A stretch of 60,443 nt of DNA from Elusimicrobiota bacterium (GCA_028714015.1 JAQTNG010000001.1:1-60443), one strand, 5' to 3'; shown: positions 1 to 60,443, numbered from the stretch's first letter. Numbers and translations are program-made. The notes: generated by a model from the sequence alone, not told the origin.

Positions 1-48
1 CCCGCTGGGCATCTGGCCCACCAGCACGGCGCGCAGGACGGAGCTCAC
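1..48 (-). CDS. 5' fragment of a gene continuing beyond the left edge
   Basis: GTG at 48-46 overlaps the TGA stop (47-45) of the upstream gene (GTGA coupling). The frame stays open to nt 1 (VSSVLRAVLVGQMPSG..). Too short to type. Confidence 0.3.
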   Translation of the reverse strand, partial: MSSVLRAVLVGQMPSG

Positions 49-341
49 TTCTTGAGGCTCTCGGTCTCCGCCTTCTCGATCTTGACGTCGGTCAGCACCG
101 ACTTCTTGACCGCGATCTTGTTGTCCAGCTGGAACACGATCAGGTTGTTGTCGTCGTCGCGGACCTTGATGATGTCGACGCCGGCCTTCTTGGCCGCCTC
201 GATCATGTCCTCCTCGGCGTCCTTGGCTTTGGCCTGCGCGATGGCCGCGGCCTTCTTGGCGTTCAGAAAGTCTTGCGCCCGTTCCTGGGGCAACGTCAAC
301 GGCGGTATGACTCCCGGCATCGTCGTCTGTCGTCCGGCCAT
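45..341 (-). CDS. hypothetical protein, 98 aa, Lys/Ala/Asp-rich
   Basis: ATG 341 is preceded by a CAGGAGA Shine-Dalgarno. Composition is balanced, unlike the Arg/Pro/Gly-rich shadow ORFs in other frames. Confidence 0.7.
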   Translation of the reverse strand: MAGRQTTMPGVIPPLTLPQERAQDFLNAKKAAAIAQAKAKDAEEDMIEAAKKAGVDIIKVRDDDNNLIVFQLDNKIAVKKSVLTDVKIEKAETESLKK

Positions 342-400
342 GGGGTTGGTCTCCTGTTTTCGGTGTGCGCGGATTACAAAGTGTGAGATCGACTGGAGTG

Positions 401-538
401 CTACTGCGCGGGGACGATCGCGTCCTTGTGAAAGACGGCCTCGGCGTTGCCGAAACCGTCCTCGAGCTTCACGGTGATGACGCCTTCATCGCGGCGGATG
501 ACGCGCGCCTTGACCAGCACGTACTCGTCGTTTTCCAA
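401..538 (-). CDS. small hypothetical protein (45 aa)
   Basis: Track ORF 401..586 begins inside promoter P1. TTG at 538 lies 6 nt after AAGGAG (550-545) and downstream of the predicted TSS. Confidence 0.45.
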   Translation of the reverse strand: MENDEYVLVKARVIRRDEGVITVKLEDGFGNAEAVFHKDAIVPAQ

Positions 539-564
539 GAGGTTCTCCTTGCGGCTCCGTGGTG

Positions 565-593
565 ATCTTATCAGGCTACATGTCATATGTCAA
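565..593 (-). promoter_or_regulatory. sigma70-type promoter P1 (TTGACA-17 nt-TAAGAT)
   Basis: Minus-strand TTGACA at 593-588 and TAAGAT at 570-565. The spacer starts TATGACATGT, a half copy of the shared operator-like motif. Confidence 0.6.
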
Positions 594-599
594 CAACAT

Positions 600-1553
600 T
601 TACAGCACGATCTGGGCATCCCGCGATATGCGGCGATCCGCGATCACTTTGTAGTCCGGGTTCAGCTCGCAGCCGAGGTAGGATCGCCCGTTATTGGCCG
701 CCACGAGACCCGTGGTCCCGGCGCCCATGAACGGGTCCAGCACCAGGCCGCCGCGCGGAGAGCCAGCCAGGACGCAGGGCGTGATCAACGCGGGCGGGAA
801 CGTGGCGAAGTGTGCCTCTCGGAACTGCGGCTTCGCTACGGTCCAGACGGACCGCTTGTTCCGGCGGCCGTCCTCGATCCGTGGCGCCGTGCTGGATCGA
901 CCCTGCTGGTGCGTGGCGGTCTTGCCCTGGTCGAAGCGGCTGCCGCGCGCCCCGGTGACGGCGGTCTCTTTGATCGCGTGGTGATCATAGTAGTAGCGCT
1001 CGCTCTTGGCTAGCAGGAACACGTACTCGTGGGCCTTGGTCGGGCGATCCTCGACGCTCTCCGGGGTCGGGTTCGGCTTGTGCCAGATGATGTCCGCACG
1101 CAGATACCAGCCGTCGGCGCGCAACGCCAGCGCGACCATCCATGGGATGCCGATCAGGTCCTTCTGTTTCAGTCCGGCCTGGCGTAGTAGACGTCCGCGC
1201 TCGATGCGACCACCGCGGGGCACGCTGCTCTGGGTCTTCGAGGAAATGCACGACGTCGTGCCGAATGATCCGGCCTTCTTGTGTTCGCTCATCGCCCCGA
1301 CGTAGCTGTCGCCGAGATTCAGCCAGAGCGTGCCGTCGTCGCGCAGCACGCGCCTGACCTCGCGGAACACCTCGACCATGGCCGCCACGTAGGCGTCCGG
1401 CGTAGACTCGAGGCCGAGCTGTCCGTAGACCTGGTAGTCACGCAGGCCGAAGTAGGGAGGCGACGTCACGCACGTCTGGACAAATCCGTCGGGCCACGAC
1501 CGCATGGTCTCCCGGTTGTCGCCGAGGTAGATCGTGTTCAGTTCCGGCATCAT
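600..1553 (-). CDS. DNA methyltransferase, N6A/N4C type (N6_N4_Mtase-like), 317 aa
   Basis: Motif IV TSPPYFGL and, near the C-terminus, motif I LDPFMGAGTTG. ATGATG at 1553 overlaps the upstream stop (ATGA). The 86-aa N-terminal extension in the track ORF is Arg/Gly/Pro shadow sequence. Confidence 0.9.
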   Translation of the reverse strand: MMPELNTIYLGDNRETMRSWPDGFVQTCVTSPPYFGLRDYQVYGQLGLESTPDAYVAAMVEVFREVRRVLRDDGTLWLNLGDSYVGAMSEHKKAGSFGTTSCISSKTQSSVPRGGRIERGRLLRQAGLKQKDLIGIPWMVALALRADGWYLRADIIWHKPNPTPESVEDRPTKAHEYVFLLAKSERYYYDHHAIKETAVTGARGSRFDQGKTATHQQGRSSTAPRIEDGRRNKRSVWTVAKPQFREAHFATFPPALITPCVLAGSPRGGLVLDPFMGAGTTGLVAANNGRSYLGCELNPDYKVIADRRISRDAQIVL

Positions 1554-2236
1554 ACTGCGCTCCAGACGGCCGGGGCCACCGGCCGGAAGTAGACCTGCAG
1601 CGCGCGCCGGATCTGCGCCTGCCAGTTGTGGCCGCGGGCCTTGGCCTCGCGGACCTTGGCCGTGCCTTCGGCCGCCGCGTAGATGTCGCGCAGACGCAGC
1701 TCTCGGCCCGCCATGGCAGCGTCCAGCGCTTCGCGCCAGGTCCCGATGGGTTTTCCGTCGAGCGTCAAGAACGTCGGGCGCGTCCAGTGGAAATGTCCGG
1801 GCAGTTCGCATCCAAGTAGTCTTCGCGCGGCGACCTCACCGTAGCCCACCAGGACCGATGGCGCTCCACCGTTGAAGCGCCCGCGCGATCCGTCGGCGTG
1901 GTAGAAGTAAAGATGGCCGCTCGTCAGAAACATGACGAGCGCGTCCAGCTCCCAGATCGTGCGCCGAAACCACGGCGCGTCTGTCCTGGCGAACAGCAGA
2001 GCAACTCCCGCGCCGTGATCCGCGAGGCGCGCGGTCCAGGGCTCCGGGGTGGGTTTGTACGGCGGGTTCAGCCAAACGAGTCCATGCCATGGGCGTGCCA
2101 GCCCGTCGCCCTCATCGTGCGTGTAATGCTTGCGCGCCGTGGGCCACGGGCGCGGATCTGGAGCCGCGCAGGGGTCCAGATCGAAAGGTCCTACAGCGCG
2201 CACTATCTCGGGAGGTGAGAGCCACACGTTCGTCAT
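1550..2236 (-). CDS. phage Dam-type N6-adenine DNA methyltransferase-like protein, 228 aa
   Basis: FDLDPCA and VWLNPPY motifs. ATG 2236 overlaps the upstream TGA (ATGA). Confidence 0.8.
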   Translation of the reverse strand: MTNVWLSPPEIVRAVGPFDLDPCAAPDPRPWPTARKHYTHDEGDGLARPWHGLVWLNPPYKPTPEPWTARLADHGAGVALLFARTDAPWFRRTIWELDALVMFLTSGHLYFYHADGSRGRFNGGAPSVLVGYGEVAARRLLGCELPGHFHWTRPTFLTLDGKPIGTWREALDAAMAGRELRLRDIYAAAEGTAKVREAKARGHNWQAQIRRALQVYFRPVAPAVWSAV

Positions 2237-2460
2237 GAATCCCCCTGTAGGTCCTTGCGTTCCCAGCCCCACGGCCGCGACTCCACCGGCGCCGGGACGA
2301 CCTTGTCCTGCCAGCCTGGGCAGGCGCACTTGTGGTCGGGTTGTTCCGGGTCCCAGGCGTAGCACGGCCGGGCCGGATCCTGGTGATAGGCCCAGCAGTG
2401 GCCGCATGCGCCGCACTCGGCGTCCGGTCTGCGTTCCGGCGCCGGTGGCGTGTCGGTCAA
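2233..2460 (-). CDS. small Cys/His/Trp-rich protein (75 aa)
   Basis: TTG at 2460 overlaps the TGA of the upstream methyltransferase (TTGA), and its own TGA overlaps the next ATG. Sequence CGACGHCW..CYAW..KCACPGW. Confidence 0.45.
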   Translation of the reverse strand: MTDTPPAPERRPDAECGACGHCWAYHQDPARPCYAWDPEQPDHKCACPGWQDKVVPAPVESRPWGWERKDLQGDS

Positions 2461-3104
2461 AACAGCTTCCCCTGGGACGTTTCGAGCGCCAGCCGGGCGA
2501 GAATCTTCTCGTGGTAGGCCGGCGACATTTCGCAGCCCAAGTAGCGGCGGTTGCCCTGCGCGGCCGCCAGGAACGTCGTGCCCGAGCCGCCGAAGGGGTC
2601 GAACACGAGGTCGCCCTCGTTGGAGTACGTCGAGATCAGTTTCTTCGCGTACTCGATAGACTTCGGACACGGGTGCCAGTCGATGTGCCCGTCGGTCGGC
2701 TTGGCGTAGAAATGGTCGTGGGCGTTGCGGAAAATCTTCTCGCCCATGACGAACAGCATTTCCCAGTCGTTGAAGCCGACCGCGGCGCGATGCCCCGGCG
2801 AGCCCTTGTACCAGCACAGCGTCCACAGCGGCGGGTAGTTCTGGAACAGCCAGACGCGCCCCTGGTGGTTGCCGCCGGGGAAGATGATCGGCCCGCGCGA
2901 GATCCGCAGCCACTCCGGGATGCACGCGGCCATGAGCTTCTTCCAGCCCTCGAAGTTGTCGTCGTGCTGGTCGTAGCCGAAGTCGATGCCGTAGGGAGGA
3001 TCGGTACAGACGAAGTCCACGCACTTGTCGGGCAGCGTTTTCATGTAGGCGATGCAGTCGCCCAGATGCACGTAGTTATCGGGCGGCACGGTCGTGGTCG
3101 TCAT
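2457..3104 (-). CDS. DNA methyltransferase (DPPY type, N6_N4_Mtase-like), 215 aa
   Basis: FVCTDPPYGI (motif IV) and VFDPFGGSGTT (motif I). ATG 3104 overlaps the upstream stop. Confidence 0.9.
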   Translation of the reverse strand: MTTTTVPPDNYVHLGDCIAYMKTLPDKCVDFVCTDPPYGIDFGYDQHDDNFEGWKKLMAACIPEWLRISRGPIIFPGGNHQGRVWLFQNYPPLWTLCWYKGSPGHRAAVGFNDWEMLFVMGEKIFRNAHDHFYAKPTDGHIDWHPCPKSIEYAKKLISTYSNEGDLVFDPFGGSGTTFLAAAQGNRRYLGCEMSPAYHEKILARLALETSQGKLF

Positions 3105-3604
3105 CGGTAGTCCTCCAACGGCTGGGTGTAGCGGATGCGGAGCGGGTGCTTCGGCTGGCCCTCGTTCGTCAGGCCCAGGTGAACGAGGCGCGGCGGCCGC
3201 GGCTGCGCGCGCAGCAGCGCCACGACTGCGGCGGCGCGGTCCGGGTCCGCGTGGGCGCCCCAGGCCAGCAGGACGACGGGGCACGCCGCCACGCGCAGGA
3301 GGTGCCGTTCGTTGTCCGGGCCGATCGGATCCTGCGCGTCGCGCAGCCCGCGCGGGTCGGTGGAGATCCACGCGTAGAGGTTGACCACGGCCAGGCCGCC
3401 GTAGCCGAGTCCCTGCGCGCGCTTGATGAGCCGGATGATCGTCGGGTCGTTGTGCGATGCCCCGGCCTTGCTCGGGTTCAACATGACGGCGCCCAGGTGC
3501 TGCTTGCCGTGTTCCCACGTCCGCCACAGGAAATAGCGGTACTTGCCGCAAGCAGAGAAGTCGGCCCCGACTTCCCCGAACAGGTCCGGCGTCGTGGTGG
3601 TCAT
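3101..3604 (-). CDS. DUF1643-family protein, 167 aa
   Basis: CGKYRYFLWRTW, VMLNPSKA, DPTI and GYGGLAVVNLYAW resemble the DUF1643 signature. Confidence 0.75.
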   Translation of the reverse strand: MTTTTPDLFGEVGADFSACGKYRYFLWRTWEHGKQHLGAVMLNPSKAGASHNDPTIIRLIKRAQGLGYGGLAVVNLYAWISTDPRGLRDAQDPIGPDNERHLLRVAACPVVLLAWGAHADPDRAAAVVALLRAQPRPPRLVHLGLTNEGQPKHPLRIRYTQPLEDYR

Positions 3605-3882
3605 GCGGGCAGCGTCCAGACGGCGACCTTCGTCTTCTGCTGGGCGCCCTGGTGCGTGCTGAGGCGCTTGGACATGGTGGTGACGCGGCGGTGGCCCAGC
3701 AGCTCGGTCAGTGCGCTGCGGGCGTTGTTGAGCGTCAGCCCCGTGGCCTCGGCGACCTCGCCGGCCGTGAGGCCGCCCGGGTGCGCGCGCAGCGCCTCGA
3801 ACGCCTTCTCCTGACGGTTCTGCGACAACGGCAAGATGCGCTGGTAAGCCGCGTCCCGCGTCTGCTCCGTGATCGTTCTCAT
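3601..3882 (-). CDS. winged-helix (MarR-like) DNA-binding protein, 93 aa
   Basis: ATG 3882 follows an AAGGAGA SD. GLTAGEVAEATGLTLNNARSALTELL is a helix-turn-helix segment. Confidence 0.7.
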   Translation of the reverse strand: MRTITEQTRDAAYQRILPLSQNRQEKAFEALRAHPGGLTAGEVAEATGLTLNNARSALTELLGHRRVTTMSKRLSTHQGAQQKTKVAVWTLPA

Positions 3883-4014
3883 GGTCTCCTTGGTCCTACG
3901 CCGATGTGGGCGTCCCCGCTCACTTGAGGCCGTCGGCCCGGCCACCTCGGGCTCGATGGGGAAATTCCCGAGGCACTCCTTCGGCTGGCCGCTTTTGGCG
4001 GCTGCTTCCAGAAC

Positions 4015-5505
4015 TTAGGCAGCCACTCCCGACGTGATTTCGTAGAGGTGCGCCAGAATTTTCACCATGGCCAACGTGTCCGTGCCGCAGTACTCCTTGA
4101 GGTCCTGTTTGATCTTCGCGCGCTCCTCCGGCGTCAGGTCCGCGGTCATGAGCTTTGCGTAGGCGTTCATCGCCTCCGCGCCGTTCTGGATCGCCAGCGT
4201 CTTGTAGCTCAGATCCGGCACCAGCACGGGCATGACGTACTTGATCGAATACTTGCCCAGGAAGCTGGGGTGCGCGTACCACGCCTTCTTGAACGGTTCG
4301 TCGAGGTCCCACAGCCGCGCCTCCATCCCGAGCAGTTGCTCGGCCGCCTCCGGGATGTGGGAGGCGAGGCCCTTCAGCACGCCCCCCTCGTAGCTCTTGT
4401 AGTAGGCGATGACGGAGCCGCGCGCCCGGATGCGGTCGCGCAGGAAGTCCGCCAGCTCGCGCCTCGGGTCTTTGCGCCCGTCGCCGATGAACTCGTAGTG
4501 GTCGATCGGGGCGCCGGGCTCCTTCTGGTAGTGGACGGACGCCTGCGTCGGGATCGCCTGGTACGGCCTCGTGCCGTCGTAGGGCGGCACGGGAGGGTTG
4601 ACCGCCTCGAAGTCCAGGTGGTGCAGCGGGTAGACGAGCGTGGCCAGGTAGGCGCGGATGGCCGCGAGGTCTATGTGCGGATGCCCGGACCGCGCCACGG
4701 CGCGCTGGGCCTGCTGGTACTCGGTCAACTTCTCCCCGTCCGGGATGTCCGCGACCGTCTTGTGCCCGGCCTGCCAGAGCTTCGTGGTCTTGTCCTTGCG
4801 CGCGCCGGCCAGGTTGAAGACCGAGTACGCCGGGACGTGGGCCCAGCAGTGGCCCTGGAACGAGCAGTCCTGCGGCTTCGTGCAGTGCGGGCCGATGTCT
4901 CGCACGGGCGCCGCGGGCGCGGCGATCTCGGCCTTCATGCGCGCCAGCTGGGTCGGGATCAGGTCGAGCAGCCCGTTGGTGGCGGCGGTGACGTCCATGG
5001 CCTTGAACAGTTTCGTCAGGTCGAGCGCGCCGTACCGCACGTAGCTGGAGTCCAGGTGGACGAGGCGCGCGTGCGCCAGCTGATAGCCCGCCCCTTCGAT
5101 GACGTGCCGCTGGATGGCGACGTCTGTGTAGTGCGAGTCCTCGAGCTTGGTCGTGCTCTTGACCTCGTAGAGATCCCACGTCCCGTCGCCGTTCTTGCGC
5201 ATGAGGTCGGCACGGACCAGCACGTCGTCGTAGAGGAACGCCGCCTCGTAGAGTATGCGCGCGCCGCCCGCGAGCGCGGCCTGGGTCTGGGCCAGGGCCT
5301 CGTCCGGGTGCAGGTGGTCGGCTTCGATGAGGCTGCCGCCGCCGAGCCACTTCCGGGCCAGCACGCCGACTTCGGTCCCGGCGTCGAAGATGGCCTGCTG
5401 TTCGGGCGACACGGGATCCTGCAGCTCCGGCTGCTCACGGTACAGCCAGAGGGACTTGCCGCACTGCAGCCCACGTTGAAACTGCGACTTCGACAGATAT
5501 CTCAT
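4015..5505 (-). CDS. DUF2779-type two-domain nuclease (Cas4-like PD-(D/E)XK N-domain plus DEDD-like exonuclease C-domain), 496 aa
   Basis: N-terminus YLSKSQFQRGLQCGKSLW; RADL..DLYEVKS; Cys cluster CTKPQDCSFQGHC; C-domain HHLDFEAV and PYQAIPTQASVHY. Confidence 0.8.
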   Translation of the reverse strand: MRYLSKSQFQRGLQCGKSLWLYREQPELQDPVSPEQQAIFDAGTEVGVLARKWLGGGSLIEADHLHPDEALAQTQAALAGGARILYEAAFLYDDVLVRADLMRKNGDGTWDLYEVKSTTKLEDSHYTDVAIQRHVIEGAGYQLAHARLVHLDSSYVRYGALDLTKLFKAMDVTAATNGLLDLIPTQLARMKAEIAAPAAPVRDIGPHCTKPQDCSFQGHCWAHVPAYSVFNLAGARKDKTTKLWQAGHKTVADIPDGEKLTEYQQAQRAVARSGHPHIDLAAIRAYLATLVYPLHHLDFEAVNPPVPPYDGTRPYQAIPTQASVHYQKEPGAPIDHYEFIGDGRKDPRRELADFLRDRIRARGSVIAYYKSYEGGVLKGLASHIPEAAEQLLGMEARLWDLDEPFKKAWYAHPSFLGKYSIKYVMPVLVPDLSYKTLAIQNGAEAMNAYAKLMTADLTPEERAKIKQDLKEYCGTDTLAMVKILAHLYEITSGVAA

Positions 5506-5515
5506 CGGTTATCTC

Positions 5516-5902
5516 CTATTCCCACGGCATTTTCGGGATCTCTTCCGCGGGAGGCGGGGGCGCCTCCGCGGCAGGGGACGGCAGCACCGGCGGATGCTTC
5601 GGGTCCAGCAGCTTGACGACGTCCCCCCACTTCGTCTCGCCTGCGGTCTTGCCGTCCTTCTTCAGCTCCATCAGGTCGTAGTAGCCGAGGCCGTCCTTCG
5701 GCAAAGTCTTGGACCCGTCGAGCTTGTTCGGGTAGTACCGCCCCGATCGCAGCGTCACGCCGAACAGCGTGTTGTCCGGCTTGACGCGGGCGACGACCCA
5801 CAGGCCGTAGCCTTCTCCGGGCCGCTCCACGCCGTTCTTCGGCTTGGCGGGAGTCTCCCGCAGAGTCAGCAGTACGACGTCGCGCCATTCTCCATCGGCC
5901 AT
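5516..5902 (-). CDS. hypothetical protein, 128 aa (weak PC4/YdbC-like ssDNA-binder resemblance)
   Basis: Clean ORF. The segment VTLRSGRYYPNKLDGSKTLPKDGLGY is only vaguely PC4-like. Pro-rich tail. Confidence 0.65.
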   Translation of the reverse strand: MADGEWRDVVLLTLRETPAKPKNGVERPGEGYGLWVVARVKPDNTLFGVTLRSGRYYPNKLDGSKTLPKDGLGYYDLMELKKDGKTAGETKWGDVVKLLDPKHPPVLPSPAAEAPPPPAEEIPKMPWE

Positions 5903-5905
5903 GAT

Positions 5906-6274
5906 CTACGCCTCCTTCGCCTTGATGCGGAGCGTGTCGGCGGTGCGCTGCGCGGTCTTGCCGATGTTGTTCATGCTGCTGCGCTCGCCCTGATAGCGGA
6001 ATGTGTCGAGCACGGCCGCGATGTCGAGGTACGGCTTCGTGTCCATGTAGGCGACGAAGGTGCGGCCGTAGGTCTTCGTCCACCATTCGTCTACGCCGCC
6101 GAGCAAGAAGATCGGCAGGCCTTCGTGACCGTCCTTGTCACGCAGCCCGTAGTTCCCGCGCCCGAGTAAGAGCCCGGCGGCGGCCAGCGACTCTCCCTCC
6201 CCAGTGATGTAGCACTCGTCCGACGGGTTGATGATCTCCCACTCCCGCTTCACGATCTTGTCCAGGGCGCTCAT
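5906..6274 (-). CDS. hypothetical protein, 122 aa
   Basis: ATG 6274 overlaps the upstream TGA (ATGA). The upstream part of track ORF 5906..6520 is Arg-rich shadow sequence. Confidence 0.7.
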   Translation of the reverse strand: MSALDKIVKREWEIINPSDECYITGEGESLAAAGLLLGRGNYGLRDKDGHEGLPIFLLGGVDEWWTKTYGRTFVAYMDTKPYLDIAAVLDTFRYQGERSSMNNIGKTAQRTADTLRIKAKEA

Positions 6275-7521
6275 CGGCGCCCCCCGACGCGGCGCTTCAG
6301 CTGCTCGTCCTGCTGCGGGTAGGCGCGGATGCCGGGGCACGAAAAGCGGTCCTTCTTGTCGGTCACGTCCTCGCCGATCATCGTCGGCCGGAAGTCCTGC
6401 GGGCGCTTGCGATTGTAGCCGATGTACTCGATCGGCACGATGCCGTCGAGGACGGCCTTGATGATGGCCATGACGGCGGCGATGTCGCCGAGCTCCGTGC
6501 CGTCGCTCTCGAGATCCCACTTCCAGCGCACGGTGCCAGTCGTGCCCGTGTCCTCCTTCTTGACGAGTCCCGTCGCGGCGGCGGCCGCCGCGGCGGCCGT
6601 GGCCGCCTGCGCGGCGCGGTCGGCCTCCTCGCGCTTGCGGAAGGCCTCCGCTTCGGCATCCTTGCGCTTGCGCTCGGCCTCCTCGGCCTCGGCGCGGTCC
6701 CGGGCGGCCTTCTCGTCGGCGACCTTCCGGGCGTTCTCCTGCTCGAGGCGGACGGACTCGAGGCTATCGGCCTGTTCGGCCTTGCCGAGGACCGGACCGA
6801 TTGGCGTCGCGCTCTCAAGGATGGTGTCCACCTTGGCGGCCCCGTTCCCCTCAGCCTCCGCGACTTCGGCGTGGGCGAGGCGCGATCGTTCCTCCTCGTC
6901 CAGCTTGCGCTTCGTCTCGGCCGCGGCGGCCTCCCGGGCTTCCCGATCCCGGCGTTCCTTGGCCTCGGCCTCGGCCGCGATCCGGCGCCGCTCGGCGGCT
7001 TCGGCCTCTTCCTTCCGGCGTTTCTCGTCCTCGGCCGCCTGCTGCGCGCGCCGCTCGGCCTCCTCGGCGTCCCGCTGGGCCTTTTCCGCGGCCTCGCGCT
7101 GACGCCGGGCCTCGGCCTCGGCACGCTCCCGCGCCAGCTTGGCCTCGCGCTCCTTGCGCGCTTTGTAATCCGCGACGTGTCCGAGCAGCGTCTTTTTGTT
7201 GGCGGCCAGCTTCTTGAGCCTCGGGTCGAACAGCTCGCGGACGGCCTCGCCGGGGCGATACCACGCTTCCATGTAGAACGTCTCGCGCCAGCCCTTGAGC
7301 AGGTCCTCGCCGTTGTCGCGCAGGGACTCAGCTTCCTTGACGGCCAGTTCCATCGTGGCGTCGTCGGTGATCCCGACGGCGAGCTTGGCCACCGTGCTGT
7401 CGGACCGCGCGATGATCCGGTCGATGCTGGGGCCGAGGTCGTTGCGGATGATGTCGATGTCGACGATCTCGGGGACGACGATGCGGGCGAGAGATTGATC
7501 GGCGGGCGGGTCGTTCTCCAT
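6271..7521 (-). CDS. coiled-coil protein with a Glu/Arg/Ala-rich centre, 416 aa
   Basis: First gene after promoter P2. Globular N- and C-terminal parts flank about 200 aa of EAERR-type low complexity, which also generates shadow ORFs on both strands. Confidence 0.8.
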   Translation of the reverse strand: MENDPPADQSLARIVVPEIVDIDIIRNDLGPSIDRIIARSDSTVAKLAVGITDDATMELAVKEAESLRDNGEDLLKGWRETFYMEAWYRPGEAVRELFDPRLKKLAANKKTLLGHVADYKARKEREAKLARERAEAEARRQREAAEKAQRDAEEAERRAQQAAEDEKRRKEEAEAAERRRIAAEAEAKERRDREAREAAAAETKRKLDEEERSRLAHAEVAEAEGNGAAKVDTILESATPIGPVLGKAEQADSLESVRLEQENARKVADEKAARDRAEAEEAERKRKDAEAEAFRKREEADRAAQAATAAAAAAAATGLVKKEDTGTTGTVRWKWDLESDGTELGDIAAVMAIIKAVLDGIVPIEYIGYNRKRPQDFRPTMIGEDVTDKKDRFSCPGIRAYPQQDEQLKRRVGGRR

Positions 7522-7551
7522 GTGTTCTCCTTGTGAAGTGGTTACGTCAAT

Positions 7552-7580
7552 ATAATGACATATGACATGTCATCTGTCAA
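7552..7580 (-). promoter_or_regulatory. promoter P2 (TTGACA-17 nt-CATTAT) with palindromic spacer
   Basis: TTGACA at 7580-7575, spacer GATGACATGTCATATGT, CATTAT at 7557-7552. The TGA stop of the exonuclease gene lies inside the -35 hexamer. Confidence 0.65.
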
Positions 7581-8215
7581 GACAGTATTTTCTTGACCGC
7601 GTAGACTTGACGATCGCGCGACGTCCCGAGGTAGCCCAGGAAGCGGTTCGCGTCGTGATGGTACTCGACGCCGTTGTACTCGACGAGCTTCGCGCGGGAG
7701 CCGTCCTGCTGGACCTCGATCGCGGCGCGCTTGCGCGGCTTGCCGTTCGCCGCGGGCCCCAGCAGCTGGTCGTAGGCGGCCAGCTTGAAGCGCACGACGC
7801 GCGACGCCTTGCCCGACTTCCAGTCGAGGACCCACTCGTAGCCGCGCCAGAGGACCACGAGGTCGATCGTTCCGGCGTAGCGGTAGAGGGGATGATAGCG
7901 GCGGACCTCGACGCCCAGGATCACGGCGCCGTCGGCCAGCAGGTAGGCGAGGTAGTCCATGCCGCTGCGGCACCAGCCGTGGAGATCCGGGTCGAGCAGG
8001 TCCCAGTCGAACGTCAGGCCGCGCGCGGTGCCCGCCAGGACGGCGTGGATCGCCACGCCGCGGCTGCTGTCGGTGTCGTCGTACCACTCGCCGGACTCGA
8101 AGCCGAGGTCCTCCATGACCTCGGACACGCCGAGCGGCCGAGTGCCGTCAATGTGGTACTGGTGGGCCTCGTCGCACGAGAGGCCAGGGGTGTCGGTATA
8201 AAGCATACGCTCCAA
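7577..8215 (-). CDS. PD-(D/E)XK family exonuclease, likely partner of RecT, 212 aa
   Basis: GTIDLVVLWRGYEWVLDWKSGK (D..D-x-K) motif. Lies immediately downstream of recT. Confidence 0.7.
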   Translation of the reverse strand: MERMLYTDTPGLSCDEAHQYHIDGTRPLGVSEVMEDLGFESGEWYDDTDSSRGVAIHAVLAGTARGLTFDWDLLDPDLHGWCRSGMDYLAYLLADGAVILGVEVRRYHPLYRYAGTIDLVVLWRGYEWVLDWKSGKASRVVRFKLAAYDQLLGPAANGKPRKRAAIEVQQDGSRAKLVEYNGVEYHHDANRFLGYLGTSRDRQVYAVKKILS

Positions 8216-8267
8216 GGTGGTCGAAGGCGCGCCGGGGTTCCACGCCCGGCGCGCCTGTCCTCGCCGT

Positions 8268-9584
8268 TTAGGCGGCGAGCTGCGTGATCCAGCGGACGAC
8301 GTTCTTGCCCGACGGCTTCTCGATCCACTTGACGCCGAGGACCCGGTCGTCCTTCTGCGCCGCCTTGGCGGCCTTGAACACGGCCTCCTGGTCGGTGTAG
8401 TACTTCACGACCGGGTCGCTGGTGTCCCGGATGATGTAGCAGTCCGGGTTGCCGCCGAAGTCCGTCGTGGCCGCGCCCGACACCTTGAAGCCGCACTCGT
8501 TGTCGGCCGGCGTCGACGTCGTCTCGACGACCGAGAACACGTCCTTGGCCGTGGCCTGCTTGGCCGCGACCTTCTTCCAGGCCACCGTCGCCGCCTCGGC
8601 CTTCGCGTGTTCGTCGCCGGGCTGCGCGGCGATCCACGCGTCGAACTGCTCGTTGGACACGCCGAGCTTTTCGGCCGCGTCGCGCGCCCACTTGATTTTC
8701 TCGGCCGGGAACGGCTGGTCGCCGCTGGGCGTCATCGGGGGCGCCGTGTACGTCTTGGCGGGCGCCGCCGGCTCGGCCGTCGTGTCGACGTACTTCGGCG
8801 TGCCGTCGACTCCGATCACGGCCTGGTCGAGCTGGACCGTCTCCTTGATCTTCGTGTCCAGCGGGCCCCACTTCAGCAGCGGGTTCTTGACGGACGTCTT
8901 GGCGCTCATCGCGTCCGCGCCCGAGCCCTCGGTGAGGAAGTGTTCCTTGGCCGCCAGCCACTTCTTGACGCTGCCCGCTTTGACGAACTCGGGGTCCTCG
9001 GCCCATTTGCCGCTGCCCTTCTGGAAGCTCTTGGAAAAGCGCAGGCCGTGCTCGATGCACTTCTCGGCCGACCAGTAGAACTCCATGGACAGCCCGCTGT
9101 TGAGCTCGAACCAGAAGTAATAGCCCTGGACGCGGTCGGACTTCTTCTCGGCCCGGAGCTTCACGAGGCTCTTGTGTTCGTCGTAGTTGAGGAGCTGGCC
9201 CTCGTAGACCCGCGCCGCGTTGACGTGCTTGTACTGGCCGGAGCGGTGCGCCAGCTGGATCACGCCGCGGACCATGATCTGCCACTGCGCCACGACCTTG
9301 TCGCCGTCCTTATACGGGACGATGCACGACTGGCCGAGGCCCGGCAGGATCGACAGACCGAGCGACGCCGAGATCGCGCACGCCGCGATGATGCTCTCGG
9401 GTTCGCAGCCCGCCTCGCGCAGGCCGCTGTTGTAGACCGTCATGATGTTCTGCTGGAAACCGTCGGCGTCCTTGCCGAGCATGCGGGTGAACATTTCCCG
9501 CGTGTCCACCTGGCCCAGCAGCTCCGGCAGCGTCTTGCGCTTCGCGGCGACGGCTTTGTCCTTCGGCGCGGCTTCGGTCGTCAT
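8268..9584 (-). CDS. recT: RecT-family single-strand annealing protein with a C-terminal extension of about 170 aa, 438 aa
   Basis: ASLGLSILPGLGQSCIVPY..QIMVRGVIQLAHRSGQ..ARVYEGQ aligns by eye with the E. coli RecT core. Residues from about 270 to 438 have no RecT counterpart. Confidence 0.85.
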   Translation of the reverse strand: MTTEAAPKDKAVAAKRKTLPELLGQVDTREMFTRMLGKDADGFQQNIMTVYNSGLREAGCEPESIIAACAISASLGLSILPGLGQSCIVPYKDGDKVVAQWQIMVRGVIQLAHRSGQYKHVNAARVYEGQLLNYDEHKSLVKLRAEKKSDRVQGYYFWFELNSGLSMEFYWSAEKCIEHGLRFSKSFQKGSGKWAEDPEFVKAGSVKKWLAAKEHFLTEGSGADAMSAKTSVKNPLLKWGPLDTKIKETVQLDQAVIGVDGTPKYVDTTAEPAAPAKTYTAPPMTPSGDQPFPAEKIKWARDAAEKLGVSNEQFDAWIAAQPGDEHAKAEAATVAWKKVAAKQATAKDVFSVVETTSTPADNECGFKVSGAATTDFGGNPDCYIIRDTSDPVVKYYTDQEAVFKAAKAAQKDDRVLGVKWIEKPSGKNVVRWITQLAA

Positions 9585-10006
9585 GGTGCCCTCCCAGGCC
9601 CGTCTACGTCAAATTAGGCCGCCGCGGGCGCTGATGGGGTTCGTCCCCGGTCCCGTCGGCGGTGTCCGTCTTTCTGTTTTTAGGCAGTAGCGTCAAAACG
9701 TCCGGGGCAACCGTTGAGGCCCGGCCCTCCATCATCCGTAGCGGTTCTCGGGGGAAGCGTTAGCCGGCCTCATCTTCCCAAAGTCTCCTCCGACCCGGCG
9801 ACTAATGATCTTTAAATCGACCGCGCAGGTGTGCCGGGCGCACTCTCTCTAGTCGGTCACCTGCGCGGCTCTGTCCCACGAACGCCTGGGACACGGCGGA
9901 GTTTAATGTCCTCCGACTTCTCACCAGTCTATTGCGCCCGACTCGGCCTTCACCGGGGATGCCTCCCTGTTGGCTCCGTCGAGCGCTCACCTGTTTCTCG
10001 AATCTG
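9585..10006 (-). other. 422-nt untranslated hairpin-rich region (candidate structured leader or ncRNA)
   Basis: No credible ORF. 11-bp stem 9821-9831/9858-9868, 6-bp stem 9873-9878/9887-9892, GGGAAG/CTTCCC stem on the minus strand and other hairpins. Sits between the HTH gene and recT in the same transcription unit. Confidence 0.35.
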
Positions 10007-10213
10007 TTACGCCTTGATGATCACGCCGACCTCGACGAGCTTCTTGCGCAGCATCGGGCTCGGCGCGGTGTGGCGATTCACGGTGCGGCTGAGCGTCGTC
10101 ACGGTGACGCTGAACAGGCCGCCCACCGCGACCTGGCCGTCGTTCTTGTTGATGAACTGCTCGAGGCGCTTGGCCTCGGCGGGGGTCAGTTTGGCGGCGG
10201 TGCGTTTGGTCAT
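10007..10213 (-). CDS. small helix-turn-helix DNA-binding protein, 68 aa
   Basis: ATG 10213 lies 5 nt after GAGGG. VAVGGLFSVTVTTLSRTVNRH is HTH-like. First gene after P3. The longer track ORF starts upstream of the promoter. Confidence 0.65.
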   Translation of the reverse strand: MTKRTAAKLTPAEAKRLEQFINKNDGQVAVGGLFSVTVTTLSRTVNRHTAPSPMLRKKLVEVGVIIKA

Positions 10214-10241
10214 TGGGCCCTCATAGGTACGATGTACGGGA

Positions 10242-10270
10242 ATGATAACATATGCCATGACATATGTCAA
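10242..10270 (-). promoter_or_regulatory. promoter P3 (TTGACA-17 nt-TATCAT) with near-palindromic spacer
   Basis: TTGACA at 10270-10265, spacer TATGTCATGGCATATGT, TATCAT at 10247-10242. The upstream gene's TGA lies inside the -35. Confidence 0.6.
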
Positions 10271-10488
10271 TATCCGCGTCCGTCCACGAACGTGTCGAAG
10301 TAATTGTCGGGCCCGTCGGCTCCGATGGTCATCGGGGGCGGCGGCGCGTGGGCCGCGCACGGCTTGGTCCGGTAGGCCGTCTGGCCCTTCTTGAGCGGGA
10401 GGCACAGGAGCGACCGCCGGACCTGAAGCCGACAGCCGCACGGATCGACTGGCTGGCCCTCGAAGTCCTTCCAGGCGCTCTTGCTCAT
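10267..10488 (-). CDS. small Cys-containing protein, 73 aa
   Basis: ATG 10488 (MSKSAWKDFEG..). The upstream 40 aa of the track ORF are Arg-rich. Confidence 0.55.
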   Translation of the reverse strand: MSKSAWKDFEGQPVDPCGCRLQVRRSLLCLPLKKGQTAYRTKPCAAHAPPPPMTIGADGPDNYFDTFVDGRGY

Positions 10489-10552
10489 TTCGGCAGCTCG
10501 CAGCCTTTCCACGGCAACTCGGCCTTGTCCAGGCGGACTAAGACGATCCCGT

Positions 10553-10819
10553 TCACAGCCGCTCCACGTAGAACGCTCGATCCGCGGCCGCGCGGCGGCG
10601 CAGCCCATAGAGCCACGCCCCGAGCCCCACCAGGGCGCCCACGACGGGATGGGCCAACGTCAGCACGAAGCTGGAGACGCCCGTCAGGATCCCGAGCAAG
10701 ACGCGCCCGGGGCGTGGCGCCAGGACGACGTCGCCGCGGCGCAGACGCGGCTCCGGCCGGTAGCCGAGGCGCGACACGCGCGGGCCGCGGCCGTACTTCG
10801 AGAAATAAGGGGGCGTCAT
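10553..10819 (-). CDS. small membrane protein, 88 aa
   Basis: ATG 10819 overlaps the upstream TGA. Hydrophobic stretch VLLGILTGVSSFVLTLAHPVVGALVGLGAWLYGL. Confidence 0.6.
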   Translation of the reverse strand: MTPPYFSKYGRGPRVSRLGYRPEPRLRRGDVVLAPRPGRVLLGILTGVSSFVLTLAHPVVGALVGLGAWLYGLRRRAAADRAFYVERL

Positions 10820-11400
10820 GATCGGACCTCGGCCGTCGGGAGTGTCTTGCGGATCTCGTCGACGATGGCAGGCAGGATGCCGTCGCGCAGCCAGTAGAAC
10901 TTGTGGCCGCGCGTGAACACGTTGAACTCGTACCACTCGCTCCCCATCCATTTCCGTAGGTCCTCGTCCGCACTGAGGTACAGCCCCTCTACGTTGCCTC
11001 CCCATTCGCACGCCTCAAGGCTGTCGTACACGTCGCGGGCCTCCTCCTTCTGGATCGACCGATCCCGGCGCTGCTGGAAAAGTCGCTTCGTGAACGCAGC
11101 GCGCGTCGCTGCTCCGTCGAACTCCTCAGGCTTGCCGCCCTCAAATTTGCAGGCCATGTAGTCGTAGGAGCCGTGGCAGACGAACTCCTTGAGCGTACAG
11201 TTGCCGCGTCCAGGCGAAGGCCAGGAATAGGTCCAGTCGCCGTAGTCGGACGTGATCGCCACCACGCCCGTCTCCTCGTGCAGGATGATGATGGCCCAGC
11301 CGTACTGCTTGTCGAACCGTGTCGAGTAGACCTCGGCATCGGTGCGCCGCACGAACTTCTCGGCCTTCAATTTGTAGAACTCCGGGGGGTTGATGCTCAT
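10816..11400 (-). CDS. hypothetical protein, 194 aa
   Basis: Clean ORF with balanced, Trp/Tyr-rich composition. ATGA coupling at both ends. Confidence 0.8.
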   Translation of the reverse strand: MSINPPEFYKLKAEKFVRRTDAEVYSTRFDKQYGWAIIILHEETGVVAITSDYGDWTYSWPSPGRGNCTLKEFVCHGSYDYMACKFEGGKPEEFDGAATRAAFTKRLFQQRRDRSIQKEEARDVYDSLEACEWGGNVEGLYLSADEDLRKWMGSEWYEFNVFTRGHKFYWLRDGILPAIVDEIRKTLPTAEVRS

Positions 11401-11582
11401 ATATTTGGCTCCGTGATGATGAAGCTGGAACTGAGGATTCCGCGCCAGCAGGCCGCGTCCGCCGCGGCGGCCGCCCGCCCGGCGCGCAGCTCCGCCGCCA
11501 CCTGGGCGCGGAGCTTCTTTTTCGCCTTGGCCAACGCCTTCGCGGTGCGCGGGCTGTCGTCGGCGTATCTGTCGCCCTTCAC
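11397..11582 (-). CDS. small basic protein, 61 aa
   Basis: GTG 11582 overlaps the upstream TGA (GTGA), and its stop overlaps the next ATG. Confidence 0.5.
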   Translation of the reverse strand: MKGDRYADDSPRTAKALAKAKKKLRAQVAAELRAGRAAAAADAACWRGILSSSFIITEPNI

Positions 11583-11872
11583 GCGGCCCCCGTCGGGCCC
11601 AGATCCTGGCAGCCGCGGTTGCGGACGTTGTGGTCAGCGCACGGCTGGCACATGGCGTAGACGACGCGCCCGCGCTCGGACAGAACGAAGCGCGCCGCCG
11701 GCGCAGCGCAGGGGATGTAGTACGTGCGCGACTGGGGTGCGGCCTCCTCGCACAGCGGCGACTTCCGTCCGGGGTGCCTGGCGCGCGCTGCGGAGATCAG
11801 TTCGCGGATGGCGTCCGCCGCGGCGTTCTGTTCCTTGACGATGGCGTCGAAGACGGGTTTAGGGAGGCTCAT
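11579..11872 (-). CDS. small Cys-rich protein, 97 aa
   Basis: ATG 11872 overlaps the upstream TGA. Sequence MSLPKPVFDAIVKEQ..CQPCADHNVRNRGC. Confidence 0.6.
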   Translation of the reverse strand: MSLPKPVFDAIVKEQNAAADAIRELISAARARHPGRKSPLCEEAAPQSRTYYIPCAAPAARFVLSERGRVVYAMCQPCADHNVRNRGCQDLGPTGAA

Positions 11873-12102
11873 CGGGGGCCCGCCGCGAAGCCGTCGAACT
11901 GGCCGTTCTTGACCAGCAACTCGTCGACGTCTCCCATCGAGTCCTCGTAGAAGAGGCGGCGGCCGTTGAGGCTCGGCGCCATCACCGTGACGACGTGCTC
12001 GGCGTCGTTGGTGATGGTCAGGTGCTGGTGCCACGGCCCCAGGTCCCGGATCGTCATGCTGTCCTTCTCGTTCTTCACGACCTCGAAGTGCGCGTGGTTC
12101 AT
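11869..12102 (-). CDS. hypothetical protein, 77 aa
   Basis: Clean ORF with ATGA coupling. Confidence 0.75.
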   Translation of the reverse strand: MNHAHFEVVKNEKDSMTIRDLGPWHQHLTITNDAEHVVTVMAPSLNGRRLFYEDSMGDVDELLVKNGQFDGFAAGPR

Positions 12103-12263
12103 GAGGGCTTGTTCTCCTTGGGGTGCGTCGTGTAGCCCAGGTAGGAGGCGTTCGACTCCTCCCTCAGGATGTCCCAGATGTTGCCGGTGTACTCGACGAT
12201 CTGGCCGTCGGGGGATTTGATCACGATGGTGAACGTCGGCCGGCCCGTCTTGTCGGTGGTCAT
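12099..12263 (-). CDS. small hypothetical protein, 54 aa
   Basis: ATG 12263 overlaps the upstream TGA. Sequence MTTDKTGRPTFTIVIKSPDGQIVEY.. Confidence 0.6.
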   Translation of the reverse strand: MTTDKTGRPTFTIVIKSPDGQIVEYTGNIWDILREESNASYLGYTTHPKENKPS

Positions 12264-12601
12264 GGTCGACCTCCTTGCGCGCAGAACGGCTCGCAGACGC
12301 GGACGCGCGCGCTCTTGCCCTGGGTGTTGGTCCGGTAGACCAGCTTCGTGTGGGCCCGGTCCTTCTTGGCCTTGCAGTCGTAACAGGTGCTCTTGGGTGA
12401 CTTGGCGGTGGCGATGAAGAACACCAAGCCGTAATTCGGGCCGCATCGGTATTGCGCCTTGATGAAGTCGCCTTTCTTTACCGTCTCGTCCACGGCGACG
12501 ACGGGCCCTTTGTTCGTCTGGACCTCCCGGCCGAACCGCGTCCCGCGGCCGTCGTCGAGAACTTCGGCGACCATCACCTTATGTAAATGTTCGCAGTGCA
12601 T
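12260..12601 (-). CDS. hypothetical Cys-containing protein, 113 aa
   Basis: Clean ORF of balanced composition. Confidence 0.75.
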   Translation of the reverse strand: MHCEHLHKVMVAEVLDDGRGTRFGREVQTNKGPVVAVDETVKKGDFIKAQYRCGPNYGLVFFIATAKSPKSTCYDCKAKKDRAHTKLVYRTNTQGKSARVRVCEPFCAQGGRP

Positions 12602-12602
12602 G

Positions 12603-12815
12603 TTAGCGGACCTCTCGCAGGACGATGTGGCCGTTGACGACGATGTCGGTCATGCCGTTGTCGAACGCGACCAGGTAGTGCGTCGTGCCGTACTCGCTCC
12701 GCGCGACCTTCTTGACGGTGCCCTTCTCGCCGACGCCGCGCGTGACGGTCCATCCGACCTGCTTGACCTCGATCGCCATTTCGACGCGCTGTCCTTCATG
12801 GAACGCGGTGGCCAT
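12603..12815 (-). CDS. hypothetical protein, 70 aa
   Basis: ATG 12815 follows a GGGAGGA SD. Confidence 0.75.
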   Translation of the reverse strand: MATAFHEGQRVEMAIEVKQVGWTVTRGVGEKGTVKKVARSEYGTTHYLVAFDNGMTDIVVNGHIVLREVR

Positions 12816-12816
12816 G

Positions 12817-13479
12817 TTATTTGTCCTCCCGCGTGACCATCTGCTCGGGCTTGAACGCCTTCACGCCGAAGAACTTCCGCGCGCAGTCCTCGCCGATCCA
12901 CATGCCGTGGATCTCGCCCTTGGCGTCCTTGCCGTTGACCGGGACGAAGCGACCGGACGGGATCTCCTTGGCGCACAGAGCGCAGTGGCGGCCGCCGCCG
13001 AAGCGGCTGTCGAACTTCGTGCCCTTGGCCCACAGCACGGTGCCGACCCAGCGCAGAACCTCGCGCTCGGCCTTGACCAGGCCGTTGGCGGTGCGATAGT
13101 TGGAGCGGTGGCCGTTGCCGTCGTCCGCATAGAAGCAGTCCTGGTCATCGCTGTAAGCCTGGCGGCCGCACTTCGTCCAGCTGACCTCGGGGCACGTCGG
13201 GCAGGTCACGTCGATGCCGCCCTTCTCCTTGGCGATGCGCTCGATGCCGTAGGGATATTTCTCGCCGAGGAACTTCTGCGCCGCGTCGTTGGTGCCGACG
13301 ACCTTGTCGCCGAACTTCCAGACGTGACCGTTGCCGCGGCAGGTGGGACACCGGACCCACACGGTCATGCGCACTCGTTTTTCTTCCCACTTGATCGGGG
13401 TCAGGCCCCAATCCTTCGCCTGCGTGCCCATGCGTTCGATCGTCTCGAGTCCCTTCGCGCTGTGGTTCGTGGTCGTCAT
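12817..13479 (-). CDS. multi-zinc-ribbon protein, 220 aa
   Basis: ATG 13479 follows GAGAGG. CPTC, CPTC and CALC pairs. First gene after P4. Confidence 0.8.
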   Translation of the reverse strand: MTTTNHSAKGLETIERMGTQAKDWGLTPIKWEEKRVRMTVWVRCPTCRGNGHVWKFGDKVVGTNDAAQKFLGEKYPYGIERIAKEKGGIDVTCPTCPEVSWTKCGRQAYSDDQDCFYADDGNGHRSNYRTANGLVKAEREVLRWVGTVLWAKGTKFDSRFGGGRHCALCAKEIPSGRFVPVNGKDAKGEIHGMWIGEDCARKFFGVKAFKPEQMVTREDK

Positions 13480-13518
13480 TCTAGTAGCCTCTCTAGTGCG
13501 TCGTGTACTTCTATCCAT

Positions 13519-13547
13519 ATAATAACAGATGACATGTCATCTGTCAA
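13519..13547 (-). promoter_or_regulatory. promoter P4 (TTGACA-17 nt-TATTAT) containing a perfect 20-bp palindrome
   Basis: TTGACA at 13547-13542 and TATTAT at 13524-13519. ACAGATGACATGTCATCTGT (13525-13544) is its own reverse complement. Confidence 0.7.
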
Positions 13548-13560
13548 GTGCTATTTTTGG

Positions 13561-13599
13561 CAAAAGACCGCCGCCCGGAAGGAGGGGACCGGGCGGCGG
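13561..13599 (-). terminator. intrinsic terminator (minus strand)
   Basis: 11-bp GC stem 13589-13599/13568-13578 with a 10-nt loop, followed by TCTTTTG. Lies after the last gene of the lysis/late block. Confidence 0.6.
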
Positions 13600-13620
13600 C
13601 GGATCGGCTCGACGGGGCGT

Positions 13621-13899
13621 CTACGCGGTAGGAGGCCAGCCCTCGAGGCGGACGTAGATGTGACAGCCGCAGGTGCCCCGCCACCAGACGGATGGGCTGA
13701 CGGCGCCCTGGCTAGCGATGGCCCAGTCCTTCCCCGGAGTCCTGTGCCCGGTGAGGCGGCAGACCGAGCCGTGCTGGCAGGCGATCAGGACGGCGCCGCC
13801 CAGGATCCGCCACGTCTCCGGCGCGCGGCCGGCGAGGAACTGGTCGTCCGACACCGTGCCGGGCGCGGGCGCGTAGACCTTGTGCTCGACGCCGCTCAT
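13621..13899 (-). CDS. hypothetical Cys/His/Trp-rich protein, 92 aa
   Basis: ATG 13899 overlaps the upstream TGA. The rest of the track ORF is Arg-rich shadow sequence. Confidence 0.6.
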   Translation of the reverse strand: MSGVEHKVYAPAPGTVSDDQFLAGRAPETWRILGGAVLIACQHGSVCRLTGHRTPGKDWAIASQGAVSPSVWWRGTCGCHIYVRLEGWPPTA

Positions 13900-14345
13900 T
13901 GGCAGACCCAGCCGTACCAGAGGCGGCCGCCCTGGGTCTCGAGGACCTGGTTGGAGAAGGTCGCGCGCGCGCGGACCCAGTAGAGGCCCCAGCCGCCGCC
14001 GAGCCCGTTGCCCAGCGCGGCGCCGACTTGGCCGTCCGTGCCGTTGGTCACGAAGGCGGCGGGGACGACCTGGCGCTCGCCGCCGGGCCACGTGAGGAGC
14101 AGCTCGACGCCCGTGGCGGCCGCGAGGTTGAGGACGTTGCCGTCCGCGTCCAGCACCTGGACCTGGAGCTGGAAGCCCACGTTCCCGCCGTCCAGGTGGC
14201 GCTCCTGCGGCGCGTCGGGGAACTGCTGGGGCAGCCCCGCGCACTGCAGCGCGAACGCGACGGTCAGGACAGGCGGCGGCGCGGCCCCGAGGAAGATCGA
14301 GGTCGGGCCGCCGTACAAGCCGAGGCGCGTCTGGGGCGTGGGCAT
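13896..14345 (-). CDS. hypothetical protein, 149 aa
   Basis: ATG 14345 follows TAGAGG. Beta-rich sequence MPTPQTRLGLYGGPTSIF.. Confidence 0.65.
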   Translation of the reverse strand: MPTPQTRLGLYGGPTSIFLGAAPPPVLTVAFALQCAGLPQQFPDAPQERHLDGGNVGFQLQVQVLDADGNVLNLAAATGVELLLTWPGGERQVVPAAFVTNGTDGQVGAALGNGLGGGWGLYWVRARATFSNQVLETQGGRLWYGWVCQ

Positions 14346-14353
14346 GATGGCCT

Positions 14354-14953
14354 CTACACGATGAGGAAGGTGTCCGCCACGGTGGGCGCGCCCACCAGCG
14401 GCCCGACGCCGATGACGCCGGTGCTGCCGTTGTAAGACAGGATCGGGACCGCGGCCTTGGCCAGGGTGCCCGTCAGGAAGATGAGCGTGCGGCCCACGAG
14501 CAGGTTGTTCGTGTAGCCCGTCACGTTGGTCGGGAACGCCGTGTTCGTGATCGTCCCGGCGGCCACGGTGCCCTGGATCTCCGTGCCGACCGCCGCGGCG
14601 AGGTTCTGCGGCGCGACGGCCGGGTCCGCGTCGATCGCGGCCACGTTCTCGCCCTCGCCGTGCAGGAGGTTGAACGGCGGCGCGTCGCCGATAGCCGGGG
14701 AGCCCCCGGCCTGGCTGTAGAAAACGTCCGAGACGAGGGCTCCCGCGACGCCCGCCGGGCGCGCGGCCCAGTAGTAGCCGCTCCCCGCGGCCTCGGTCAG
14801 CGCGACGGCGTAGTCGGCCCAGTGGGCGGCGTTGAACGCCTCCCAGGCGGGCGTGCCGCTCGTGTTCCACCACTCGCCGGTCAGGCGGTTGATCTGGGCG
14901 GCGTAGACGGTCAGTCCGGTGGCGTTCACGCACTCGATGATCGGGTTGCTCAT
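14354..14953 (-). CDS. hypothetical protein, 199 aa
   Basis: ATG 14953 follows AAGGAG. Sequence MSNPIIECVNATGLTVYAAQ.. Confidence 0.7.
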   Translation of the reverse strand: MSNPIIECVNATGLTVYAAQINRLTGEWWNTSGTPAWEAFNAAHWADYAVALTEAAGSGYYWAARPAGVAGALVSDVFYSQAGGSPAIGDAPPFNLLHGEGENVAAIDADPAVAPQNLAAAVGTEIQGTVAAGTITNTAFPTNVTGYTNNLLVGRTLIFLTGTLAKAAVPILSYNGSTGVIGVGPLVGAPTVADTFLIV

Positions 14954-14955
14954 GG

Positions 14956-15186
14956 TCAGGGCTCCTTGTGGGGTTGTGCGCCGGCGGCGCCCCGCATGTC
15001 GGCGAGGTGCGTGTGGAACAGGTCCAGCAGTTCGTCCTGGCACCTGGACGGGCTCAGGTTGGCCACGACGGTGTCCGACAGCAAGAACTGGGCGCTGCAG
15101 GAGCAGGTGGCCGTGGTGACTTTGAGGTCCACCAGCACATGCTCCTGGGCCGGGGCGACGGCCTTGGCGCCCTTCTTGCGCTTCAC
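14956..15186 (-). CDS. small hypothetical protein, 76 aa
   Basis: GTG 15186 overlaps the TGA of the holin-like gene (GTGA). Only the C-terminal part of track ORF 14956..15840 looks protein-like. Confidence 0.4.
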   Translation of the reverse strand: MKRKKGAKAVAPAQEHVLVDLKVTTATCSCSAQFLLSDTVVANLSPSRCQDELLDLFHTHLADMRGAAGAQPHKEP

Positions 15187-15464
15187 GGCTTGGGGCCCGC
15201 CTTCAGCTGCTGGTGGATCTGCATCTGCTGGGTGTGCAGGCCGAGGACGACCAGGCCCGCCAGGATCAGGCCGACGTTCGGGTCGCCCTTGAAGTTGCGG
15301 GCGAGCTCCACGAGGGCGGCCGCGCTGGTCGCGTGGCTGACCTCGAGCAGGAGGCCGCCGACGCCCGTCAGCACGGAGCCGACGCCGCCGATCTTCGGCA
15401 GCCAGACGGCGAACTTGTCCCAGAGGCCGGTCAGCGACGCGTACAGGTTGATCAACGGGTCCAT
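15183..15464 (-). CDS. holin-like membrane protein, 93 aa
   Basis: Strong SD GGAGGAG. Two or three hydrophobic segments. Immediately downstream of the amidase. Confidence 0.6.
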   Translation of the reverse strand: MDPLINLYASLTGLWDKFAVWLPKIGGVGSVLTGVGGLLLEVSHATSAAALVELARNFKGDPNVGLILAGLVVLGLHTQQMQIHQQLKAGPKP

Positions 15465-15473
15465 GGTCTCCTC

Positions 15474-15959
15474 CTACGGGGTAAGGCTGCCCCGGACGGC
15501 TTCCCAGGGGAAGGCCGAGCCGGGGTCCGTCTTGCGGCCGACGGGCAGGGCCACGTCGGCGTGGCCGATGATGTCCGCGGCGCCGATCCGGTAGTCCAGT
15601 TGCATCGGGCGCAGCAGCGACAAGAGGGCGGCGATTTGGTCGTCGGGGTAAGGATCCTCCCCGTCGTTGAGGTTGACCAGCTCGATGCCCACGGAGAAGC
15701 GGTTGACGTCCTCGACGCCGCGCCAGATGGAGACGCCGGCGTGCCAGGCGCGCAGGCTCTCGTGAACGAGGTGGAAGATCACGCCCGTCTTGCTGATGAG
15801 CCAATGCGCGCTGGCCTTGGAGGCCGGGTCGCACAGCCACGCGAGCGGGCTCTCGACGTTGTCGGTCTCGGTCGCGTGGACGACGACGGCCGTGATCGCG
15901 TCGGGGCGCGCGCTGTAGTTGGGGCTCGGGTGCCAGGTGCTGTCGGGGCGCGGGGTCAA
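15474..15959 (-). CDS. N-acetylmuramoyl-L-alanine amidase (Amidase_2/PGRP fold) endolysin, 161 aa
   Basis: VVVHATE..AHWLISKTG..AWHAGVSIWRG..NRFSVGIELVN..GHADV. TTG start overlaps the upstream TGA. Confidence 0.9.
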   Translation of the reverse strand: MTPRPDSTWHPSPNYSARPDAITAVVVHATETDNVESPLAWLCDPASKASAHWLISKTGVIFHLVHESLRAWHAGVSIWRGVEDVNRFSVGIELVNLNDGEDPYPDDQIAALLSLLRPMQLDYRIGAADIIGHADVALPVGRKTDPGSAFPWEAVRGSLTP

Positions 15960-16147
15960 GGTTCCTCCCTCCGGCGACCCAATTCTAGAAGTTGCGCGTT
16001 GAGGACGCCGACGATGGCCTGAGCGTCTCCGCGAGTCGCCGCCCGAGCAAAGAAAGTAACCGAGCCCGCCTCCGTCTCCGTGGGTGTCGGCCCACCGCTA
16101 TCGCGCTTAAAAATATCCTCATCCAGGGCATCGTACTGGTAGATCAC
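15956..16147 (-). CDS. small hypothetical protein, 63 aa
   Basis: GTG start overlaps the upstream TGA. Acidic N-terminus. Confidence 0.6.
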   Translation of the reverse strand: MIYQYDALDEDIFKRDSGGPTPTETEAGSVTFFARAATRGDAQAIVGVLNAQLLELGRRREEP

Positions 16148-16479
16148 GAGCCCCCCTTGTGCAGGTCGGCGCGCAGCGCGCCGATCGCGGCCTCGAGGCG
16201 GTCGCCCAGGACCTTGATGTCGGCGCGGAACTCCTCGCGCAGGCGGTCCTGGTCGACGCGGCGGACGGCGTTGATCCGCAGGTCGTCCAGGTACTCCCAG
16301 GCCTTGCGCTGGCTGGCCTCGAGGCGGTCCAGGTCGTCCTGCTTCTGCTTCATCTCGAGGTCGTGTTCCCGGCGGCTGTTGTTCGTCGCCCAGGTCAGCA
16401 CGCCGGACGCGATGATGGACACGGAGCCCGTGACGGCTCCGACCAGGCCGACGGCGGCTTCGGGGGGCAGACCCAGCAT
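16144..16479 (-). CDS. N-terminal TM plus coiled-coil protein (lysis accessory, i-spanin- or holin-regulator-like), 111 aa
   Basis: ATG 16479. TM segment AAVGLVGAVTGSVSIIASGVLTW followed by a charged helical region. Confidence 0.6.
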   Translation of the reverse strand: MLGLPPEAAVGLVGAVTGSVSIIASGVLTWATNNSRREHDLEMKQKQDDLDRLEASQRKAWEYLDDLRINAVRRVDQDRLREEFRADIKVLGDRLEAAIGALRADLHKGGS

Positions 16480-16481
16480 GG

Positions 16482-17042
16482 TCAGCGCCTCACCGCCGCG
16501 ACGGGCGAGCCGCCGAACAAGAGGGACGGCCCGATGAAGTAGCCGACCGGGTGGCGGCCGAGCGCCTTCCAGGTGTCGGAGAATCGGCCGTCCTCCTCGA
16601 GGTTGAGGTTGGCCAGGACGCCGGCCGACAGCGCGGCGCAGGCGGTCGCCGACGCGGAGCAGTTGAAGAAGCCCTCGACGCGGGTCTTGGCCGGGGCCGA
16701 GAACAGGCCGACGGCGCCCTCGAAGCCCATGATCAGCTGGGGCCCGACGTCCAGCACGGAGCCCAGGGCCAGGTTCGTGTTGCCGCCGCCGGCGCCGCCG
16801 CCCACCACGAGCGGGGCGAAGGACGGGCGATACCACGGGTCGGAGGCCGCGGCGTTGCGGAAGAACACGGGCAGGAGCGTGACCTGGCCGACGCCCTTGT
16901 TCGTTTTCATGGCGCCGGTGAACAGCTCGCCTTGGACGTGGGAGGGGGACAGCGAGACGTGCTGGAAGTACTGCGCGCGGGCCACGAGCGGGGAGGCGAG
17001 CAGGAACAGCGCGGCGGCCAGGATCCGGCGGATCTTCGTCAT
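16482..17042 (-). CDS. secreted protein with cleavable signal peptide, 186 aa
   Basis: SD GAGGAG. Signal peptide MTKIRRILAAALFLLASPLVARA-Q. Gly-rich, beta-rich mature part. Confidence 0.7.
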   Translation of the reverse strand: MTKIRRILAAALFLLASPLVARAQYFQHVSLSPSHVQGELFTGAMKTNKGVGQVTLLPVFFRNAAASDPWYRPSFAPLVVGGGAGGGNTNLALGSVLDVGPQLIMGFEGAVGLFSAPAKTRVEGFFNCSASATACAALSAGVLANLNLEEDGRFSDTWKALGRHPVGYFIGPSLLFGGSPVAAVRR

Positions 17043-17056
17043 GGTGATCTCCTCGT

Positions 17057-17815
17057 TCAGTTGGTCACGGCGGCCAAGTCCTGCTGGAGCTGGGCCAGGT
17101 TGAAGCCGGCCGGCGTCTGGCCCTTCCCGTCCAGGAAGTCCGGGCTCAGGACGGCGTACGCCTCGTCGACGTAGCGGTCCCAGAAGGCCCACGTCACGCG
17201 CTTCAGGGCGCCCCACGTGACGATGTAGAGGCCGTCGGCGTCGTAGGCCGCCACGCTTACCGCGTGGCCGCCCCAGGAGCCGGGCGCGGCGTCCGGGCCG
17301 TCGCCGGCCACGTCCCAGGTGTCCTGCGCCTGCGCGGAGCGCGGGAGCGCCACGCCAAGGTAGAGGCCGCCGAACAGGTACGCGCCGGCGCGGACGTGCG
17401 CGCGGTCGCGCGGGTCCACGGCCGCGTAGGCGCCGATCTTGTGCCCGGCGATGCCCGCCGCGCGCCAGAAGTTCAGCACGTCGAGCTCGACCGCGCCGCG
17501 GTCGGTGCTGGGGTCGGCGGGGTTGTAGCCCGTGATCGCCGAGTAGGCCGCGACGATGTCCGCGTCCGCCGGCGTCACGGCGCTCCCCACGGAGCCCGTC
17601 CACTGCTGGATCAGGTGGCCGGCCGCGGCGCAGGTGCAGTCGCCGAGGCGGTCGTTCGCCAGCATCCCCCACGCGCCGCTCGGGACCGCGCGCGAGTAGT
17701 CCGCGGCCGCCGGGATCTCCGGCAGCTCGGCGGGCAGGTACGCCGCCAGGCGCAGGGTGCGCGGGTCGAGCCGCGGCGCGGCCTTGCCCAGCTTCACGGC
17801 GTTGTGATCGATCAT
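17057..17815 (-). CDS. papain-like cysteine peptidase candidate, 252 aa
   Basis: SD TAGGAGA. NDRLGDCTCAAAGH (Cys nucleophile context) and WGGHAVSVAAYD (His). Family not verified. Confidence 0.6.
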   Translation of the reverse strand: MIDHNAVKLGKAAPRLDPRTLRLAAYLPAELPEIPAAADYSRAVPSGAWGMLANDRLGDCTCAAAGHLIQQWTGSVGSAVTPADADIVAAYSAITGYNPADPSTDRGAVELDVLNFWRAAGIAGHKIGAYAAVDPRDRAHVRAGAYLFGGLYLGVALPRSAQAQDTWDVAGDGPDAAPGSWGGHAVSVAAYDADGLYIVTWGALKRVTWAFWDRYVDEAYAVLSPDFLDGKGQTPAGFNLAQLQQDLAAVTN

Positions 17816-17822
17816 GGTTCTC

Positions 17823-20552
17823 CTAGGGCAAAATAAGCGGCGTGGAGGTCAGCGTGCCGCCGCCTCCGGTGCAGAGAGTCGGCGCGGCGCCGCTCGACCC
17901 GTAGTAGAGCGCGCCGTCCTGCGTGCCGCCGGCGCAACGGACCACGCGCGTCCCGGTCGTCGTTCCGACCAGAACGTCGCCTCCGCCGGCGTTCAGCGCC
18001 AAAGGTTCGGCGGCCACTCCGTTCTTGGCCGCCTGAAGGTGCGCGATGTAGTTCACTTCGTCCACGCCGATGCGGAGCCCCATCGGCGTCGTCGCCGCCT
18101 TGACGAGAATGGCGGCCGCGGAATCGGCCGCAAGAGGTCCAGAACCGCTATCGTGGCTGGACACGAAGACGGCAACGGGGTCGATGGTTCCAATCCCCAT
18201 GCTGCCTTGCACGATCATTCCGTTCGCCGGCGGGTCCGTCGTGACGAAGGTCTTGCCGACGGTCATGCCGCCGTTCCCGCTGAAGCGCGCCATCTTCGTC
18301 TTCGCTCCCCCGGTCGTCGGACCCGTGTACACGACCCAGTCGCCGTAGACGGAGTCGTTGCCGTCCTCCTCGAACTGAAGCGCACCGTTCAGCGTGCCCA
18401 CGCTGTTGCGCAGGCGCGCCACGATGTTGACGTGCGTCGGGTTGGAGGCATCCGGGTCGTCGTTGATGAGGGACAGCGCGGTGTAGTCCACGGTGGTCGC
18501 GGTCGGGGACGACGTGATCGTGCCGCGCGCGTCGATCGCGGTCGTAGGGTTGTTGTTGTTGACGCCCAAGAATCCGCTGGAGTTGACCGCGACGCCTTGG
18601 TCCGCGTTGCCGTATCGGTTCATGTAGATGGCGCCGGCTGCGTTGTCGTATCCGACGTAAGCGCGCCCGACGGCGCTCTGCTTGAATTGGATCTGCGGGC
18701 TTCCCGCCGCGGTTCCGTCGAGCTCAATCGCGCCCCCGGCCGCGGTGTTGGCGAAGCGCGCGACGGGGTTCACGGAGGACTGGACGTCCAGAGGGTCGGC
18801 CGGGTGCGTCAGACCGATGCCGACGTATCCCGCGTCTGTGATCACGGTGTTCGCGCCGTCCAGGTTCGTGAACCAGTAGCCGCCGTAGCCGAGCTGCGAC
18901 CCGTAGAACTTCAGGAAGCCGAGCGTGTCCGTCCCGCTCGTCGTGCGGCCCATGCCGTAGTAGTAGGCCGAGTTCCCGAGGCGCATTTGCTCGCCGTCTG
19001 CAGCGGTCTGAACGTCGAGAAGTTCCTCGACCTTTAGCTCCGAATCGTTGATGAGGACGCGCTCGACTCCTCCCGTCAAACCGCGGATGGCGTCCGTCGG
19101 AGAGCCGTAGAACCACCAGCCGGCGTCTTGCGTGGTGGACATCTTCGACCCGATGCCGACGCCGTCGGGCGTGTTGATGTTGCCGACCATCGTGCCGCCC
19201 GCCAGCGGCAGGTAGACCCCGACGATGCTCCCCGTGCTGGGGATGCCCGTCAGGTGCGACCCGTCGCCGAAGAACGCCGAGGCGTTCACGCTCGACGCGC
19301 TGGTGACGTAGCCGCTCGACCCCGTCAGGCCCAGCGGCGCGCCGACGAGCGTCCAGCTGGAGAAGCTGGTCTGCGCGTGGCTCCAGGCGTTGTCCACGTT
19401 CGAGAAGGCGGTCCACGTCGAGACGCCGGGGATGTCGAACTGCGTGGCGCTCGTGAGCCGGCCGTCGGTGCCGACCGTGACCTGCGCGGACTTGCTCGGG
19501 CCGCCGTAGGTGCCCGCGGCCACGCCCGTGACCGTGATCGACGACGCCGGCACGCTGTTCGGGAGCGTCCCGGCCTGGAGGTTCGCCAGCGGCACGACGA
19601 CGCCGGAGGGGAAGGTGCCCGCGGTGACGGAGGACGCGCCCACGAAGATCGGGAGCTGGGTCGCGCTGGTCAGGCGGCCGTCGGTCCCCACCGTGATCTG
19701 GGGCGCGTAGGTGCCGCTGCCGTAGGTCCCGGCCGTGACGCCGGTCACGGTGATCGAGGAGGCGGCGTAGCTGGTGGGCCAAGTGCCCGTGGCGATCTGC
19801 GACTGGAGGATGGTGCCGGTGTAGTAGGTGGCGGTCGCGCGCAGGATCCCGTAGACGGACGAGCCGTTCACGTAGGCGATCGAGTTCGACGAGACTGCGA
19901 TGGACGTCGGCAAGCTGCTCCCGGTCAGGCGCGCGACGGGGATGTTGTAGAGGTTGGTGCCGCTGACGGCGGGCGAGGAGACCCAGACCGGCGCGCCGCC
20001 GGGGGTGCCCTGCAGCAGCTGCTGGGGGATGCCGGGCGAGTCGAGCGTGTCCATGTGCCCGGTGCTGTCGAAGTAGGGGAGGCTCCCCGCGGCCACGGCC
20101 GCGAAGTTTTGGCCCGTGCCGCCGTACTGGACGGGGACCGGCGTGCCGTTCCAGGTGCCGGAGCTGATGTGGCCGACGCCCGTGATGCCCTGGTAGTTCC
20201 CCGCGACGACGGCCGCGGGCACGGTCCCGGAGGTCAGCTCGGAGGCATTGAGATCGGTCAGCGCCGCCCCGTTGCCGGTCAGGTTGGCGATCGTGACGTT
20301 GGTCAGGTAGGCCCAGGTGATCGTGGCCGTGCTGGCCGTGAAGGCCCCGCGGATGGTCGCGGTGCCGATGTTGATCTGGGCATTCTGCGGGGTCGCGCTG
20401 TTCTGGATGCAGGTCGGGCAGTACTGGGCGCGCGCGCGCAGCGCCGCGCCGGCCACGAGGGCCAGCGCCAGCGCCGCGACCTGCAGCCACCGCCGGGGCG
20501 CCGACGAGCCGGGGAGGTTCGGCCCGTCAGCGCCCCCGTCCAGGGGGCTCAT
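17823..20552 (-). CDS. tail-fibre-like protein with an RR-containing N-terminal signal/anchor, 909 aa
   Basis: APRRWLQVAALALALVAGAALRARA-Q, then LNASELTSGTVP..YGGTG and fibre-type repeats. Ser/Thr/Gly-rich. Confidence 0.8.
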   Translation of the reverse strand: MSPLDGGADGPNLPGSSAPRRWLQVAALALALVAGAALRARAQYCPTCIQNSATPQNAQINIGTATIRGAFTASTATITWAYLTNVTIANLTGNGAALTDLNASELTSGTVPAAVVAGNYQGITGVGHISSGTWNGTPVPVQYGGTGQNFAAVAAGSLPYFDSTGHMDTLDSPGIPQQLLQGTPGGAPVWVSSPAVSGTNLYNIPVARLTGSSLPTSIAVSSNSIAYVNGSSVYGILRATATYYTGTILQSQIATGTWPTSYAASSITVTGVTAGTYGSGTYAPQITVGTDGRLTSATQLPIFVGASSVTAGTFPSGVVVPLANLQAGTLPNSVPASSITVTGVAAGTYGGPSKSAQVTVGTDGRLTSATQFDIPGVSTWTAFSNVDNAWSHAQTSFSSWTLVGAPLGLTGSSGYVTSASSVNASAFFGDGSHLTGIPSTGSIVGVYLPLAGGTMVGNINTPDGVGIGSKMSTTQDAGWWFYGSPTDAIRGLTGGVERVLINDSELKVEELLDVQTAADGEQMRLGNSAYYYGMGRTTSGTDTLGFLKFYGSQLGYGGYWFTNLDGANTVITDAGYVGIGLTHPADPLDVQSSVNPVARFANTAAGGAIELDGTAAGSPQIQFKQSAVGRAYVGYDNAAGAIYMNRYGNADQGVAVNSSGFLGVNNNNPTTAIDARGTITSSPTATTVDYTALSLINDDPDASNPTHVNIVARLRNSVGTLNGALQFEEDGNDSVYGDWVVYTGPTTGGAKTKMARFSGNGGMTVGKTFVTTDPPANGMIVQGSMGIGTIDPVAVFVSSHDSGSGPLAADSAAAILVKAATTPMGLRIGVDEVNYIAHLQAAKNGVAAEPLALNAGGGDVLVGTTTGTRVVRCAGGTQDGALYYGSSGAAPTLCTGGGGTLTSTPLILP
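19440..19763 (-). repeat. two copies of an intragenic fibre repeat of about 36 aa
   Basis: SSITVTGVTAGTYG..QITVGTDGRLTSATQ (19653-19763) and SSITVTGVAAGTYG..QVTVGTDGRLTSATQ (19440-19547). Confidence 0.7.
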
Positions 20553-20553
20553 G

Positions 20554-21903
20554 CTACTGCCCCTGCGCGTTCACCTGCAGGGTCAGGGCGCCCGCGTCCG
20601 GCGCCGTGACGTTGACGCCGAGGTAGCGGAACGGCAGCGCACCGAAGCTCCACACGGAGGTGCCCGGCGTGGAGTAGGTCACGCTCGAGACGCCCGCGAG
20701 GTCGGTCCAGGGGCCGCTGGCGCTGTTGGAGACGCTCCAGGAGAAGCCCGCGCTCCCGGTGTCGAACGGCAGGGGCGTGAGGCTGTAGGTCTTCGCCGCG
20801 GTCAGCGTGCTCGAGGACGCCAGCGGGATCAGGACGGCGTTGACCGCGTTGGCCGAGGACGTGGCGAGGCCGAGCAGGTTGGCGTCGGCCGCGAGGACGT
20901 AGTAGGTCGTCTGGTTCGTGAGGCCGGAGATCGCCGGGGAGCCGACGCCCGTGCTGTAGAGGACCGGGAGGCCCGTCACGAAGCCGTTGGAAGGCGCCGA
21001 GAGGAAGCTGGCGTTCAGGGTCCAGGACGGCGTCACGCCCCCGTACAGAGCCGGGCCGAAGACGGACACGGCGGCGCTGTTCGAGGTCGCCAACGGGAGG
21101 TTGTAGGTGGACCCGGCGCTCTTGCTCTGCAGCGCCACGATCCCCGCGGTCGCGCCGCTGCCGGCCGTGGCGGTCACGAAGGTGTTCAGCGGGGCCTTCG
21201 CGTTGATCGCGGTGGCTAGGTTCGAGGCCGAGGTCGCGGAGTCGACGCCCACGGTGAAGTTGGTGTTCGCCTTGAACGGCGTCCCGTTGACCGTGACGAC
21301 GGCCGAGTCGCGCCCGCCGAGGAAGGTCGCGCTCGACACCGTCAGCGTGGTCGTGTTGTTGGTCACGACGCTGATGGCGTTGTAGAGGCCGCCGACCGGC
21401 GCCGTCGCGTAGACGACCGCGCCGGAAGCGATGAACTGGACGCCGCCGAGGCACGAGCTGTTGTTCGTGAGCGCCTCGGCCAGGTTGATGGCCGCCGAGG
21501 AGACGTTCGGCCCGTAGACCCAGTCGCGGTTGACGCGCACGACGACCGCGCCGGGCGGGATCGGGCAGGACATGGAGACGAAGTCGCCGAGCGCGCCGGA
21601 CGTGGACTTGACCACGATGGACTCGGTCGCGGCCGCGGTCGACAGCTTCGTGTTGTCGGCGATCGTGATGCTGCCCGTCGAGACCTGGCCGGTCGTGAAC
21701 GTCGCGGCCGAGAAGGTGGGGGTCGAGTAGTCCACGACGGCGCTCAGGCTCTGCACGCCGCCGCCGAGGCTGATCGGGACCACCTGCGAGACGGCGTAGG
21801 TGCCGCTGACGACGGTGCCGCCCAGGAAGGCGTAGGCGACGCGCGCGCCGACCGCGAGCGCGGAGAGCAGCGCGGCGGTGAGCGCCAGAGATTTCAGCTT
21901 CAT
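20554..21903 (-). CDS. secreted Ser/Thr/Ala/Val-rich beta-rich protein, 449 aa
   Basis: ATG 21903 follows GAGGGGG. Signal peptide MKLKSLALTAALLSALAVGARVAYA. The track start at 21960 lies inside the terminator. Confidence 0.75.
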   Translation of the reverse strand: MKLKSLALTAALLSALAVGARVAYAFLGGTVVSGTYAVSQVVPISLGGGVQSLSAVVDYSTPTFSAATFTTGQVSTGSITIADNTKLSTAAATESIVVKSTSGALGDFVSMSCPIPPGAVVVRVNRDWVYGPNVSSAAINLAEALTNNSSCLGGVQFIASGAVVYATAPVGGLYNAISVVTNNTTTLTVSSATFLGGRDSAVVTVNGTPFKANTNFTVGVDSATSASNLATAINAKAPLNTFVTATAGSGATAGIVALQSKSAGSTYNLPLATSNSAAVSVFGPALYGGVTPSWTLNASFLSAPSNGFVTGLPVLYSTGVGSPAISGLTNQTTYYVLAADANLLGLATSSANAVNAVLIPLASSSTLTAAKTYSLTPLPFDTGSAGFSWSVSNSASGPWTDLAGVSSVTYSTPGTSVWSFGALPFRYLGVNVTAPDAGALTLQVNAQGQ

Positions 21904-21918
21904 GTGGTAGTCCCCCTC

Positions 21919-21953
21919 AAAAAAAAGGCCCCGGCATATGCGTTGCCGGGGTC
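21919..21953 (-). terminator. intrinsic terminator (minus strand)
   Basis: Stem CCCCGGCA/TGCCGGGG (21944-21951/21929-21936) with a 7-nt loop, followed by T8 (21919-21926). Confidence 0.7.
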
Positions 21954-21995
21954 CCTTCACGGATGCCCGTTGTCCCTGCGCCCTGCGTCCGGTCT

Positions 21996-22004
21996 ATTAT
22001 AACA
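21996..22004 (-). promoter_or_regulatory. possible extended -10 promoter (TGTTATAAT)
   Basis: Minus-strand TGT-TATAAT at 22004-21996. The -35 is weak (ATGGAA). Lies about 45 nt upstream of the 21919-21953 terminator. Confidence 0.3.
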
Positions 22005-22030
22005 GGATTGGCCCGAATTTCCATAGCCCG

Positions 22031-23116
22031 TCAGTAATAATACTCGTCCACGATGATGAGGCCGCTGCCGCCGTTGCCGCCGTAGTACGACGCGCCGCCC
22101 GCGCTCGTCGCGCCCGCGCCGCCCGCCCCGACGGAGTAGGAGTACGACGCGGCGGGGGAGACGATCGTCTTCTCCGCGTAGGCGCCCGCGCCGCCGCCGC
22201 CTGGGTAGGCCCAGCCGAGGCCGTAGTAGTTCTCGTTGAAATACGCGCCCGTGCCTCCGGCGCCGGTGTTTGCCGGAGCGCTCGCTCCGGGCAGTATGTA
22301 GGCCAGCGAGCCGTTGAAGTCCACGGCCGGGACGCACGCGAAGCGCGACGCGCCGCCGCGGCCGTTCTTGTTCACGGTCGGGTAGTCGTTGATGCCCGTG
22401 CCGCCCACGCCGCCCGGGATGTTCACGTCGCCGCCGGTGGCGACGCCTCCCGCCCCTCCGACGCCGACCCCGGGGGGAGTGCTCTGTCCGTTCTGCGAGC
22501 CCTGGCCGCCCGCGCCGCCGCCGCAGCTGATGCTGCCGAAAGTCGTCGCGCCGCCTGCCGTGCCGTAGCGGACCGTGTTGTCCGCGCTCCCGCCGCCGCC
22601 GCCGCCGCCGACAGCCCGCACGCGGATCTGCGTACAGCCCGTCGGGGGCACGTAGGTGCCGGACCCCGTGGTCAGGACGGTGCGCGTCGGGCTCTTGGCC
22701 TGGTGCGCGTTGGGGAAGGCGGTCCGCTGCCAGAAGGCGTTGGACGCTCCGGCGGGCGGCGTGTTGTTCAGGTTCGAGTCGACCAGGGAGATATAGATGC
22801 TCCCGCCGTATTGGACGACCGAGTGCAGGTAGTACGTCGTCGTGCTGTTCCACTCGCCGAAACCGTTCTGGAGCAAGTAGGCCAGCTGGTAGAAGATGAC
22901 GTAGTCGACGGCGTTGCGGTCCTGGTAGTACGGGGCGAAGACGCCCTGGTACTGCGCCACGGTCCAGCCGAGCGACCAGGACGCGGTCTGCAGGTCGTCG
23001 GGGTCGGTGCTGTAGACGAGCGCCCCGCCGACCTCCTTGGCGGCGAACTCGCTGATGCCGGTCGCGCCGGCGCTGACGCCGAACAGCTGCGCGGTGACGC
23101 GGGTGATCTTCGCCAT
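22031..23116 (-). CDS. tail fibre protein with glycine-rich C-terminal domain, 361 aa
   Basis: Conserved N-terminus MAKITRVTAQLFG. Gly runs and the terminal GGNGGSGLIIVDEYYY. Paralogue of 23120..23983. Confidence 0.8.
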   Translation of the reverse strand: MAKITRVTAQLFGVSAGATGISEFAAKEVGGALVYSTDPDDLQTASWSLGWTVAQYQGVFAPYYQDRNAVDYVIFYQLAYLLQNGFGEWNSTTTYYLHSVVQYGGSIYISLVDSNLNNTPPAGASNAFWQRTAFPNAHQAKSPTRTVLTTGSGTYVPPTGCTQIRVRAVGGGGGGGSADNTVRYGTAGGATTFGSISCGGGAGGQGSQNGQSTPPGVGVGGAGGVATGGDVNIPGGVGGTGINDYPTVNKNGRGGASRFACVPAVDFNGSLAYILPGASAPANTGAGGTGAYFNENYYGLGWAYPGGGGAGAYAEKTIVSPAASYSYSVGAGGAGATSAGGASYYGGNGGSGLIIVDEYYY

Positions 23117-23119
23117 GGG

Positions 23120-23983
23120 CTAGTAGTAGTACTCCACGATGATGATGAGGCCGGAGCCGCCGCCGTAGGTGCCGGATCCTCCCGCGCCGATCGCGTAGCT
23201 GGTCGCGGTCGGAGAGGCGACCGACCCCTCGACGTAGCCGCCCGCGCCGCCGCCCCCGCCGCCCGAGCCCGAGTTCGCCGCGGCCGCGACGGTCTTGCTG
23301 CCCGCGCCGCCGAAGGGCGACGAGCCACCGTCGGTGCCGCCGACCGCGCCGACGAGGTTGACCGAGCCGCCGCTGGCCGAGCCGCCCGCGCCGCCCGTGT
23401 AACCGCTGGCCGCGCCGCCGCCTCCGGCCGTGAAGCCGCCGAACGTCGTGTCGCCGCCCGCGCCGCCGCTGCCGCCGCCGCCGCCGACCATGCGCACGCC
23501 GATCGCCACGCAGCCCGTCGGCGGAGTATACGTGCCCGAGCCGGACGTCAGCACGGTCGTCGTCGGCTGCGCGCTCATGTTGCGCCAGTCGCTCGTGTGC
23601 GTGTCGGGCTGGTTGCCGGTGTTGTTGTCCGTCAGGGAAATGTAGAACAGACCGCTGTACTGGACGACGGAGCCGATATAGTAGGTCGTGGCCGCGTCGT
23701 ACTCCGCGAGCCCCTGCTGGAGCAGGTAGGCGATCTGGTACGTCGCCACGAGATCCACGCCGTTGCGGTCTTGCTTGTACTCGGAGTTGTTCGTCGCGTT
23801 GAGCGCGGGGCCCCAGCCGTCGGCCCACCACGAGCCGCCGCCGCCGCTCATGATGACGGCAGGGTCCACGGTGTAGTTCGGCGTGCCGCTCAGGACCTTG
23901 GAGCCGAACTGCTCGACCTGGTTCGAGCCGGAGGAGAGCCCTCCGCAGAAGATGCTCGCCGTCTTCCTGATGATCTTGGCCAT
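23120..23983 (-). CDS. tail fibre protein with glycine-rich C-terminal domain, 287 aa
   Basis: MAKIIRKTASIF.. and the terminal GGGSGLIIIVEYYY. Paralogue of 22031..23116. Confidence 0.8.
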   Translation of the reverse strand: MAKIIRKTASIFCGGLSSGSNQVEQFGSKVLSGTPNYTVDPAVIMSGGGGSWWADGWGPALNATNNSEYKQDRNGVDLVATYQIAYLLQQGLAEYDAATTYYIGSVVQYSGLFYISLTDNNTGNQPDTHTSDWRNMSAQPTTTVLTSGSGTYTPPTGCVAIGVRMVGGGGGSGGAGGDTTFGGFTAGGGGAASGYTGGAGGSASGGSVNLVGAVGGTDGGSSPFGGAGSKTVAAAANSGSGGGGGGAGGYVEGSVASPTATSYAIGAGGSGTYGGGSGLIIIVEYYY

Positions 23984-23989
23984 AGTGTT

Positions 23990-24631
23990 TTATCCTGGAA
24001 CGACGACGATGTCCACGCCGGCGGGGTGTGGGAAGGCTCCGATGTGGTTGACGATGCCGAAGAGCGTGCCCGGGTCGCTGGAGCTCTGCGTATAGGTGAG
24101 CTGCATGGGCGCCGTCTCCTCGACGGTGACGTAGGTCCCGAAAAATTCGTAGAGGATCGCGTCGATGACCTCGACGGTGTAGTCCGCGTGGTTGACGGCG
24201 GCCAGGTACTGGATGAGCTGGATCATCTGCGCGTCGGAGAGCGTGTAGCCGCTGCCCTCGACCTGGTTGGTGCTGAGCCAGTAGTCTGTCGGCGGCGTGG
24301 CGGCCACCGCATCGCCGTAGCCTCCGGTCAGCGGGTTGTAGGAGCCGGTGGTGTCCTGCTGGCCGAAGTAGGTCAGGGTCGGGTCATAGGTCGGAAGCAC
24401 GCGCTGCGCGCCGACGAACTGGCCCAGGATGTCGAGCTGGTCTCCCACGGCGACGGCCTGCCCGTAGATGCTGGTCAGCGCGAAGCCATCGAGGACCTGG
24501 CCGACGATCTGCGAGGCGATCGCGGTCGTGGCCAGCAGGTCGATGGTGTCCTGCGCCTTGGGCGTGGCGGGCCCGCTCCACTGGATCGGGAGCAGCTTGA
24601 CGTAGGTGGCGACGAGTTCGGCGTCGGTCAT
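23990..24631 (-). CDS. baseplate/fibre-adaptor protein (DUF2612-like by position and size), 213 aa
   Basis: Lies between the baseplate J-like gene and the fibre genes. Family call is tentative. Confidence 0.55.
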   Translation of the reverse strand: MTDAELVATYVKLLPIQWSGPATPKAQDTIDLLATTAIASQIVGQVLDGFALTSIYGQAVAVGDQLDILGQFVGAQRVLPTYDPTLTYFGQQDTTGSYNPLTGGYGDAVAATPPTDYWLSTNQVEGSGYTLSDAQMIQLIQYLAAVNHADYTVEVIDAILYEFFGTYVTVEETAPMQLTYTQSSSDPGTLFGIVNHIGAFPHPAGVDIVVVPG

Positions 24632-24634
24632 GGG

Positions 24635-26059
24635 TCAGGTCGAGATCACGATGTTGCCCGCGATGACGGAGAAGTAGTTCTGCAGGTCCGTGGGCGCCAC
24701 CTGCTGGTCGCTCGGAGACGCCACGGTGCCGACGAAGATGTTCGTCAGGTAGCCGTTGGGAGCGATCAAGTTCATGGCCGCGATGATCTGTCCGACGAAG
24801 GCGCTCTGGTTGAGCTTGTAAGTCAGTGCCGCGGCCAACGCGTCCGCCAGCACCGTGGTGTTGAAGGTGTCCACGCCGTTGATCGGGTTGATCGTGAAGG
24901 AGATATAGAGGTCTTCGGCGGCGGCCGTGAACCACCAGGCCGTGAAGACGTTCCCGGCCGGGCGCGTGATGCTGTAGCTCTTGAGCGTGCTGCCGGAGGG
25001 CGTGACCGGAGTCACCGTCAGCGTCACGCCGGCAGCCGTGGCGGTGGTGGCGTGGCTGAGGGTGATGCTCGTGGGGGAGTCGATCGAGTCGATGGTCGAG
25101 CCCGCGAAGATCCCGGCGCCGCTGACGGCCTGGCCGACCGCCATGTTCTCCACGTCGGACGCCGGGAGGTTATCGACGGTGGTATTCGTGTGGGTGTCGC
25201 CCGTGGTCGTGAACTCCCGCGTCTGCTGACAGCCCATGCCCTTCTTGGCGTAGATGACCTGCGCGACGTCGGCGTCGGCGACGCTGCCCTGGTTGACGAC
25301 CGTCATGATGCCCGTCGAGAACACTCCGTCGACGATGCCGCCGGTGTCGTTCTCCGGCACGTAGGCGTCCAGGATCCCGGGCACGTTGAGGAGTGCGGCG
25401 CGCAAGGCGTCCGCCGGGCCGACCGCGGCGAGCTGGAAGCTCTGGGCCATGCGCACGCGGAACGCGGAGTCCGTCTCCTCGTTTGTCCCCAGCACGTCGC
25501 TGGAGGTGGACGGATTGTTGACGCTCGTCACGCCCAGCAGGGGCGTCAGGATGGCGGTGATCGTGTTCGCCGACGTGAGGATCTGGCCGATGTCCACGGC
25601 GGCGAACGTGAGCGTCGCGCTGCCCGCCCCGCTGAAGACGTGACTGGCCACGAGCTGGTACTGGTTCCCGGCCTCGTCGGCGACGGTGAAGACGGTGGCC
25701 GAGGGGTTGCTGACGAGGACGTCCTGGCCCGGCAGCGTGACCGCCTGCGAGACGGTCACGAGGACCTGCGCCTGGGTGTAGGTGCCGGCCTGGCGAATCA
25801 GGCCCAGCAACTGGCCCATGTTGTCGAGCTGGACCCCGTAGGCGTTGATGAGGTTGAACATGTTGTAGACGGACTGGAGCAGCTCGAGGTTGTCCTCGAG
25901 CGCCGTCGCGTAGATGTTCATCATCTGCCCGTCGGGGGTGTTCGGGCCGAGGTTGATGTCGGCGCCGTAGATCGACGTGTAGCCGGTGGTGAGCTCCGCC
26001 ACGATGTCGGGCTGCTGTTGGATCGTCAGACCACCGGCCGTCAGGGAGTTGATCGCCAT
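24635..26059 (-). CDS. baseplate J-like protein, 474 aa
   Basis: Size, position, and an N-terminal region typical of gpJ/gp47-type wedge proteins (by eye). Confidence 0.75.
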   Translation of the reverse strand: MAINSLTAGGLTIQQQPDIVAELTTGYTSIYGADINLGPNTPDGQMMNIYATALEDNLELLQSVYNMFNLINAYGVQLDNMGQLLGLIRQAGTYTQAQVLVTVSQAVTLPGQDVLVSNPSATVFTVADEAGNQYQLVASHVFSGAGSATLTFAAVDIGQILTSANTITAILTPLLGVTSVNNPSTSSDVLGTNEETDSAFRVRMAQSFQLAAVGPADALRAALLNVPGILDAYVPENDTGGIVDGVFSTGIMTVVNQGSVADADVAQVIYAKKGMGCQQTREFTTTGDTHTNTTVDNLPASDVENMAVGQAVSGAGIFAGSTIDSIDSPTSITLSHATTATAAGVTLTVTPVTPSGSTLKSYSITRPAGNVFTAWWFTAAAEDLYISFTINPINGVDTFNTTVLADALAAALTYKLNQSAFVGQIIAAMNLIAPNGYLTNIFVGTVASPSDQQVAPTDLQNYFSVIAGNIVIST

Positions 26060-26063
26060 GTCG

Positions 26064-26438
26064 TTAGGTTCCTCGGAGTGGGGTCGGGATCAGCAGCGAC
26101 GCGGGCTGGTCCGGCGGCACGAAGATCGTGGCGATCTCGCACGAGATCGACTCCACGCGCGTGGCGCCGGTGAACTGCCCGGAGATCGACAAGACGCCGA
26201 CGACGCCGTAGCAGCCCGCGATGATCTGCTTGATTTCCTGCACCAGGTTGTTCTGCTGACCGACGTCGAGGCGGTTGTACCAGTCGACGCCGAAGGCCAG
26301 GTCGTAGTAGCAGTCGCCGACCCAGCTCTGCACGGTCGTCACGATGTTCTGCTCGATGGCGGCCTCGCCCCGCAGATAATTCTGCTGGCCGCTCCCGTAG
26401 GTCCAGTCGCCGGTGGAGTCGAGCGCTCGGGTGATCAT
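26064..26438 (-). CDS. baseplate wedge protein (gp25/W-like), 124 aa
   Basis: AIEQNIVTTVQSWVGDCYYDLAFGVDW resembles the gp25 core. Position is upstream of the J-like gene. Confidence 0.6.
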   Translation of the reverse strand: MITRALDSTGDWTYGSGQQNYLRGEAAIEQNIVTTVQSWVGDCYYDLAFGVDWYNRLDVGQQNNLVQEIKQIIAGCYGVVGVLSISGQFTGATRVESISCEIATIFVPPDQPASLLIPTPLRGT

Positions 26439-26442
26439 GGGC

Positions 26443-27135
26443 TTAGTATAGCAGCGCTCCCAGGGCCGTCGTCACGGCCGCGATGGCCGTCGCGTTCGCC
26501 GCGGCCGCGGCCTGCGGCGTGCCCGCCGTGATGCTGGCCGACGTCATCGCGGCGATCGCGGCGTTCAGTGTGTTGAGCGCGGTCACGAGGTTGTTCAACG
26601 TGGTCAGCAGGCTGCCGCCCGCGTTCTGGATGGTGATCTTCCCGCCGGAGAGACCGACCTTGGTCGTGCCCGCCTTGTCGATCAGGCGCGCCTCGCTCGA
26701 GGACGGCGCCGGGCTGAGTGGGCTGGCCAGGGCGTTGAGGCCGACGATGGCGATCGCGTCCGAGAGGGCGTGCAGACGGCCGTCCGCGGGCGGCATGACG
26801 CCCCCGGCCGTGTACCAGTTGTCGATGTTCCGGTCCGCGAACAAGACGAGCGCCGTGTCGCCGACTTCGATCGGAAACTGCAGCGAGTAGCCGCCGCCCT
26901 GGGGCGTGACGACGGGGCAGTCCGTCAACACCGGCACGTTCTGGTAGGCGCCGCTGCGCAGCTGCTGCTGGAAGACGACCTGCACGGAGGCCGTCATCGT
27001 GGTGTAGTCGATCGCCTGGATCGTGCCGATCTTGACGCAGTTCAGCTCGATCTTCAGCTTGCGGCCGAAGACCTGGAACAGGTCCTCGAGCTTCGGCTCG
27101 ACGACCGTCAGCCCGGACCCGAGGACAGCGCCCAT
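26443..27135 (-). CDS. baseplate central spike / gpV-Gp138-like protein, 230 aa
   Basis: GTIQAIDY..ASVQV..PVLTDCPVVTPQGGGYSLQFPIEVGDTALVLFADRNIDNW. ATG overlaps the upstream TAA (TAATG). Confidence 0.7.
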   Translation of the reverse strand: MGAVLGSGLTVVEPKLEDLFQVFGRKLKIELNCVKIGTIQAIDYTTMTASVQVVFQQQLRSGAYQNVPVLTDCPVVTPQGGGYSLQFPIEVGDTALVLFADRNIDNWYTAGGVMPPADGRLHALSDAIAIVGLNALASPLSPAPSSSEARLIDKAGTTKVGLSGGKITIQNAGGSLLTTLNNLVTALNTLNAAIAAMTSASITAGTPQAAAAANATAIAAVTTALGALLY

Positions 27136-28076
27136 TAGGTGCCCCCCTGCGGCGTGGTCGGCGTGGCCGGGTTCCACAGCGTCGGCGTCGTGGTGCAGTC
27201 GCCCTCGACGCCGTCGGAAATGATGCCCCGGTGCGAGAGGCCCTGCAGCACGTAGCTGCCGTTGTTCTCGGGCTCCTCGCTGACGAGACTGAGGTTTTGG
27301 CCGACCAGCAGCCGCGGCTCGAAGACCATGTCGAAGGCGACGCGGAACTGCTGCTTGATGGGCGTGTTCAGCAGGCCGTACTGGGTGCTGACATGGTTGA
27401 GGCCGGCGGTGAGTCCCGGGACCGCTTGGCCCTTCGGCACCATGTAGAGGACGCCCAAGTCGATGAAGACGTCGGCCTGCGCGTAGTTCGCCAGCTCGCA
27501 GAGGATGTCCCACGGCTTGCCGGAGTAGGCGGCCCCGCGGGACACGTTCGCGGTGATCCGCGGGGAGATATAGACGGCGCGCAGATTCGCCATGGACTTG
27601 GCGATCTGGGTGACGCGTTGGTTGAAGGTGACGCCCTTCGAGAACGGCACGTTGATGTAGGCGTTCGCCTGGTCGTAGCCGCCGTCCCAGCCCGTCATGG
27701 TCGTGACCCAGGAAGGGCCGACGCGCGTCGAGTAGGCCTGGAACAGCTGCCCGCGCGCGATCGTGGGGAACGCCTGCGGGGTCTGCGGGCCGTAGCCGGA
27801 CTGCCAGGAGGCGTAGCCGGCGTTCACTATGATGGGCCGCGGCGTCGCCAGCCAGTTGTTCTGGTCGAGGTAGAGGTCGCTGCGCGCCTGCACGCCCAGG
27901 TTGTAGACCTTGAAGGTGAACCGCGAGACGCTCTGGAAGATGGCGCGCTCGACGTCGAGCTCCAGGGTGAGCGGGGACGTGATCGTCCACAGGCGCGTGG
28001 CGCCCTGGACCTGCATCCAGAACTGGCGCAGCCACTTGGCCTGGGGGACCGGGAGGGCCGCGGTCGCCGGAGGCAT
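27135..28076 (-). CDS. baseplate hub-type protein, 313 aa
   Basis: Position between the tape measure group and the spike. Clean ORF. Confidence 0.6.
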   Translation of the reverse strand: MPPATAALPVPQAKWLRQFWMQVQGATRLWTITSPLTLELDVERAIFQSVSRFTFKVYNLGVQARSDLYLDQNNWLATPRPIIVNAGYASWQSGYGPQTPQAFPTIARGQLFQAYSTRVGPSWVTTMTGWDGGYDQANAYINVPFSKGVTFNQRVTQIAKSMANLRAVYISPRITANVSRGAAYSGKPWDILCELANYAQADVFIDLGVLYMVPKGQAVPGLTAGLNHVSTQYGLLNTPIKQQFRVAFDMVFEPRLLVGQNLSLVSEEPENNGSYVLQGLSHRGIISDGVEGDCTTTPTLWNPATPTTPQGGT

Positions 28077-28462
28077 TAAGCCCCCCCCGCGGCCAGCCGG
28101 GCGGCCGCCAGCACGTTCTGGAAGACCTGCGCCTCAACGGTCAGCACGTCGGTCTCGTCGAGGATGTAGAGGGTCGCGTAGCCGTTGATGAAGTCCTGCA
28201 CGCCGACCGGATCCTGGCCGTTGAGCGTCACGCAGGCGAAGCCGAACGGCACGAGGTTCTGCCAGGGGCGTAGCAGGTTCGGGTAGGTCACGAGGCCGTC
28301 GCCCAGCGGGCCGCCTTGGGGCAGCGCGGGGTGGAGGAAGTCGAAGAACCAGCGCGGCGTCGACGCGCGGTAGTAGAGGTTGAGCGTGCCCGTCGAGCCG
28401 TCCGGCATCTGCAGGGTCGTGGTCTGGAAGGCCGCGTCGGACAGCTGGTTGATGGCGTACAT
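28076..28462 (-). CDS. tail/baseplate protein, 128 aa
   Basis: Clean ORF with TAATG coupling to the next gene. Confidence 0.65.
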   Translation of the reverse strand: MYAINQLSDAAFQTTTLQMPDGSTGTLNLYYRASTPRWFFDFLHPALPQGGPLGDGLVTYPNLLRPWQNLVPFGFACVTLNGQDPVGVQDFINGYATLYILDETDVLTVEAQVFQNVLAAARLAAGGA

Positions 28463-28463
28463 G

Positions 28464-29354
28464 TTACTGGAACGCTCCGGTCACAGCCGAGACGGGCATC
28501 GGCGCGCCCTGCGCGGTGCCGACGACGCTGGTCGGCTGGTTCTGCAGGCCGGCGCGGCCCTGCGAGTTGGCCTTGACGGCCTGAGGCGTCAGCGCCGAGG
28601 CCACGGGGATCGTGCGGATCTGCTTGACGCTGACCGTGAACTCGCTCTTGCTGGTCGTGTCGCCGCTCTGGTGCGCGCGGATGTTCGTGATCATCACGTT
28701 CTGGACCTGGACCCAGGGCATCATGAGCGTAAACGTTTGCCGCGAGAGGGCGGCCGACATGAGCGTGGCCAGGGCGTTCTGCTGGCGCGTGGCGCCCGCG
28801 GGCTTGAACATGTTGAGGATGTTCTGCGCCTGCTGGGCGTACTGCGAGATTTCCTGCACGTAGTTCTGGCCCGTGCTGATGGCGCCCGTCACCTTGCCCG
28901 CGATCGCCTGGACGGTCCCCGGGGTGTACTTGCCCGCGTAGGCCGACACGGTCGCCAGCTTCTGCTCGAGCTGGCGCAGCGCGCCGCCGATGCCGCTGTT
29001 CGGGTTGGGGATGACGTACTCGCCGACGAAGCCCGAGAGGGACCCGCGGATCGGGCTGATGGCGGCGTGGTCCTGGATCGACGAGTTGTCCTCGGCCCAG
29101 TGGTCGGTCGCGTCGATGTCCAGCTCGAGGTCGTCCTCGCCGTAGAAGTCGAAGGCGAAGCCGGACAGCTGGGACTTCGGGTTGTTCGGCTGCGAGAACG
29201 GGCCGGCGCCCTTGGGGAACAGGAAGTTCAAGCCCGTCAGGTTCGACAGGTAGCTCGTCAGCGGGCTCGTCTGCCCGGAGATCAGCCCCTTGATGTTCGA
29301 GACGTTGCCCGTGGCCGCCTGCGCCGCGCCTCCCGTGAAATCGGTGACTCCCAT
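28464..29354 (-). CDS. tail protein downstream of tape measure (DNA-circulation-like position), 296 aa
   Basis: Clean ORF. Functional class from position only. Confidence 0.65.
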   Translation of the reverse strand: MGVTDFTGGAAQAATGNVSNIKGLISGQTSPLTSYLSNLTGLNFLFPKGAGPFSQPNNPKSQLSGFAFDFYGEDDLELDIDATDHWAEDNSSIQDHAAISPIRGSLSGFVGEYVIPNPNSGIGGALRQLEQKLATVSAYAGKYTPGTVQAIAGKVTGAISTGQNYVQEISQYAQQAQNILNMFKPAGATRQQNALATLMSAALSRQTFTLMMPWVQVQNVMITNIRAHQSGDTTSKSEFTVSVKQIRTIPVASALTPQAVKANSQGRAGLQNQPTSVVGTAQGAPMPVSAVTGAFQ

Positions 29355-29356
29355 GG

Positions 29357-30448
29357 TTATTGCCCCACCGGGTTGTTGATCGCCGTGTGCATGGCGTAGT
29401 CGCGCTTCGTCTTTTCGGACGCCTGGGCGGCCGCGCGCTTCACGGCCCCCGCGATCTTGTGGTCCTCGACGCCGTAGACGTTGATCTCCGTCTCCTGCTT
29501 GATGCTCGTGCCTCCGGCCTGGTGCGGCGCCAGCATGGACGACAGCACGCCAGGATGCAGGGACGACGACACGTAGGGCGACAGCGGCAGCACGCCTCGA
29601 TGCCGGGCCAAGGCATCCGCGGAGTGGAGCTTCTGCTCGGCGGCCGTTTCGTAGTAGGTCGCCTGCAGCCTGCCCTTAAAGGCGGCGGCCAGCCCCTCGA
29701 CGGTGCGGAGTGGGTGCGTGATGTTCGACAGGCCCCCGGCGCTCGTCAAAAACCATTCGGAGATCGGCAGCAGCTCCTCGACGAGCGGGCCGATCGCCTT
29801 GTAGGCCAAGAACTCCAGGTTGCGAGACAGCACGCCCAGGGACTCGTTGACCTTGGTCAGGGCCTCGACCTCGGGGCTGCGCATGACCGTGCCCGCTCCG
29901 GTTTTTTTCCCGGCCAGGATGTACTGGAGCATTTCGGGGGCGACGCCCATCTGGCCGAGGAGCGAGCTGGCCATCGCGCGCCCCATCTGTCCGTGGGCCT
30001 TCACGAATTGCGGGACCTTCTTAAAAAGCTGGTCCATCATCTGGTCGGAGTTGGTGCCGGGGTGGACGTTCAGCCCGAAGAAGCCTGCGGCTTCGAGGAA
30101 TCCTGCGTTGATCTGGCCCAAGTTGAGGCCCGCCAGGTTCTGCTGCAGGCCGAGGACCGACGCGCGCATCTTGTCGACGCCGACGTTCGCGGCCACTCCC
30201 GCGTACTCCATGCGCTGCAGCTGCGTGGCGTTGATGCCGTAGACCTCGCCCAGCATGTGGTATTCGCTGGCGGTGGCGACGGCGCTGGTTCCGAGGTTGT
30301 AGAGGGCACGGGTCAGCCCCGCCAGCGTGGCGATCTCGGCGATCGTCGAGAGGCGCATTTCGCCCAAAGTCGTGTTGACCACGTCGAGCGTGGCCTTCTC
30401 GAAGTTGACCTTGAAGTCGGCGTACAGCTCCGCGACCTTGTTCGGCAT
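29357..30448 (-). CDS. tape measure protein (short), 363 aa
   Basis: Follows the G/GT chaperone pair. Helical Ala/Leu/Gly-rich sequence. Confidence 0.7.
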   Translation of the reverse strand: MPNKVAELYADFKVNFEKATLDVVNTTLGEMRLSTIAEIATLAGLTRALYNLGTSAVATASEYHMLGEVYGINATQLQRMEYAGVAANVGVDKMRASVLGLQQNLAGLNLGQINAGFLEAAGFFGLNVHPGTNSDQMMDQLFKKVPQFVKAHGQMGRAMASSLLGQMGVAPEMLQYILAGKKTGAGTVMRSPEVEALTKVNESLGVLSRNLEFLAYKAIGPLVEELLPISEWFLTSAGGLSNITHPLRTVEGLAAAFKGRLQATYYETAAEQKLHSADALARHRGVLPLSPYVSSSLHPGVLSSMLAPHQAGGTSIKQETEINVYGVEDHKIAGAVKRAAAQASEKTKRDYAMHTAINNPVGQ

Positions 30449-30454
30449 GTTCCT

Positions 30455-31032
30455 CTATCCGTGCCCCGCCAGCGCCCTCTGCAGTTCGTAGTCCGCGGCT
30501 TCGTACTCGCCGCAGAAGTCCTCGTACTCCATTTGTGCCAGCACCTCGTCCAACGGGGCCCGCTTGACGGCGCCGGGATCTCCGCCCCAGTACCCCGCGC
30601 GGGCCAGTTTGCAGGCCACGACGGTCGCCTCGTCCGCCAGGACCTCGACGGCCGGCCTCAGGCGGCCGGAGACGGGGTGCTTGACGCGGAAGAGGCGACC
30701 GGAAAAAAACGCGACGTGTTGTAGTGGACGATCGCGTCGAAGACCTCCAGGAGGTCGCGGCTGGCCGACTCGCCCGCCTTCGGGTCGTCGTAGAGCGCCG
30801 CCTCGAGCTTGCGCCCGTTGTACGTCGCCTTCTCGGCGCAGCGCAGGTAGCAGGCGTAGACCTCGGCGTCGCCGAACAGGCGCAGGGTCGTCTCCGACCC
30901 TTCCGCCCCGAACAGCTTCAGGTCCAGCATGACCTTGTTGACCGCCTTCGTCAGCGCCAGTCCGTCCTCGAACGCGGCGTGCGACAGAAACAACGTCGCG
31001 CCGCCCTTCGTCTTGAGCTCTTTCCCGGCCAT
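30455..31032 (-). CDS. tail assembly chaperone GT-like fusion made by a -1 frameshift
   Basis: After slipping on T-TTT-TTT (30709-30703), the -1 frame stays open for about 84 codons (..VLADEATVVACKLARAGYWGG..YELQRALAGHG). It ends at TAG 30457-30455, 6 nt before the tape measure ATG. Confidence 0.65.
30658..31032 (-). CDS. tail assembly chaperone G-like, 124 aa
   Basis: Lies between tube and tape measure. The zero-frame product ends at TGA 30658. Confidence 0.75.
   Translation of the reverse strand: MAGKELKTKGGATLFLSHAAFEDGLALTKAVNKVMLDLKLFGAEGSETTLRLFGDAEVYACYLRCAEKATYNGRKLEAALYDDPKAGESASRDLLEVFDAIVHYNTSRFFPVASSASSTPSPAA
30703..30709 (-). promoter_or_regulatory. slippery heptamer for programmed -1 frameshift
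   Basis: CGT-TTT-TTT-CCG in the zero frame, fitting X-XXY-YYZ as T-TTT-TTT. Confidence 0.6.
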
Positions 31033-31070
31033 CGTGTGCCCTCCCCCCTTTGAATTTGACTCCGACAGGA

Positions 31071-31523
31071 CTACAGGATCAGCCGCAGCCAGTTGGCGAA
31101 CCGGAGCTTGTAGACGGAGACCGTCTGCTCGATGTTGCCGCCGGTCGAGATCATCATCGGGATGCCGCGCAGGAAGGCGCCCCCGTTGAGCTGGACCTGG
31201 ACCGACGTCACCTTGCCCGTCTGGTCGGCGAAGTTCTTGGTCAGCACGCCCGAAATGATCGTCGGCGAGCCGCCAGTCTGCTGCGCCAGCAGGCTGTTCA
31301 GGTACTGGTCATCGTCCGCGGCCATGACGAGGCGCACGTCGAGGTCGGCGATCAGGCCCTTCTGGTTGATGGCCAGCAGGCCGTTGCCCTGCTTGTCCAC
31401 GTCGACCATGATGAGCTCGTTCGGGAACTCCAGCTTGCCGCAGTCCTCGTTGGCGAACGTCGAGATCACTTGGTTGTTGAGGCGCAGAGTGTCGCTCTGC
31501 GCGAGGCTCGTCGAGAATCCCAT
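31071..31523 (-). CDS. tail tube protein, 150 aa
   Basis: Strong SD AAGGAGA. Immediately downstream of the sheath gene and of typical size. Confidence 0.75.
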   Translation of the reverse strand: MGFSTSLAQSDTLRLNNQVISTFANEDCGKLEFPNELIMVDVDKQGNGLLAINQKGLIADLDVRLVMAADDDQYLNSLLAQQTGGSPTIISGVLTKNFADQTGKVTSVQVQLNGGAFLRGIPMMISTGGNIEQTVSVYKLRFANWLRLIL

Positions 31524-31537
31524 GGTCGATATCTCCT

Positions 31538-32731
31538 TTATCCCAGCGCCACGTTGATGATGACCGCCGCGGACTGGACGGCTCCCGCGGCGAGGACAGC
31601 GATCTGAATCGGGGGCGCCTGGCGCGTGGCGAGCTGCGCCTGGGTGAGCTGCGCCACCGGCGTCGAGTAAACGTAGAAGCCCGTCTGCGCGATGTTGCGC
31701 AGGAAGCTCGCCTGGTCGCCGAAAGTCGCGGCGCCCTCGGGCCACGCGCCCGGCGCGATGAAGCCGTTCGAGACGGCCTGGTTGAGCGGCACCTTCATCG
31801 CGTCCTTGAGCTGGCCGATCCCGGCCTCGGTCAGCGGCAGCTTGTTCGCCTGGCCCACGATCTCGTCGACGCCGGCGATCTGGACGGCGAGCGCCAGCCA
31901 GTCGTCGTTGTAGACCATGTCCGAGAACTGGTTCGCGCCGCTGATGTAGAGGCCGATCACGGACGAAATGTTCGGGTAGATGTCGACGCCCGCTGCCTGC
32001 GCCGCGGTCAGCTGCGAGTTGGTCAGGCTACCGTCGGCCGGGATGCCCTTCAGGTTCTTGTAGGCCATCGTCAGCGTCGAGTTCGACGCCAGGAAGTTGA
32101 CCGACAACATCCGGCCCGCATAGGCGGCCGCGAACATCTGCGTCTGCTGGGCGGCGGCGCCGTTGACCAGGACGTCGGACTCCCCGTAGTAGGTGCAGCG
32201 CGTGTGGACCTCGCCGGCCTGGCGGACCAGGTCGAGCGGGCTGCCCGGGTTGAGGTCATTGGCGTCCGAGGACGCGTAGAAGAACAGGCAGCCGCTCGTC
32301 TCGATGTACGTCGCCAACGTGGCGAACGCGGTCGGGTCGGAGGTCGCCAGCTCCTCGTCGATGAGGACGCCGTAGAAGTAGACGAGGGCCAGGCCGCGGG
32401 CGACGGCGGCCGGGATCGTCTCCAGCGACGGGCTCGTCAGGCGCGGCAGGACGACCAGATAGGCGCCCGGCACCGCGAAGATGTTCGGGCTCTGGGCGTA
32501 GAGCTGGGACGCGATCGCGTAGGTGTTGGAGTCGATGCCGAAGTCCGCGGCGATCTGGGCGAGGCCGGAGCTGTTGTAGGTGGCGTACTCCTGGCCAGCG
32601 GCCCAGCCCGCCGGCGTGGCGTCCTGGGTGACGATGCAGACGGTGGACTGATTCGGCACGCCGGGCACGAGGGCCGGCGGGACGAGAGTGACCTGAGTGA
32701 TCAGCGACAGGGGGAACACAGATCCAGCCAT
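31538..32731 (-). CDS. tail sheath protein (DUF3383-like), 397 aa
   Basis: Size and position upstream of tube and chaperones. Family call is by resemblance only. Confidence 0.75.
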   Translation of the reverse strand: MAGSVFPLSLITQVTLVPPALVPGVPNQSTVCIVTQDATPAGWAAGQEYATYNSSGLAQIAADFGIDSNTYAIASQLYAQSPNIFAVPGAYLVVLPRLTSPSLETIPAAVARGLALVYFYGVLIDEELATSDPTAFATLATYIETSGCLFFYASSDANDLNPGSPLDLVRQAGEVHTRCTYYGESDVLVNGAAAQQTQMFAAAYAGRMLSVNFLASNSTLTMAYKNLKGIPADGSLTNSQLTAAQAAGVDIYPNISSVIGLYISGANQFSDMVYNDDWLALAVQIAGVDEIVGQANKLPLTEAGIGQLKDAMKVPLNQAVSNGFIAPGAWPEGAATFGDQASFLRNIAQTGFYVYSTPVAQLTQAQLATRQAPPIQIAVLAAGAVQSAAVIINVALG

Positions 32732-32732
32732 G

Positions 32733-33317
32733 TTATGGGGCCTCCAGGGGAATGTTGCGCGTCCGCGTCTTGCTGCTGCCCTTCTGCCCCGTCGTCAGGG
32801 TCGTGGTGAACGAGTCGAACAAGCTCGTCGGGAGCGTGCGCTTCTCGAGCGAGAACACCGCCGTGCGCAGAGTATAGCGGTTCAGCATGCCGCCCGGCTC
32901 GAGCTTGCTGGTGTCCGTCATCGGCCCTTGGAGCGGCGGCAGGCCGACGCCGTAGCGCGCGGAGTAGTTGCGCGCGTAGAACGACTGCAGCGACATCGGG
33001 ACCTCCCAGCGCCGCAGGCGCGCCGAGTTGTCCGGGATGATGCTCATGAGGTCCACCTGGATTTCGTGGTGGTTCAGCAGCTCCTGCACCTCGCTGTTCG
33101 TCGCGGGGTCGAGGTAGCTGCGCGCCGCCACCTGCTCGGCGGGGCCCAGGTAGCTGACGACCACGAACAGCCCGTCCTTGGGCACCTGCCAGCGCTCGTA
33201 GTCCAGCATGACGCGGCCCGCGGGCAGGTTCATGCCCTGCGCGATGCACTGGGCCACGACCTTGGCGGCCTCGACCGGGGCGGTGGGCGGCGTCGACTGG
33301 CGGGCGATCGGGCTCAC
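32733..33317 (-). CDS. neck/tail completion protein, 194 aa
   Basis: GTG 33317 overlaps the upstream TGA (GTGA). The upstream portion of the track ORF is Arg-rich. Confidence 0.6.
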   Translation of the reverse strand: MSPIARQSTPPTAPVEAAKVVAQCIAQGMNLPAGRVMLDYERWQVPKDGLFVVVSYLGPAEQVAARSYLDPATNSEVQELLNHHEIQVDLMSIIPDNSARLRRWEVPMSLQSFYARNYSARYGVGLPPLQGPMTDTSKLEPGGMLNRYTLRTAVFSLEKRTLPTSLFDSFTTTLTTGQKGSSKTRTRNIPLEAP

Positions 33318-33697
33318 GAGGAGGCCTCCGCGGCGAAGTCCTCGGCGGCCTCGCCGGCGCTGCCCGCCGTCGGGCACTCCTGCAGCAGATACACGTTGTA
33401 CGAGCCCCACGGCTCGACGCTGACGACGCGATACTGCGCCTTGTCGTCCGTCTCGACGTAGTAGTCGTTGCGCAGGCTCGTGTCGGAGGAGTAGAACGTC
33501 AGGTAGCGCCACTGGCGCTCGCCCTCGGGCAGCAAGAGCAGCTTGCGCGGCTCGGTCGGCACCTGGACGCCGTAGACCGTCTGGAAGCGCGTGATCGTCT
33601 CGCGCGCCTCGAAGTCCTGGGCGGACTTGGCGATGACGGCGACGCTCAAGGGGTCGCCGAGGCCCTGCAGGGCGCTGTCCACGTTCGGGAGGCTCAT
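33314..33697 (-). CDS. head-tail joining protein, 127 aa
   Basis: Clean ORF with ATGA coupling. Confidence 0.7.
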   Translation of the reverse strand: MSLPNVDSALQGLGDPLSVAVIAKSAQDFEARETITRFQTVYGVQVPTEPRKLLLLPEGERQWRYLTFYSSDTSLRNDYYVETDDKAQYRVVSVEPWGSYNVYLLQECPTAGSAGEAAEDFAAEASS

Positions 33698-34224
33698 CGG
33701 CCGACCACCTTGAAAGAGATGGAGTGCCTGAGCTCGCCCAGGTCGATCAGCGGCTTGGTGCCCATGCGCGGCGACACCTTGCGCGTGCGGCGCCGCAGGA
33801 GCGTCTCCTTGGCCAGCGGCTTCCAGCCGGGGCCCGAGGCGTCGAAGGCGTCCTGCACGGCCGCCACGAGGCCAGCCCCGATCTTCCCGTAGAACGAGTC
33901 GGGGGCGTTCACGTTCTGGCCGCGCTCCAGCTCGCGCTGCAGGCCCTCGGCCGCTTCGGCGATGATGCGCTTCTTGGCCTTGGCCGACCGCAGGGGCTTG
34001 TGCAGGAAGGACCGCGGCGGGATGCCGCGCGTGAACGAGCCGAACTCCTGCAGCGCCCCGATCTCGGCGTTCGTCGGCGTTTCGGCCCGGCCCTCGGTCT
34101 TGTGCTTGCGCGCCATCTTCGGGCCCGCCAGGATCCCGACGCGGACGATCCGGGGGCTCTGGTTAAAGAGCGCGCCCAGGCGCTTCAGGCCGTCGTCGTT
34201 GTAGCGCACCGTGCTGCCGGACAT
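33694..34224 (-). CDS. HK97 gp10-like head-tail connector protein, 176 aa
   Basis: C-terminal LIDLGELRHSISFKVV is typical of the gp10 family. Position fits. Confidence 0.7.
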   Translation of the reverse strand: MSGSTVRYNDDGLKRLGALFNQSPRIVRVGILAGPKMARKHKTEGRAETPTNAEIGALQEFGSFTRGIPPRSFLHKPLRSAKAKKRIIAEAAEGLQRELERGQNVNAPDSFYGKIGAGLVAAVQDAFDASGPGWKPLAKETLLRRRTRKVSPRMGTKPLIDLGELRHSISFKVVGR

Positions 34225-34733
34225 TAATACCCCCAGCCGACCGGCAGGCGCTCGCCGCCGACCAGGCCGATGTTGCCGACCAGCTTGGGCGTCAGCATCT
34301 GCAGGTAGAACTCGCCGTAGGGCGACTGCGTGAACTGGAACAGCATGGGGTCGTTCTTGACCGAGTCGGGCCAGCCGGTGCCCGTGCTGACTGGACCGAC
34401 CGAGGCGGACTCGGAGACCCCGAGGCCGGTGCTGTAGGTGCCGCCTTTGGCGCCCGGCGCGCGCAGCCCGCCGCGGGCCTTGACCCGCTTCCAGACGAAG
34501 TGGGCAGCGCAGTACAGGAACGCCAGTGTGGCCTCGTTCGTGGTGGGGGTGGCGCCCGCGGCTCCCAGCGGCGCGAGTGAGAACAGGGCCGCGTTGAAGT
34601 ACGCGCCGGAGGCCACGAGGTTCAGAGCGTTCTGGATCTCGTCCGGGGAGACGGCGTCGGTGCCCTTCCCGTAGGGGAAGTCGAGGGCGAACTGAGCCTG
34701 GAAGTCGGCGATCTGCGGTACGACGAAGCTCAT
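34224..34733 (-). CDS. head completion/connector protein (DUF4054-like), 169 aa
   Basis: SD GAGGGGGGG. First gene after the 34747-34789 terminator. Confidence 0.65.
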   Translation of the reverse strand: MSFVVPQIADFQAQFALDFPYGKGTDAVSPDEIQNALNLVASGAYFNAALFSLAPLGAAGATPTTNEATLAFLYCAAHFVWKRVKARGGLRAPGAKGGTYSTGLGVSESASVGPVSTGTGWPDSVKNDPMLFQFTQSPYGEFYLQMLTPKLVGNIGLVGGERLPVGWGY

Positions 34734-34746
34734 GGTCCCCCCCTCT

Positions 34747-34789
34747 GAAAAATTCGCCCGGGGCCGGTAGCCGACTCCGGCCCCGGGCG
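34747..34789 (-). terminator. intrinsic terminator-like hairpin (minus strand)
   Basis: 13-bp GC stem 34777-34789/34755-34767 with a 9-nt loop, followed by AATTTTTC. Lies downstream of the capsid genes. Confidence 0.6.
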
Positions 34790-34810
34790 TTTCGCGCTGC
34801 GGATCTCCGT

Positions 34811-35077
34811 CTACTTCTTCTTCGGGTCGGTCGGCTCGACCGGCGCCGCCTTGCCGGAGACGCCGGTGCCGGCGGGCACGGGAGTGGCCCCCGCGGGGCC
34901 CTTCACCTGCACGCCTTCCTTGATCTGCACGATGTCCCGGTACTTGAGGAGCTTGGCGCCCTCCTCGTCGGACACCGACAGGGTCGTGCCGCCCGCGAAG
35001 ACGCGGGGCTTGCCGCCTTTCACGGCGGGGGCCAAGTGGAACGGCCCGGTGCGCTTGTTCAGCAGAAGCATCGTCAT
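34811..35077 (-). CDS. small protein downstream of major capsid, 88 aa
   Basis: Clean ORF with a Lys/Pro-rich tail. Confidence 0.7.
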   Translation of the reverse strand: MTMLLLNKRTGPFHLAPAVKGGKPRVFAGGTTLSVSDEEGAKLLKYRDIVQIKEGVQVKGPAGATPVPAGTGVSGKAAPVEPTDPKKK

Positions 35078-35090
35078 GGTCTTGTCTCCT

Positions 35091-36257
35091 TTACGCCGCG
35101 GGGTAGTCGAGGTACAGGACTTCGGGCACGCGGTAGATGCGGCCGCCGCCGAAGCGCAGGAACGCGACGCCGTTCCAGTTGAACCCGTCGGCCGACATCG
35201 CCGGATTCAGGGTGAAGTCGATGGGCACGTCCATCTTCACCGTCAGGCCGTCGCCGGAGCCGACGCCGAGCCGCGCGGAGTTGTAGAGGACGTAGCGGTT
35301 CGTGCCGTCGGCGTTCCAGAAGCCGGCGTTGCGCTCGGCCATGCCGTAGCGCGAGGGCAGGATGCGGAAGCCCTCGTTGCCGGTCAGCTCCTTGAACACG
35401 GTCAGCATGTACTTGATCATCGTGCCGATCGGGAACGAGGACGACGTCGCCGCGCCCAGCCCCATGAAGTCGTCGTAGGGGATCAGGAACGTGTCGGGGG
35501 TCGCCGTGTAGTTGGCGTTCGCGGAGTACGCGGCCAGCAGCCCGGCCACGAAGGCCTGGAAGGCCGCCGGGTCCGCGCTCAGGGACGACAGCGGCGCCGT
35601 GATCAGGCTGGTGTTCACGGTGACGTCCGCGCTCGAGTAGAGCCCGGGGTAGTCGGTCAGGTCGGTCTCGAGGCCCAGGAAGGCCACGTCCTGCAGGCCC
35701 AGGCTGGACAGCTTGCGCAGGGCCTTCATGCGGGCGGTGATGAGGTCGAAGTTGTTCGCCGCCAGCGCCTGGTTGACCTCGTCGATCGCGTAGCCGTAGC
35801 CGCCCTTCCACGTCTTGATCGCGGCCCGGAACGGGTACAGCGCGACGTCGACGCGGGGGATGTTGGTCGGACCCGCGTTGTCCGCGGGGCCGGTGCCCGC
35901 GGCGAACGTGCCGCCGATGATGCCGGTGGCGTTCGTGATGATCTCGTTCTGCCAGCCGCCGGTGCCCTTGTCCACGGACATGAAGTCCGGGATCGACACC
36001 TCGTAGAACTTCTGGGAGAGGATGGACGAGCGGATGAAGCTCGTCGACTCCATGAAGTACTGCACGGCGAGGCTCGAGCTGTCGACCGAGCCGTCGCTGT
36101 TGAGGCGCACGGGCATCCCGGCCTGCAGCTGCATGCCCGGGCGCCACTTGAAGCGGCGCGCGGGCATCTTCGGACCGGCGGTCCGGCGCCCGAACTCGGA
36201 GGAGTTCTGGTACTCGTGCAGATCGCGGACGATCCGCGTGACGATGTCGTCTTGCAT
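35091..36257 (-). CDS. major capsid protein (DUF2184-like, HK97 fold expected), 388 aa
   Basis: Strong SD AAGGAGA. Size and position after the scaffold and decoration genes. Confidence 0.8.
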   Translation of the reverse strand: MQDDIVTRIVRDLHEYQNSSEFGRRTAGPKMPARRFKWRPGMQLQAGMPVRLNSDGSVDSSSLAVQYFMESTSFIRSSILSQKFYEVSIPDFMSVDKGTGGWQNEIITNATGIIGGTFAAGTGPADNAGPTNIPRVDVALYPFRAAIKTWKGGYGYAIDEVNQALAANNFDLITARMKALRKLSSLGLQDVAFLGLETDLTDYPGLYSSADVTVNTSLITAPLSSLSADPAAFQAFVAGLLAAYSANANYTATPDTFLIPYDDFMGLGAATSSSFPIGTMIKYMLTVFKELTGNEGFRILPSRYGMAERNAGFWNADGTNRYVLYNSARLGVGSGDGLTVKMDVPIDFTLNPAMSADGFNWNGVAFLRFGGGRIYRVPEVLYLDYPAA

Positions 36258-36279
36258 GTTCGTGGTTCTCCTTTCCGGG

Positions 36280-36768
36280 TTAGGCGGCGGTGTACGGAGC
36301 GGCGAGCAGCGCCATGCGGAACAGGGCGCCGGAAGCCGCGGGATCGAGGGCCTGGGCGATCTGCTTGCCCGCGGCGACGGCGATCATGCTGATCGCCCCC
36401 GTCGTGTTGTACTGCAGGTACTCGCCGAGGGTGATCGCCTCGCCGGCCACGTGCCAGATGATCGGGTTGCCGCCCACGCCGGGGATGGCGACCTTGACCT
36501 GGTCGTAGGACGTCAACGAGTTCTTGCGCACCGTGTAGATGCACATGCCCCACGGGATGTCCGAGTACGCGGCCTTCTTGACCTGCCAGACGCCCGGCAC
36601 GGTCGCGGCCGTGTCCAGGATGACGGGCACGCCGGGCTGGATGGTGCCCGACTCGTTGGGGCTGACGATCGCGTCCAGGATCGTCGCCGTCCCCGGCTGG
36701 TTGAAGTCCAGCATGCCGAGGATCGGAGTGATGCGCTCCTGGTTGGTGATGTTGATCTGGGAACCCAT
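36280..36768 (-). CDS. head decoration/structural protein, 162 aa
   Basis: SD AGAGGAGA. Lies between scaffold/protease and capsid. Confidence 0.7.
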   Translation of the reverse strand: MGSQINITNQERITPILGMLDFNQPGTATILDAIVSPNESGTIQPGVPVILDTAATVPGVWQVKKAAYSDIPWGMCIYTVRKNSLTSYDQVKVAIPGVGGNPIIWHVAGEAITLGEYLQYNTTGAISMIAVAAGKQIAQALDPAASGALFRMALLAAPYTAA

Positions 36769-36796
36769 GTGGTTGTCTCCTCTGGTGTGCTGGTCT

Positions 36797-38068
36797 TTAC
36801 GGCTTCAGAGCGAAGTCTTCGTTGCCGCGGCGGATGCGGTCCTCGACGGCGACGAAGCCCTGGTCTTCCGGCTGCCCGCCGAGCGGGGCGAAGCGGGCGT
36901 GCGCGGCCTCGCGCAGCTCGCGCGACGGCGCGCCCTTGAGCTTGGTCAGCTCCTCGGTCAGGGAGTTCAGCCGCTCCTTCAGCGAGCTGATCTCCTTGCC
37001 CGCCTCGAGCGCCTTGTCGGGGTTGTCGTCGACGCCGTCGATCTTCTCGGAGCCCGCGCCCGCGAGCTTGCCTGACTTCTCGGCCCCGGCGCCGGCGAGC
37101 TGGACGTCGTTCTTGCGGGCCTTGGCGGCGTTCTCGCGCGCGACCTTCTCCTTCTCCTCCTTCTCCTTGTCCTCGGCGTTCTTCTTGACCGAGTTGCGGT
37201 AGGAGTTCTTGAGGTCGCCCGCCTTGTAGCGCTTGCCCTCGAACTCGACCTCGTCGTCGTCGGCGCAGGTCATGATGTCGGACGGCGCGCTGGCCGCGTT
37301 GTGCTTGGCGACCAGGTCGGCGATGCCGACCGGGGAGCCGTCCACGTCCATCTTCATGGCGGCGCCTTCGGCCGCGTTGAGGCGCAGCACTTCGGCTTCC
37401 TTCTTGCGGGTGATCAGGTCGGACAGTTTCCAGGCCATCTTGTACCCTCCGTGTTCCGTCGAGTTGGCCCGAATCCGGGCTTTTTCGTAGCGCGGGTTTT
37501 TGACCAGCGCTAAGTGGTTCATCACGCCGTCCAAAATCCGGTCCGTATAGTCGATCGTGTGGTACTTGCCGCCCTTGCCGTCGGTCTCGGTCTCGGTGTA
37601 GGCGCACGAGACGGACCAGTCGCCGGACTCGGCGTGCTCGATGGACGACTTCGTCCACAGCACGAAGCCCGCGTGCCACCAGCCGTCGCCGTCCTTCCAG
37701 ACGTCGTAGACGACGCCGTCGCCCTGGCCGTCGCCGAGGATCTCCGGCCAGACCTCGGCGTGGTCCCAGTCGATGACGGGCTTGCCGATGAGAGTCTTGG
37801 CCAGACGGGCGATCGCGTCGGCCTCGAGGAGGACCCACTCGTCCGGGTTGCCGTTCTGGCCGCGGTACTTGACGATGCCCGGCTCGATGAAGTTGGCGGC
37901 GAAGCGCTTGGCCCACGGCGCGGCGTTGAGGTTCTCGCGCACCTGGTCGTCGCTGACCGGGCTCGGCATCCCGGGCATGCCGGGGAGCAGGCCGGAGTTG
38001 TCCCGCAGCAGGGAAGGCGGGAGCCCCGGATCCTGCGGCCCGATGATGTGTCGAGAGAGTTCAAACAT
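36797..38068 (-). CDS. prohead scaffold/protease-type protein (DUF2213-like), 423 aa
   Basis: Globular N-domain followed by a Lys/Glu-rich helical C-terminal half (scaffold-like). The start codon has no clear SD. Confidence 0.7.
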   Translation of the reverse strand: MFELSRHIIGPQDPGLPPSLLRDNSGLLPGMPGMPSPVSDDQVRENLNAAPWAKRFAANFIEPGIVKYRGQNGNPDEWVLLEADAIARLAKTLIGKPVIDWDHAEVWPEILGDGQGDGVVYDVWKDGDGWWHAGFVLWTKSSIEHAESGDWSVSCAYTETETDGKGGKYHTIDYTDRILDGVMNHLALVKNPRYEKARIRANSTEHGGYKMAWKLSDLITRKKEAEVLRLNAAEGAAMKMDVDGSPVGIADLVAKHNAASAPSDIMTCADDDEVEFEGKRYKAGDLKNSYRNSVKKNAEDKEKEEKEKVARENAAKARKNDVQLAGAGAEKSGKLAGAGSEKIDGVDDNPDKALEAGKEISSLKERLNSLTEELTKLKGAPSRELREAAHARFAPLGGQPEDQGFVAVEDRIRRGNEDFALKP

Positions 38069-38074
38069 AGGTAT

Positions 38075-38110
38075 AAAAAAATGGACCCCGGCAGTTTCTG
38101 CCAGGGTCCA
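38075..38110 (-). terminator. intrinsic terminator (minus strand)
   Basis: 13-bp stem with one G-U pair (38098-38110/38082-38094), followed by T7 (38075-38081). Confidence 0.7.
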
Positions 38111-38145
38111 GTCACGGATGCCTGTGGAAGCCTAGGGTCCGTCGT

Positions 38146-38346
38146 TTAGAAGGAGAAGTTCCCGCCGCCTCCTTTGGCCTCGCCGCACTTGACGTGCAGC
38201 GTGAGCTGGATGGTGCCCTTGCGGGCGAAGGCGTCCACGGCGATTTCGATGAACTTCATCAGATGTTCATTATTATGAGCCATCGCCACGAATTTGTCAA
38301 CAGCTTCCTGCTTCTCGCGCGCGTTTGTCGTCGGAGAAAGGATCAC
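38146..38346 (-). CDS. small hypothetical protein, 66 aa
   Basis: GTG 38346 overlaps the upstream TGA (GTGA). The C-terminal half MKFIEIAVDAFARKGTIQLTLHVKCGEAKGGGGNFSF looks genuine. Confidence 0.5.
   Translation of the reverse strand: MILSPTTNAREKQEAVDKFVAMAHNNEHLMKFIEIAVDAFARKGTIQLTLHVKCGEAKGGGGNFSF
38272..38300 (-). promoter_or_regulatory. internal promoter P5 (TTGACA-17 nt-CATAAT)
   Basis: TTGACA at 38300-38295 and CATAAT at 38277-38272, inside the 38146..38346 gene. Same geometry as the intergenic promoters. Confidence 0.45.
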
Positions 38347-38675
38347 GGCCGCCCCAGGCGCAGGACGAGGTCGAGATGGAACGCGCGCGGTTTCGTGTAG
38401 AGCCAGAGTCGCCAGCCGATGCACGGGCGTCGAGGATTATCCTGGAACATCCACTCGAGCCGCACGACCGTCAGCGCGACGGGTCGCCCCCAGGTAAACG
38501 TCGTGGGCTGTCCGTGGTTCGCGTCGACCAGCGAGCCCGTGTGGATGCTGACGTCGGACCGAAGCAGCATCAGAATCTGGCCCCAGCTCCCGAGGCGCTC
38601 GACATCCCGGACGTAGCGGCGGCGTCTTGCCGCTTCGCGCTGGAGTAGAGGCTGGAACCAAGTGGCCGTGGTCAC
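38343..38675 (-). CDS. hypothetical Trp-rich protein, 110 aa
   Basis: ATG 38675 overlaps the TGA of the Mu-F-like gene (ATGA). Confidence 0.6.
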   Translation of the reverse strand: MTTATWFQPLLQREAARRRRYVRDVERLGSWGQILMLLRSDVSIHTGSLVDANHGQPTTFTWGRPVALTVVRLEWMFQDNPRRPCIGWRLWLYTKPRAFHLDLVLRLGRP

Positions 38676-39724
38676 GACGGCTCCTTGACGTACACGTCGC
38701 CGATCTTAAACTTCGCGTTGTAGGCGGTGTCGACCAGCGGACGCGCGACGCAGCGGCAGTTGTAGTCCTCGTGCGGGTTGCAGTTTCGGCCGCAGCTCAT
38801 GTGCTTGGCCGGCGCGCCCTCGGCCCAGCTGAAGATCCGACCCTGCAGCTGCTGGTGGCCGAGCCGCACGTCGCAGTCCTTGGACGTGTCCCACACGTAG
38901 CGCGGCACGCCGACGCTGACGAACTGCTCCTTGTGGTACTGCGCCATGAACAGGCCCGTCTCCTGGCGCGCGAGGAAACGGGCTTTGCTCTGCGCGACCT
39001 CGTAGCGCGCGGACAGGCGCGCGGCAAGCGTGGACGCGCGGGCGCCGGAGCGCACGTTCGCCTCGACCTGGCGGCGCAGGCGCACGACGTCGTCGGCGAC
39101 CCAGTTCTTGACCCACAGCTGCATGTTCTGGGTGTAGGCCGCGCTCAGGCGCGCGCGGGCGGCGCGATCCGGTTTGACGAACGGGATGCCGACGCGGCGC
39201 ACGACGTCTTGAAAGCCCTCAGTGACGCGCGTGGTGGCCTGCTCGGCCCGCAGCTCCAGAGGGTTGAGCCGCGCGACGGCCTGATCCACTTGGCCCTGGA
39301 CCCCGAGCAGGAACTGCTCCATGCGCTGGTGGGCGCGCTCACACGCCGAGGCGTGGGCGGCCCCGGCGGCCAGGACCTCGGTGGGGACCTCCTCCGGCTT
39401 CAGACGGTAGACGCGCTCCCTGGAGTCGAAGGTGGCCCCGAGCGCGCGCAGCGCGCGGCCCAGGGCTGCGTTGGACTCCCCGGAGAAGATCCCGCGGCCC
39501 TGCGCGTCCACGCTGTACTGGAGCCGCCCGGAGCGCAGGGCCTTGACCAGTGACGTGCGGTCGGACGCGGCCGAGTTCTCGTACTCCAGCCGCCGTCCGA
39601 CCTCCTCGCGCCAAATCTGCGCGAGGGGTCGGAACAGCAGCTCGGTGATGAAGCGGTGCAGCCCCGCCTCGACCGGCGCGTAGTCGGTTTGGAGGAGGCG
39701 CTGCCCCGGGAGGATCTGGCTCAC
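38672..39724 (-). CDS. head morphogenesis protein (SPP1 gp7 / Mu F-like), 350 aa
   Basis: ARQETGLFMAQYHKEQFVSVGVPRYVWDTSKDCDVRLGHQQLQGRIFSW matches the Mu-F core by eye. GTG start coupled to the upstream stop. Confidence 0.8.
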   Translation of the reverse strand: MSQILPGQRLLQTDYAPVEAGLHRFITELLFRPLAQIWREEVGRRLEYENSAASDRTSLVKALRSGRLQYSVDAQGRGIFSGESNAALGRALRALGATFDSRERVYRLKPEEVPTEVLAAGAAHASACERAHQRMEQFLLGVQGQVDQAVARLNPLELRAEQATTRVTEGFQDVVRRVGIPFVKPDRAARARLSAAYTQNMQLWVKNWVADDVVRLRRQVEANVRSGARASTLAARLSARYEVAQSKARFLARQETGLFMAQYHKEQFVSVGVPRYVWDTSKDCDVRLGHQQLQGRIFSWAEGAPAKHMSCGRNCNPHEDYNCRCVARPLVDTAYNAKFKIGDVYVKEPS

Positions 39725-40104
39725 GCGGCGGGCGTGTCCTTCGGCGCTTCGGGGTCGGAGGCTCCCTGGCCGGGACGATCCGGCTGGGGAGCGGCGGGAG
39801 CGTCGGCCGCGGGCGCGGCCGCCTCCGGCGCGGGAGCCGGCTGCTCGGGCTCCGGGTCGCTCTTGGCGATCGGGCGGTTCAGCATGCCCGCCAGCACGGT
39901 CGCCTTGTAGAACTCGAGCATGCCCAGGTGCATCACGTGATCCATCGGCGTCGCCTGGGACTTGAGGTTGCCCGTCAGCAGGTCCAGCTCGATGTGGATC
40001 ACGCGCTTCGTGAGTCCCGCCTTCTTGGCTTCGTCCTGCATCGTGCGCAGCGCGGCCGGGTCCATCCGGCCCGCCTTGAGGATTTCGTCGAGCGTCTTCG
40101 CCAT
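39721..40104 (-). CDS. hypothetical protein with Pro/Ala-rich tail, 127 aa
   Basis: ATG 40104 follows GAAGGGGGG. Confidence 0.65.
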   Translation of the reverse strand: MAKTLDEILKAGRMDPAALRTMQDEAKKAGLTKRVIHIELDLLTGNLKSQATPMDHVMHLGMLEFYKATVLAGMLNRPIAKSDPEPEQPAPAPEAAAPAADAPAAPQPDRPGQGASDPEAPKDTPAA

Positions 40105-40136
40105 GGTGAGTCCCCCCTTCCTGTTTGGTTCGTGCG

Positions 40137-42302
40137 TCAGAGCGTCTCGACGACCTGCTCCGGCTTCGGCGGCCCGGCGATGACGTCGCCGCACGCCTCG
40201 CAGCGCCAGCCGTCCGTGGTCTCCTGCGTGGCGATGGTCTCCGTGCTGGAGCCGCCCGCGTTGCAGAGCAGGACCGGGAACGCGCCGTTCATCCGGTCCG
40301 GGTACATGTGCCCGTGGTCGCCGGCGTCGTTGCGCCGGTGGACGAGCTGGACCTCGTGTGCAGCGTGGGCGCCGCCGGGCTCTCGGTCCGCGGCGGTGAC
40401 GGGCTGCCCGCAGGTCAGGCACCACCACTCCTTCTCCCCGGCCGCGTTCTTCTTCGGGCCGATGCCGTGCTCCGTGCCGTGCGGGTCGATCGCCGCGCAC
40501 TTGGGGCACTGGACGTCGTCGCACGTGTCGGGATCGTGCGGGCCGGCCGCGTTGGACTTCGGGTGCGCCTTGAAGTACTCGACGTCGCCCTCGTGCTTGG
40601 CCGCGGCCTCGTGGCTCTCGAAGGTGCCGAGGTTCTTGCCCTCGTGGGACAGGAGGCGGTACTCGTGTTCGCCGAGCTTCTCGATCGTGTTGCGGCGCTC
40701 GCCGGCGTTCTTCCGGTCCATTCCGTAAACGGTTTGATCGCTGCCCACCAGGCCTTCGCGGCAGGCCGCGCCCATGGCATTCTGAGCGATCGTCGAAGAG
40801 AAACCCGCGGCGACGAGCTTGTTTTTCGCTCGATCAAACGGCAGGTCCTTGAACATGTGGAGGTTGCTCTTGATGAAATCGTAGGCCTCCTGCGGCGAGG
40901 TCCCGTTCTTCTTCTCAAGCTCGCTGACCTCGTGCGCGATCCCCTCGACGTGGCGCTCGATCTCGGCGACGTCGCCGCCGGCGTCGTTCTTTTTCCCGGT
41001 CGCGCAGCCCGGCTTGTGCCCCGTCCAGCCGCCCTTGCCGTCCGCGGTCATGGCGTTGCCGCACTCGTTGCAGGTGGCGCTGCCGTTCTTTCGTTCGGGA
41101 TGACGGTCGAGGTAGTCCAGGCACTTCGGGCAGTTTACCTGTCCCGAGCTCTTGGCCAACAGGGCCCCGTCGTTCGTCGTCTTGCCGCACGCCGGCTGCG
41201 TGCCGAGGGCATGGTGCCATACGGTGTCGGCGTTCTCGCGGCCCTCGGGGGGGTGGACCGCGCCGTGCGAGTCGGTGAACGGCGAGTTCACGAACTCGGC
41301 GTCCTCGACGTCGTCGCCGGGCACGAGCTGCGACAGGTCGAGCTTGCCGCCGTCCACCACGAAGACGCGGTGCTTCGAGCCGTCCTCGCCGTAGAAGTCG
41401 TATCCGTCGCCCGTCAGCGCGTCCTTGATGTCGAGCCCCAGCTCCTCCTGCAGCTCGCGGGCGACCGCGGACTCGGCGTCCTCGCCGTTCTCGAGGTGGC
41501 CGCCGGGCAAGAGCGAGCGGCCGTCCTTCTGGCGCGCCGCGATGATGGTGCCGTCGTTCTGGCGGATGAGCGCGCGGGCGGTGAGTGGCTCGGCGTTGTC
41601 CCTGGTGGACAATCCGCCGGCGCCGGCCACGGTGCCGGCCTTCGGGTACACGTGGCCGCAGTGCTCGCAGACGTCCTTTCCGCCCACGATCTTGACGTTG
41701 TGGGGCTCCTGGACGCCCTTGCGGTCGCAGATCGGGCAGTCGGGGTTGGCAGCGTTCATGCGCTCGACACCGGGCTCGATCCCCAGGTCCGCCCCCAGCA
41801 GTCGCAGGTCCTCGAGGGCCTGGGCGACCTCGGCCTCGCGGGCCGGGCGCTCGTGCGCGGGGGCGTTGGGAAGGTCCGCGCGGCGCGCGGCCAGGGCGTT
41901 CTCCAGGACGTGGTACTGCGCCACGGCCTCGGCGTTGTTGCGGCGCTCGATGTTGCGCGGGAAGCCCAGCGCGACGACGTCGCCCATGGACTTCGGCACG
42001 TCGCGCCACGCCCAGGAGGCCACGCTCTCGGCCGGGCGCAGCAGGTCCATTTCCATCTTCTCGACGTCGACCGGGTACACGGCGACGACCTCGTTGCCGA
42101 CGCGGGCCTGGAAGCCCTCCTTGATCGCGTCCTCGGGAGCGCTGAAGCCGAAGAACTCCTCGAGCGCGCGCTTGGCGGCGGCCCGGGCGTCTTCGCCGCT
42201 CTTGAGCTGCGTCGCGGGCAGGACCTCCTCGTCGGCCGAGTTCCTCAGCTCGAGGTGCTGGCCCTGACGGTTCACCAGCAGCGGCATCGCTTTCGTGATC
42301 AT
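40137..42302 (-). CDS. Nudix hydrolase domain protein with several zinc ribbons, 721 aa
   Basis: Perfect Nudix box GHLENGEDAESAVARELQEELGL (aa 268-290, nt 41433-41501). CxxC pairs include CPIC/CEHC, CPKC/CNEC, CPKC/CLTC and CEAC. A degenerate Nudix-like region lies at the N-terminus. Confidence 0.8.
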   Translation of the reverse strand: MITKAMPLLVNRQGQHLELRNSADEEVLPATQLKSGEDARAAAKRALEEFFGFSAPEDAIKEGFQARVGNEVVAVYPVDVEKMEMDLLRPAESVASWAWRDVPKSMGDVVALGFPRNIERRNNAEAVAQYHVLENALAARRADLPNAPAHERPAREAEVAQALEDLRLLGADLGIEPGVERMNAANPDCPICDRKGVQEPHNVKIVGGKDVCEHCGHVYPKAGTVAGAGGLSTRDNAEPLTARALIRQNDGTIIAARQKDGRSLLPGGHLENGEDAESAVARELQEELGLDIKDALTGDGYDFYGEDGSKHRVFVVDGGKLDLSQLVPGDDVEDAEFVNSPFTDSHGAVHPPEGRENADTVWHHALGTQPACGKTTNDGALLAKSSGQVNCPKCLDYLDRHPERKNGSATCNECGNAMTADGKGGWTGHKPGCATGKKNDAGGDVAEIERHVEGIAHEVSELEKKNGTSPQEAYDFIKSNLHMFKDLPFDRAKNKLVAAGFSSTIAQNAMGAACREGLVGSDQTVYGMDRKNAGERRNTIEKLGEHEYRLLSHEGKNLGTFESHEAAAKHEGDVEYFKAHPKSNAAGPHDPDTCDDVQCPKCAAIDPHGTEHGIGPKKNAAGEKEWWCLTCGQPVTAADREPGGAHAAHEVQLVHRRNDAGDHGHMYPDRMNGAFPVLLCNAGGSSTETIATQETTDGWRCEACGDVIAGPPKPEQVVETL

Positions 42303-42384
42303 GGTCTGTTCCTCGCTTGCGTCAAAGTGGCCGCGCGCCCCGGGGTGGACGACTCCCGGCTGGATACGCGCGGCGGTGAATACC

Positions 42385-42708
42385 TTACGCCGGCACGCCC
42401 GCCTTTTCGAGCTGCTTCTTCTGCGTGAAGTCCCGGATCTCCGCTTCCAGCACGTCGTGGGCCACCTTGATGGCCTTGCGCCGCTTCTCTTCCGCCACCT
42501 TCACCTTCTCCTGGAAGCCGTCCTTGAGGCTGTCCACGATCGCCGCCTTCTCGAGCTGCAGGGGCTTGATCTGGTCGTCGTACTTCTTCTCCGTCGCCGC
42601 GATCTTCTGGCTCAGCTCCGCGCGGGCGGGCTTGATCTCCTGATCGTAGGCTTCGTTGATCTGGCGGTGCTGCTCGTTGTACGCGTTCCACGCCGGGTTC
42701 TTGCTCAT
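42385..42708 (-). CDS. coiled-coil protein, 107 aa
   Basis: SD AAGGAG. Lys/Glu/Ala-rich helical sequence. Confidence 0.75.
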   Translation of the reverse strand: MSKNPAWNAYNEQHRQINEAYDQEIKPARAELSQKIAATEKKYDDQIKPLQLEKAAIVDSLKDGFQEKVKVAEEKRRKAIKVAHDVLEAEIRDFTQKKQLEKAGVPA

Positions 42709-42778
42709 GCTCTGGCTCCTTGCATTTTCGTCTGTCCGCCCCCGCGCTCTGCGGGCTTTGACGCTGGCGGAAATCGTG

Positions 42779-43150
42779 CTATTGAATCGCTCGCTGTCCG
42801 GCCGATCGGATGGTCATGAGACGCACCGGCCGCGGGTATCCTTGGGCGTCGCGGTCGTCCTCGGGCGCCGAGCCCGTGGTCGGCGCCGGGCTGGCCGCGG
42901 CGGCCGCCAGGTGCGGGTGGATCTGCGCCACGAACTCCGGCCGCACCTGCTCGAACTCGAAAGCGGCGACGTCGGCCGGGAAGCGGCGCCCCGAGGCGAG
43001 GCACTCCAGGGCGACGTAGGGCAGCGAGACCGACAGGATCCGGTAGAGGGCGGGCGTGGCGACGTGGTCCCAGTCCTGGTCGAGCGGGTGGGCGCGCGCG
43101 TAGCGGATCGCCACGTACAGGCCGGGCCGCAAGTCCTCGGGGTGGATCAT
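42779..43150 (-). CDS. hypothetical protein, 123 aa
   Basis: ATG 43150 overlaps the portal TGA (ATGA). Confidence 0.65.
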   Translation of the reverse strand: MIHPEDLRPGLYVAIRYARAHPLDQDWDHVATPALYRILSVSLPYVALECLASGRRFPADVAAFEFEQVRPEFVAQIHPHLAAAAASPAPTTGSAPEDDRDAQGYPRPVRLMTIRSAGQRAIQ

Positions 43151-45054
43151 TTGCTCCCCTTGCGCGCTTCCTCGATCCGCTCCGGGTGCTTCGGCTGCGC
43201 GCCGGGGCCCTGGACCTCGTGAGCGCCGTCCAGCTGACGCTGGGGGCCCGGCCACGGCACGGCCGAGCTGCCCGTCCCGGCGCCGGTGACGCCGCGCGGG
43301 TCCGCGCCGCCCTCGGTGCTGCTGCGGCCGCCCTGGAAGCCGACCGGCGGCGGCTCCTTGCCCTCCGACGCGTAGCTGCGGACGGAACCGTCCGGGGCGC
43401 CGTTGGGGGCCGTGCGGCGCTCGGACGTGGGCGCGAGGCGCGCCGCGGCCGGGTCGTCGCCCGGCTTCGCGGGGCGCAGCTCCTCGGCCGCCTCGGTGTC
43501 CGGGTTGAGCGGCGTGCCCGCCAGGTCGCCGAAGTTCGCGCCCGTCTCGATGGCGATCGGGATGAGGCCCTCTTTCTGCTGCCACTCCAGGGCCTGCTTG
43601 GGCGAGATCAGGCCGGCCGTGAGGTTCTGGACGATGCGCTCGGTCTTGGACTTCTTGATCTGCTCCTCGTCCACGCTGGACAGCACGCGCAGGGGCTTCC
43701 ACTTGAACCGGAACGGGAGGTCGGCGCCCTTCACGGACCGCACGACCATCTTCAGCACGCGGCGCATGCGCGGGCGGTTCGGCTCCCGGATGACGCTGTC
43801 GACCATCGCGTTGTACGTCTCGAGGTCGTCCTCACCGGAGGCCAGGCCCGTGGACCCGATGCCCCAAATCTTGCTCTGCGGCATCTGCATGGCCTCGGCG
43901 ATGTCCATGCGGTTCTCTTTGGCCATTTCCGCGATGCCCGCGAAGCTCACCTGCTTCTGGGTGTACTGGTCGTTCTTGTCCAGGATCATCGCGTTGTTGA
44001 ACGACTTGTAGCGGTTGATGAGCGCGATCCGGCGCTGCGTGAGCTGGGACGCCATGGGGGAGGCCAGCTGGCTCTTGTAGCCGTCGATGTTGAACACGTC
44101 GACCTTGGCCTCGAGCATGAGCTCGAACTTGGCGTTCTTGGTGCGCATGTAGCCGTTGAAGTCCTCGGACATGCGCTGGATCTCCGACAGGCCCCAGCCG
44201 GCCAGCTGGTCGCGGATGAGGAACGGTGCCCGCTTGCCGCAGAGGGTCATGACGCGCGAGGCGTGGACCTTGAGCCCGTAGAAGTCGTAGTAGCCGGACA
44301 CGGGGATGCGCGACTCGGACCCGAGCTCCCAGCGGCTGGCGTCGTAGATCTCGATGGGCGCGCCGTTGCGGCCGATCGTGTTCATGTTCAGCGGCTGGCT
44401 GTAGTCCTCGCCGTCCGAGTTGAAGATGAGTGCGCCGCCGCCGAACAGGCGGGCCCAGACGTTGCCGTCGCGCATGGCCTCGAGGATGCCCTGCTCCTCC
44501 AGCGCCTCGTTGATGTCCTCGATGTCCTGGTAGTCCATTTCGTCGGACTCGATCTCGAGGCCGCCGCGGAAGGCGTCGTAGACCGGGACGTCGATCGCGC
44601 GCTGGATGATGCCGTAGGTCGTGTACGAGTACATGAGCGTCAGCCACTGCAGGGTGAGTGGGGCGAACTGCAGGTTGGCGCCCATCGGCTCGAAGCTGGT
44701 CAGGTTGGTCTGCTGGGAGCCGCCGGACAGCCCGTAGCCGCCCCAGTAGCTGCCGACCGAGTTGCGGCGCGTCTTGCGCCGCGGGTCGATCTTGCGCAGG
44801 AGCTCTTCGTCGTGCGCGGCCTGCTCCAGGGAGTTGAAGTACATGCGCGCGCCCTGCTTGAAGTCGTCCAGCTTCGGCGTGGGGATCACGTCCGCGAACG
44901 GCTCGGCGCGCTGGCCGAGCGTCGGCTCCCCGCCGATGCCCATGAGGTGTTCGACGAACGCGCGCTCGGTGACGGCCGAGACCTCGTCCGCGGCCAGGTT
45001 CGGGCCGACGCCGTCGGGCCCCTTGGGGTTGCGGCCGGAGCGCAGCTTGGCCAT
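43147..45054 (-). CDS. portal protein (DUF1073-like), 635 aa
   Basis: Size and position after the terminase genes. Conserved-looking core with a Gly/Pro-rich C-terminal tail. Confidence 0.85.
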   Translation of the reverse strand: MAKLRSGRNPKGPDGVGPNLAADEVSAVTERAFVEHLMGIGGEPTLGQRAEPFADVIPTPKLDDFKQGARMYFNSLEQAAHDEELLRKIDPRRKTRRNSVGSYWGGYGLSGGSQQTNLTSFEPMGANLQFAPLTLQWLTLMYSYTTYGIIQRAIDVPVYDAFRGGLEIESDEMDYQDIEDINEALEEQGILEAMRDGNVWARLFGGGALIFNSDGEDYSQPLNMNTIGRNGAPIEIYDASRWELGSESRIPVSGYYDFYGLKVHASRVMTLCGKRAPFLIRDQLAGWGLSEIQRMSEDFNGYMRTKNAKFELMLEAKVDVFNIDGYKSQLASPMASQLTQRRIALINRYKSFNNAMILDKNDQYTQKQVSFAGIAEMAKENRMDIAEAMQMPQSKIWGIGSTGLASGEDDLETYNAMVDSVIREPNRPRMRRVLKMVVRSVKGADLPFRFKWKPLRVLSSVDEEQIKKSKTERIVQNLTAGLISPKQALEWQQKEGLIPIAIETGANFGDLAGTPLNPDTEAAEELRPAKPGDDPAAARLAPTSERRTAPNGAPDGSVRSYASEGKEPPPVGFQGGRSSTEGGADPRGVTGAGTGSSAVPWPGPQRQLDGAHEVQGPGAQPKHPERIEEARKGSK

Positions 45055-45171
45055 GAGACGCCGGTGTTCGACGACCAGCTCGTCGGCGCGCTTCGTGCGG
45101 TCCGGGCGCTCGCGCGCGGCCCCCTTGAGGTCGCCGGCGGCGTAGCGGCTGGCTCGCTTCTTTTTCAGGAC

Positions 45172-45429
45172 CTACCTCTTGCGCGCCGGGGTGTTCTTGG
45201 TCTGGGCGAGGAGCACGGCGCCGAGAGACGGGAAGCGGCCGCGGCAGCTCGTGCAGTAGGGCGACAACTGGGACGAGCCCGCCTGGTAGTGCGACTCGGG
45301 CTTCGGAGTCGCGCACTTCGCGCAGCGGCGCATCGGTTTGCGCTTGCTCGGGTCGCGCGGGTGCTGCTGGTCCTTCGGGATGGGCTTCGGGGCGGGAGGC
45401 GCGGCGGGTTCGTCTTTCGCGTTGGCCAT
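45172..45429 (-). CDS. small zinc-ribbon protein, 85 aa, probably on a leaderless mRNA
   Basis: ATG 45429 lies 8 nt after the -10 of P6. CAKC..CTSC motifs. The alternative ATG 45435 would be upstream of the predicted TSS. Confidence 0.55.
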   Translation of the reverse strand: MANAKDEPAAPPAPKPIPKDQQHPRDPSKRKPMRRCAKCATPKPESHYQAGSSQLSPYCTSCRGRFPSLGAVLLAQTKNTPARKR

Positions 45430-45436
45430 GGTCATA

Positions 45437-45465
45437 AAAATAGCATGCGGACTAGGTTTTGTCAA
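45437..45465 (-). promoter_or_regulatory. promoter P6 (TTGACA-17 nt-TATTTT)
   Basis: TTGACA at 45465-45460 and TATTTT at 45442-45437. No palindromic spacer. Confidence 0.55.
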
Positions 45466-45475
45466 CACACGGCTC

Positions 45476-47017
45476 TCAGTTCATGCCCGTATCGTTCGGG
45501 TCCAGGCCGATCAGCACGGAGTCGCGGAGGTCATCGTGCGTCGGGTAGTTGTTCACGAACTGGTACTTGACCGCCGTCTTCAGGATCCCGTCGATGTGCT
45601 TGTTCAGGCGCACGCGGCGGTTCTGAAGCAGCAGCGCTTTGCTCTCGAGGTGGGCCAGCTTGTCGGTCACGGCCGGGAGGACGGTGACGGGCGCGTCGAT
45701 CTGCGAGGCGACCTGGTCGCCGAAGTCGGCGAAGCCGGCAACGGTTTCGATGCGCACCTCGAAGCCTTGGCACGTGGGGAAGCGGTCGCGGTAGAGGCGC
45801 AGCCAGTCTTTGATCTGCTCGATGCGCTTGCCCGGGCTCAGTCGCTCGTTGCGCAGCGCGTCGATCCAGTAGACGGGCAGGCTGCCGTCCGTGCGCTGCG
45901 TCTTGAGCAGCACGCAGAAGCCCGTCGGATCGTTCTCCTGCTTCTTGCCGACGCTCGGGTCGCAGCAGATGAGGACGGCCAGCAAGACGTTGTCGACGCC
46001 GAAGCGGAACTCGAGATCCGGGTCGTATTCCCAGCCGGGCACGTTGAGCCACTCCTCGTGGACGACGGCCTCGGCGTCGCCGCCGCGCACGTTGAGGTGC
46101 TCGCGGTTGAAGATGGTCTGGTTCGTGCCGGGCGCGTTCTGCTTGGCCTTCCAGGCGTCGTAGGAGCGCAGCGCGGGCCACAAGACGGTGGGCGAATCGT
46201 ACCACTTGTACGACTGGCCGCCGTCGTCGGACCGGAACTCGCCGAAGGCGCAGAAGCGGCGGAACTTGGTCGAGGAGCCGGGCATCTTGGCCTTCTCCTC
46301 GAGCCGCTTCATGCCGTCCACGTCGTTGACCGCGGTGCCCTGCCAGCGCCAGATGGACGGGCGGTCGTTGGCCAGCATCGGCTCCAGCGTGGACTCGACC
46401 CAGTCGTTGACGGCCTGCGTCGCCTCGGGGTTGCGGATGTGGTTGTCGTCGTAGGCGTCGTCGAGCATGACGTAGTTCGGCCGCCGCAGGCGGTAGTTGG
46501 TGCCCTTCAGCGACTGGCCCGTGGTGGCGGCCTGGAAGGCGACGCCGTTGCGCAGCACGAACAGGCTGTCGGTCCACTTGTCGCGCCCGACCTGGTCGCC
46601 GTAGAGCAGGCGGATCACGGCGTTCTGCTCCAGCTCCAGCTTGATGCCCATGTTCAACGCCAGCGCTTTCTTCTCGTTGGCCTGGACGTTCAGGTAGTAG
46701 TCGTAGAGCTCCGGTTCCTCAAGCGCCTGGAACAACGGGATGCCTGCGCAGCCGATCGCCGTCTTGGCGTGGTAGCGCGGCGCCTCGAGGCCGCTCTCGG
46801 GCTCGTGGCGCGTGGCCACCTGGTACTCGTGCAGCTCGCACGGCTGCAGGTGGTAGGTGCGCGGGCTGACCGCGTGGAGCCAGCCCAGGATGTCCTTGCG
46901 CGCCGCGCAGCGCTTCGCCTTCTCGGCCCGGCCCTGGACGTTCGCGTCGTTCAACGCCTCCGGCGGCCAGGTGTGCGGGTTCTCCGGGTCGAGCGGGTCC
47001 ACGGCCGCCGCCGTCAA
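45476..47017 (-). CDS. terL: terminase large subunit, 513 aa
   Basis: TTG 47017 overlaps the terS TGA (TTGA). Walker-A-like LEAPRYHAKTA. C-terminal nuclease-like half. Upstream residues of the track ORF are Arg/Gly shadow sequence. Confidence 0.8.
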   Translation of the reverse strand: MTAAAVDPLDPENPHTWPPEALNDANVQGRAEKAKRCAARKDILGWLHAVSPRTYHLQPCELHEYQVATRHEPESGLEAPRYHAKTAIGCAGIPLFQALEEPELYDYYLNVQANEKKALALNMGIKLELEQNAVIRLLYGDQVGRDKWTDSLFVLRNGVAFQAATTGQSLKGTNYRLRRPNYVMLDDAYDDNHIRNPEATQAVNDWVESTLEPMLANDRPSIWRWQGTAVNDVDGMKRLEEKAKMPGSSTKFRRFCAFGEFRSDDGGQSYKWYDSPTVLWPALRSYDAWKAKQNAPGTNQTIFNREHLNVRGGDAEAVVHEEWLNVPGWEYDPDLEFRFGVDNVLLAVLICCDPSVGKKQENDPTGFCVLLKTQRTDGSLPVYWIDALRNERLSPGKRIEQIKDWLRLYRDRFPTCQGFEVRIETVAGFADFGDQVASQIDAPVTVLPAVTDKLAHLESKALLLQNRRVRLNKHIDGILKTAVKYQFVNNYPTHDDLRDSVLIGLDPNDTGMN

Positions 47018-47526
47018 GGCTCGGTCGGCGGCGCCGCGGGAGCGGGCGCAGGCGCGGCCGCCGAGACGGTCGCCGCGGCGGCCCGAGCCGCCTGGACCGC
47101 GGCCGTCGCCGCGATGAAGCGATCCACCTGGGACTCGGTCCACTTGGACATGTCGAGCGGCGGCAAGGCCGGCGTGGGCGGCACCAGCGGCTGGCCTCCG
47201 GCGCCGGTGATCTCCGACAGGCGCGGCATCTGCTGCGCGAAGTACGGCAGGCACAGCGCCAGCAGGCTCGTGTCGTGTTCCCGCGTGACCTTCTCCTTGG
47301 CCAGGACGCGCACGCGCTTCTTGGCGTCCTGCGGATCGAGCTCGTAGACGTAGGTCTTCTCGACGGCGTCGTAGCCCAGCGCGCGCTCGAGCGCCGCGGC
47401 CAGCAGGCGATCGGCCGCCTTCGGGCCCCCGCGCTTCTGCCAGGCGTCGAGGAAGTGCTGGCGCACCTCCGTCGCCTTGTTCGGGGTCCCCTTCTGCCGT
47501 CCGCCGATCCGTTTGCCTTTGGGCAT
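47014..47526 (-). CDS. terS: terminase small subunit, 170 aa
   Basis: N-terminal MPKGKRIGGRQKGTPNKAT DNA-binding-type motif. Position directly upstream of terL. Confidence 0.7.
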   Translation of the reverse strand: MPKGKRIGGRQKGTPNKATEVRQHFLDAWQKRGGPKAADRLLAAALERALGYDAVEKTYVYELDPQDAKKRVRVLAKEKVTREHDTSLLALCLPYFAQQMPRLSEITGAGGQPLVPPTPALPPLDMSKWTESQVDRFIAATAAVQAARAAAATVSAAAPAPAPAAPPTEP

Positions 47527-47534
47527 ACCTATTG

Positions 47535-47554
47535 GGCGGCTATTTTAGGCCGCC
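47535..47554 (-). promoter_or_regulatory. hairpin in the terS 5' leader
   Basis: GGCGGC-CTAAAATA-GCCGCC on the minus strand, ending 8 nt upstream of the terS ATG. Confidence 0.3.
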
Positions 47555-47564
47555 TACCGTCGCA

Positions 47565-47593
47565 AGGATAACACGCGCGCCGCCTGCTGTCAA
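47565..47593 (-). promoter_or_regulatory. promoter P7 (TTGACA-17 nt-TATCCT)
   Basis: TTGACA at 47593-47588 and TATCCT at 47570-47565. The upstream gene's TGA lies inside the -35. Confidence 0.55.
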
Positions 47594-47757
47594 GGAGTCG
47601 GCCCCCCGCCTCGCCGCCACTGCTCCCGGCGCCGGTCGGCGGCCGCCGCCTCTACGCAGCACGCGCGGCGGCACACCGGCGGGCTGTCCAGCAAGGCGTG
47701 GATCAACAGCGCACCGACGGCGCCCAGCAGTAACGCCACGAGCTCGCGCGGGGTCAT
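47590..47757 (-). CDS. small membrane protein, 55 aa
   Basis: ATG 47757 overlaps the upstream TGA. TM segment LVALLLGAVGALLIHALL. Confidence 0.45.
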   Translation of the reverse strand: MTPRELVALLLGAVGALLIHALLDSPPVCRRACCVEAAAADRRREQWRRGGGPTP

Positions 47758-47933
47758 CGGCGCCCCTCCACGAGCTGCGGCTGGCCGCCCGCCGCGATGA
47801 AATTCCGGTGCCCGATGCACGCCAGGATCCTCCGGCCCTGGTACGGGATAGGGCGCACGGCGCGTTTGCTTTCGCACGGCCCAGGGCGGCCGTAGTGGCG
47901 CTCGGGCACGTAGATCGCGCAGCGCGGCTTCAT
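47754..47933 (-). CDS. small basic protein, 59 aa
   Basis: ATG 47933 overlaps the upstream TGA. Confidence 0.45.
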   Translation of the reverse strand: MKPRCAIYVPERHYGRPGPCESKRAVRPIPYQGRRILACIGHRNFIAAGGQPQLVEGRR

Positions 47934-48226
47934 GAGCGCCGCTCCAGCCGATGGATCTGGGCCAGGTACTCGTTCGCGCGCTGCGCCGAGCGGGCGGTCT
48001 CCTGCTGGCTGTCGCGCAGCTCGCCGACCAGCCGGACGATCTCCCCGTTCTTGGCGGCGATCACGGCGTCCTTCGCTACGAGCTGGACCCCGGCATGGTT
48101 CAAGCTGCGGGCGCACACGTCGCGCTCCCGTTCAGCCCGCAGGGCGCGGCGGTGTTCCCCCCGCACGCGGCCGGCGAGGTAGGCGCAAGTCACGGCGAGG
48201 GCAAGGAGAACGAGGAGCGCGCTCAC
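47930..48226 (-). CDS. N-terminal TM plus coiled-coil protein (i-spanin-like), 98 aa
   Basis: GTG 48226 overlaps the upstream TGA. SALLVLLALAVTCAYLAG followed by a charged helical region. Confidence 0.55.
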   Translation of the reverse strand: MSALLVLLALAVTCAYLAGRVRGEHRRALRAERERDVCARSLNHAGVQLVAKDAVIAAKNGEIVRLVGELRDSQQETARSAQRANEYLAQIHRLERRS

Positions 48227-48345
48227 GGCTTCCTCGCGTCGCGGCAGCCTTCTAGGTGGTTCGGGTCTTTCTGCTCGTCGTACCGTTCGAGGCACATGGG
48301 GCAGTACTTCCAGACGGGCTCGGGGACGATTTCCGGGCCGTTCAC
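48223..48345 (-). CDS. tiny zinc-binding-type protein, 40 aa
   Basis: GTG 48345 overlaps the lipoprotein TGA. Sequence WKYCPMCLERYDEQKDPNHLEGC. Confidence 0.4.
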   Translation of the reverse strand: MNGPEIVPEPVWKYCPMCLERYDEQKDPNHLEGCRDARKP

Positions 48346-48674
48346 TGGCGCGCCCCTGCGGTCGGTTGGGCTTTGGCGTGGTGCGCTTTCAAGCGCGCGA
48401 CCTCGGCGCGGCCGAGCTCGAGGAAGTGCTGCTCCTCGGGCGTGAGGGCGGGAGGGGTCGGCGTCGCGGGCGCCGGGGGCAGCAGGCGGACGGTGTAGAG
48501 CAGGCGCTGCTCGGGGCCGAAGCACACGTAGATGCCCACGGGGCGGCCCTGGGCGTCTTGGGTCGTCCACTGCGGGACGGCGTTGCACTGGGCCCGGGCG
48601 GCGGGCTGGGGCTGCGTGGTGGCGCAGGCGGTGGTGAGGACGAGGACGACGAGTAAGGCGGCGAGTCGGTGCAT
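48342..48674 (-). CDS. lipoprotein with Pro-rich segment (o-spanin-like), 110 aa
   Basis: SD AGGAGA. Lipobox LVLTTAC. Pro-rich segment LLPPAPATPTPPALTP. Confidence 0.65.
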   Translation of the reverse strand: MHRLAALLVVLVLTTACATTQPQPAARAQCNAVPQWTTQDAQGRPVGIYVCFGPEQRLLYTVRLLPPAPATPTPPALTPEEQHFLELGRAEVARLKAHHAKAQPTAGARQ

Positions 48675-48694
48675 GGGGTCTCCTGGGGTCTGGT

Positions 48695-49537
48695 CTATGA
48701 GCGTTCTTTCCGGCAGTCACTGCAGACGATCTCCGAGTGGTGCAGCACGAATTTCCTGACGCCGTCCACGAGCGCGCGGCAGCGGGTGCAGCGGGTGCAG
48801 GGCTTGCAGTAGGGCCACGTGTCGGAGGCCTTCGCGCGGCCGCAACCGTTCTTGCAGAGGCGTTTGGCGCTGTTCGCCTTCCACGCGTCCGTAAGTTCCT
48901 CGCGCCGTTTGAAGGGGAGCTTGCCGAAGTGGGGATGTTCCTCGGGCGGTCGTTCGGGATCTCCCGCCTCCGCACGCGTGCGAGGGGTGTCGTTGTTGAG
49001 GTTGGAAATTTTAATCACGGCGCCGGGTGCGGCGCCTTTATGTTTCTTTCCTTTCTTTACACTCCTTATAGTGAGTGTCCCACGCGTGGGGACAGTTTTG
49101 TCCCCGCCCGTGGGACACTTTTGTCCCGCGCGTGGGGACACTTTGTCCCCGCCCGTGGGACACTCGGCGGGGTCGTTGCCGAGCAAAAACAGCTGCTTGG
49201 ACACGGGCGGTTTGCGGCCCAGCGGCTTCTCGTAAATCCACTGCTCGTGGTCCTTCTGGATCGTCAGCGACCCGTCCTCGTTTCGGACCGCGTGGCGCGT
49301 GCCCAGGAGGGACTCCAGGGCGCGGCCCGCGGCTCCGTTGGACAGGCCCAACGCCTCGGCCAGGGCGCGCACGGAAGTCGGACGCGTGTTCGCGGCGCCC
49401 TTCCAGCCCCAGGAGTGGCGCCAGATCCAGTCCCACAGTTGGCGCGCCGTGACCGTGGCCGGCGGGCACTTGATCAACGCCTCCAGTATTTCATTGGCCA
49501 GCCGCGAGTGGCCGTTTTCGAGTTGGGGGGAGGCCAT
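48695..49537 (-). CDS. replication initiator, lambda O-like N-domain plus Cys-rich C-domain, 280 aa
   Basis: ENGHSRLANEILEALIK..ARQLWDWIWRHSWGWKG resembles the Phage_rep_O N-terminus. Iterons lie inside the linker. The C-terminus has four CxxC pairs. ATG overlaps the radical-SAM TAA. Confidence 0.7.
   Translation of the reverse strand: MASPQLENGHSRLANEILEALIKCPPATVTARQLWDWIWRHSWGWKGAANTRPTSVRALAEALGLSNGAAGRALESLLGTRHAVRNEDGSLTIQKDHEQWIYEKPLGRKPPVSKQLFLLGNDPAECPTGGDKVSPRAGQKCPTGGDKTVPTRGTLTIRSVKKGKKHKGAAPGAVIKISNLNNDTPRTRAEAGDPERPPEEHPHFGKLPFKRREELTDAWKANSAKRLCKNGCGRAKASDTWPYCKPCTRCTRCRALVDGVRKFVLHHSEIVCSDCRKERS
49036..49162. repeat. candidate origin: four 19-bp dyad iterons plus an adjacent AT-rich tract
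   Basis: TGTCCCACGCGTGGGGACA (49076), TGTCCCCGCCCGTGGGACA (49099), TGTCCCGCGCGTGGGGACA (49122) and TGTCCCCGCCCGTGGGACA (49144), spaced 23/23/22 bp. The AT-rich tract 49036-49075 is unusual in this GC-rich DNA. Confidence 0.7.
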
Positions 49538-50592
49538 TAGAGCATCCGCCCCTGCGCCGCGTCCTCGGCGCCCAGCTTCGAGTCCCGCAGCCCTTCCAGC
49601 GTGAACGCAGGCCACGGAAAACGCAGCGATCCGTCGGCGTTCTTGAGCTTATAAAACCGACGGATTACCCAGCGCGCGAACCATTTCAATTCGCGGTCGG
49701 AGTTATTGTAGACCATCGGGTAAGGCAGGATCCCGCGCGCGACCATCCGCTCGAAGCGATAGAACAGACGCGTGTGGGTCTGACGGATTTTGTCGCCGGC
49801 GCAGGCGCGCCACTCCGCAACCTCGACCGGGTCGTAGCCGATGAGCATGTAGGCCATGAGTCGCCGCGGAGAAATGCCAGCGGCCTCGAGCATATCCACG
49901 CCTTTAAAGAATATGCCCTCGTCCTTCAGATTGTCCCATGCAGTATAGAGACGGCGCTGCTGGAACTGGTCGTCATAGTACGGAATGGTCGCCAGCGCAG
50001 CGCAGGCCGCAGGGTCCAACAGGCGCACGTTTAATCCCTGATTGAAGCACACCTTGTAGCCGCCGTCTCGGATCTCCGCGATGCGAGCTTCCCATTGCGC
50101 GCGCGGCTGGCCGAAAAAATCATTGTCGAGGAGGCATATTTTTTTCGGGTGATCGCTCCCGCGCCATATCTCCGCGATCGTGTTGATCGACTTCGGTCGC
50201 CCCTCTTTTTTCGGGACGACGCAGAAGCCGCAAGTCAGCCTGCAGCCCCTCTGGGTGAATCCGAGACTGTAGGCGTAGTCGGGACGGATGGAGTAGTCGT
50301 AATGCTCATACTGGGCGCCGATGACGTCCTCGACAGTAGCCGTGAGGTTCACGCCGGTGCCGCCCAGTATCGCGGAGGGCCACTCGTGCCGGAATGTGGC
50401 AATGGCGGGTTTGCTGAAGCCGAAGATCGCCGAGCCGTAGACGCGGTCATATTCGACCCCGACTTCATCGAGCTGGCGCGTGGTGTGCTTGGTGAAGTGT
50501 ACGGTGTCGCCCTTGGACTTGTGCCAGTGCGACAGCTTCATAAGCGCGAGGTTCGGCAGTTTGCCGTCGAGTTGAGTCAGACGAACGATCAC
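49537..50592 (-). CDS. radical SAM enzyme with a B12-binding-like (Rossmann-like) N-domain, 351 aa
   Basis: GCRLTCGFCVVP is a CxxxCxxC cluster motif. N-terminal LPNLALMKLSHWHKSKGDTV. First gene after P8. Confidence 0.8.
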   Translation of the reverse strand: MIVRLTQLDGKLPNLALMKLSHWHKSKGDTVHFTKHTTRQLDEVGVEYDRVYGSAIFGFSKPAIATFRHEWPSAILGGTGVNLTATVEDVIGAQYEHYDYSIRPDYAYSLGFTQRGCRLTCGFCVVPKKEGRPKSINTIAEIWRGSDHPKKICLLDNDFFGQPRAQWEARIAEIRDGGYKVCFNQGLNVRLLDPAACAALATIPYYDDQFQQRRLYTAWDNLKDEGIFFKGVDMLEAAGISPRRLMAYMLIGYDPVEVAEWRACAGDKIRQTHTRLFYRFERMVARGILPYPMVYNNSDRELKWFARWVIRRFYKLKNADGSLRFPWPAFTLEGLRDSKLGAEDAAQGRML

Positions 50593-50700
50593 AAAAATGC
50601 CTCCGCGCCCCGTGGTGGGTGGCCTGGCCGGACACCTGCCGTCGCAGGAGCGCGAAGGGAAGATTGAATGGACGGCGATGGCGGCCAGGCCATGGGATAG

Positions 50701-50729
50701 ATTCTACGCCGGGATCCTGTCAATGTCAA
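50701..50729 (-). promoter_or_regulatory. promoter P8 (TTGACA-17 nt-TAGAAT)
   Basis: Tandem TTGACATTGACA. The 5' copy (50729-24) is 17 nt from TAGAAT (50706-01). Confidence 0.6.
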
Positions 50730-50742
50730 GGTGGTCACAGTA

Positions 50743-51231
50743 TTATGACAGGTCCTGCGCAAAAAAAATGAGGGCCTGCTCGACGTGCGCGGCGGTCAGC
50801 CCGGTCTCCCGGTCCACGTGCAGGAAGTTCTTGCCGAGCTGGTGCATGTCGTAGGTGTCGTCGTCGAGGGCAAGGAAGCGGGCGTCCTCGGCGCCGTTCG
50901 TCTTCAGCCACGCGCGGATCTCCTCATGGCGCAGACGGCTGGGCAGTCCCGGAGTGACGCCGATCACGCGGTTGCGGGTGAACGCCGGGCTCAGGTAGTC
51001 GCGCAGGTCGGCCAGCGGCCGCCCCTTGCGCCAGGAGCTGGACACGACGACCTCGAGGTCGGGGATCTGAGCCGCGAGGACGGCGAGCTGCGTGAGGTTG
51101 GCCGGGTCGAAGTCGTGCCTCGGCGAGTAGGGCGCGTCCAGCGGCAGGGCCTTCCGGCGCTCGGCCTCGCGCGCGAAGAACGCGGTGTTGTTGAGGACGC
51201 CGTCGAAGTCGAGGAACAGGATCCGCCTCAT
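50743..51231 (-). CDS. HAD-superfamily phosphatase (resembles the HAD domain of RNA-repair proteins), 162 aa
   Basis: SD TAGGAGAGG. Motif I ILFLDFDGVLNN; VVVSSSW; LALDDD. Confidence 0.75.
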   Translation of the reverse strand: MRRILFLDFDGVLNNTAFFAREAERRKALPLDAPYSPRHDFDPANLTQLAVLAAQIPDLEVVVSSSWRKGRPLADLRDYLSPAFTRNRVIGVTPGLPSRLRHEEIRAWLKTNGAEDARFLALDDDTYDMHQLGKNFLHVDRETGLTAAHVEQALIFFAQDLS

Positions 51232-51398
51232 GAGTTCACCTCTCCTAAAAATTTCAGCCTGGCGTTCAATCGGCCCCAGCGCCACCAGCGGTTGACGGCG
51301 ACGTATTCGCCCCACGGCAGCCGCGCCAGGGCGCGCAGGACGGTCCCGCGCCGCTGGGTGCGCGTGACGGCGATCTTGCGCGCGGCCCGGAGCTTCAC
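51228..51398 (-). CDS. possible small basic Trp-rich protein, 56 aa
   Basis: Not in the track. GTG 51398 overlaps the upstream TGA and its own TGA overlaps the HAD ATG. Translates as VKLRAARKIAVTRTQRRGTVLRALARLPWGEYVAVNRWWRWGRLNARLKFLGEVNS. Confidence 0.35.
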   Translation of the reverse strand: MKLRAARKIAVTRTQRRGTVLRALARLPWGEYVAVNRWWRWGRLNARLKFLGEVNS

Positions 51399-51562
51399 GG
51401 GGCGCACTCCAGGCAGACGGGTTTACGGCCGCGGCCGACGGCGTGACGCGTCAGGGCCCGACACGGCCAGCAATAGCTCCGGTGCTTGGCCACGCGCAGC
51501 CCGTGAGCTTTCATATAGCGTAGGCCGCGCAGCGTGAGTCGAGAGTGGCGATCGCTACTCAT
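51395..51562 (-). CDS. small zinc-ribbon protein, 55 aa
   Basis: ATG 51562 overlaps the upstream TGA. CWPC..CLEC motifs. Confidence 0.5.
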   Translation of the reverse strand: MSSDRHSRLTLRGLRYMKAHGLRVAKHRSYCWPCRALTRHAVGRGRKPVCLECAP

Positions 51563-52173
51563 CCTAGGATACCATGGATATAACGCTTGACCTCGCGCGG
51601 GAGCGCCCAGGCCCCTTGGCGGCCGACGTGGTCGTTGTAACGGGCCAGCAGCTCCATGTGGAGACGGTGGAGAGGGACGCCGTTGCCCTCCTCGGTCCAG
51701 ATGTCGTGCCAGGCGTAGTCCCAACTGTCTCCCGCGCGCCAGTCCCAGGGGTAGGTCAGGGCGTCGCCGTGGTGCAGGCGCACGCGCCGTTGATGGCGGA
51801 ACTCGGGGCCGACCACGTCGAGGATATGGCGGTCGATCTCCACGACGTCGATGCGGTCCACGCGCTGGTTGGCCAGCAGGCCGCGCACGACGCAGCCCAG
51901 GCCGAGTCCGCTGACCAAGACGCGGCCGCGGGCGGCCATCCAGATGGGCAGGTGGCGACGCAGTTCTTCGGCCGAGTCCTCCATGACCACGTCGCCGAAC
52001 TCGGTGTGGAGCGTGGCAGGCGTCATACGGGCGAGGAAGGTGAGGACGGGGCCTCCGACGCGCGGGTAGTAGGACGGCGGCACGACCTGGCGGCGGAGGG
52101 TCCACGGGCCGTGCTGGCCGGCGGGGACCGTGATCGGCACCTTGGCGGCTGCGAGGTAGCCTGCGGGCGTCAT
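51559..52173 (-). CDS. class I SAM-dependent methyltransferase-fold protein (spermidine-synthase-like layout), 204 aa
   Basis: VLVSGLGLGCVVRGLL (motif I), RIDVVEID (acidic motif II) and HHGDAL. ATG 52173 is coupled to the upstream stop. Confidence 0.7.
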   Translation of the reverse strand: MTPAGYLAAAKVPITVPAGQHGPWTLRRQVVPPSYYPRVGGPVLTFLARMTPATLHTEFGDVVMEDSAEELRRHLPIWMAARGRVLVSGLGLGCVVRGLLANQRVDRIDVVEIDRHILDVVGPEFRHQRRVRLHHGDALTYPWDWRAGDSWDYAWHDIWTEEGNGVPLHRLHMELLARYNDHVGRQGAWALPREVKRYIHGILG

Positions 52174-52454
52174 TGTGCGTCCTCGTAGTACGTGCAGTAG
52201 ACGTCGGCGACATGGTTCGGGTGCCAGTCGACGCCGTCGTGTTCGGCGTCGCAATTCTGGCAGACGAATCGCTCTTGCAGTGTCGGCGGCGTCCAGCTCG
52301 GCTTCGTCTCGACAGCGAGCCGGGCCATCATCGCGGCCAGGCCTTCCGGCGCGCGCCAGCGGCCTGTCCCGCGATCGTAGAGTGATCGCTGAAACGGAGG
52401 GCGCAGCGCGGCCAGCAGTCCCCGGTAGCCGTGCAGGGCGTCGAACAGGATCAT
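52170..52454 (-). CDS. hypothetical protein, 94 aa
   Basis: ATG 52454 overlaps the upstream TGA. Contains CQNC. Confidence 0.6.
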   Translation of the reverse strand: MILFDALHGYRGLLAALRPPFQRSLYDRGTGRWRAPEGLAAMMARLAVETKPSWTPPTLQERFVCQNCDAEHDGVDWHPNHVADVYCTYYEDAQ

Positions 52455-52651
52455 TTCGGGGTCGGGTGCTGGCACACCAGGCCGCCGCGGAGGTAGGCGT
52501 AGCACGTGACGCCCGTTTCCGGGTCCTGGACGACGTGGATCTCGTTGCCGCCGCCCCAGCTGAGCACGCGGGCGGACACGAGGTCGACCTGGTGCGCGGT
52601 GGCGCAGCCCGACAGCACGGCGGCGAGGGCGGCGACGATGATGGTCCTCAT
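52451..52651 (-). CDS. small lipoprotein, 66 aa
   Basis: SD GCAGGAGA. Lipobox AAVLSGC. Confidence 0.65.
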   Translation of the reverse strand: MRTIIVAALAAVLSGCATAHQVDLVSARVLSWGGGNEIHVVQDPETGVTCYAYLRGGLVCQHPTPK

Positions 52652-52679
52652 GGGTTTATTCTCCTGCGGTTTTTACCGC

Positions 52680-53060
52680 TCAGTTGTGCGGCCTGTCGAT
52701 GACGCAGTCCATGTCGCAGCCGCAGCCGGCCGGGTGCGGCTGTCCTTCGCGCCATCCCTTCTTTTCGTTCTCGCTCTTGACCCAGCATGGATAGCAGAGC
52801 TTGAGGCGGTTGATCGGCTTGGGCTCTCCGCAGCGGATGCACTTGCCGCCCGTGGGCGGCTTGCGGGCGCGCTTGGCGAGCTCCTCCTCGGATTCTTTCT
52901 CGTCATCCTTGGGCTTGTCCTTCGGTGCCGTGGGTGCTTCCAGTGGAGTCGATGGAGGCGCGGCGGGATCAGCGACCTCGGTCTCGGATAGCACACGCCG
53001 GACTCGCCCCAAGAAAGGCGACCACGTCAGGACCTCGACTTCGCAAATCGTGGCCTTCAT
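52680..53060 (-). CDS. acidic-linker zinc-ribbon protein, 126 aa
   Basis: ATG 53060 overlaps the DUF5131 TGA. CIRC..CYPC..GCGC motifs. Confidence 0.65.
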   Translation of the reverse strand: MKATICEVEVLTWSPFLGRVRRVLSETEVADPAAPPSTPLEAPTAPKDKPKDDEKESEEELAKRARKPPTGGKCIRCGEPKPINRLKLCYPCWVKSENEKKGWREGQPHPAGCGCDMDCVIDRPHN

Positions 53061-54007
53061 CGCGGGAACTCCCGGACCCTCAGCCCCTCGGGCCATTCGG
53101 CCCAGTCGCCGCCTTTGGGGTCGTCGAGCTTGACCGACCAGCCGTTCTCGCTGTTCAAGGCGGACTCCGTCACGCGCTTGTTGACGTCGTAGCGGTCGAC
53201 GCCGATCCACTGCACCGTGCAGCCGTTCCACCACGGGCGGGCGCCGAGCTGCTTGACGAACGGGGCGACGCCCGCTGCGCGGCACTGGTCGATGGTGGAC
53301 TGGGCCCAGGCCACGTCGAACGGCCGCGCGCCGCCGCCAGACTCCCCGCCGACGATGACCCAGTGGAGTCCGGGGACCGTTCGGTATTCTCCGGTATGGA
53401 TGAAATTGGCGTCGCCGCATTCATCCTCACGCCGTTCGCGCATGACCGGCAGGAGCTGTTTCATGTAGGGCTTGAAGTCGACCGGGCCGAGCGCCGGCTC
53501 GTAGCTGACGCCGCGCACGACCGCGGGCACGCGCAGCAGGTGCGGGATCCTGAGATCCGCCTGCGCCTGGTTCTCGGCGGTCGTCATGGCCCACACGTTC
53601 TGGGGCCAGCCGCCGGGCGTCCATCGCACGCCGAAGTGCTTCTCGAAGTTCTCGGGGCGCTTGGTGCAGAGCAGCCACGTCAGGTGGGGCGTGCGCTCGA
53701 TCAGGCGCATGAGGTCGGCGCGCGGCTGGAGCAAGTCCTCGCGGTCCTCGCAGACGTCGGCCAGGGAGGCGCAGAACACGCGGAACGGCTTGCCCGTCTG
53801 CTGGGCCTCGCGGTTCCACTTCAGCGGCTCTTTCCAGTACGACGCGGACGCGTGCTCGCGCTTGGCGTCTTTGCCCCAGATGTTCTTGCCCATCCGCTTC
53901 GACCACGACTCGGCGTAGCAGTGGGCGCAGCCCTCCGACACCTTGACGCAGCCGCGCCAGGGGTTGAACGTCGCGTCGGTCCAAGCTATTTTCGTCTCTT
54001 TGGCCAT
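53057..54007 (-). CDS. DUF5131 / phage Gp37-Gp68 family protein (three-Cys radical-SAM-like), 316 aa
   Basis: IAWTDATFNPWRGCVKVSEGCAHCYA is the family signature, with Cx7Cx2C. Confidence 0.85.
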   Translation of the reverse strand: MAKETKIAWTDATFNPWRGCVKVSEGCAHCYAESWSKRMGKNIWGKDAKREHASASYWKEPLKWNREAQQTGKPFRVFCASLADVCEDREDLLQPRADLMRLIERTPHLTWLLCTKRPENFEKHFGVRWTPGGWPQNVWAMTTAENQAQADLRIPHLLRVPAVVRGVSYEPALGPVDFKPYMKQLLPVMRERREDECGDANFIHTGEYRTVPGLHWVIVGGESGGGARPFDVAWAQSTIDQCRAAGVAPFVKQLGARPWWNGCTVQWIGVDRYDVNKRVTESALNSENGWSVKLDDPKGGDWAEWPEGLRVREFPR

Positions 54008-54011
54008 GTGT

Positions 54012-54251
54012 TTATCCTTTGGGTTCGGCTTTGGCGATAGCGGCGTGGGCTTTGTCCCAGGCGTCGTGCTTGCGATCCGACAAGGCGACCACGCCCTTCA
54101 GCGCGGTGAGCGTGTCCGGGCCGGCGACGTGGACGGCGTAGTGGGCGCGCGCCGCGTCCAGGTCCGGGCTGGCGTGCGGGCACATGTTGCAGTCGTAGGC
54201 GCGGCCGTTGTCCAGCGTCTCGCGGATCGTGTAGGCGGCCGGACGCGTCAT
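54012..54251 (-). CDS. small C2H2-like zinc-finger protein, 79 aa
   Basis: ATG 54251 is coupled to the upstream stop. Sequence CNMCPH..HYAVH. Confidence 0.6.
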   Translation of the reverse strand: MTRPAAYTIRETLDNGRAYDCNMCPHASPDLDAARAHYAVHVAGPDTLTALKGVVALSDRKHDAWDKAHAAIAKAEPKG

Positions 54252-54529
54252 GCCGCCCCCTCGAGGCCGCCGTGCTGGGCCGACCACCGCGCGTGCGCGG
54301 CCAGCGTGAACAGGTCGCAGAACGGGAGGTCCTGGAGCGGGACCCAGTAGCAGTCGTCGTCCGTGTCGCAGTCGATGACGGCTACGGCGCCGCCTTCGAT
54401 GGAGATCGCCTGCGCGCGGCCGGGCTGCCCCGGCAGATCGACGGCCAACGGGTCGAGGTCCACGTAGCCGCCCGAGGGCACCAGGGCCGTGCGGATGTGG
54501 TCAAGGAGGGCGACGCGCTGCGCGCTCAT
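54248..54529 (-). CDS. hypothetical acidic protein, 93 aa
   Basis: Clean ORF with ATGA coupling. Confidence 0.65.
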   Translation of the reverse strand: MSAQRVALLDHIRTALVPSGGYVDLDPLAVDLPGQPGRAQAISIEGGAVAVIDCDTDDDCYWVPLQDLPFCDLFTLAAHARWSAQHGGLEGAA

Positions 54530-54855
54530 GGCCGCGCCGCCACGGCTTCGGAGTAGGCGTGCAGGATCACGCGCAGCGCCGCGGCGCGGGCCTCGGCCGT
54601 GACCGGGTGCGCGAGGTCGTACCAGCGGTCGGACTTCGGGCCGCTCTGCTGATCGGCGTCGGCGCCCTTCTCGGCCGGGAACACCACGAAGGGGGCGTCG
54701 TCTCCCGGCACGTTGCGGGCCAGGACCCGGATGCCCCGGATGACGAAAGCGTCCGCGATGGTCAGATCCACGAACGCCAGCAGCTTCGTCTGGCGGCCGG
54801 TGCGGTCCTTGAACAGGTGCGCCTTGGCTTGGAGTGGCGGCAGCGTGGTGTTCAT
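54526..54855 (-). CDS. SpoVG-like nucleic-acid-binding protein, 109 aa
   Basis: KLLAFVDLTIADAFVIRGIRVL..PFVVFPAEKG..RWYDLAHPVTAEAR aligns by eye with B. subtilis SpoVG (..FVVHDIRVI..LFVAMPSKR..FRDIAHPIN). Confidence 0.7.
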   Translation of the reverse strand: MNTTLPPLQAKAHLFKDRTGRQTKLLAFVDLTIADAFVIRGIRVLARNVPGDDAPFVVFPAEKGADADQQSGPKSDRWYDLAHPVTAEARAAALRVILHAYSEAVAARP

Positions 54856-54856
54856 A

Positions 54857-55378
54857 TTAGAGGGCCCTCTCGTTGAGCGTTTTCTCGAGCAGCTTCGCCA
54901 CCTGGAGCTTGCCGCGGTTGCCCGCGTTGGCCATCATCCACTGGGCCCAGTCCCACAGGGTCCGGCCGCGCTCGGCCATGTCCTTGTAGGGATGGGGATC
55001 GGCCTTCCACCGGCCGACGACTTCCGGCAGCTTGGCGGTAGCCCAGTCGATCTTCTTGACCTCGCGTGCGTGGCGCGCTTCTGTGTTCTTCTTGGCGATG
55101 AGCTTCTTGGTCTTGGCCACGAGCCCGACGTCGCCGTGCTTGTAGACGCAGATGTTGCCGACGTCGAAGCGCCGGCCGTCGGCGTCCTCGATCACGCAGC
55201 ACGTAGCGATGCCCTCGCCGCAGTACTTGCAGGAGCCGACGGGCTGCCCCGGGGCGCCGACATAGCTCCCGTTGCCCAACGGGTAGGGCCCCACGCGGAT
55301 TACGATGTCGACCAGCTTAAACGGGGCACGGCCGAGCCCGGCCCGCTCGAACAGGTGGATCTTCGTGTCGGTGGTCAT
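54857..55378 (-). CDS. hypothetical protein, 173 aa
   Basis: Clean ORF. Contains CKYC..CC. Confidence 0.75.
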   Translation of the reverse strand: MTTDTKIHLFERAGLGRAPFKLVDIVIRVGPYPLGNGSYVGAPGQPVGSCKYCGEGIATCCVIEDADGRRFDVGNICVYKHGDVGLVAKTKKLIAKKNTEARHAREVKKIDWATAKLPEVVGRWKADPHPYKDMAERGRTLWDWAQWMMANAGNRGKLQVAKLLEKTLNERAL

Positions 55379-55617
55379 GACGGGACCTCCACCTTGAGGG
55401 CGTAGTAGTCCGGGTCGAACGAGCCGCGCTGTTTCTCCTCGATCGCGCGGTTCAGGTTCGTCACGAGCGATTCGGCCGTCCTGGGCTTCAGGCTGATCCT
55501 CGAGTTGTACGAGTGGCCGACCAGGAGCGTGTACCCGAAGTACTTGGTCAGCTCGGCGATGGTGCCGGAGACCTCGCTCGTCTTGCCGCGGCGCGTCTTG
55601 ATGATCGTGTGGATCAT
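55375..55617 (-). CDS. hypothetical protein, 80 aa
   Basis: Clean ORF with ATGA coupling. Confidence 0.7.
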   Translation of the reverse strand: MIHTIIKTRRGKTSEVSGTIAELTKYFGYTLLVGHSYNSRISLKPRTAESLVTNLNRAIEEKQRGSFDPDYYALKVEVPS

Positions 55618-55618
55618 G

Positions 55619-56155
55619 TCAACGCCCCGCCTTGGCCAGCGCGGGCCCCACGACCGAGCCGATCCGGTTGAGCGCCGTCTCCGCGTCGATCTTGCCTTCG
55701 CGCCAGAGGCGAATCTGACGCTCTGCCTCGACTGACGTCTGGTGCAGGTCGTTCGCGGCGATGACGCGCGCGGGCAGCACGGTCGCCAGCGGCTTCGCCG
55801 TGAGGGCGTCGCGCACGATTAGGTAGACCGTGCCGACGTTGTTGCGCTCGTTCGTGACCGTGAGGCCACCGGCGCCAGAGATCGGTGTTTCGGCGGCGAC
55901 GAGCTTGGCCTCCTGTTCCGCCAATTCCTTCGCGTACAGCGCTCGGGAGCCGTCACGGGTCGCGGCCGCCAGTCGCTGCGCGACGTCCTTGTGCCTGGAC
56001 ACGAGCGGGCACGACTTCGGCTTCGTCTCGGTCGAGGCCCACTCCTGGTGGTGCGTCATGCACTGGTAGGGAATCATCGCGCGGCCCACGATCGCGCCGA
56101 GGCCGCTGTCCTTCACATTTCCGCCCTTCGAGATCCGGCACGGTTTCGGTTCCAT
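55619..56155 (-). CDS. hypothetical protein, 178 aa
   Basis: Clean ORF. Confidence 0.7.
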   Translation of the reverse strand: MEPKPCRISKGGNVKDSGLGAIVGRAMIPYQCMTHHQEWASTETKPKSCPLVSRHKDVAQRLAAATRDGSRALYAKELAEQEAKLVAAETPISGAGGLTVTNERNNVGTVYLIVRDALTAKPLATVLPARVIAANDLHQTSVEAERQIRLWREGKIDAETALNRIGSVVGPALAKAGR

Positions 56156-56156
56156 G

Positions 56157-56468
56157 TTAGTGGACCCCCGCGACGGCCTTGGACGAGTTCAGCTCGATGC
56201 GCTCGAGGGCGGCGGCATACAGCGGATGTCCTTTGACGATCCGCGCCCGGCCGTCCTCGAAGTAGTCCGTCATCGCGTCCGAGTTGTTTTCGTAGAGGTC
56301 CGGCATCATCGCCTGGAGGGCCTTCTCGTCGTCGTAGCTTTTGGCGTAGACCGTCACGCACTGCTGGCCGGTGGACTTCAGGGCGAAGGCGGAATAGCTA
56401 ACGCGCGCCTTATGGATGCCGTTGGTGACGTAGTACTTCATGAACCGGATCGTCGTTTGGGTCGTCAT
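56157..56468 (-). CDS. hypothetical protein, 103 aa
   Basis: First gene after P9. Its leader and first codons are nearly identical to those of 12817..13479. Confidence 0.75.
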   Translation of the reverse strand: MTTQTTIRFMKYYVTNGIHKARVSYSAFALKSTGQQCVTVYAKSYDDEKALQAMMPDLYENNSDAMTDYFEDGRARIVKGHPLYAAALERIELNSSKAVAGVH

Positions 56469-56507
56469 TCTAGTAGCCTCTCTAGTACGTCTATGTCCTA
56501 CACCTAT

Positions 56508-56536
56508 ATCTTAACAGGTGACATGTCATCTGTCAA
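56508..56536 (-). promoter_or_regulatory. promoter P9 (TTGACA-17 nt-TAAGAT) with palindromic spacer
   Basis: TTGACA at 56536-56531, spacer GATGACATGTCACCTGT, TAAGAT at 56513-56508. Confidence 0.65.
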
Positions 56537-56769
56537 GTGCTATTTTTGCTCCAGGCCCTGCGAAATTCCGCCACCGCGGCCAGCCCCTCTCCGGCGCCGC
56601 GGCGGAACCGGAGCCAGCCCCCGGAGCGCCGGAGCCACGCGGCGGCCTGCGCGGGCTCGGCGGGGACGTCTTCCCCCTCGACGACGAAGCCGCGCGACGG
56701 GTCGTAGCACACCGCCACGCCCGGCAGGCCCGGCCGGCGGAGCTTGGCGACGTGGACGCGCCCGCTCAT
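56533..56769 (-). CDS. possible small protein, 78 aa
   Basis: ATG 56769. Its TGA stop falls inside the P9 -35 hexamer. Composition is moderately Arg/Gly-rich. Confidence 0.4.
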   Translation of the reverse strand: MSGRVHVAKLRRPGLPGVAVCYDPSRGFVVEGEDVPAEPAQAAAWLRRSGGWLRFRRGAGEGLAAVAEFRRAWSKNST

Positions 56770-56774
56770 CGAGG

Positions 56775-57020
56775 TCAGCCCCCGTAGCGCGCGCGGGCGG
56801 GCTTCTGGCCCGTGGTCACGATCGCGCCCGAGATCCAGGTGGATCGGAAGGGCTGGAAGTAGAACGCCGCCAAGGGCGACGGCCGCGCGGAGTTCGCGCG
56901 GACGCTGGCGAGGGGGTCGATGTTGAGCAGGGCGCAGGTCGCGCACGCGCGCGCCGGGCGCTGGGCGAGCCGCGCGCGCGCGCAGCTCAGGCACAGCTTG
57001 GGGTTCTCGGGTTCGGCCAT
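56775..57020 (-). CDS. small zinc-ribbon protein, 81 aa
   Basis: ATG 57020 follows AGGAG. CLSC..CATC motifs. The track start at 57059 is upstream of the predicted TSS. Confidence 0.5.
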   Translation of the reverse strand: MAEPENPKLCLSCARARLAQRPARACATCALLNIDPLASVRANSARPSPLAAFYFQPFRSTWISGAIVTTGQKPARARYGG

Positions 57021-57065
57021 GATACTCGGGCTCCTAAGGGACGTAGAGGAATGTTTCATGGGGTG

Positions 57066-57094
57066 ACGGTAACAGACGGCTTGTCATATGTCAA
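57066..57094 (-). promoter_or_regulatory. promoter P10 (TTGACA-17 nt-TACCGT)
   Basis: TTGACA at 57094-57089, spacer starting TATGACAAGC, weak -10 TACCGT at 57071-57066. Confidence 0.45.
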
Positions 57095-57234
57095 GTGGAA
57101 ATTGCTCGGTGCCCGCCCAGGAGCCGCTTGGTCGGCACGCCGACCTGGACTGGAGCGCTGGAGTTGACGAGGAGTGCGAAGCCCCGCGGCGTCCGCTGGC
57201 GGCGCTTGCGCGTCCGCCCACCGAGTAGATCATG

Positions 57235-57618
57235 TCACGGCCACGTGATGTCGAACAATCCGAGACGGCCCTTCACGGGCACCGTCTGCGCCAACATCTG
57301 GATGTCCTCGAGGAGCCAGCCGTAGCGCTCCTCTCCCTCCGTGTGCGGGCACAGCCCCTGCGGCACGAGCTCCGGTGTGTAGGCGACCACGTCGCGCAGC
57401 GTCGCGGTGGCGACGACGGCGCCACGCACCAGCTCATACGGGGCCGGGAACAAGATGCTGCGGTCGCGCAAGTAGCGGCCGCCGTGCAGGTCGTAGGCCT
57501 GGCTCGCCGCGATCGCCAGCGGACCTCGGTACTTCGTGCGCCAGGTCCTCGTCTCGATCGTCTTGACGCCGGTGGCCACGAGGTAGGCCCACGGTTGCTT
57601 CAACATGAGGCACTTCAC
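57235..57618 (-). CDS. ASCH domain protein, 127 aa
   Basis: MLKQPWAYLVATGVKTIETRTWRTKYRGPLAIAAS is an ASCH signature. GTG 57618 overlaps the upstream TGA; ATG 57606 is the alternative start. Confidence 0.75.
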   Translation of the reverse strand: MKCLMLKQPWAYLVATGVKTIETRTWRTKYRGPLAIAASQAYDLHGGRYLRDRSILFPAPYELVRGAVVATATLRDVVAYTPELVPQGLCPHTEGEERYGWLLEDIQMLAQTVPVKGRLGLFDITWP

Positions 57619-58409
57619 GCCGGGAGCTCCTCGTCCCGGTAGGACGGGTCGTCCTTGTGGAACTCCTTCGGCGGGATCGGGTGGGTGATGGGGTCCGCCA
57701 ACGGCTTGCCCGTGAGGTTCGAGCAGTGAACGCAGGCCCACTTGTCCGGGGACACGGGACCACGCGCCTGGCACGTCTTCGCGCGATGGCCCGGCACGCC
57801 GCACCGCGAGCACTTATTCTGACGCGGGGGCGTGTCGGCGACGGGAGGCGCGGAGCCGCGGCGCAGCGTTCCCAGCACTTCTCCGAAGACCGCCTCGAGC
57901 TCCTCGCGGATCATCTTGCGCAGCGCGTCGCCCTTGGACGGATCCTGCAGCTGACGCTCGAACCGTTCGTCCGCGATCTTCTCCACGACCTCGATGATAT
58001 TTTTCATTGTTCCTCTGTCGATGACGCCATTCAGAATAATCAGTGCGGCCAGATGGTCCCACTCATTGGATTCTGGGCACGCCTTGGCGACGCGTTCGAG
58101 CGTCCAGGGCTGCGCCGGCCGCGGGGAGGCGCGCAAGACGCCGTCGCGTGTGAGCCTGCCGCCGGAGCGCCAGGAGTTCATCTTGCGGCGCTCCCAGGCG
58201 TCGACGCCGCGGCGGGCGGCCGCAGTGCATTGTCCGACATCCAGCGTGAAGTCGCCGCGCCCCTTCTGCGTCGTCCCGCGGCCGGCTCGGTGTCGGGCTA
58301 GTTCGTTCTTCGCTGCTCGAGTAGCTGTGCTGCGGCCGCCGCGCTCCTTGAGCTGCAGGTAGTAGTCGCGCAGGCCGTCGACCGCCGTCTTGACGAGTGC
58401 GGGGTTCAA
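57615..58409 (-). CDS. protein with a retroviral-type CCHC zinc knuckle, 264 aa
   Basis: CSRCGVPGHRAKTC fits Cx2Cx4Hx4C (aa 200-213, nt 57771-57812). TTG start lies directly after the upstream TGA. Confidence 0.7.
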   Translation of the reverse strand: MNPALVKTAVDGLRDYYLQLKERGGRSTATRAAKNELARHRAGRGTTQKGRGDFTLDVGQCTAAARRGVDAWERRKMNSWRSGGRLTRDGVLRASPRPAQPWTLERVAKACPESNEWDHLAALIILNGVIDRGTMKNIIEVVEKIADERFERQLQDPSKGDALRKMIREELEAVFGEVLGTLRRGSAPPVADTPPRQNKCSRCGVPGHRAKTCQARGPVSPDKWACVHCSNLTGKPLADPITHPIPPKEFHKDDPSYRDEELPA

Positions 58410-60197
58410 TCAATGCGCCGACTCGCCCAGGAATAGGATCTCGGCCGCGCTCAGGTAGCCCTTGCTCGGGTACTCGACGACGCCCAAGGTCTTGAGCTCG
58501 CCGACCAGGCGCGCGTAATAGCCCCCGCCGCCGTCCATCTGGCACGCTTCGGCGACCTCGGGACGGCCGCACGGCTTCGGGTAATGGCGCAGCAAGCACT
58601 CCATCACGCGGCGATGGGAGGCCCCCAGGCGTGCCAGGAGGTCCCCGTGCAGCTGATCCGTCGTCTGAGGCGCCTGCCCGGGCGCCGCCAGCTGGCGCCC
58701 TTGGGCCGTCAGCTCCAGGGCGCCGTTGTCCGGGTAGATGACGAGCCCGGCCGTCTTCAGCTCCCCCACGACCCTGGCGTAGTAGCCGCCCTGCGGCGTC
58801 ACGCCCGAGTACACGGCCACTTGGACGCGCGACGCGGGCAGCACGCCGAGCTGCTCGAGCCGCGCCAGCGAGTTCAGGATCCGGCGGTGCGTCGGGCCGA
58901 TCGCGTTGCCGTCGTCCGGCACGACGTACTCGCGGCGCAGGGTCTTGGGCGGCGCGGTAACATGCCCGACTCGCTCGAGCGCGTAGCTCTTGGGCGGCAG
59001 CTCCTGGGCAGGGAGGCCTGGAGCCTTCACGAATTGGCGCGGCGGTGGGAACGCCTCGGCCAGGTGTCCCCCGATGTAGCGCGCGGAAGCGTGCAGCGCG
59101 GATGCCTCTTTCGTCAACCTCTCGGCGAGAGTCGTCGTCTTGTGGATGAGTTGCTCGACCTGTTTGAGCTCCGACTTCGTCAGCACGGGCACCTCGACGC
59201 GCTGGACCTTCGGCACGGCCGCGGGCTGTTTCGTCTCCGCGCCGTAGAGCTTCTTCTGGAGCTCGACGATCTTGGCCTGCAGGGCCTTCGGGTCCTCGGC
59301 CTTGGCCTTGTCGATGGTGGCCGCCATGGCCTCGCGCAGTTGCACCAGGTCGATGGGCGTCAGGGCGCGCGTGGCGCGGCGCTCCCCGAACTTGGGCGTC
59401 GCCGACGCGTCATAGGTGTCCTTCGGCAGGATGCGGATCTCCTGGTTCACCTTCAGGAACGCCGGGCTCCAGACGTGGCAGTTGCCCGTCTCGAGGCTGG
59501 GCAGCTTCTCGATGACCGACTGGTCGAGGTCGTGCGCGGCGATCCAGTCCTTCATGGCCTTGCGCTCGTGCGCGCCGGTGAGCCGGAAGGCCATGACGGT
59601 CTGACAGCCGTTGAGCGCCTTCTTGTTGATCTCCTGCGGCCGCGGGCTAAGGATGAACGCGCCCATGCCGAAGTTACGTCCGATCTTGATCTGGCGGATC
59701 AGGCGGTGGAGCATCATCTGCTCCCCGGGCTGCGGGTTCTGCGGCAGAAATTCCTGGCCCTCGTCGAACACCACGCAGATGACCGACGGGTCCATCTTCT
59801 TGCGCCGGAACAGCCGCTCGGAGAAATCGGCCACGAAGCGCGCCGTCTGGGCGTCGGTGTCGAACTGGGACACGTCGAGGACCGCGGACAGGTTCTTGTC
59901 GCAGATGAGGTCGGCGATCAACGCGCCGGCCGTCGGCTCGAGGGGGATGTCGCCGTGCAGGCCGCCGAACACGGGGATCTTGAGGCCTTGGCCCTTACCG
60001 TCCTTGGCCAGGCGCAGGCCGTACCACACGCCGACAGGATCCAGAATAACAACCGGGACGCCGGCCTCGAGCATGAGCTCGACGAGCTTCCCGGCGCCGT
60101 GGGTCTTGCCCGAGCCGCGCGCGCCGATCCAGGCGACGGCCTCCGTGCAGATGTCCACGGGCACGTCGAGGGTAGACGACAGGCGCAGCTTTTTCAC
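58410..60197 (-). CDS. HerA/FtsK-like P-loop ATPase with two C-terminal winged-helix repeats, 595 aa
   Basis: Walker A GARGSGKT and Walker B VVFDEGQEF. Repeated GGYYAR(V/L)VGELKT(A/L)G(L/V)V.YP modules. GTG 60197 overlaps the upstream TGA. Confidence 0.8.
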   Translation of the reverse strand: MKKLRLSSTLDVPVDICTEAVAWIGARGSGKTHGAGKLVELMLEAGVPVVILDPVGVWYGLRLAKDGKGQGLKIPVFGGLHGDIPLEPTAGALIADLICDKNLSAVLDVSQFDTDAQTARFVADFSERLFRRKKMDPSVICVVFDEGQEFLPQNPQPGEQMMLHRLIRQIKIGRNFGMGAFILSPRPQEINKKALNGCQTVMAFRLTGAHERKAMKDWIAAHDLDQSVIEKLPSLETGNCHVWSPAFLKVNQEIRILPKDTYDASATPKFGERRATRALTPIDLVQLREAMAATIDKAKAEDPKALQAKIVELQKKLYGAETKQPAAVPKVQRVEVPVLTKSELKQVEQLIHKTTTLAERLTKEASALHASARYIGGHLAEAFPPPRQFVKAPGLPAQELPPKSYALERVGHVTAPPKTLRREYVVPDDGNAIGPTHRRILNSLARLEQLGVLPASRVQVAVYSGVTPQGGYYARVVGELKTAGLVIYPDNGALELTAQGRQLAAPGQAPQTTDQLHGDLLARLGASHRRVMECLLRHYPKPCGRPEVAEACQMDGGGGYYARLVGELKTLGVVEYPSKGYLSAAEILFLGESAH

Positions 60198-60443
60198 TGG
60201 GCGACTCCTATTGGTTCGATGGTCAGTTCCAGCCGCGGGTGGGTCCGATCGAGCGGCAGCTCCTCCCACGCGGGGGACACGAGCAGCTGGTCGTTGACCA
60301 CGAACGGCAGCGAACATCCGGCGCGGCACGCCTTTTTGTACTGCCGCTTCTGGTGGACCGGACACCACTCGAGGACGTGCCACAGCGCGTCCATCATGCC
60401 CGGGACGTCTCGGCCGATGAGGTCGCCGGGCGTGTAGCGCCCC
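60194..60443 (-). CDS. small Cys-containing protein, possibly 5'-truncated by the window edge
   Basis: The track start is ATG 60397 (MMDALWHVLEWCPVHQ..), but the frame stays open upstream to the edge (GRYTPGDLIGRDVPG). Confidence 0.5.
   Translation of the reverse strand, partial: GRYTPGDLIGRDVPGMMDALWHVLEWCPVHQKRQYKKACRAGCSLPFVVNDQLLVSPAWEELPLDRTHPRLELTIEPIGVAQ

Follow-up and report, generated by a model that had tools for sequence, protein, structure and literature searches.

Sequence-directed pumping of double-stranded DNA is exemplified by the gamma domain of FtsK with KOPS and by the winged helix-turn-helix (wHTH) domain of Streptomyces TraB with clt, and TraB is encoded by actinobacterial mobile elements. 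Plasmid and archaeal initiators bind DNA through tandem winged helices, and phages with a lambda-O-type initiator recruit the helicase and polymerase of the host, their own genes for these proteins being normally missing. In this study, we analyzed a 60,443-nt stretch of Elusimicrobiota DNA (the window), for which a first-pass annotation had proposed that an FtsK/HerA-type ATPase, a CCHC zinc-knuckle protein and an ASCH protein, encoded by three neighboring genes, may form a coupled trio that works as an unconventional replication or single-stranded DNA (ssDNA)-handling machine, or else as an anti-defence module.

The best matches of the ATPase in both sequence and fold are the hexameric HerA DNA translocase (for example Sulfolobus HerA, 4d2i) and the HerA subunits of the Sir2-HerA and DUF4297-HerA complexes (8wiv, 8xau, 9c1m), with which it has in common a RecA-like core, Walker A and B motifs, and the motifs G-R-x-(F/Y)-G and (Q/P)-R-P-x-E. 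Unlike HerA, however, it lacks a HAS barrel and has no NurA, Sir2 or DUF4297 gene next to it, it alone bears two winged helices and the long linker before them, and it scores far below the cut-offs of the HerA families. Its match to the HerA proteins of anti-phage systems (Sir2-HerA, DUF4297-HerA and MADS mad8) is partial, and no effector gene is adjacent. The packaging NTPases of the STIV2 B204/PRD1 type, which dock at the capsid vertex of icosahedral viruses that contain a membrane, likewise consist of a bare module of ~210-270 residues without N-terminal accessory domains (TMt 0.76), whereas the ATPase studied here comes from a tailed phage that encodes a terminase of its own, and it carries domains of a DNA-binding type. 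FtsK (gamma) and Streptomyces TraB resemble the ATPase in design, in that a flexible linker joins an FtsK/HerA-superfamily motor to a winged helix at the C-terminus that selects DNA, although homology of the C-terminal parts is not demonstrated; in contrast to both, the ATPase has neither an FtsK_SpoIIIE Pfam match nor a membrane anchor, and its winged helix is tandem rather than single. The FtsK/TraB winged helix reads a DNA repeat, whereas no candidate repeat for the two wHTH-like modules of the ATPase was found near its gene. Large terminase subunits combine an ATPase with an RNase-H-like nuclease and are encoded beside the portal, and the ATPase of the window shows neither the nuclease nor the portal adjacency.

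The knuckle protein has the same Cx2Cx4Hx4C spacing as the CCHC knuckles of retroviral nucleocapsid and SF1, but its knuckle is a lone one in a mostly helical protein of 264 aa with no other recognizable domain. The ASCH protein scores above the cut-off of Pfam ASCH, and its residues 3-117 can be aligned with the ASCH domain of human ASC-1; compared with ASC-1/TRIP4 and E. coli YqfB, it is small, stands alone and comes from a phage (phrog_3193, a family of unknown function).

Organization of the locus

All three genes of the proposed trio lie on the minus strand, and their coordinates and features match the earlier description. The elements of the locus are as follows.

60194-60397, minus strand: 67-aa gene upstream of the ATPase gene; stop TGA and ATPase start GTG overlap as GTGA; GC3 0.85
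58410-60197, minus strand: ATPase gene, 595 aa, GTG start, FtsK/HerA superfamily, two C-terminal winged helices
57615-58409, minus strand: knuckle gene, 264 aa, TTG start abutting the ATPase TGA
57235-57618, minus strand: ASCH gene, 127 aa, GTG start overlapping the knuckle TGA (GTGA)
57061-57095, minus strand: promoter-like element, one of six TTGACA...palindrome copies, opening the next transcription unit

The three genes are indeed joined by abutting or overlapping (GTGA) stop and start codons, as had been noticed. The 67-aa gene, which gave no match in a Pfam scan and whose homologs in the related loci L070 and L072 are 53-66% identical to it, shows the same kind of overlap with the start of the ATPase gene; therefore, the chain comprises four genes. 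Downstream of the ASCH stop codon, about 140 nt are non-coding, and the ASCH gene closes its transcription unit, since the promoter-like element at 57061-57095 opens the next one. Among the 70 adjacent gene pairs of the window, 24 are spaced by -10 to +5 nt. Tight junctions are thus common in this genome and, taken alone, a weak pointer to function. A sensitive blastn search with positions 56000-60443 returned no match among deposited phages, and examination of the DNA near the trio genes for iterons or a loading site yielded just short repeats at chance level and the promoter element.

A minimal FtsK/HerA core followed by tandem winged helices

The ATPase had been described from its sequence as a 595-aa FtsK/HerA-type P-loop protein carrying GARGSGKT (residues 25-32) and VVFDEGQEF (residues 142-150). 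This call is correct, and both HMM and structure searches place the protein in the FtsK/HerA superfamily. Its homologs start at the same residue as the GTG-initiated 595-aa reading (alignment A1). Along the gene, the parts of the protein are arranged as follows.

59388-60197, minus strand: ATPase core, residues 1-270, pLDDT 90-98
60102-60125, minus strand: Walker A, invariant in A1
59748-59774, minus strand: Walker B, invariant in A1
59667-59681, minus strand: GRNFG, invariant in A1
59631-59648, minus strand: RPQE, invariant in A1
59232-59348, minus strand: segment of residues 284-322 (LxPIDL...MAATIxKAKAEDPKxL), helical in the model
58908-59177, minus strand: long helix (residues 341-382), then variable disordered linker (385-430), from model and alignment
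58428-58895, minus strand: tandem winged helices, WH1 (residues 435-505) and WH2 (513-590), pLDDT 85-96

Walker A, Walker B with its acidic pair, GRNFG and RPQE show no variation across 34 aligned homologs, and the latter two motifs align with the GRKYG and SQRPSE motifs of solved HerA chains, which were also retrieved by the profile search (4.5e-13). The AF2 model (mean pLDDT 84) was matched by Foldseek to HerA 4d2i (1e-11), 8woc (TMt 0.54) and STIV2 B204 (TMt 0.76), with probability 1.00 for 4d2i, 8woc and 4kfr. DUF87 and AAA_10 are the best Pfam families, and PF01580 (FtsK_SpoIIIE) is not among the Pfam matches at E<=1. The HAS barrel is missing: Walker A begins at residue 25, only two short strands precede it in the model, and matches to HerA profiles begin at about position 400 of 560-580. 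On the NCBIfam helicase_HerA model, the protein reaches 26.4 bits (cut-off 970). Because just 24 residues lie ahead of Walker A, there is no space for an N-terminal transmembrane anchor.

A DNA-packaging role is suggested by a match to phrog_2666, labelled 'terminase large subunit' (9.9e-15), and by likeness to PRD1/STIV-type NTPases, with Foldseek connecting the model to STIV2 B204 and to the packaging ATPases of corticoviruses, PH1 and A32-like viruses. We nevertheless regard this role as extremely improbable. The phrog_2666 match spans 182 of 555 profile positions, no nuclease domain was found by Pfam or in the model, and the gene is missing in close relatives and belongs to the early region, with 11 kb between it and the packaging genes. 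Moreover, the window encodes a protease, an HK97-type major head protein, a portal and, beside the portal, a canonical large terminase at 45476-47254 (phrog_38, 5e-28), and on this ground the ATPase was rejected as the terminase.

Beyond the core, residues 284-322 are near-invariant across the 34 homologs, and residues 385-430 have pLDDT values below 50 and correspond to gapped, unconserved alignment columns. The two C-terminal winged-helix-like repeats reported earlier are real. When residues 431-508 are aligned with residues 509-595, the local score is 121, compared with 25.7 +/- 4.9 for shuffled sequences (n=500), and GGYYAR(V/L)VGELKT.G.V.YP is present in both repeats. The ATPase profile also gives weak matches to the wHTH chains of DtxR, MntR and MarR. 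Across the 34 homologs, the C-terminal modules are far less conserved than the core. An exhaustive search with the winged-helix module retrieved 1,303 cluster representatives (50% identity level, E<=1e-10), in which the module sits nearly always at the C-terminus of proteins of ~590 aa. Matches of 150-460 aa were considered as a separate architecture and rejected, as most of them start inside the ATPase or look truncated. One apparent domain swap (P0023, with a core 74% identical and a different tail) is a frameshifted copy. Thus, the protein is built on a minimal FtsK/HerA-superfamily core that lacks a HAS barrel; after it come helices, then a disordered linker, and finally the tandem winged helices.

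Distribution and neighborhoods of the ATPase family

Metagenomes contain at least 994 full-length relatives of the ATPase, and a further 13 were found on plasmids of actinobacteria, but only one among 50,697 deposited phage genomes. The family occurs in Gemmatimonadota, Acidobacteriota, Verrucomicrobiota, Actinomycetota, Myxococcota, Chloroflexota and Pseudomonadota. The family is common in soil phages and actinobacterial plasmids and missing from cultured phages. No characterized member was found in the literature.

Gene neighborhoods were analyzed in 62 non-redundant ATPase loci. The neighbors are inconstant: the most frequent neighbor family occurs in at most 12 of the 62 loci, and the gene directly downstream of the ATPase changes from locus to locus almost without exception. 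The nearest neighbors are early-region genes, such as those for tyrosine recombinases (9 loci), ParB-like proteins (5-8) and DUF5131 proteins (5-10), along with methyltransferases, RusA, RecT, Gam and HNH proteins, and a DnaB-type helicase is encoded nearby in at least one locus. NurA is not among the 25 commonest neighbor families listed for each of two sets of 150 ATPase neighbors. Membership in mycobacterial plasmid conjugation loci was also considered. On some plasmids the ATPase gene adjoins FtsK/SpoIIIE genes, but the link is inconsistent, and the pRAW paper makes no mention of such an ATPase gene (PMC4173767). The ATPase family is a large, uncharacterized group of phage and plasmid proteins resembling DNA motors, whose members come and go independently of their neighbors.

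These distributions, together with the model matches, bring in the alternative that the ATPase is a conflict factor, either an early-region anti-defence protein or a device of phage/plasmid exclusion or defence, in which a HerA-type motor with winged-helix sensors would act against nucleic acid of the host or of competitors, or against defence complexes. Its presence differs between close relatives, it is common to phages and plasmids, and the orphan methyltransferase, ParB-like, DUF5131, HNH and Gam genes nearby are typical of early or leading regions. The best model matches are anti-phage HerA proteins (PADLOC 5.8e-16, NCBIfam 1.2e-7), and the C-terminal modules are much more variable than the core. 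On the other hand, the defence-HerA matches span only the second half of the core (residues 105-291 in PADLOC) with a score of 30.9 bits against a cut-off of 850, no Sir2, DUF4297 or other nuclease effector adjoins the ATPase in the 62 loci, and the gene is co-oriented within an early operon rather than being a separate insert with its own signals. A conflict role is a possible but rather unlikely explanation.

The ATPase is separate from the knuckle-ASCH pair

The three domain calls on which the coupled-trio proposal was built are right, and so is its description of the knuckle as a perfect Cx2Cx4Hx4C site. The knuckle (CSRCGVPGHRAKTC, residues 200-213 of the 264-aa protein, 57771-57812) is the single match to this pattern across the six frames of the window, and its four ligand residues are invariant in all seven members of the family. 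Pfam zf-CCHC (PF00098) gives 17.9 bits, below its cut-off of 20.8, and the AF2 model of the protein (pLDDT 50) is uninformative. One further element of this gene may be listed.

57657-57734, minus strand: possible second site in the knuckle protein, Cx2Cx13Hx7H

The third protein scores 23.0 bits with Pfam ASCH (PF04266; cut-off 21.2), matches phrog_3193 at 2.9e-33, and is aligned with the human ASC-1 ASCH domain at 4e-7. Its homology begins exactly at the GTG, and a 192-aa ORF is an upstream extension of the 127-aa gene.

The coupling of all three genes, in contrast, did not survive the comparison of loci. A knuckle gene lies near the ATPase in 3 of the 62 loci and an ASCH gene in 10, at variable positions, and the three genes occur together in three. 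Conversely, three of the six knuckle contexts have no ATPase, and all three are Rep_O-type phages of the same lineage. In the closest syntenic relative, L074, whose flanking genes are 75-84% identical to those of the window, the order is RusA-knuckle-ASCH and the ATPase is absent, as it is beside the knuckle genes of L070 and L069; the contigs of these three loci are not among the top ATPase matches listed. The order ATPase-knuckle-ASCH is kept in L072 and L001, with an HNH gene between the ATPase and knuckle genes in L001.

It had been argued that the window has an O-like initiator and no recognizable helicase, primase or polymerase, and that the trio might stand in for the missing proteins. 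At the Pfam level this description of the scanned genes holds, and the Rep_O-like gene is found elsewhere in the window, away from the trio genes. The overlapping or abutting codons, the identical gene order in two relatives and the fact that the initiators of plasmids and archaea, too, bind DNA with tandem winged helices also agree with the proposal. However, O-type initiators normally use the host helicase and polymerase, a DnaB-type helicase is encoded near the ATPase in at least one locus, equally tight junctions are frequent throughout the window, and both the scarcity of the knuckle gene near the ATPase and the intervening HNH gene count against coupling. A machine made of all three proteins is very unlikely, and the comparative data already contradict the model. 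The proposal had named two findings that would speak against it, namely that the neighbors are unlinked in relatives and that the ATPase belongs to a characterized family with a known phage role. The former was found for the ATPase across the 62 loci; the latter was not, because no member of the family has been characterized. Hence, the ATPase, the knuckle protein and the ASCH protein are not one machine, and the ATPase is separate from the knuckle-ASCH pair.

As a conserved pair, the genes for the knuckle and ASCH proteins do travel together. Their 4-nt overlap recurs in five of six knuckle contexts (including L001, L070, L072 and L074), which makes them a real unit; in the remaining context, a MazG gene takes the place of ASCH. 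The pair is translationally coupled and limited to one small phage lineage.

The same relatives bear on a further reading, in which the ATPase would be an ATP-dependent transcription regulator acting at the palindromic operator of the six repeated promoters. Enhancer-binding proteins have such a layout, with DNA-binding domains placed C-terminal to an ATPase, a palindrome could be recognized by two winged helices of the same chain, and the window offers six copies of the promoter with its palindrome. Yet the operator core TGACATGTCA is found in L074, which lacks the ATPase, and is missing from L001 and L072, which both have it, a distribution that contradicts binding of the ATPase to the repeated palindrome. 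In addition, the fold is of the FtsK/HerA type and not AAA+. Regulation of this kind is highly improbable.

A tentative role for the ATPase

Our preferred reading, to which we assign a probability of roughly 45%, is that the early operon ends in two independent units and that the ATPase is an accessory ring-shaped DNA motor, targeted by its winged helices, that works on the element's own DNA. The first unit would be the ATPase itself, a self-contained accessory gene with which the phage can dispense. Like its structural relatives, the protein most likely assembles into a ring that travels along double-stranded DNA, or remodels it, at the expense of ATP, and the two winged helices on their long flexible linker most likely pick the DNA substrate. 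It may act on the DNA of the element soon after entry or during replication and recombination, where it could, for instance, clear, segregate or resolve intermediates. In the second unit, the knuckle protein is probably a nucleic-acid-binding adaptor that works with ASCH as a reader or enzyme, and the adaptor role is a guess, because the model of the knuckle protein has low confidence.

Several points weigh against a motor acting on the element's own DNA. The ATPase has no N-terminal membrane-anchoring extension, unlike FtsK and TraB, and neither a HAS barrel nor a nuclease partner, unlike HerA; the DNA near the gene contains no repeated motif at which such a motor could load; and the winged helices could bind protein instead of DNA. 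A dispensable and variable gene shared by phages and plasmids would also fit a defence or anti-defence role.

In its broadest form, the interpretation would make the family an unrecognized class of mobile-element motors, in which a stand-alone FtsK/HerA ring is steered by tandem winged helices and serves either in DNA segregation or resolution with ParB-like proteins or recombinases, or as a single-gene pump or stripper in anti-defence or exclusion. This generalization is unlikely as it stands.

Implications

With the trio not being a system, the idea of an exotic replication machine falls away. The knuckle-ASCH pair represents a small, lineage-restricted case of a retrovirus-type zinc knuckle in phage. 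Annotation of the ATPase family would also improve once its function is worked out, because databases label its members 'HerA helicase', 'DUF87' or, through a partial PHROG match, 'terminase'. The family joins the simplest FtsK/HerA motor with a tail resembling a sequence reader and occurs in both phages and plasmids, and knowing what it does would extend the still short list of mobile-element DNA pumps.

A four-gene cluster containing the ATPase

Every confidently coding ORF in the window is on the minus strand, and the window's high-coordinate end carries four genes with no spacing between them:

60194-60397, minus strand: 67-aa gene, first of the chain
58410-60197, minus strand: 595-aa ATPase, GTG start overlapping the upstream TGA as GTGA
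57615-58409, minus strand: 264-aa knuckle protein, TTG start immediately 3' of the ATPase TGA
57235-57618, minus strand: 127-aa ASCH protein, GTG start overlapping the TGA of the knuckle gene

These coordinates and junctions confirm the observation, made in the first-pass annotation, that the last three genes are joined, and every motif quoted there was found in the window's proteins. The C-terminal repeats of the ATPase align with each other at a score ~19 standard deviations over shuffles, and the Cx2Cx4Hx4C string of the knuckle protein occurs once in the six frames of the window. Downstream of ASCH lie ~140 nt of non-coding DNA and a promoter-like element, so the four genes end a transcription unit. 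Gaps of -10 to +5 nt separate 24 of the 70 gene pairs in the window; with tight junctions this common, the abutting codons of the cluster carry little functional weight.

Sequence and predicted structure of the ATPase

Matches of the ATPase to Pfam DUF87 and AAA_10, of its residues ~105-290 to the HerA models of NCBIfam and PADLOC, and to phrog_2666 (labelled terminase; 182 of 555 positions) were all partial and sub-threshold. A profile of 34 ATPase homologues matched solved HerA chains at 4.5e-13. The AlphaFold model (mean pLDDT 84) is organized as follows:

Residues 1-270: compact core
Residues 284-322: conserved helices
Residues 341-382: long helix
Residues 385-430: disordered stretch
Residues 435-505 and 513-590: two winged-helix modules

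Foldseek grouped the core with HerA translocases and the STIV2 minimal packaging NTPase B204, and matches in the viral library were restricted to this core. Walker A, Walker B, GRNFG and RPQE are invariant in the homologues, so the protein is expected to be catalytically active. Unlike HerA, it has no HAS barrel; unlike FtsK and TraB, it leaves no room for a membrane anchor; and a nuclease domain is absent. Its FtsK/HerA-type module is intact and minimal and has a pair of winged helices tethered to it.

The knuckle and ASCH genes form the conserved pair

Among 5.8 billion proteins searched, the knuckle family has only seven members. Six gene contexts were compared.

Gene order around the knuckle gene in the window and five related loci
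Window: 67aa-ATPase-knuckle-ASCH
L072: 67aa-ATPase-knuckle-ASCH
L001: RusA-ATPase-HNH-knuckle-ASCH
L074: RusA-knuckle-ASCH
L070: DUF5131-knuckle-ASCH
L069: DUF5131-55aa-knuckle-MazG

The 4-nt overlap between the knuckle and ASCH genes is kept in five of these six contexts, and the two genes are the real pair. By flanking genes, the closest relative of the window is L074 (RecT 75%, DUF1643 79%, others up to 84% identity). Its contig, as large as the window, has no ATPase at the RusA-knuckle junction and was not found among the top-listed ATPase matches. In L001, the closest ATPase relative, the gene between the ATPase and knuckle genes (11798-12181) encodes a 127-aa HNH-like protein, and in another locus, L063, a comparable HNH gene comes after the ATPase. 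DUF5131 lies upstream of the knuckle gene in L069 and L070, immediately adjacent in the latter.

The knuckle itself is invariant in the family, and six of the seven members have a second motif, Cx2Cx13Hx7H. Most of the protein is helical, its model is poor, and its knuckle weakly resembles those of retroviral nucleocapsids and SF1. The ASCH protein clearly belongs to its family. At most, the pair can be described as a putative nucleic-acid-binding adaptor together with an ASCH reader or enzyme; MazG in place of ASCH in L069 may point to a link with nucleotide or modified-base metabolism.

Neighbourhood and distribution of the ATPase

Across 62 non-redundant loci with a full-length ATPase, the gene immediately downstream differs in almost all, and the commonest neighbours are ordinary early-region genes, each in a minority of loci. 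Pfam counts over the nearest two to four genes on each side gave tyrosine recombinases (9), ParB-type proteins (5-8), DUF5131 (5-10) and methyltransferases; HNH, RusA, RecT and Gam also occur. DUF5131 is the most frequent neighbour family elsewhere (10-12 of about 62 loci); the window's own DUF5131 (Gp37/Gp68) gene lies at 53057-54007. The knuckle protein was near the ATPase in 3/62 loci and ASCH in 10/62, lying -8.9 kb to +7 kb from it. These counts and the ATPase-less L074 do not support the coupled trio proposed initially, of which the domain assignments and the knuckle-ASCH pair stand. Given the variable neighbours and L074, the ATPase is a cassette gained or lost independently. The idea that the three proteins form an unconventional replication machine is largely rejected, because sister phages sharing the Rep_O-type initiator lack the ATPase and one other locus has a DnaB-type helicase close to it.

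Large ParB-type proteins (370-634 aa) are encoded <~1.2 kb from the ATPase in six of the 62 loci (L015, L016, L018, L021, L038 and L063). In one database protein, P0131 (782 aa), a ParB N-terminal domain is fused to a degraded ATPase and tandem winged helices; it probably represents two adjacent genes brought together by a frameshift.

Metagenomes contain at least 994 full-length relatives (about 590 aa), none bearing a name, and genome bins from many phyla carry the family. The C-terminal module alone yielded 1,303 cluster representatives at E<=1e-10, in which it nearly always terminates a protein of ~590 aa; short matches appear truncated. Of 50,697 deposited phage genomes, only that of an uncultured virus has a relative, annotated 'hera helicase'. 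Thirteen full-length relatives reside on plasmids of Mycolicibacterium, Mycobacterium, Clavibacter, Gordonia, Tsukamurella and Gemmatirosa. On the actinobacterial plasmids L101 (Tsukamurella), L102 (M. intracellulare), L007 (Clavibacter pCSL1) and L103, the ATPase adjoins FtsK/SpoIIIE-domain (EccC-like) genes, and DUF1643, DUF6283, HNH and cytosine methyltransferase genes are repeatedly found close by; the window, too, has DUF1643 (3101-3604).

The window as a phage genome

Besides portal, head protease and major head protein genes, the window contains RecT, a DUF2779 protein, DUF1643, DUF5131, three DNA methyltransferase-type genes, SpoVG-like, HAD_SAK_2 and amidase genes, and the following:

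45476-47254, minus strand: canonical large terminase
48695-49615, minus strand: Rep_O-like gene (Pfam 2.4e-5, under the cut-off)

With a canonical terminase present, a packaging-motor role for the ATPase was rejected. The Rep_O-like initiator gene immediately precedes a lipoprotein gene and the terminase genes; in L069, L070 and L072, Rep_O is in the early region near the knuckle-gene site (in L072 near the ATPase too). The genes scanned, a subset of the window's ORFs, contained no recognizable integrase, helicase, primase or polymerase. A 721-aa protein adjoining the portal (40137-42302), with a NUDIX hydrolase segment at residues ~245-318, is a possible enzyme-bearing head or ejection protein. 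GC-rich imperfect repeats (GCCGCC-type; 22100-23900) within 361-aa and 287-aa tail-region genes would encode glycine-rich repeats on the coding strand.

In relatives, homologues of the low-coordinate genes (45-586, methyltransferases, DUF2779, RecT) are found immediately 5' of the ATPase or knuckle gene; those of 45-341 and 401-586 are immediately 5' of the ATPase or RusA in L001, L072 and L074. Thus, the two ends of the window join, which places the ATPase inside the early region and not at a genome terminus. No terminal repeat was seen in the window. As 1-600 and 60194-60443 are contiguous in relatives, the window is probably a complete genome that is circularly permuted or was opened at an arbitrary point.

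A sigma-70-like promoter with an embedded palindrome (minus-strand sequence TTGACAGATGACATGTCATCTGTTATTATA) is present in six copies:

560-594, 7547-7581, 10237-10271, 13514-13548, 56503-56537 and 57061-57095, minus strand: repeated promoter

The palindrome is probably a shared operator controlling early units, and its core, TGACATGTCA, has two further copies in L074. The ATPase was rejected as its regulator: the palindrome occurs in the ATPase-less L074 and is absent from the ATPase-bearing L001 and L072.

Proposed role of the ATPase

The ATPase is autonomous and dispensable, and is carried by phages and plasmids amid early DNA-metabolism and DNA-modification genes. In the FtsK/HerA superfamily, the characterized members assemble into rings that pump or remodel dsDNA, and a C-terminal winged helix is the DNA selector in FtsK and TraB. 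Tentatively (probability roughly 0.35-0.45), we suggest that the ATPase would form a ring acting as a motor on the phage's or plasmid's own DNA, to which the winged helices would target it, during establishment, replication or recombination. The main rival, a conflict role either in anti-defence, as also suggested initially, or in exclusion, agrees with the patchy distribution and the neighbourhood, but it is considered less likely, with neither an effector partner nor a full match to any defence HerA. The ATPase represents a new, widespread variant inside a known superfamily.
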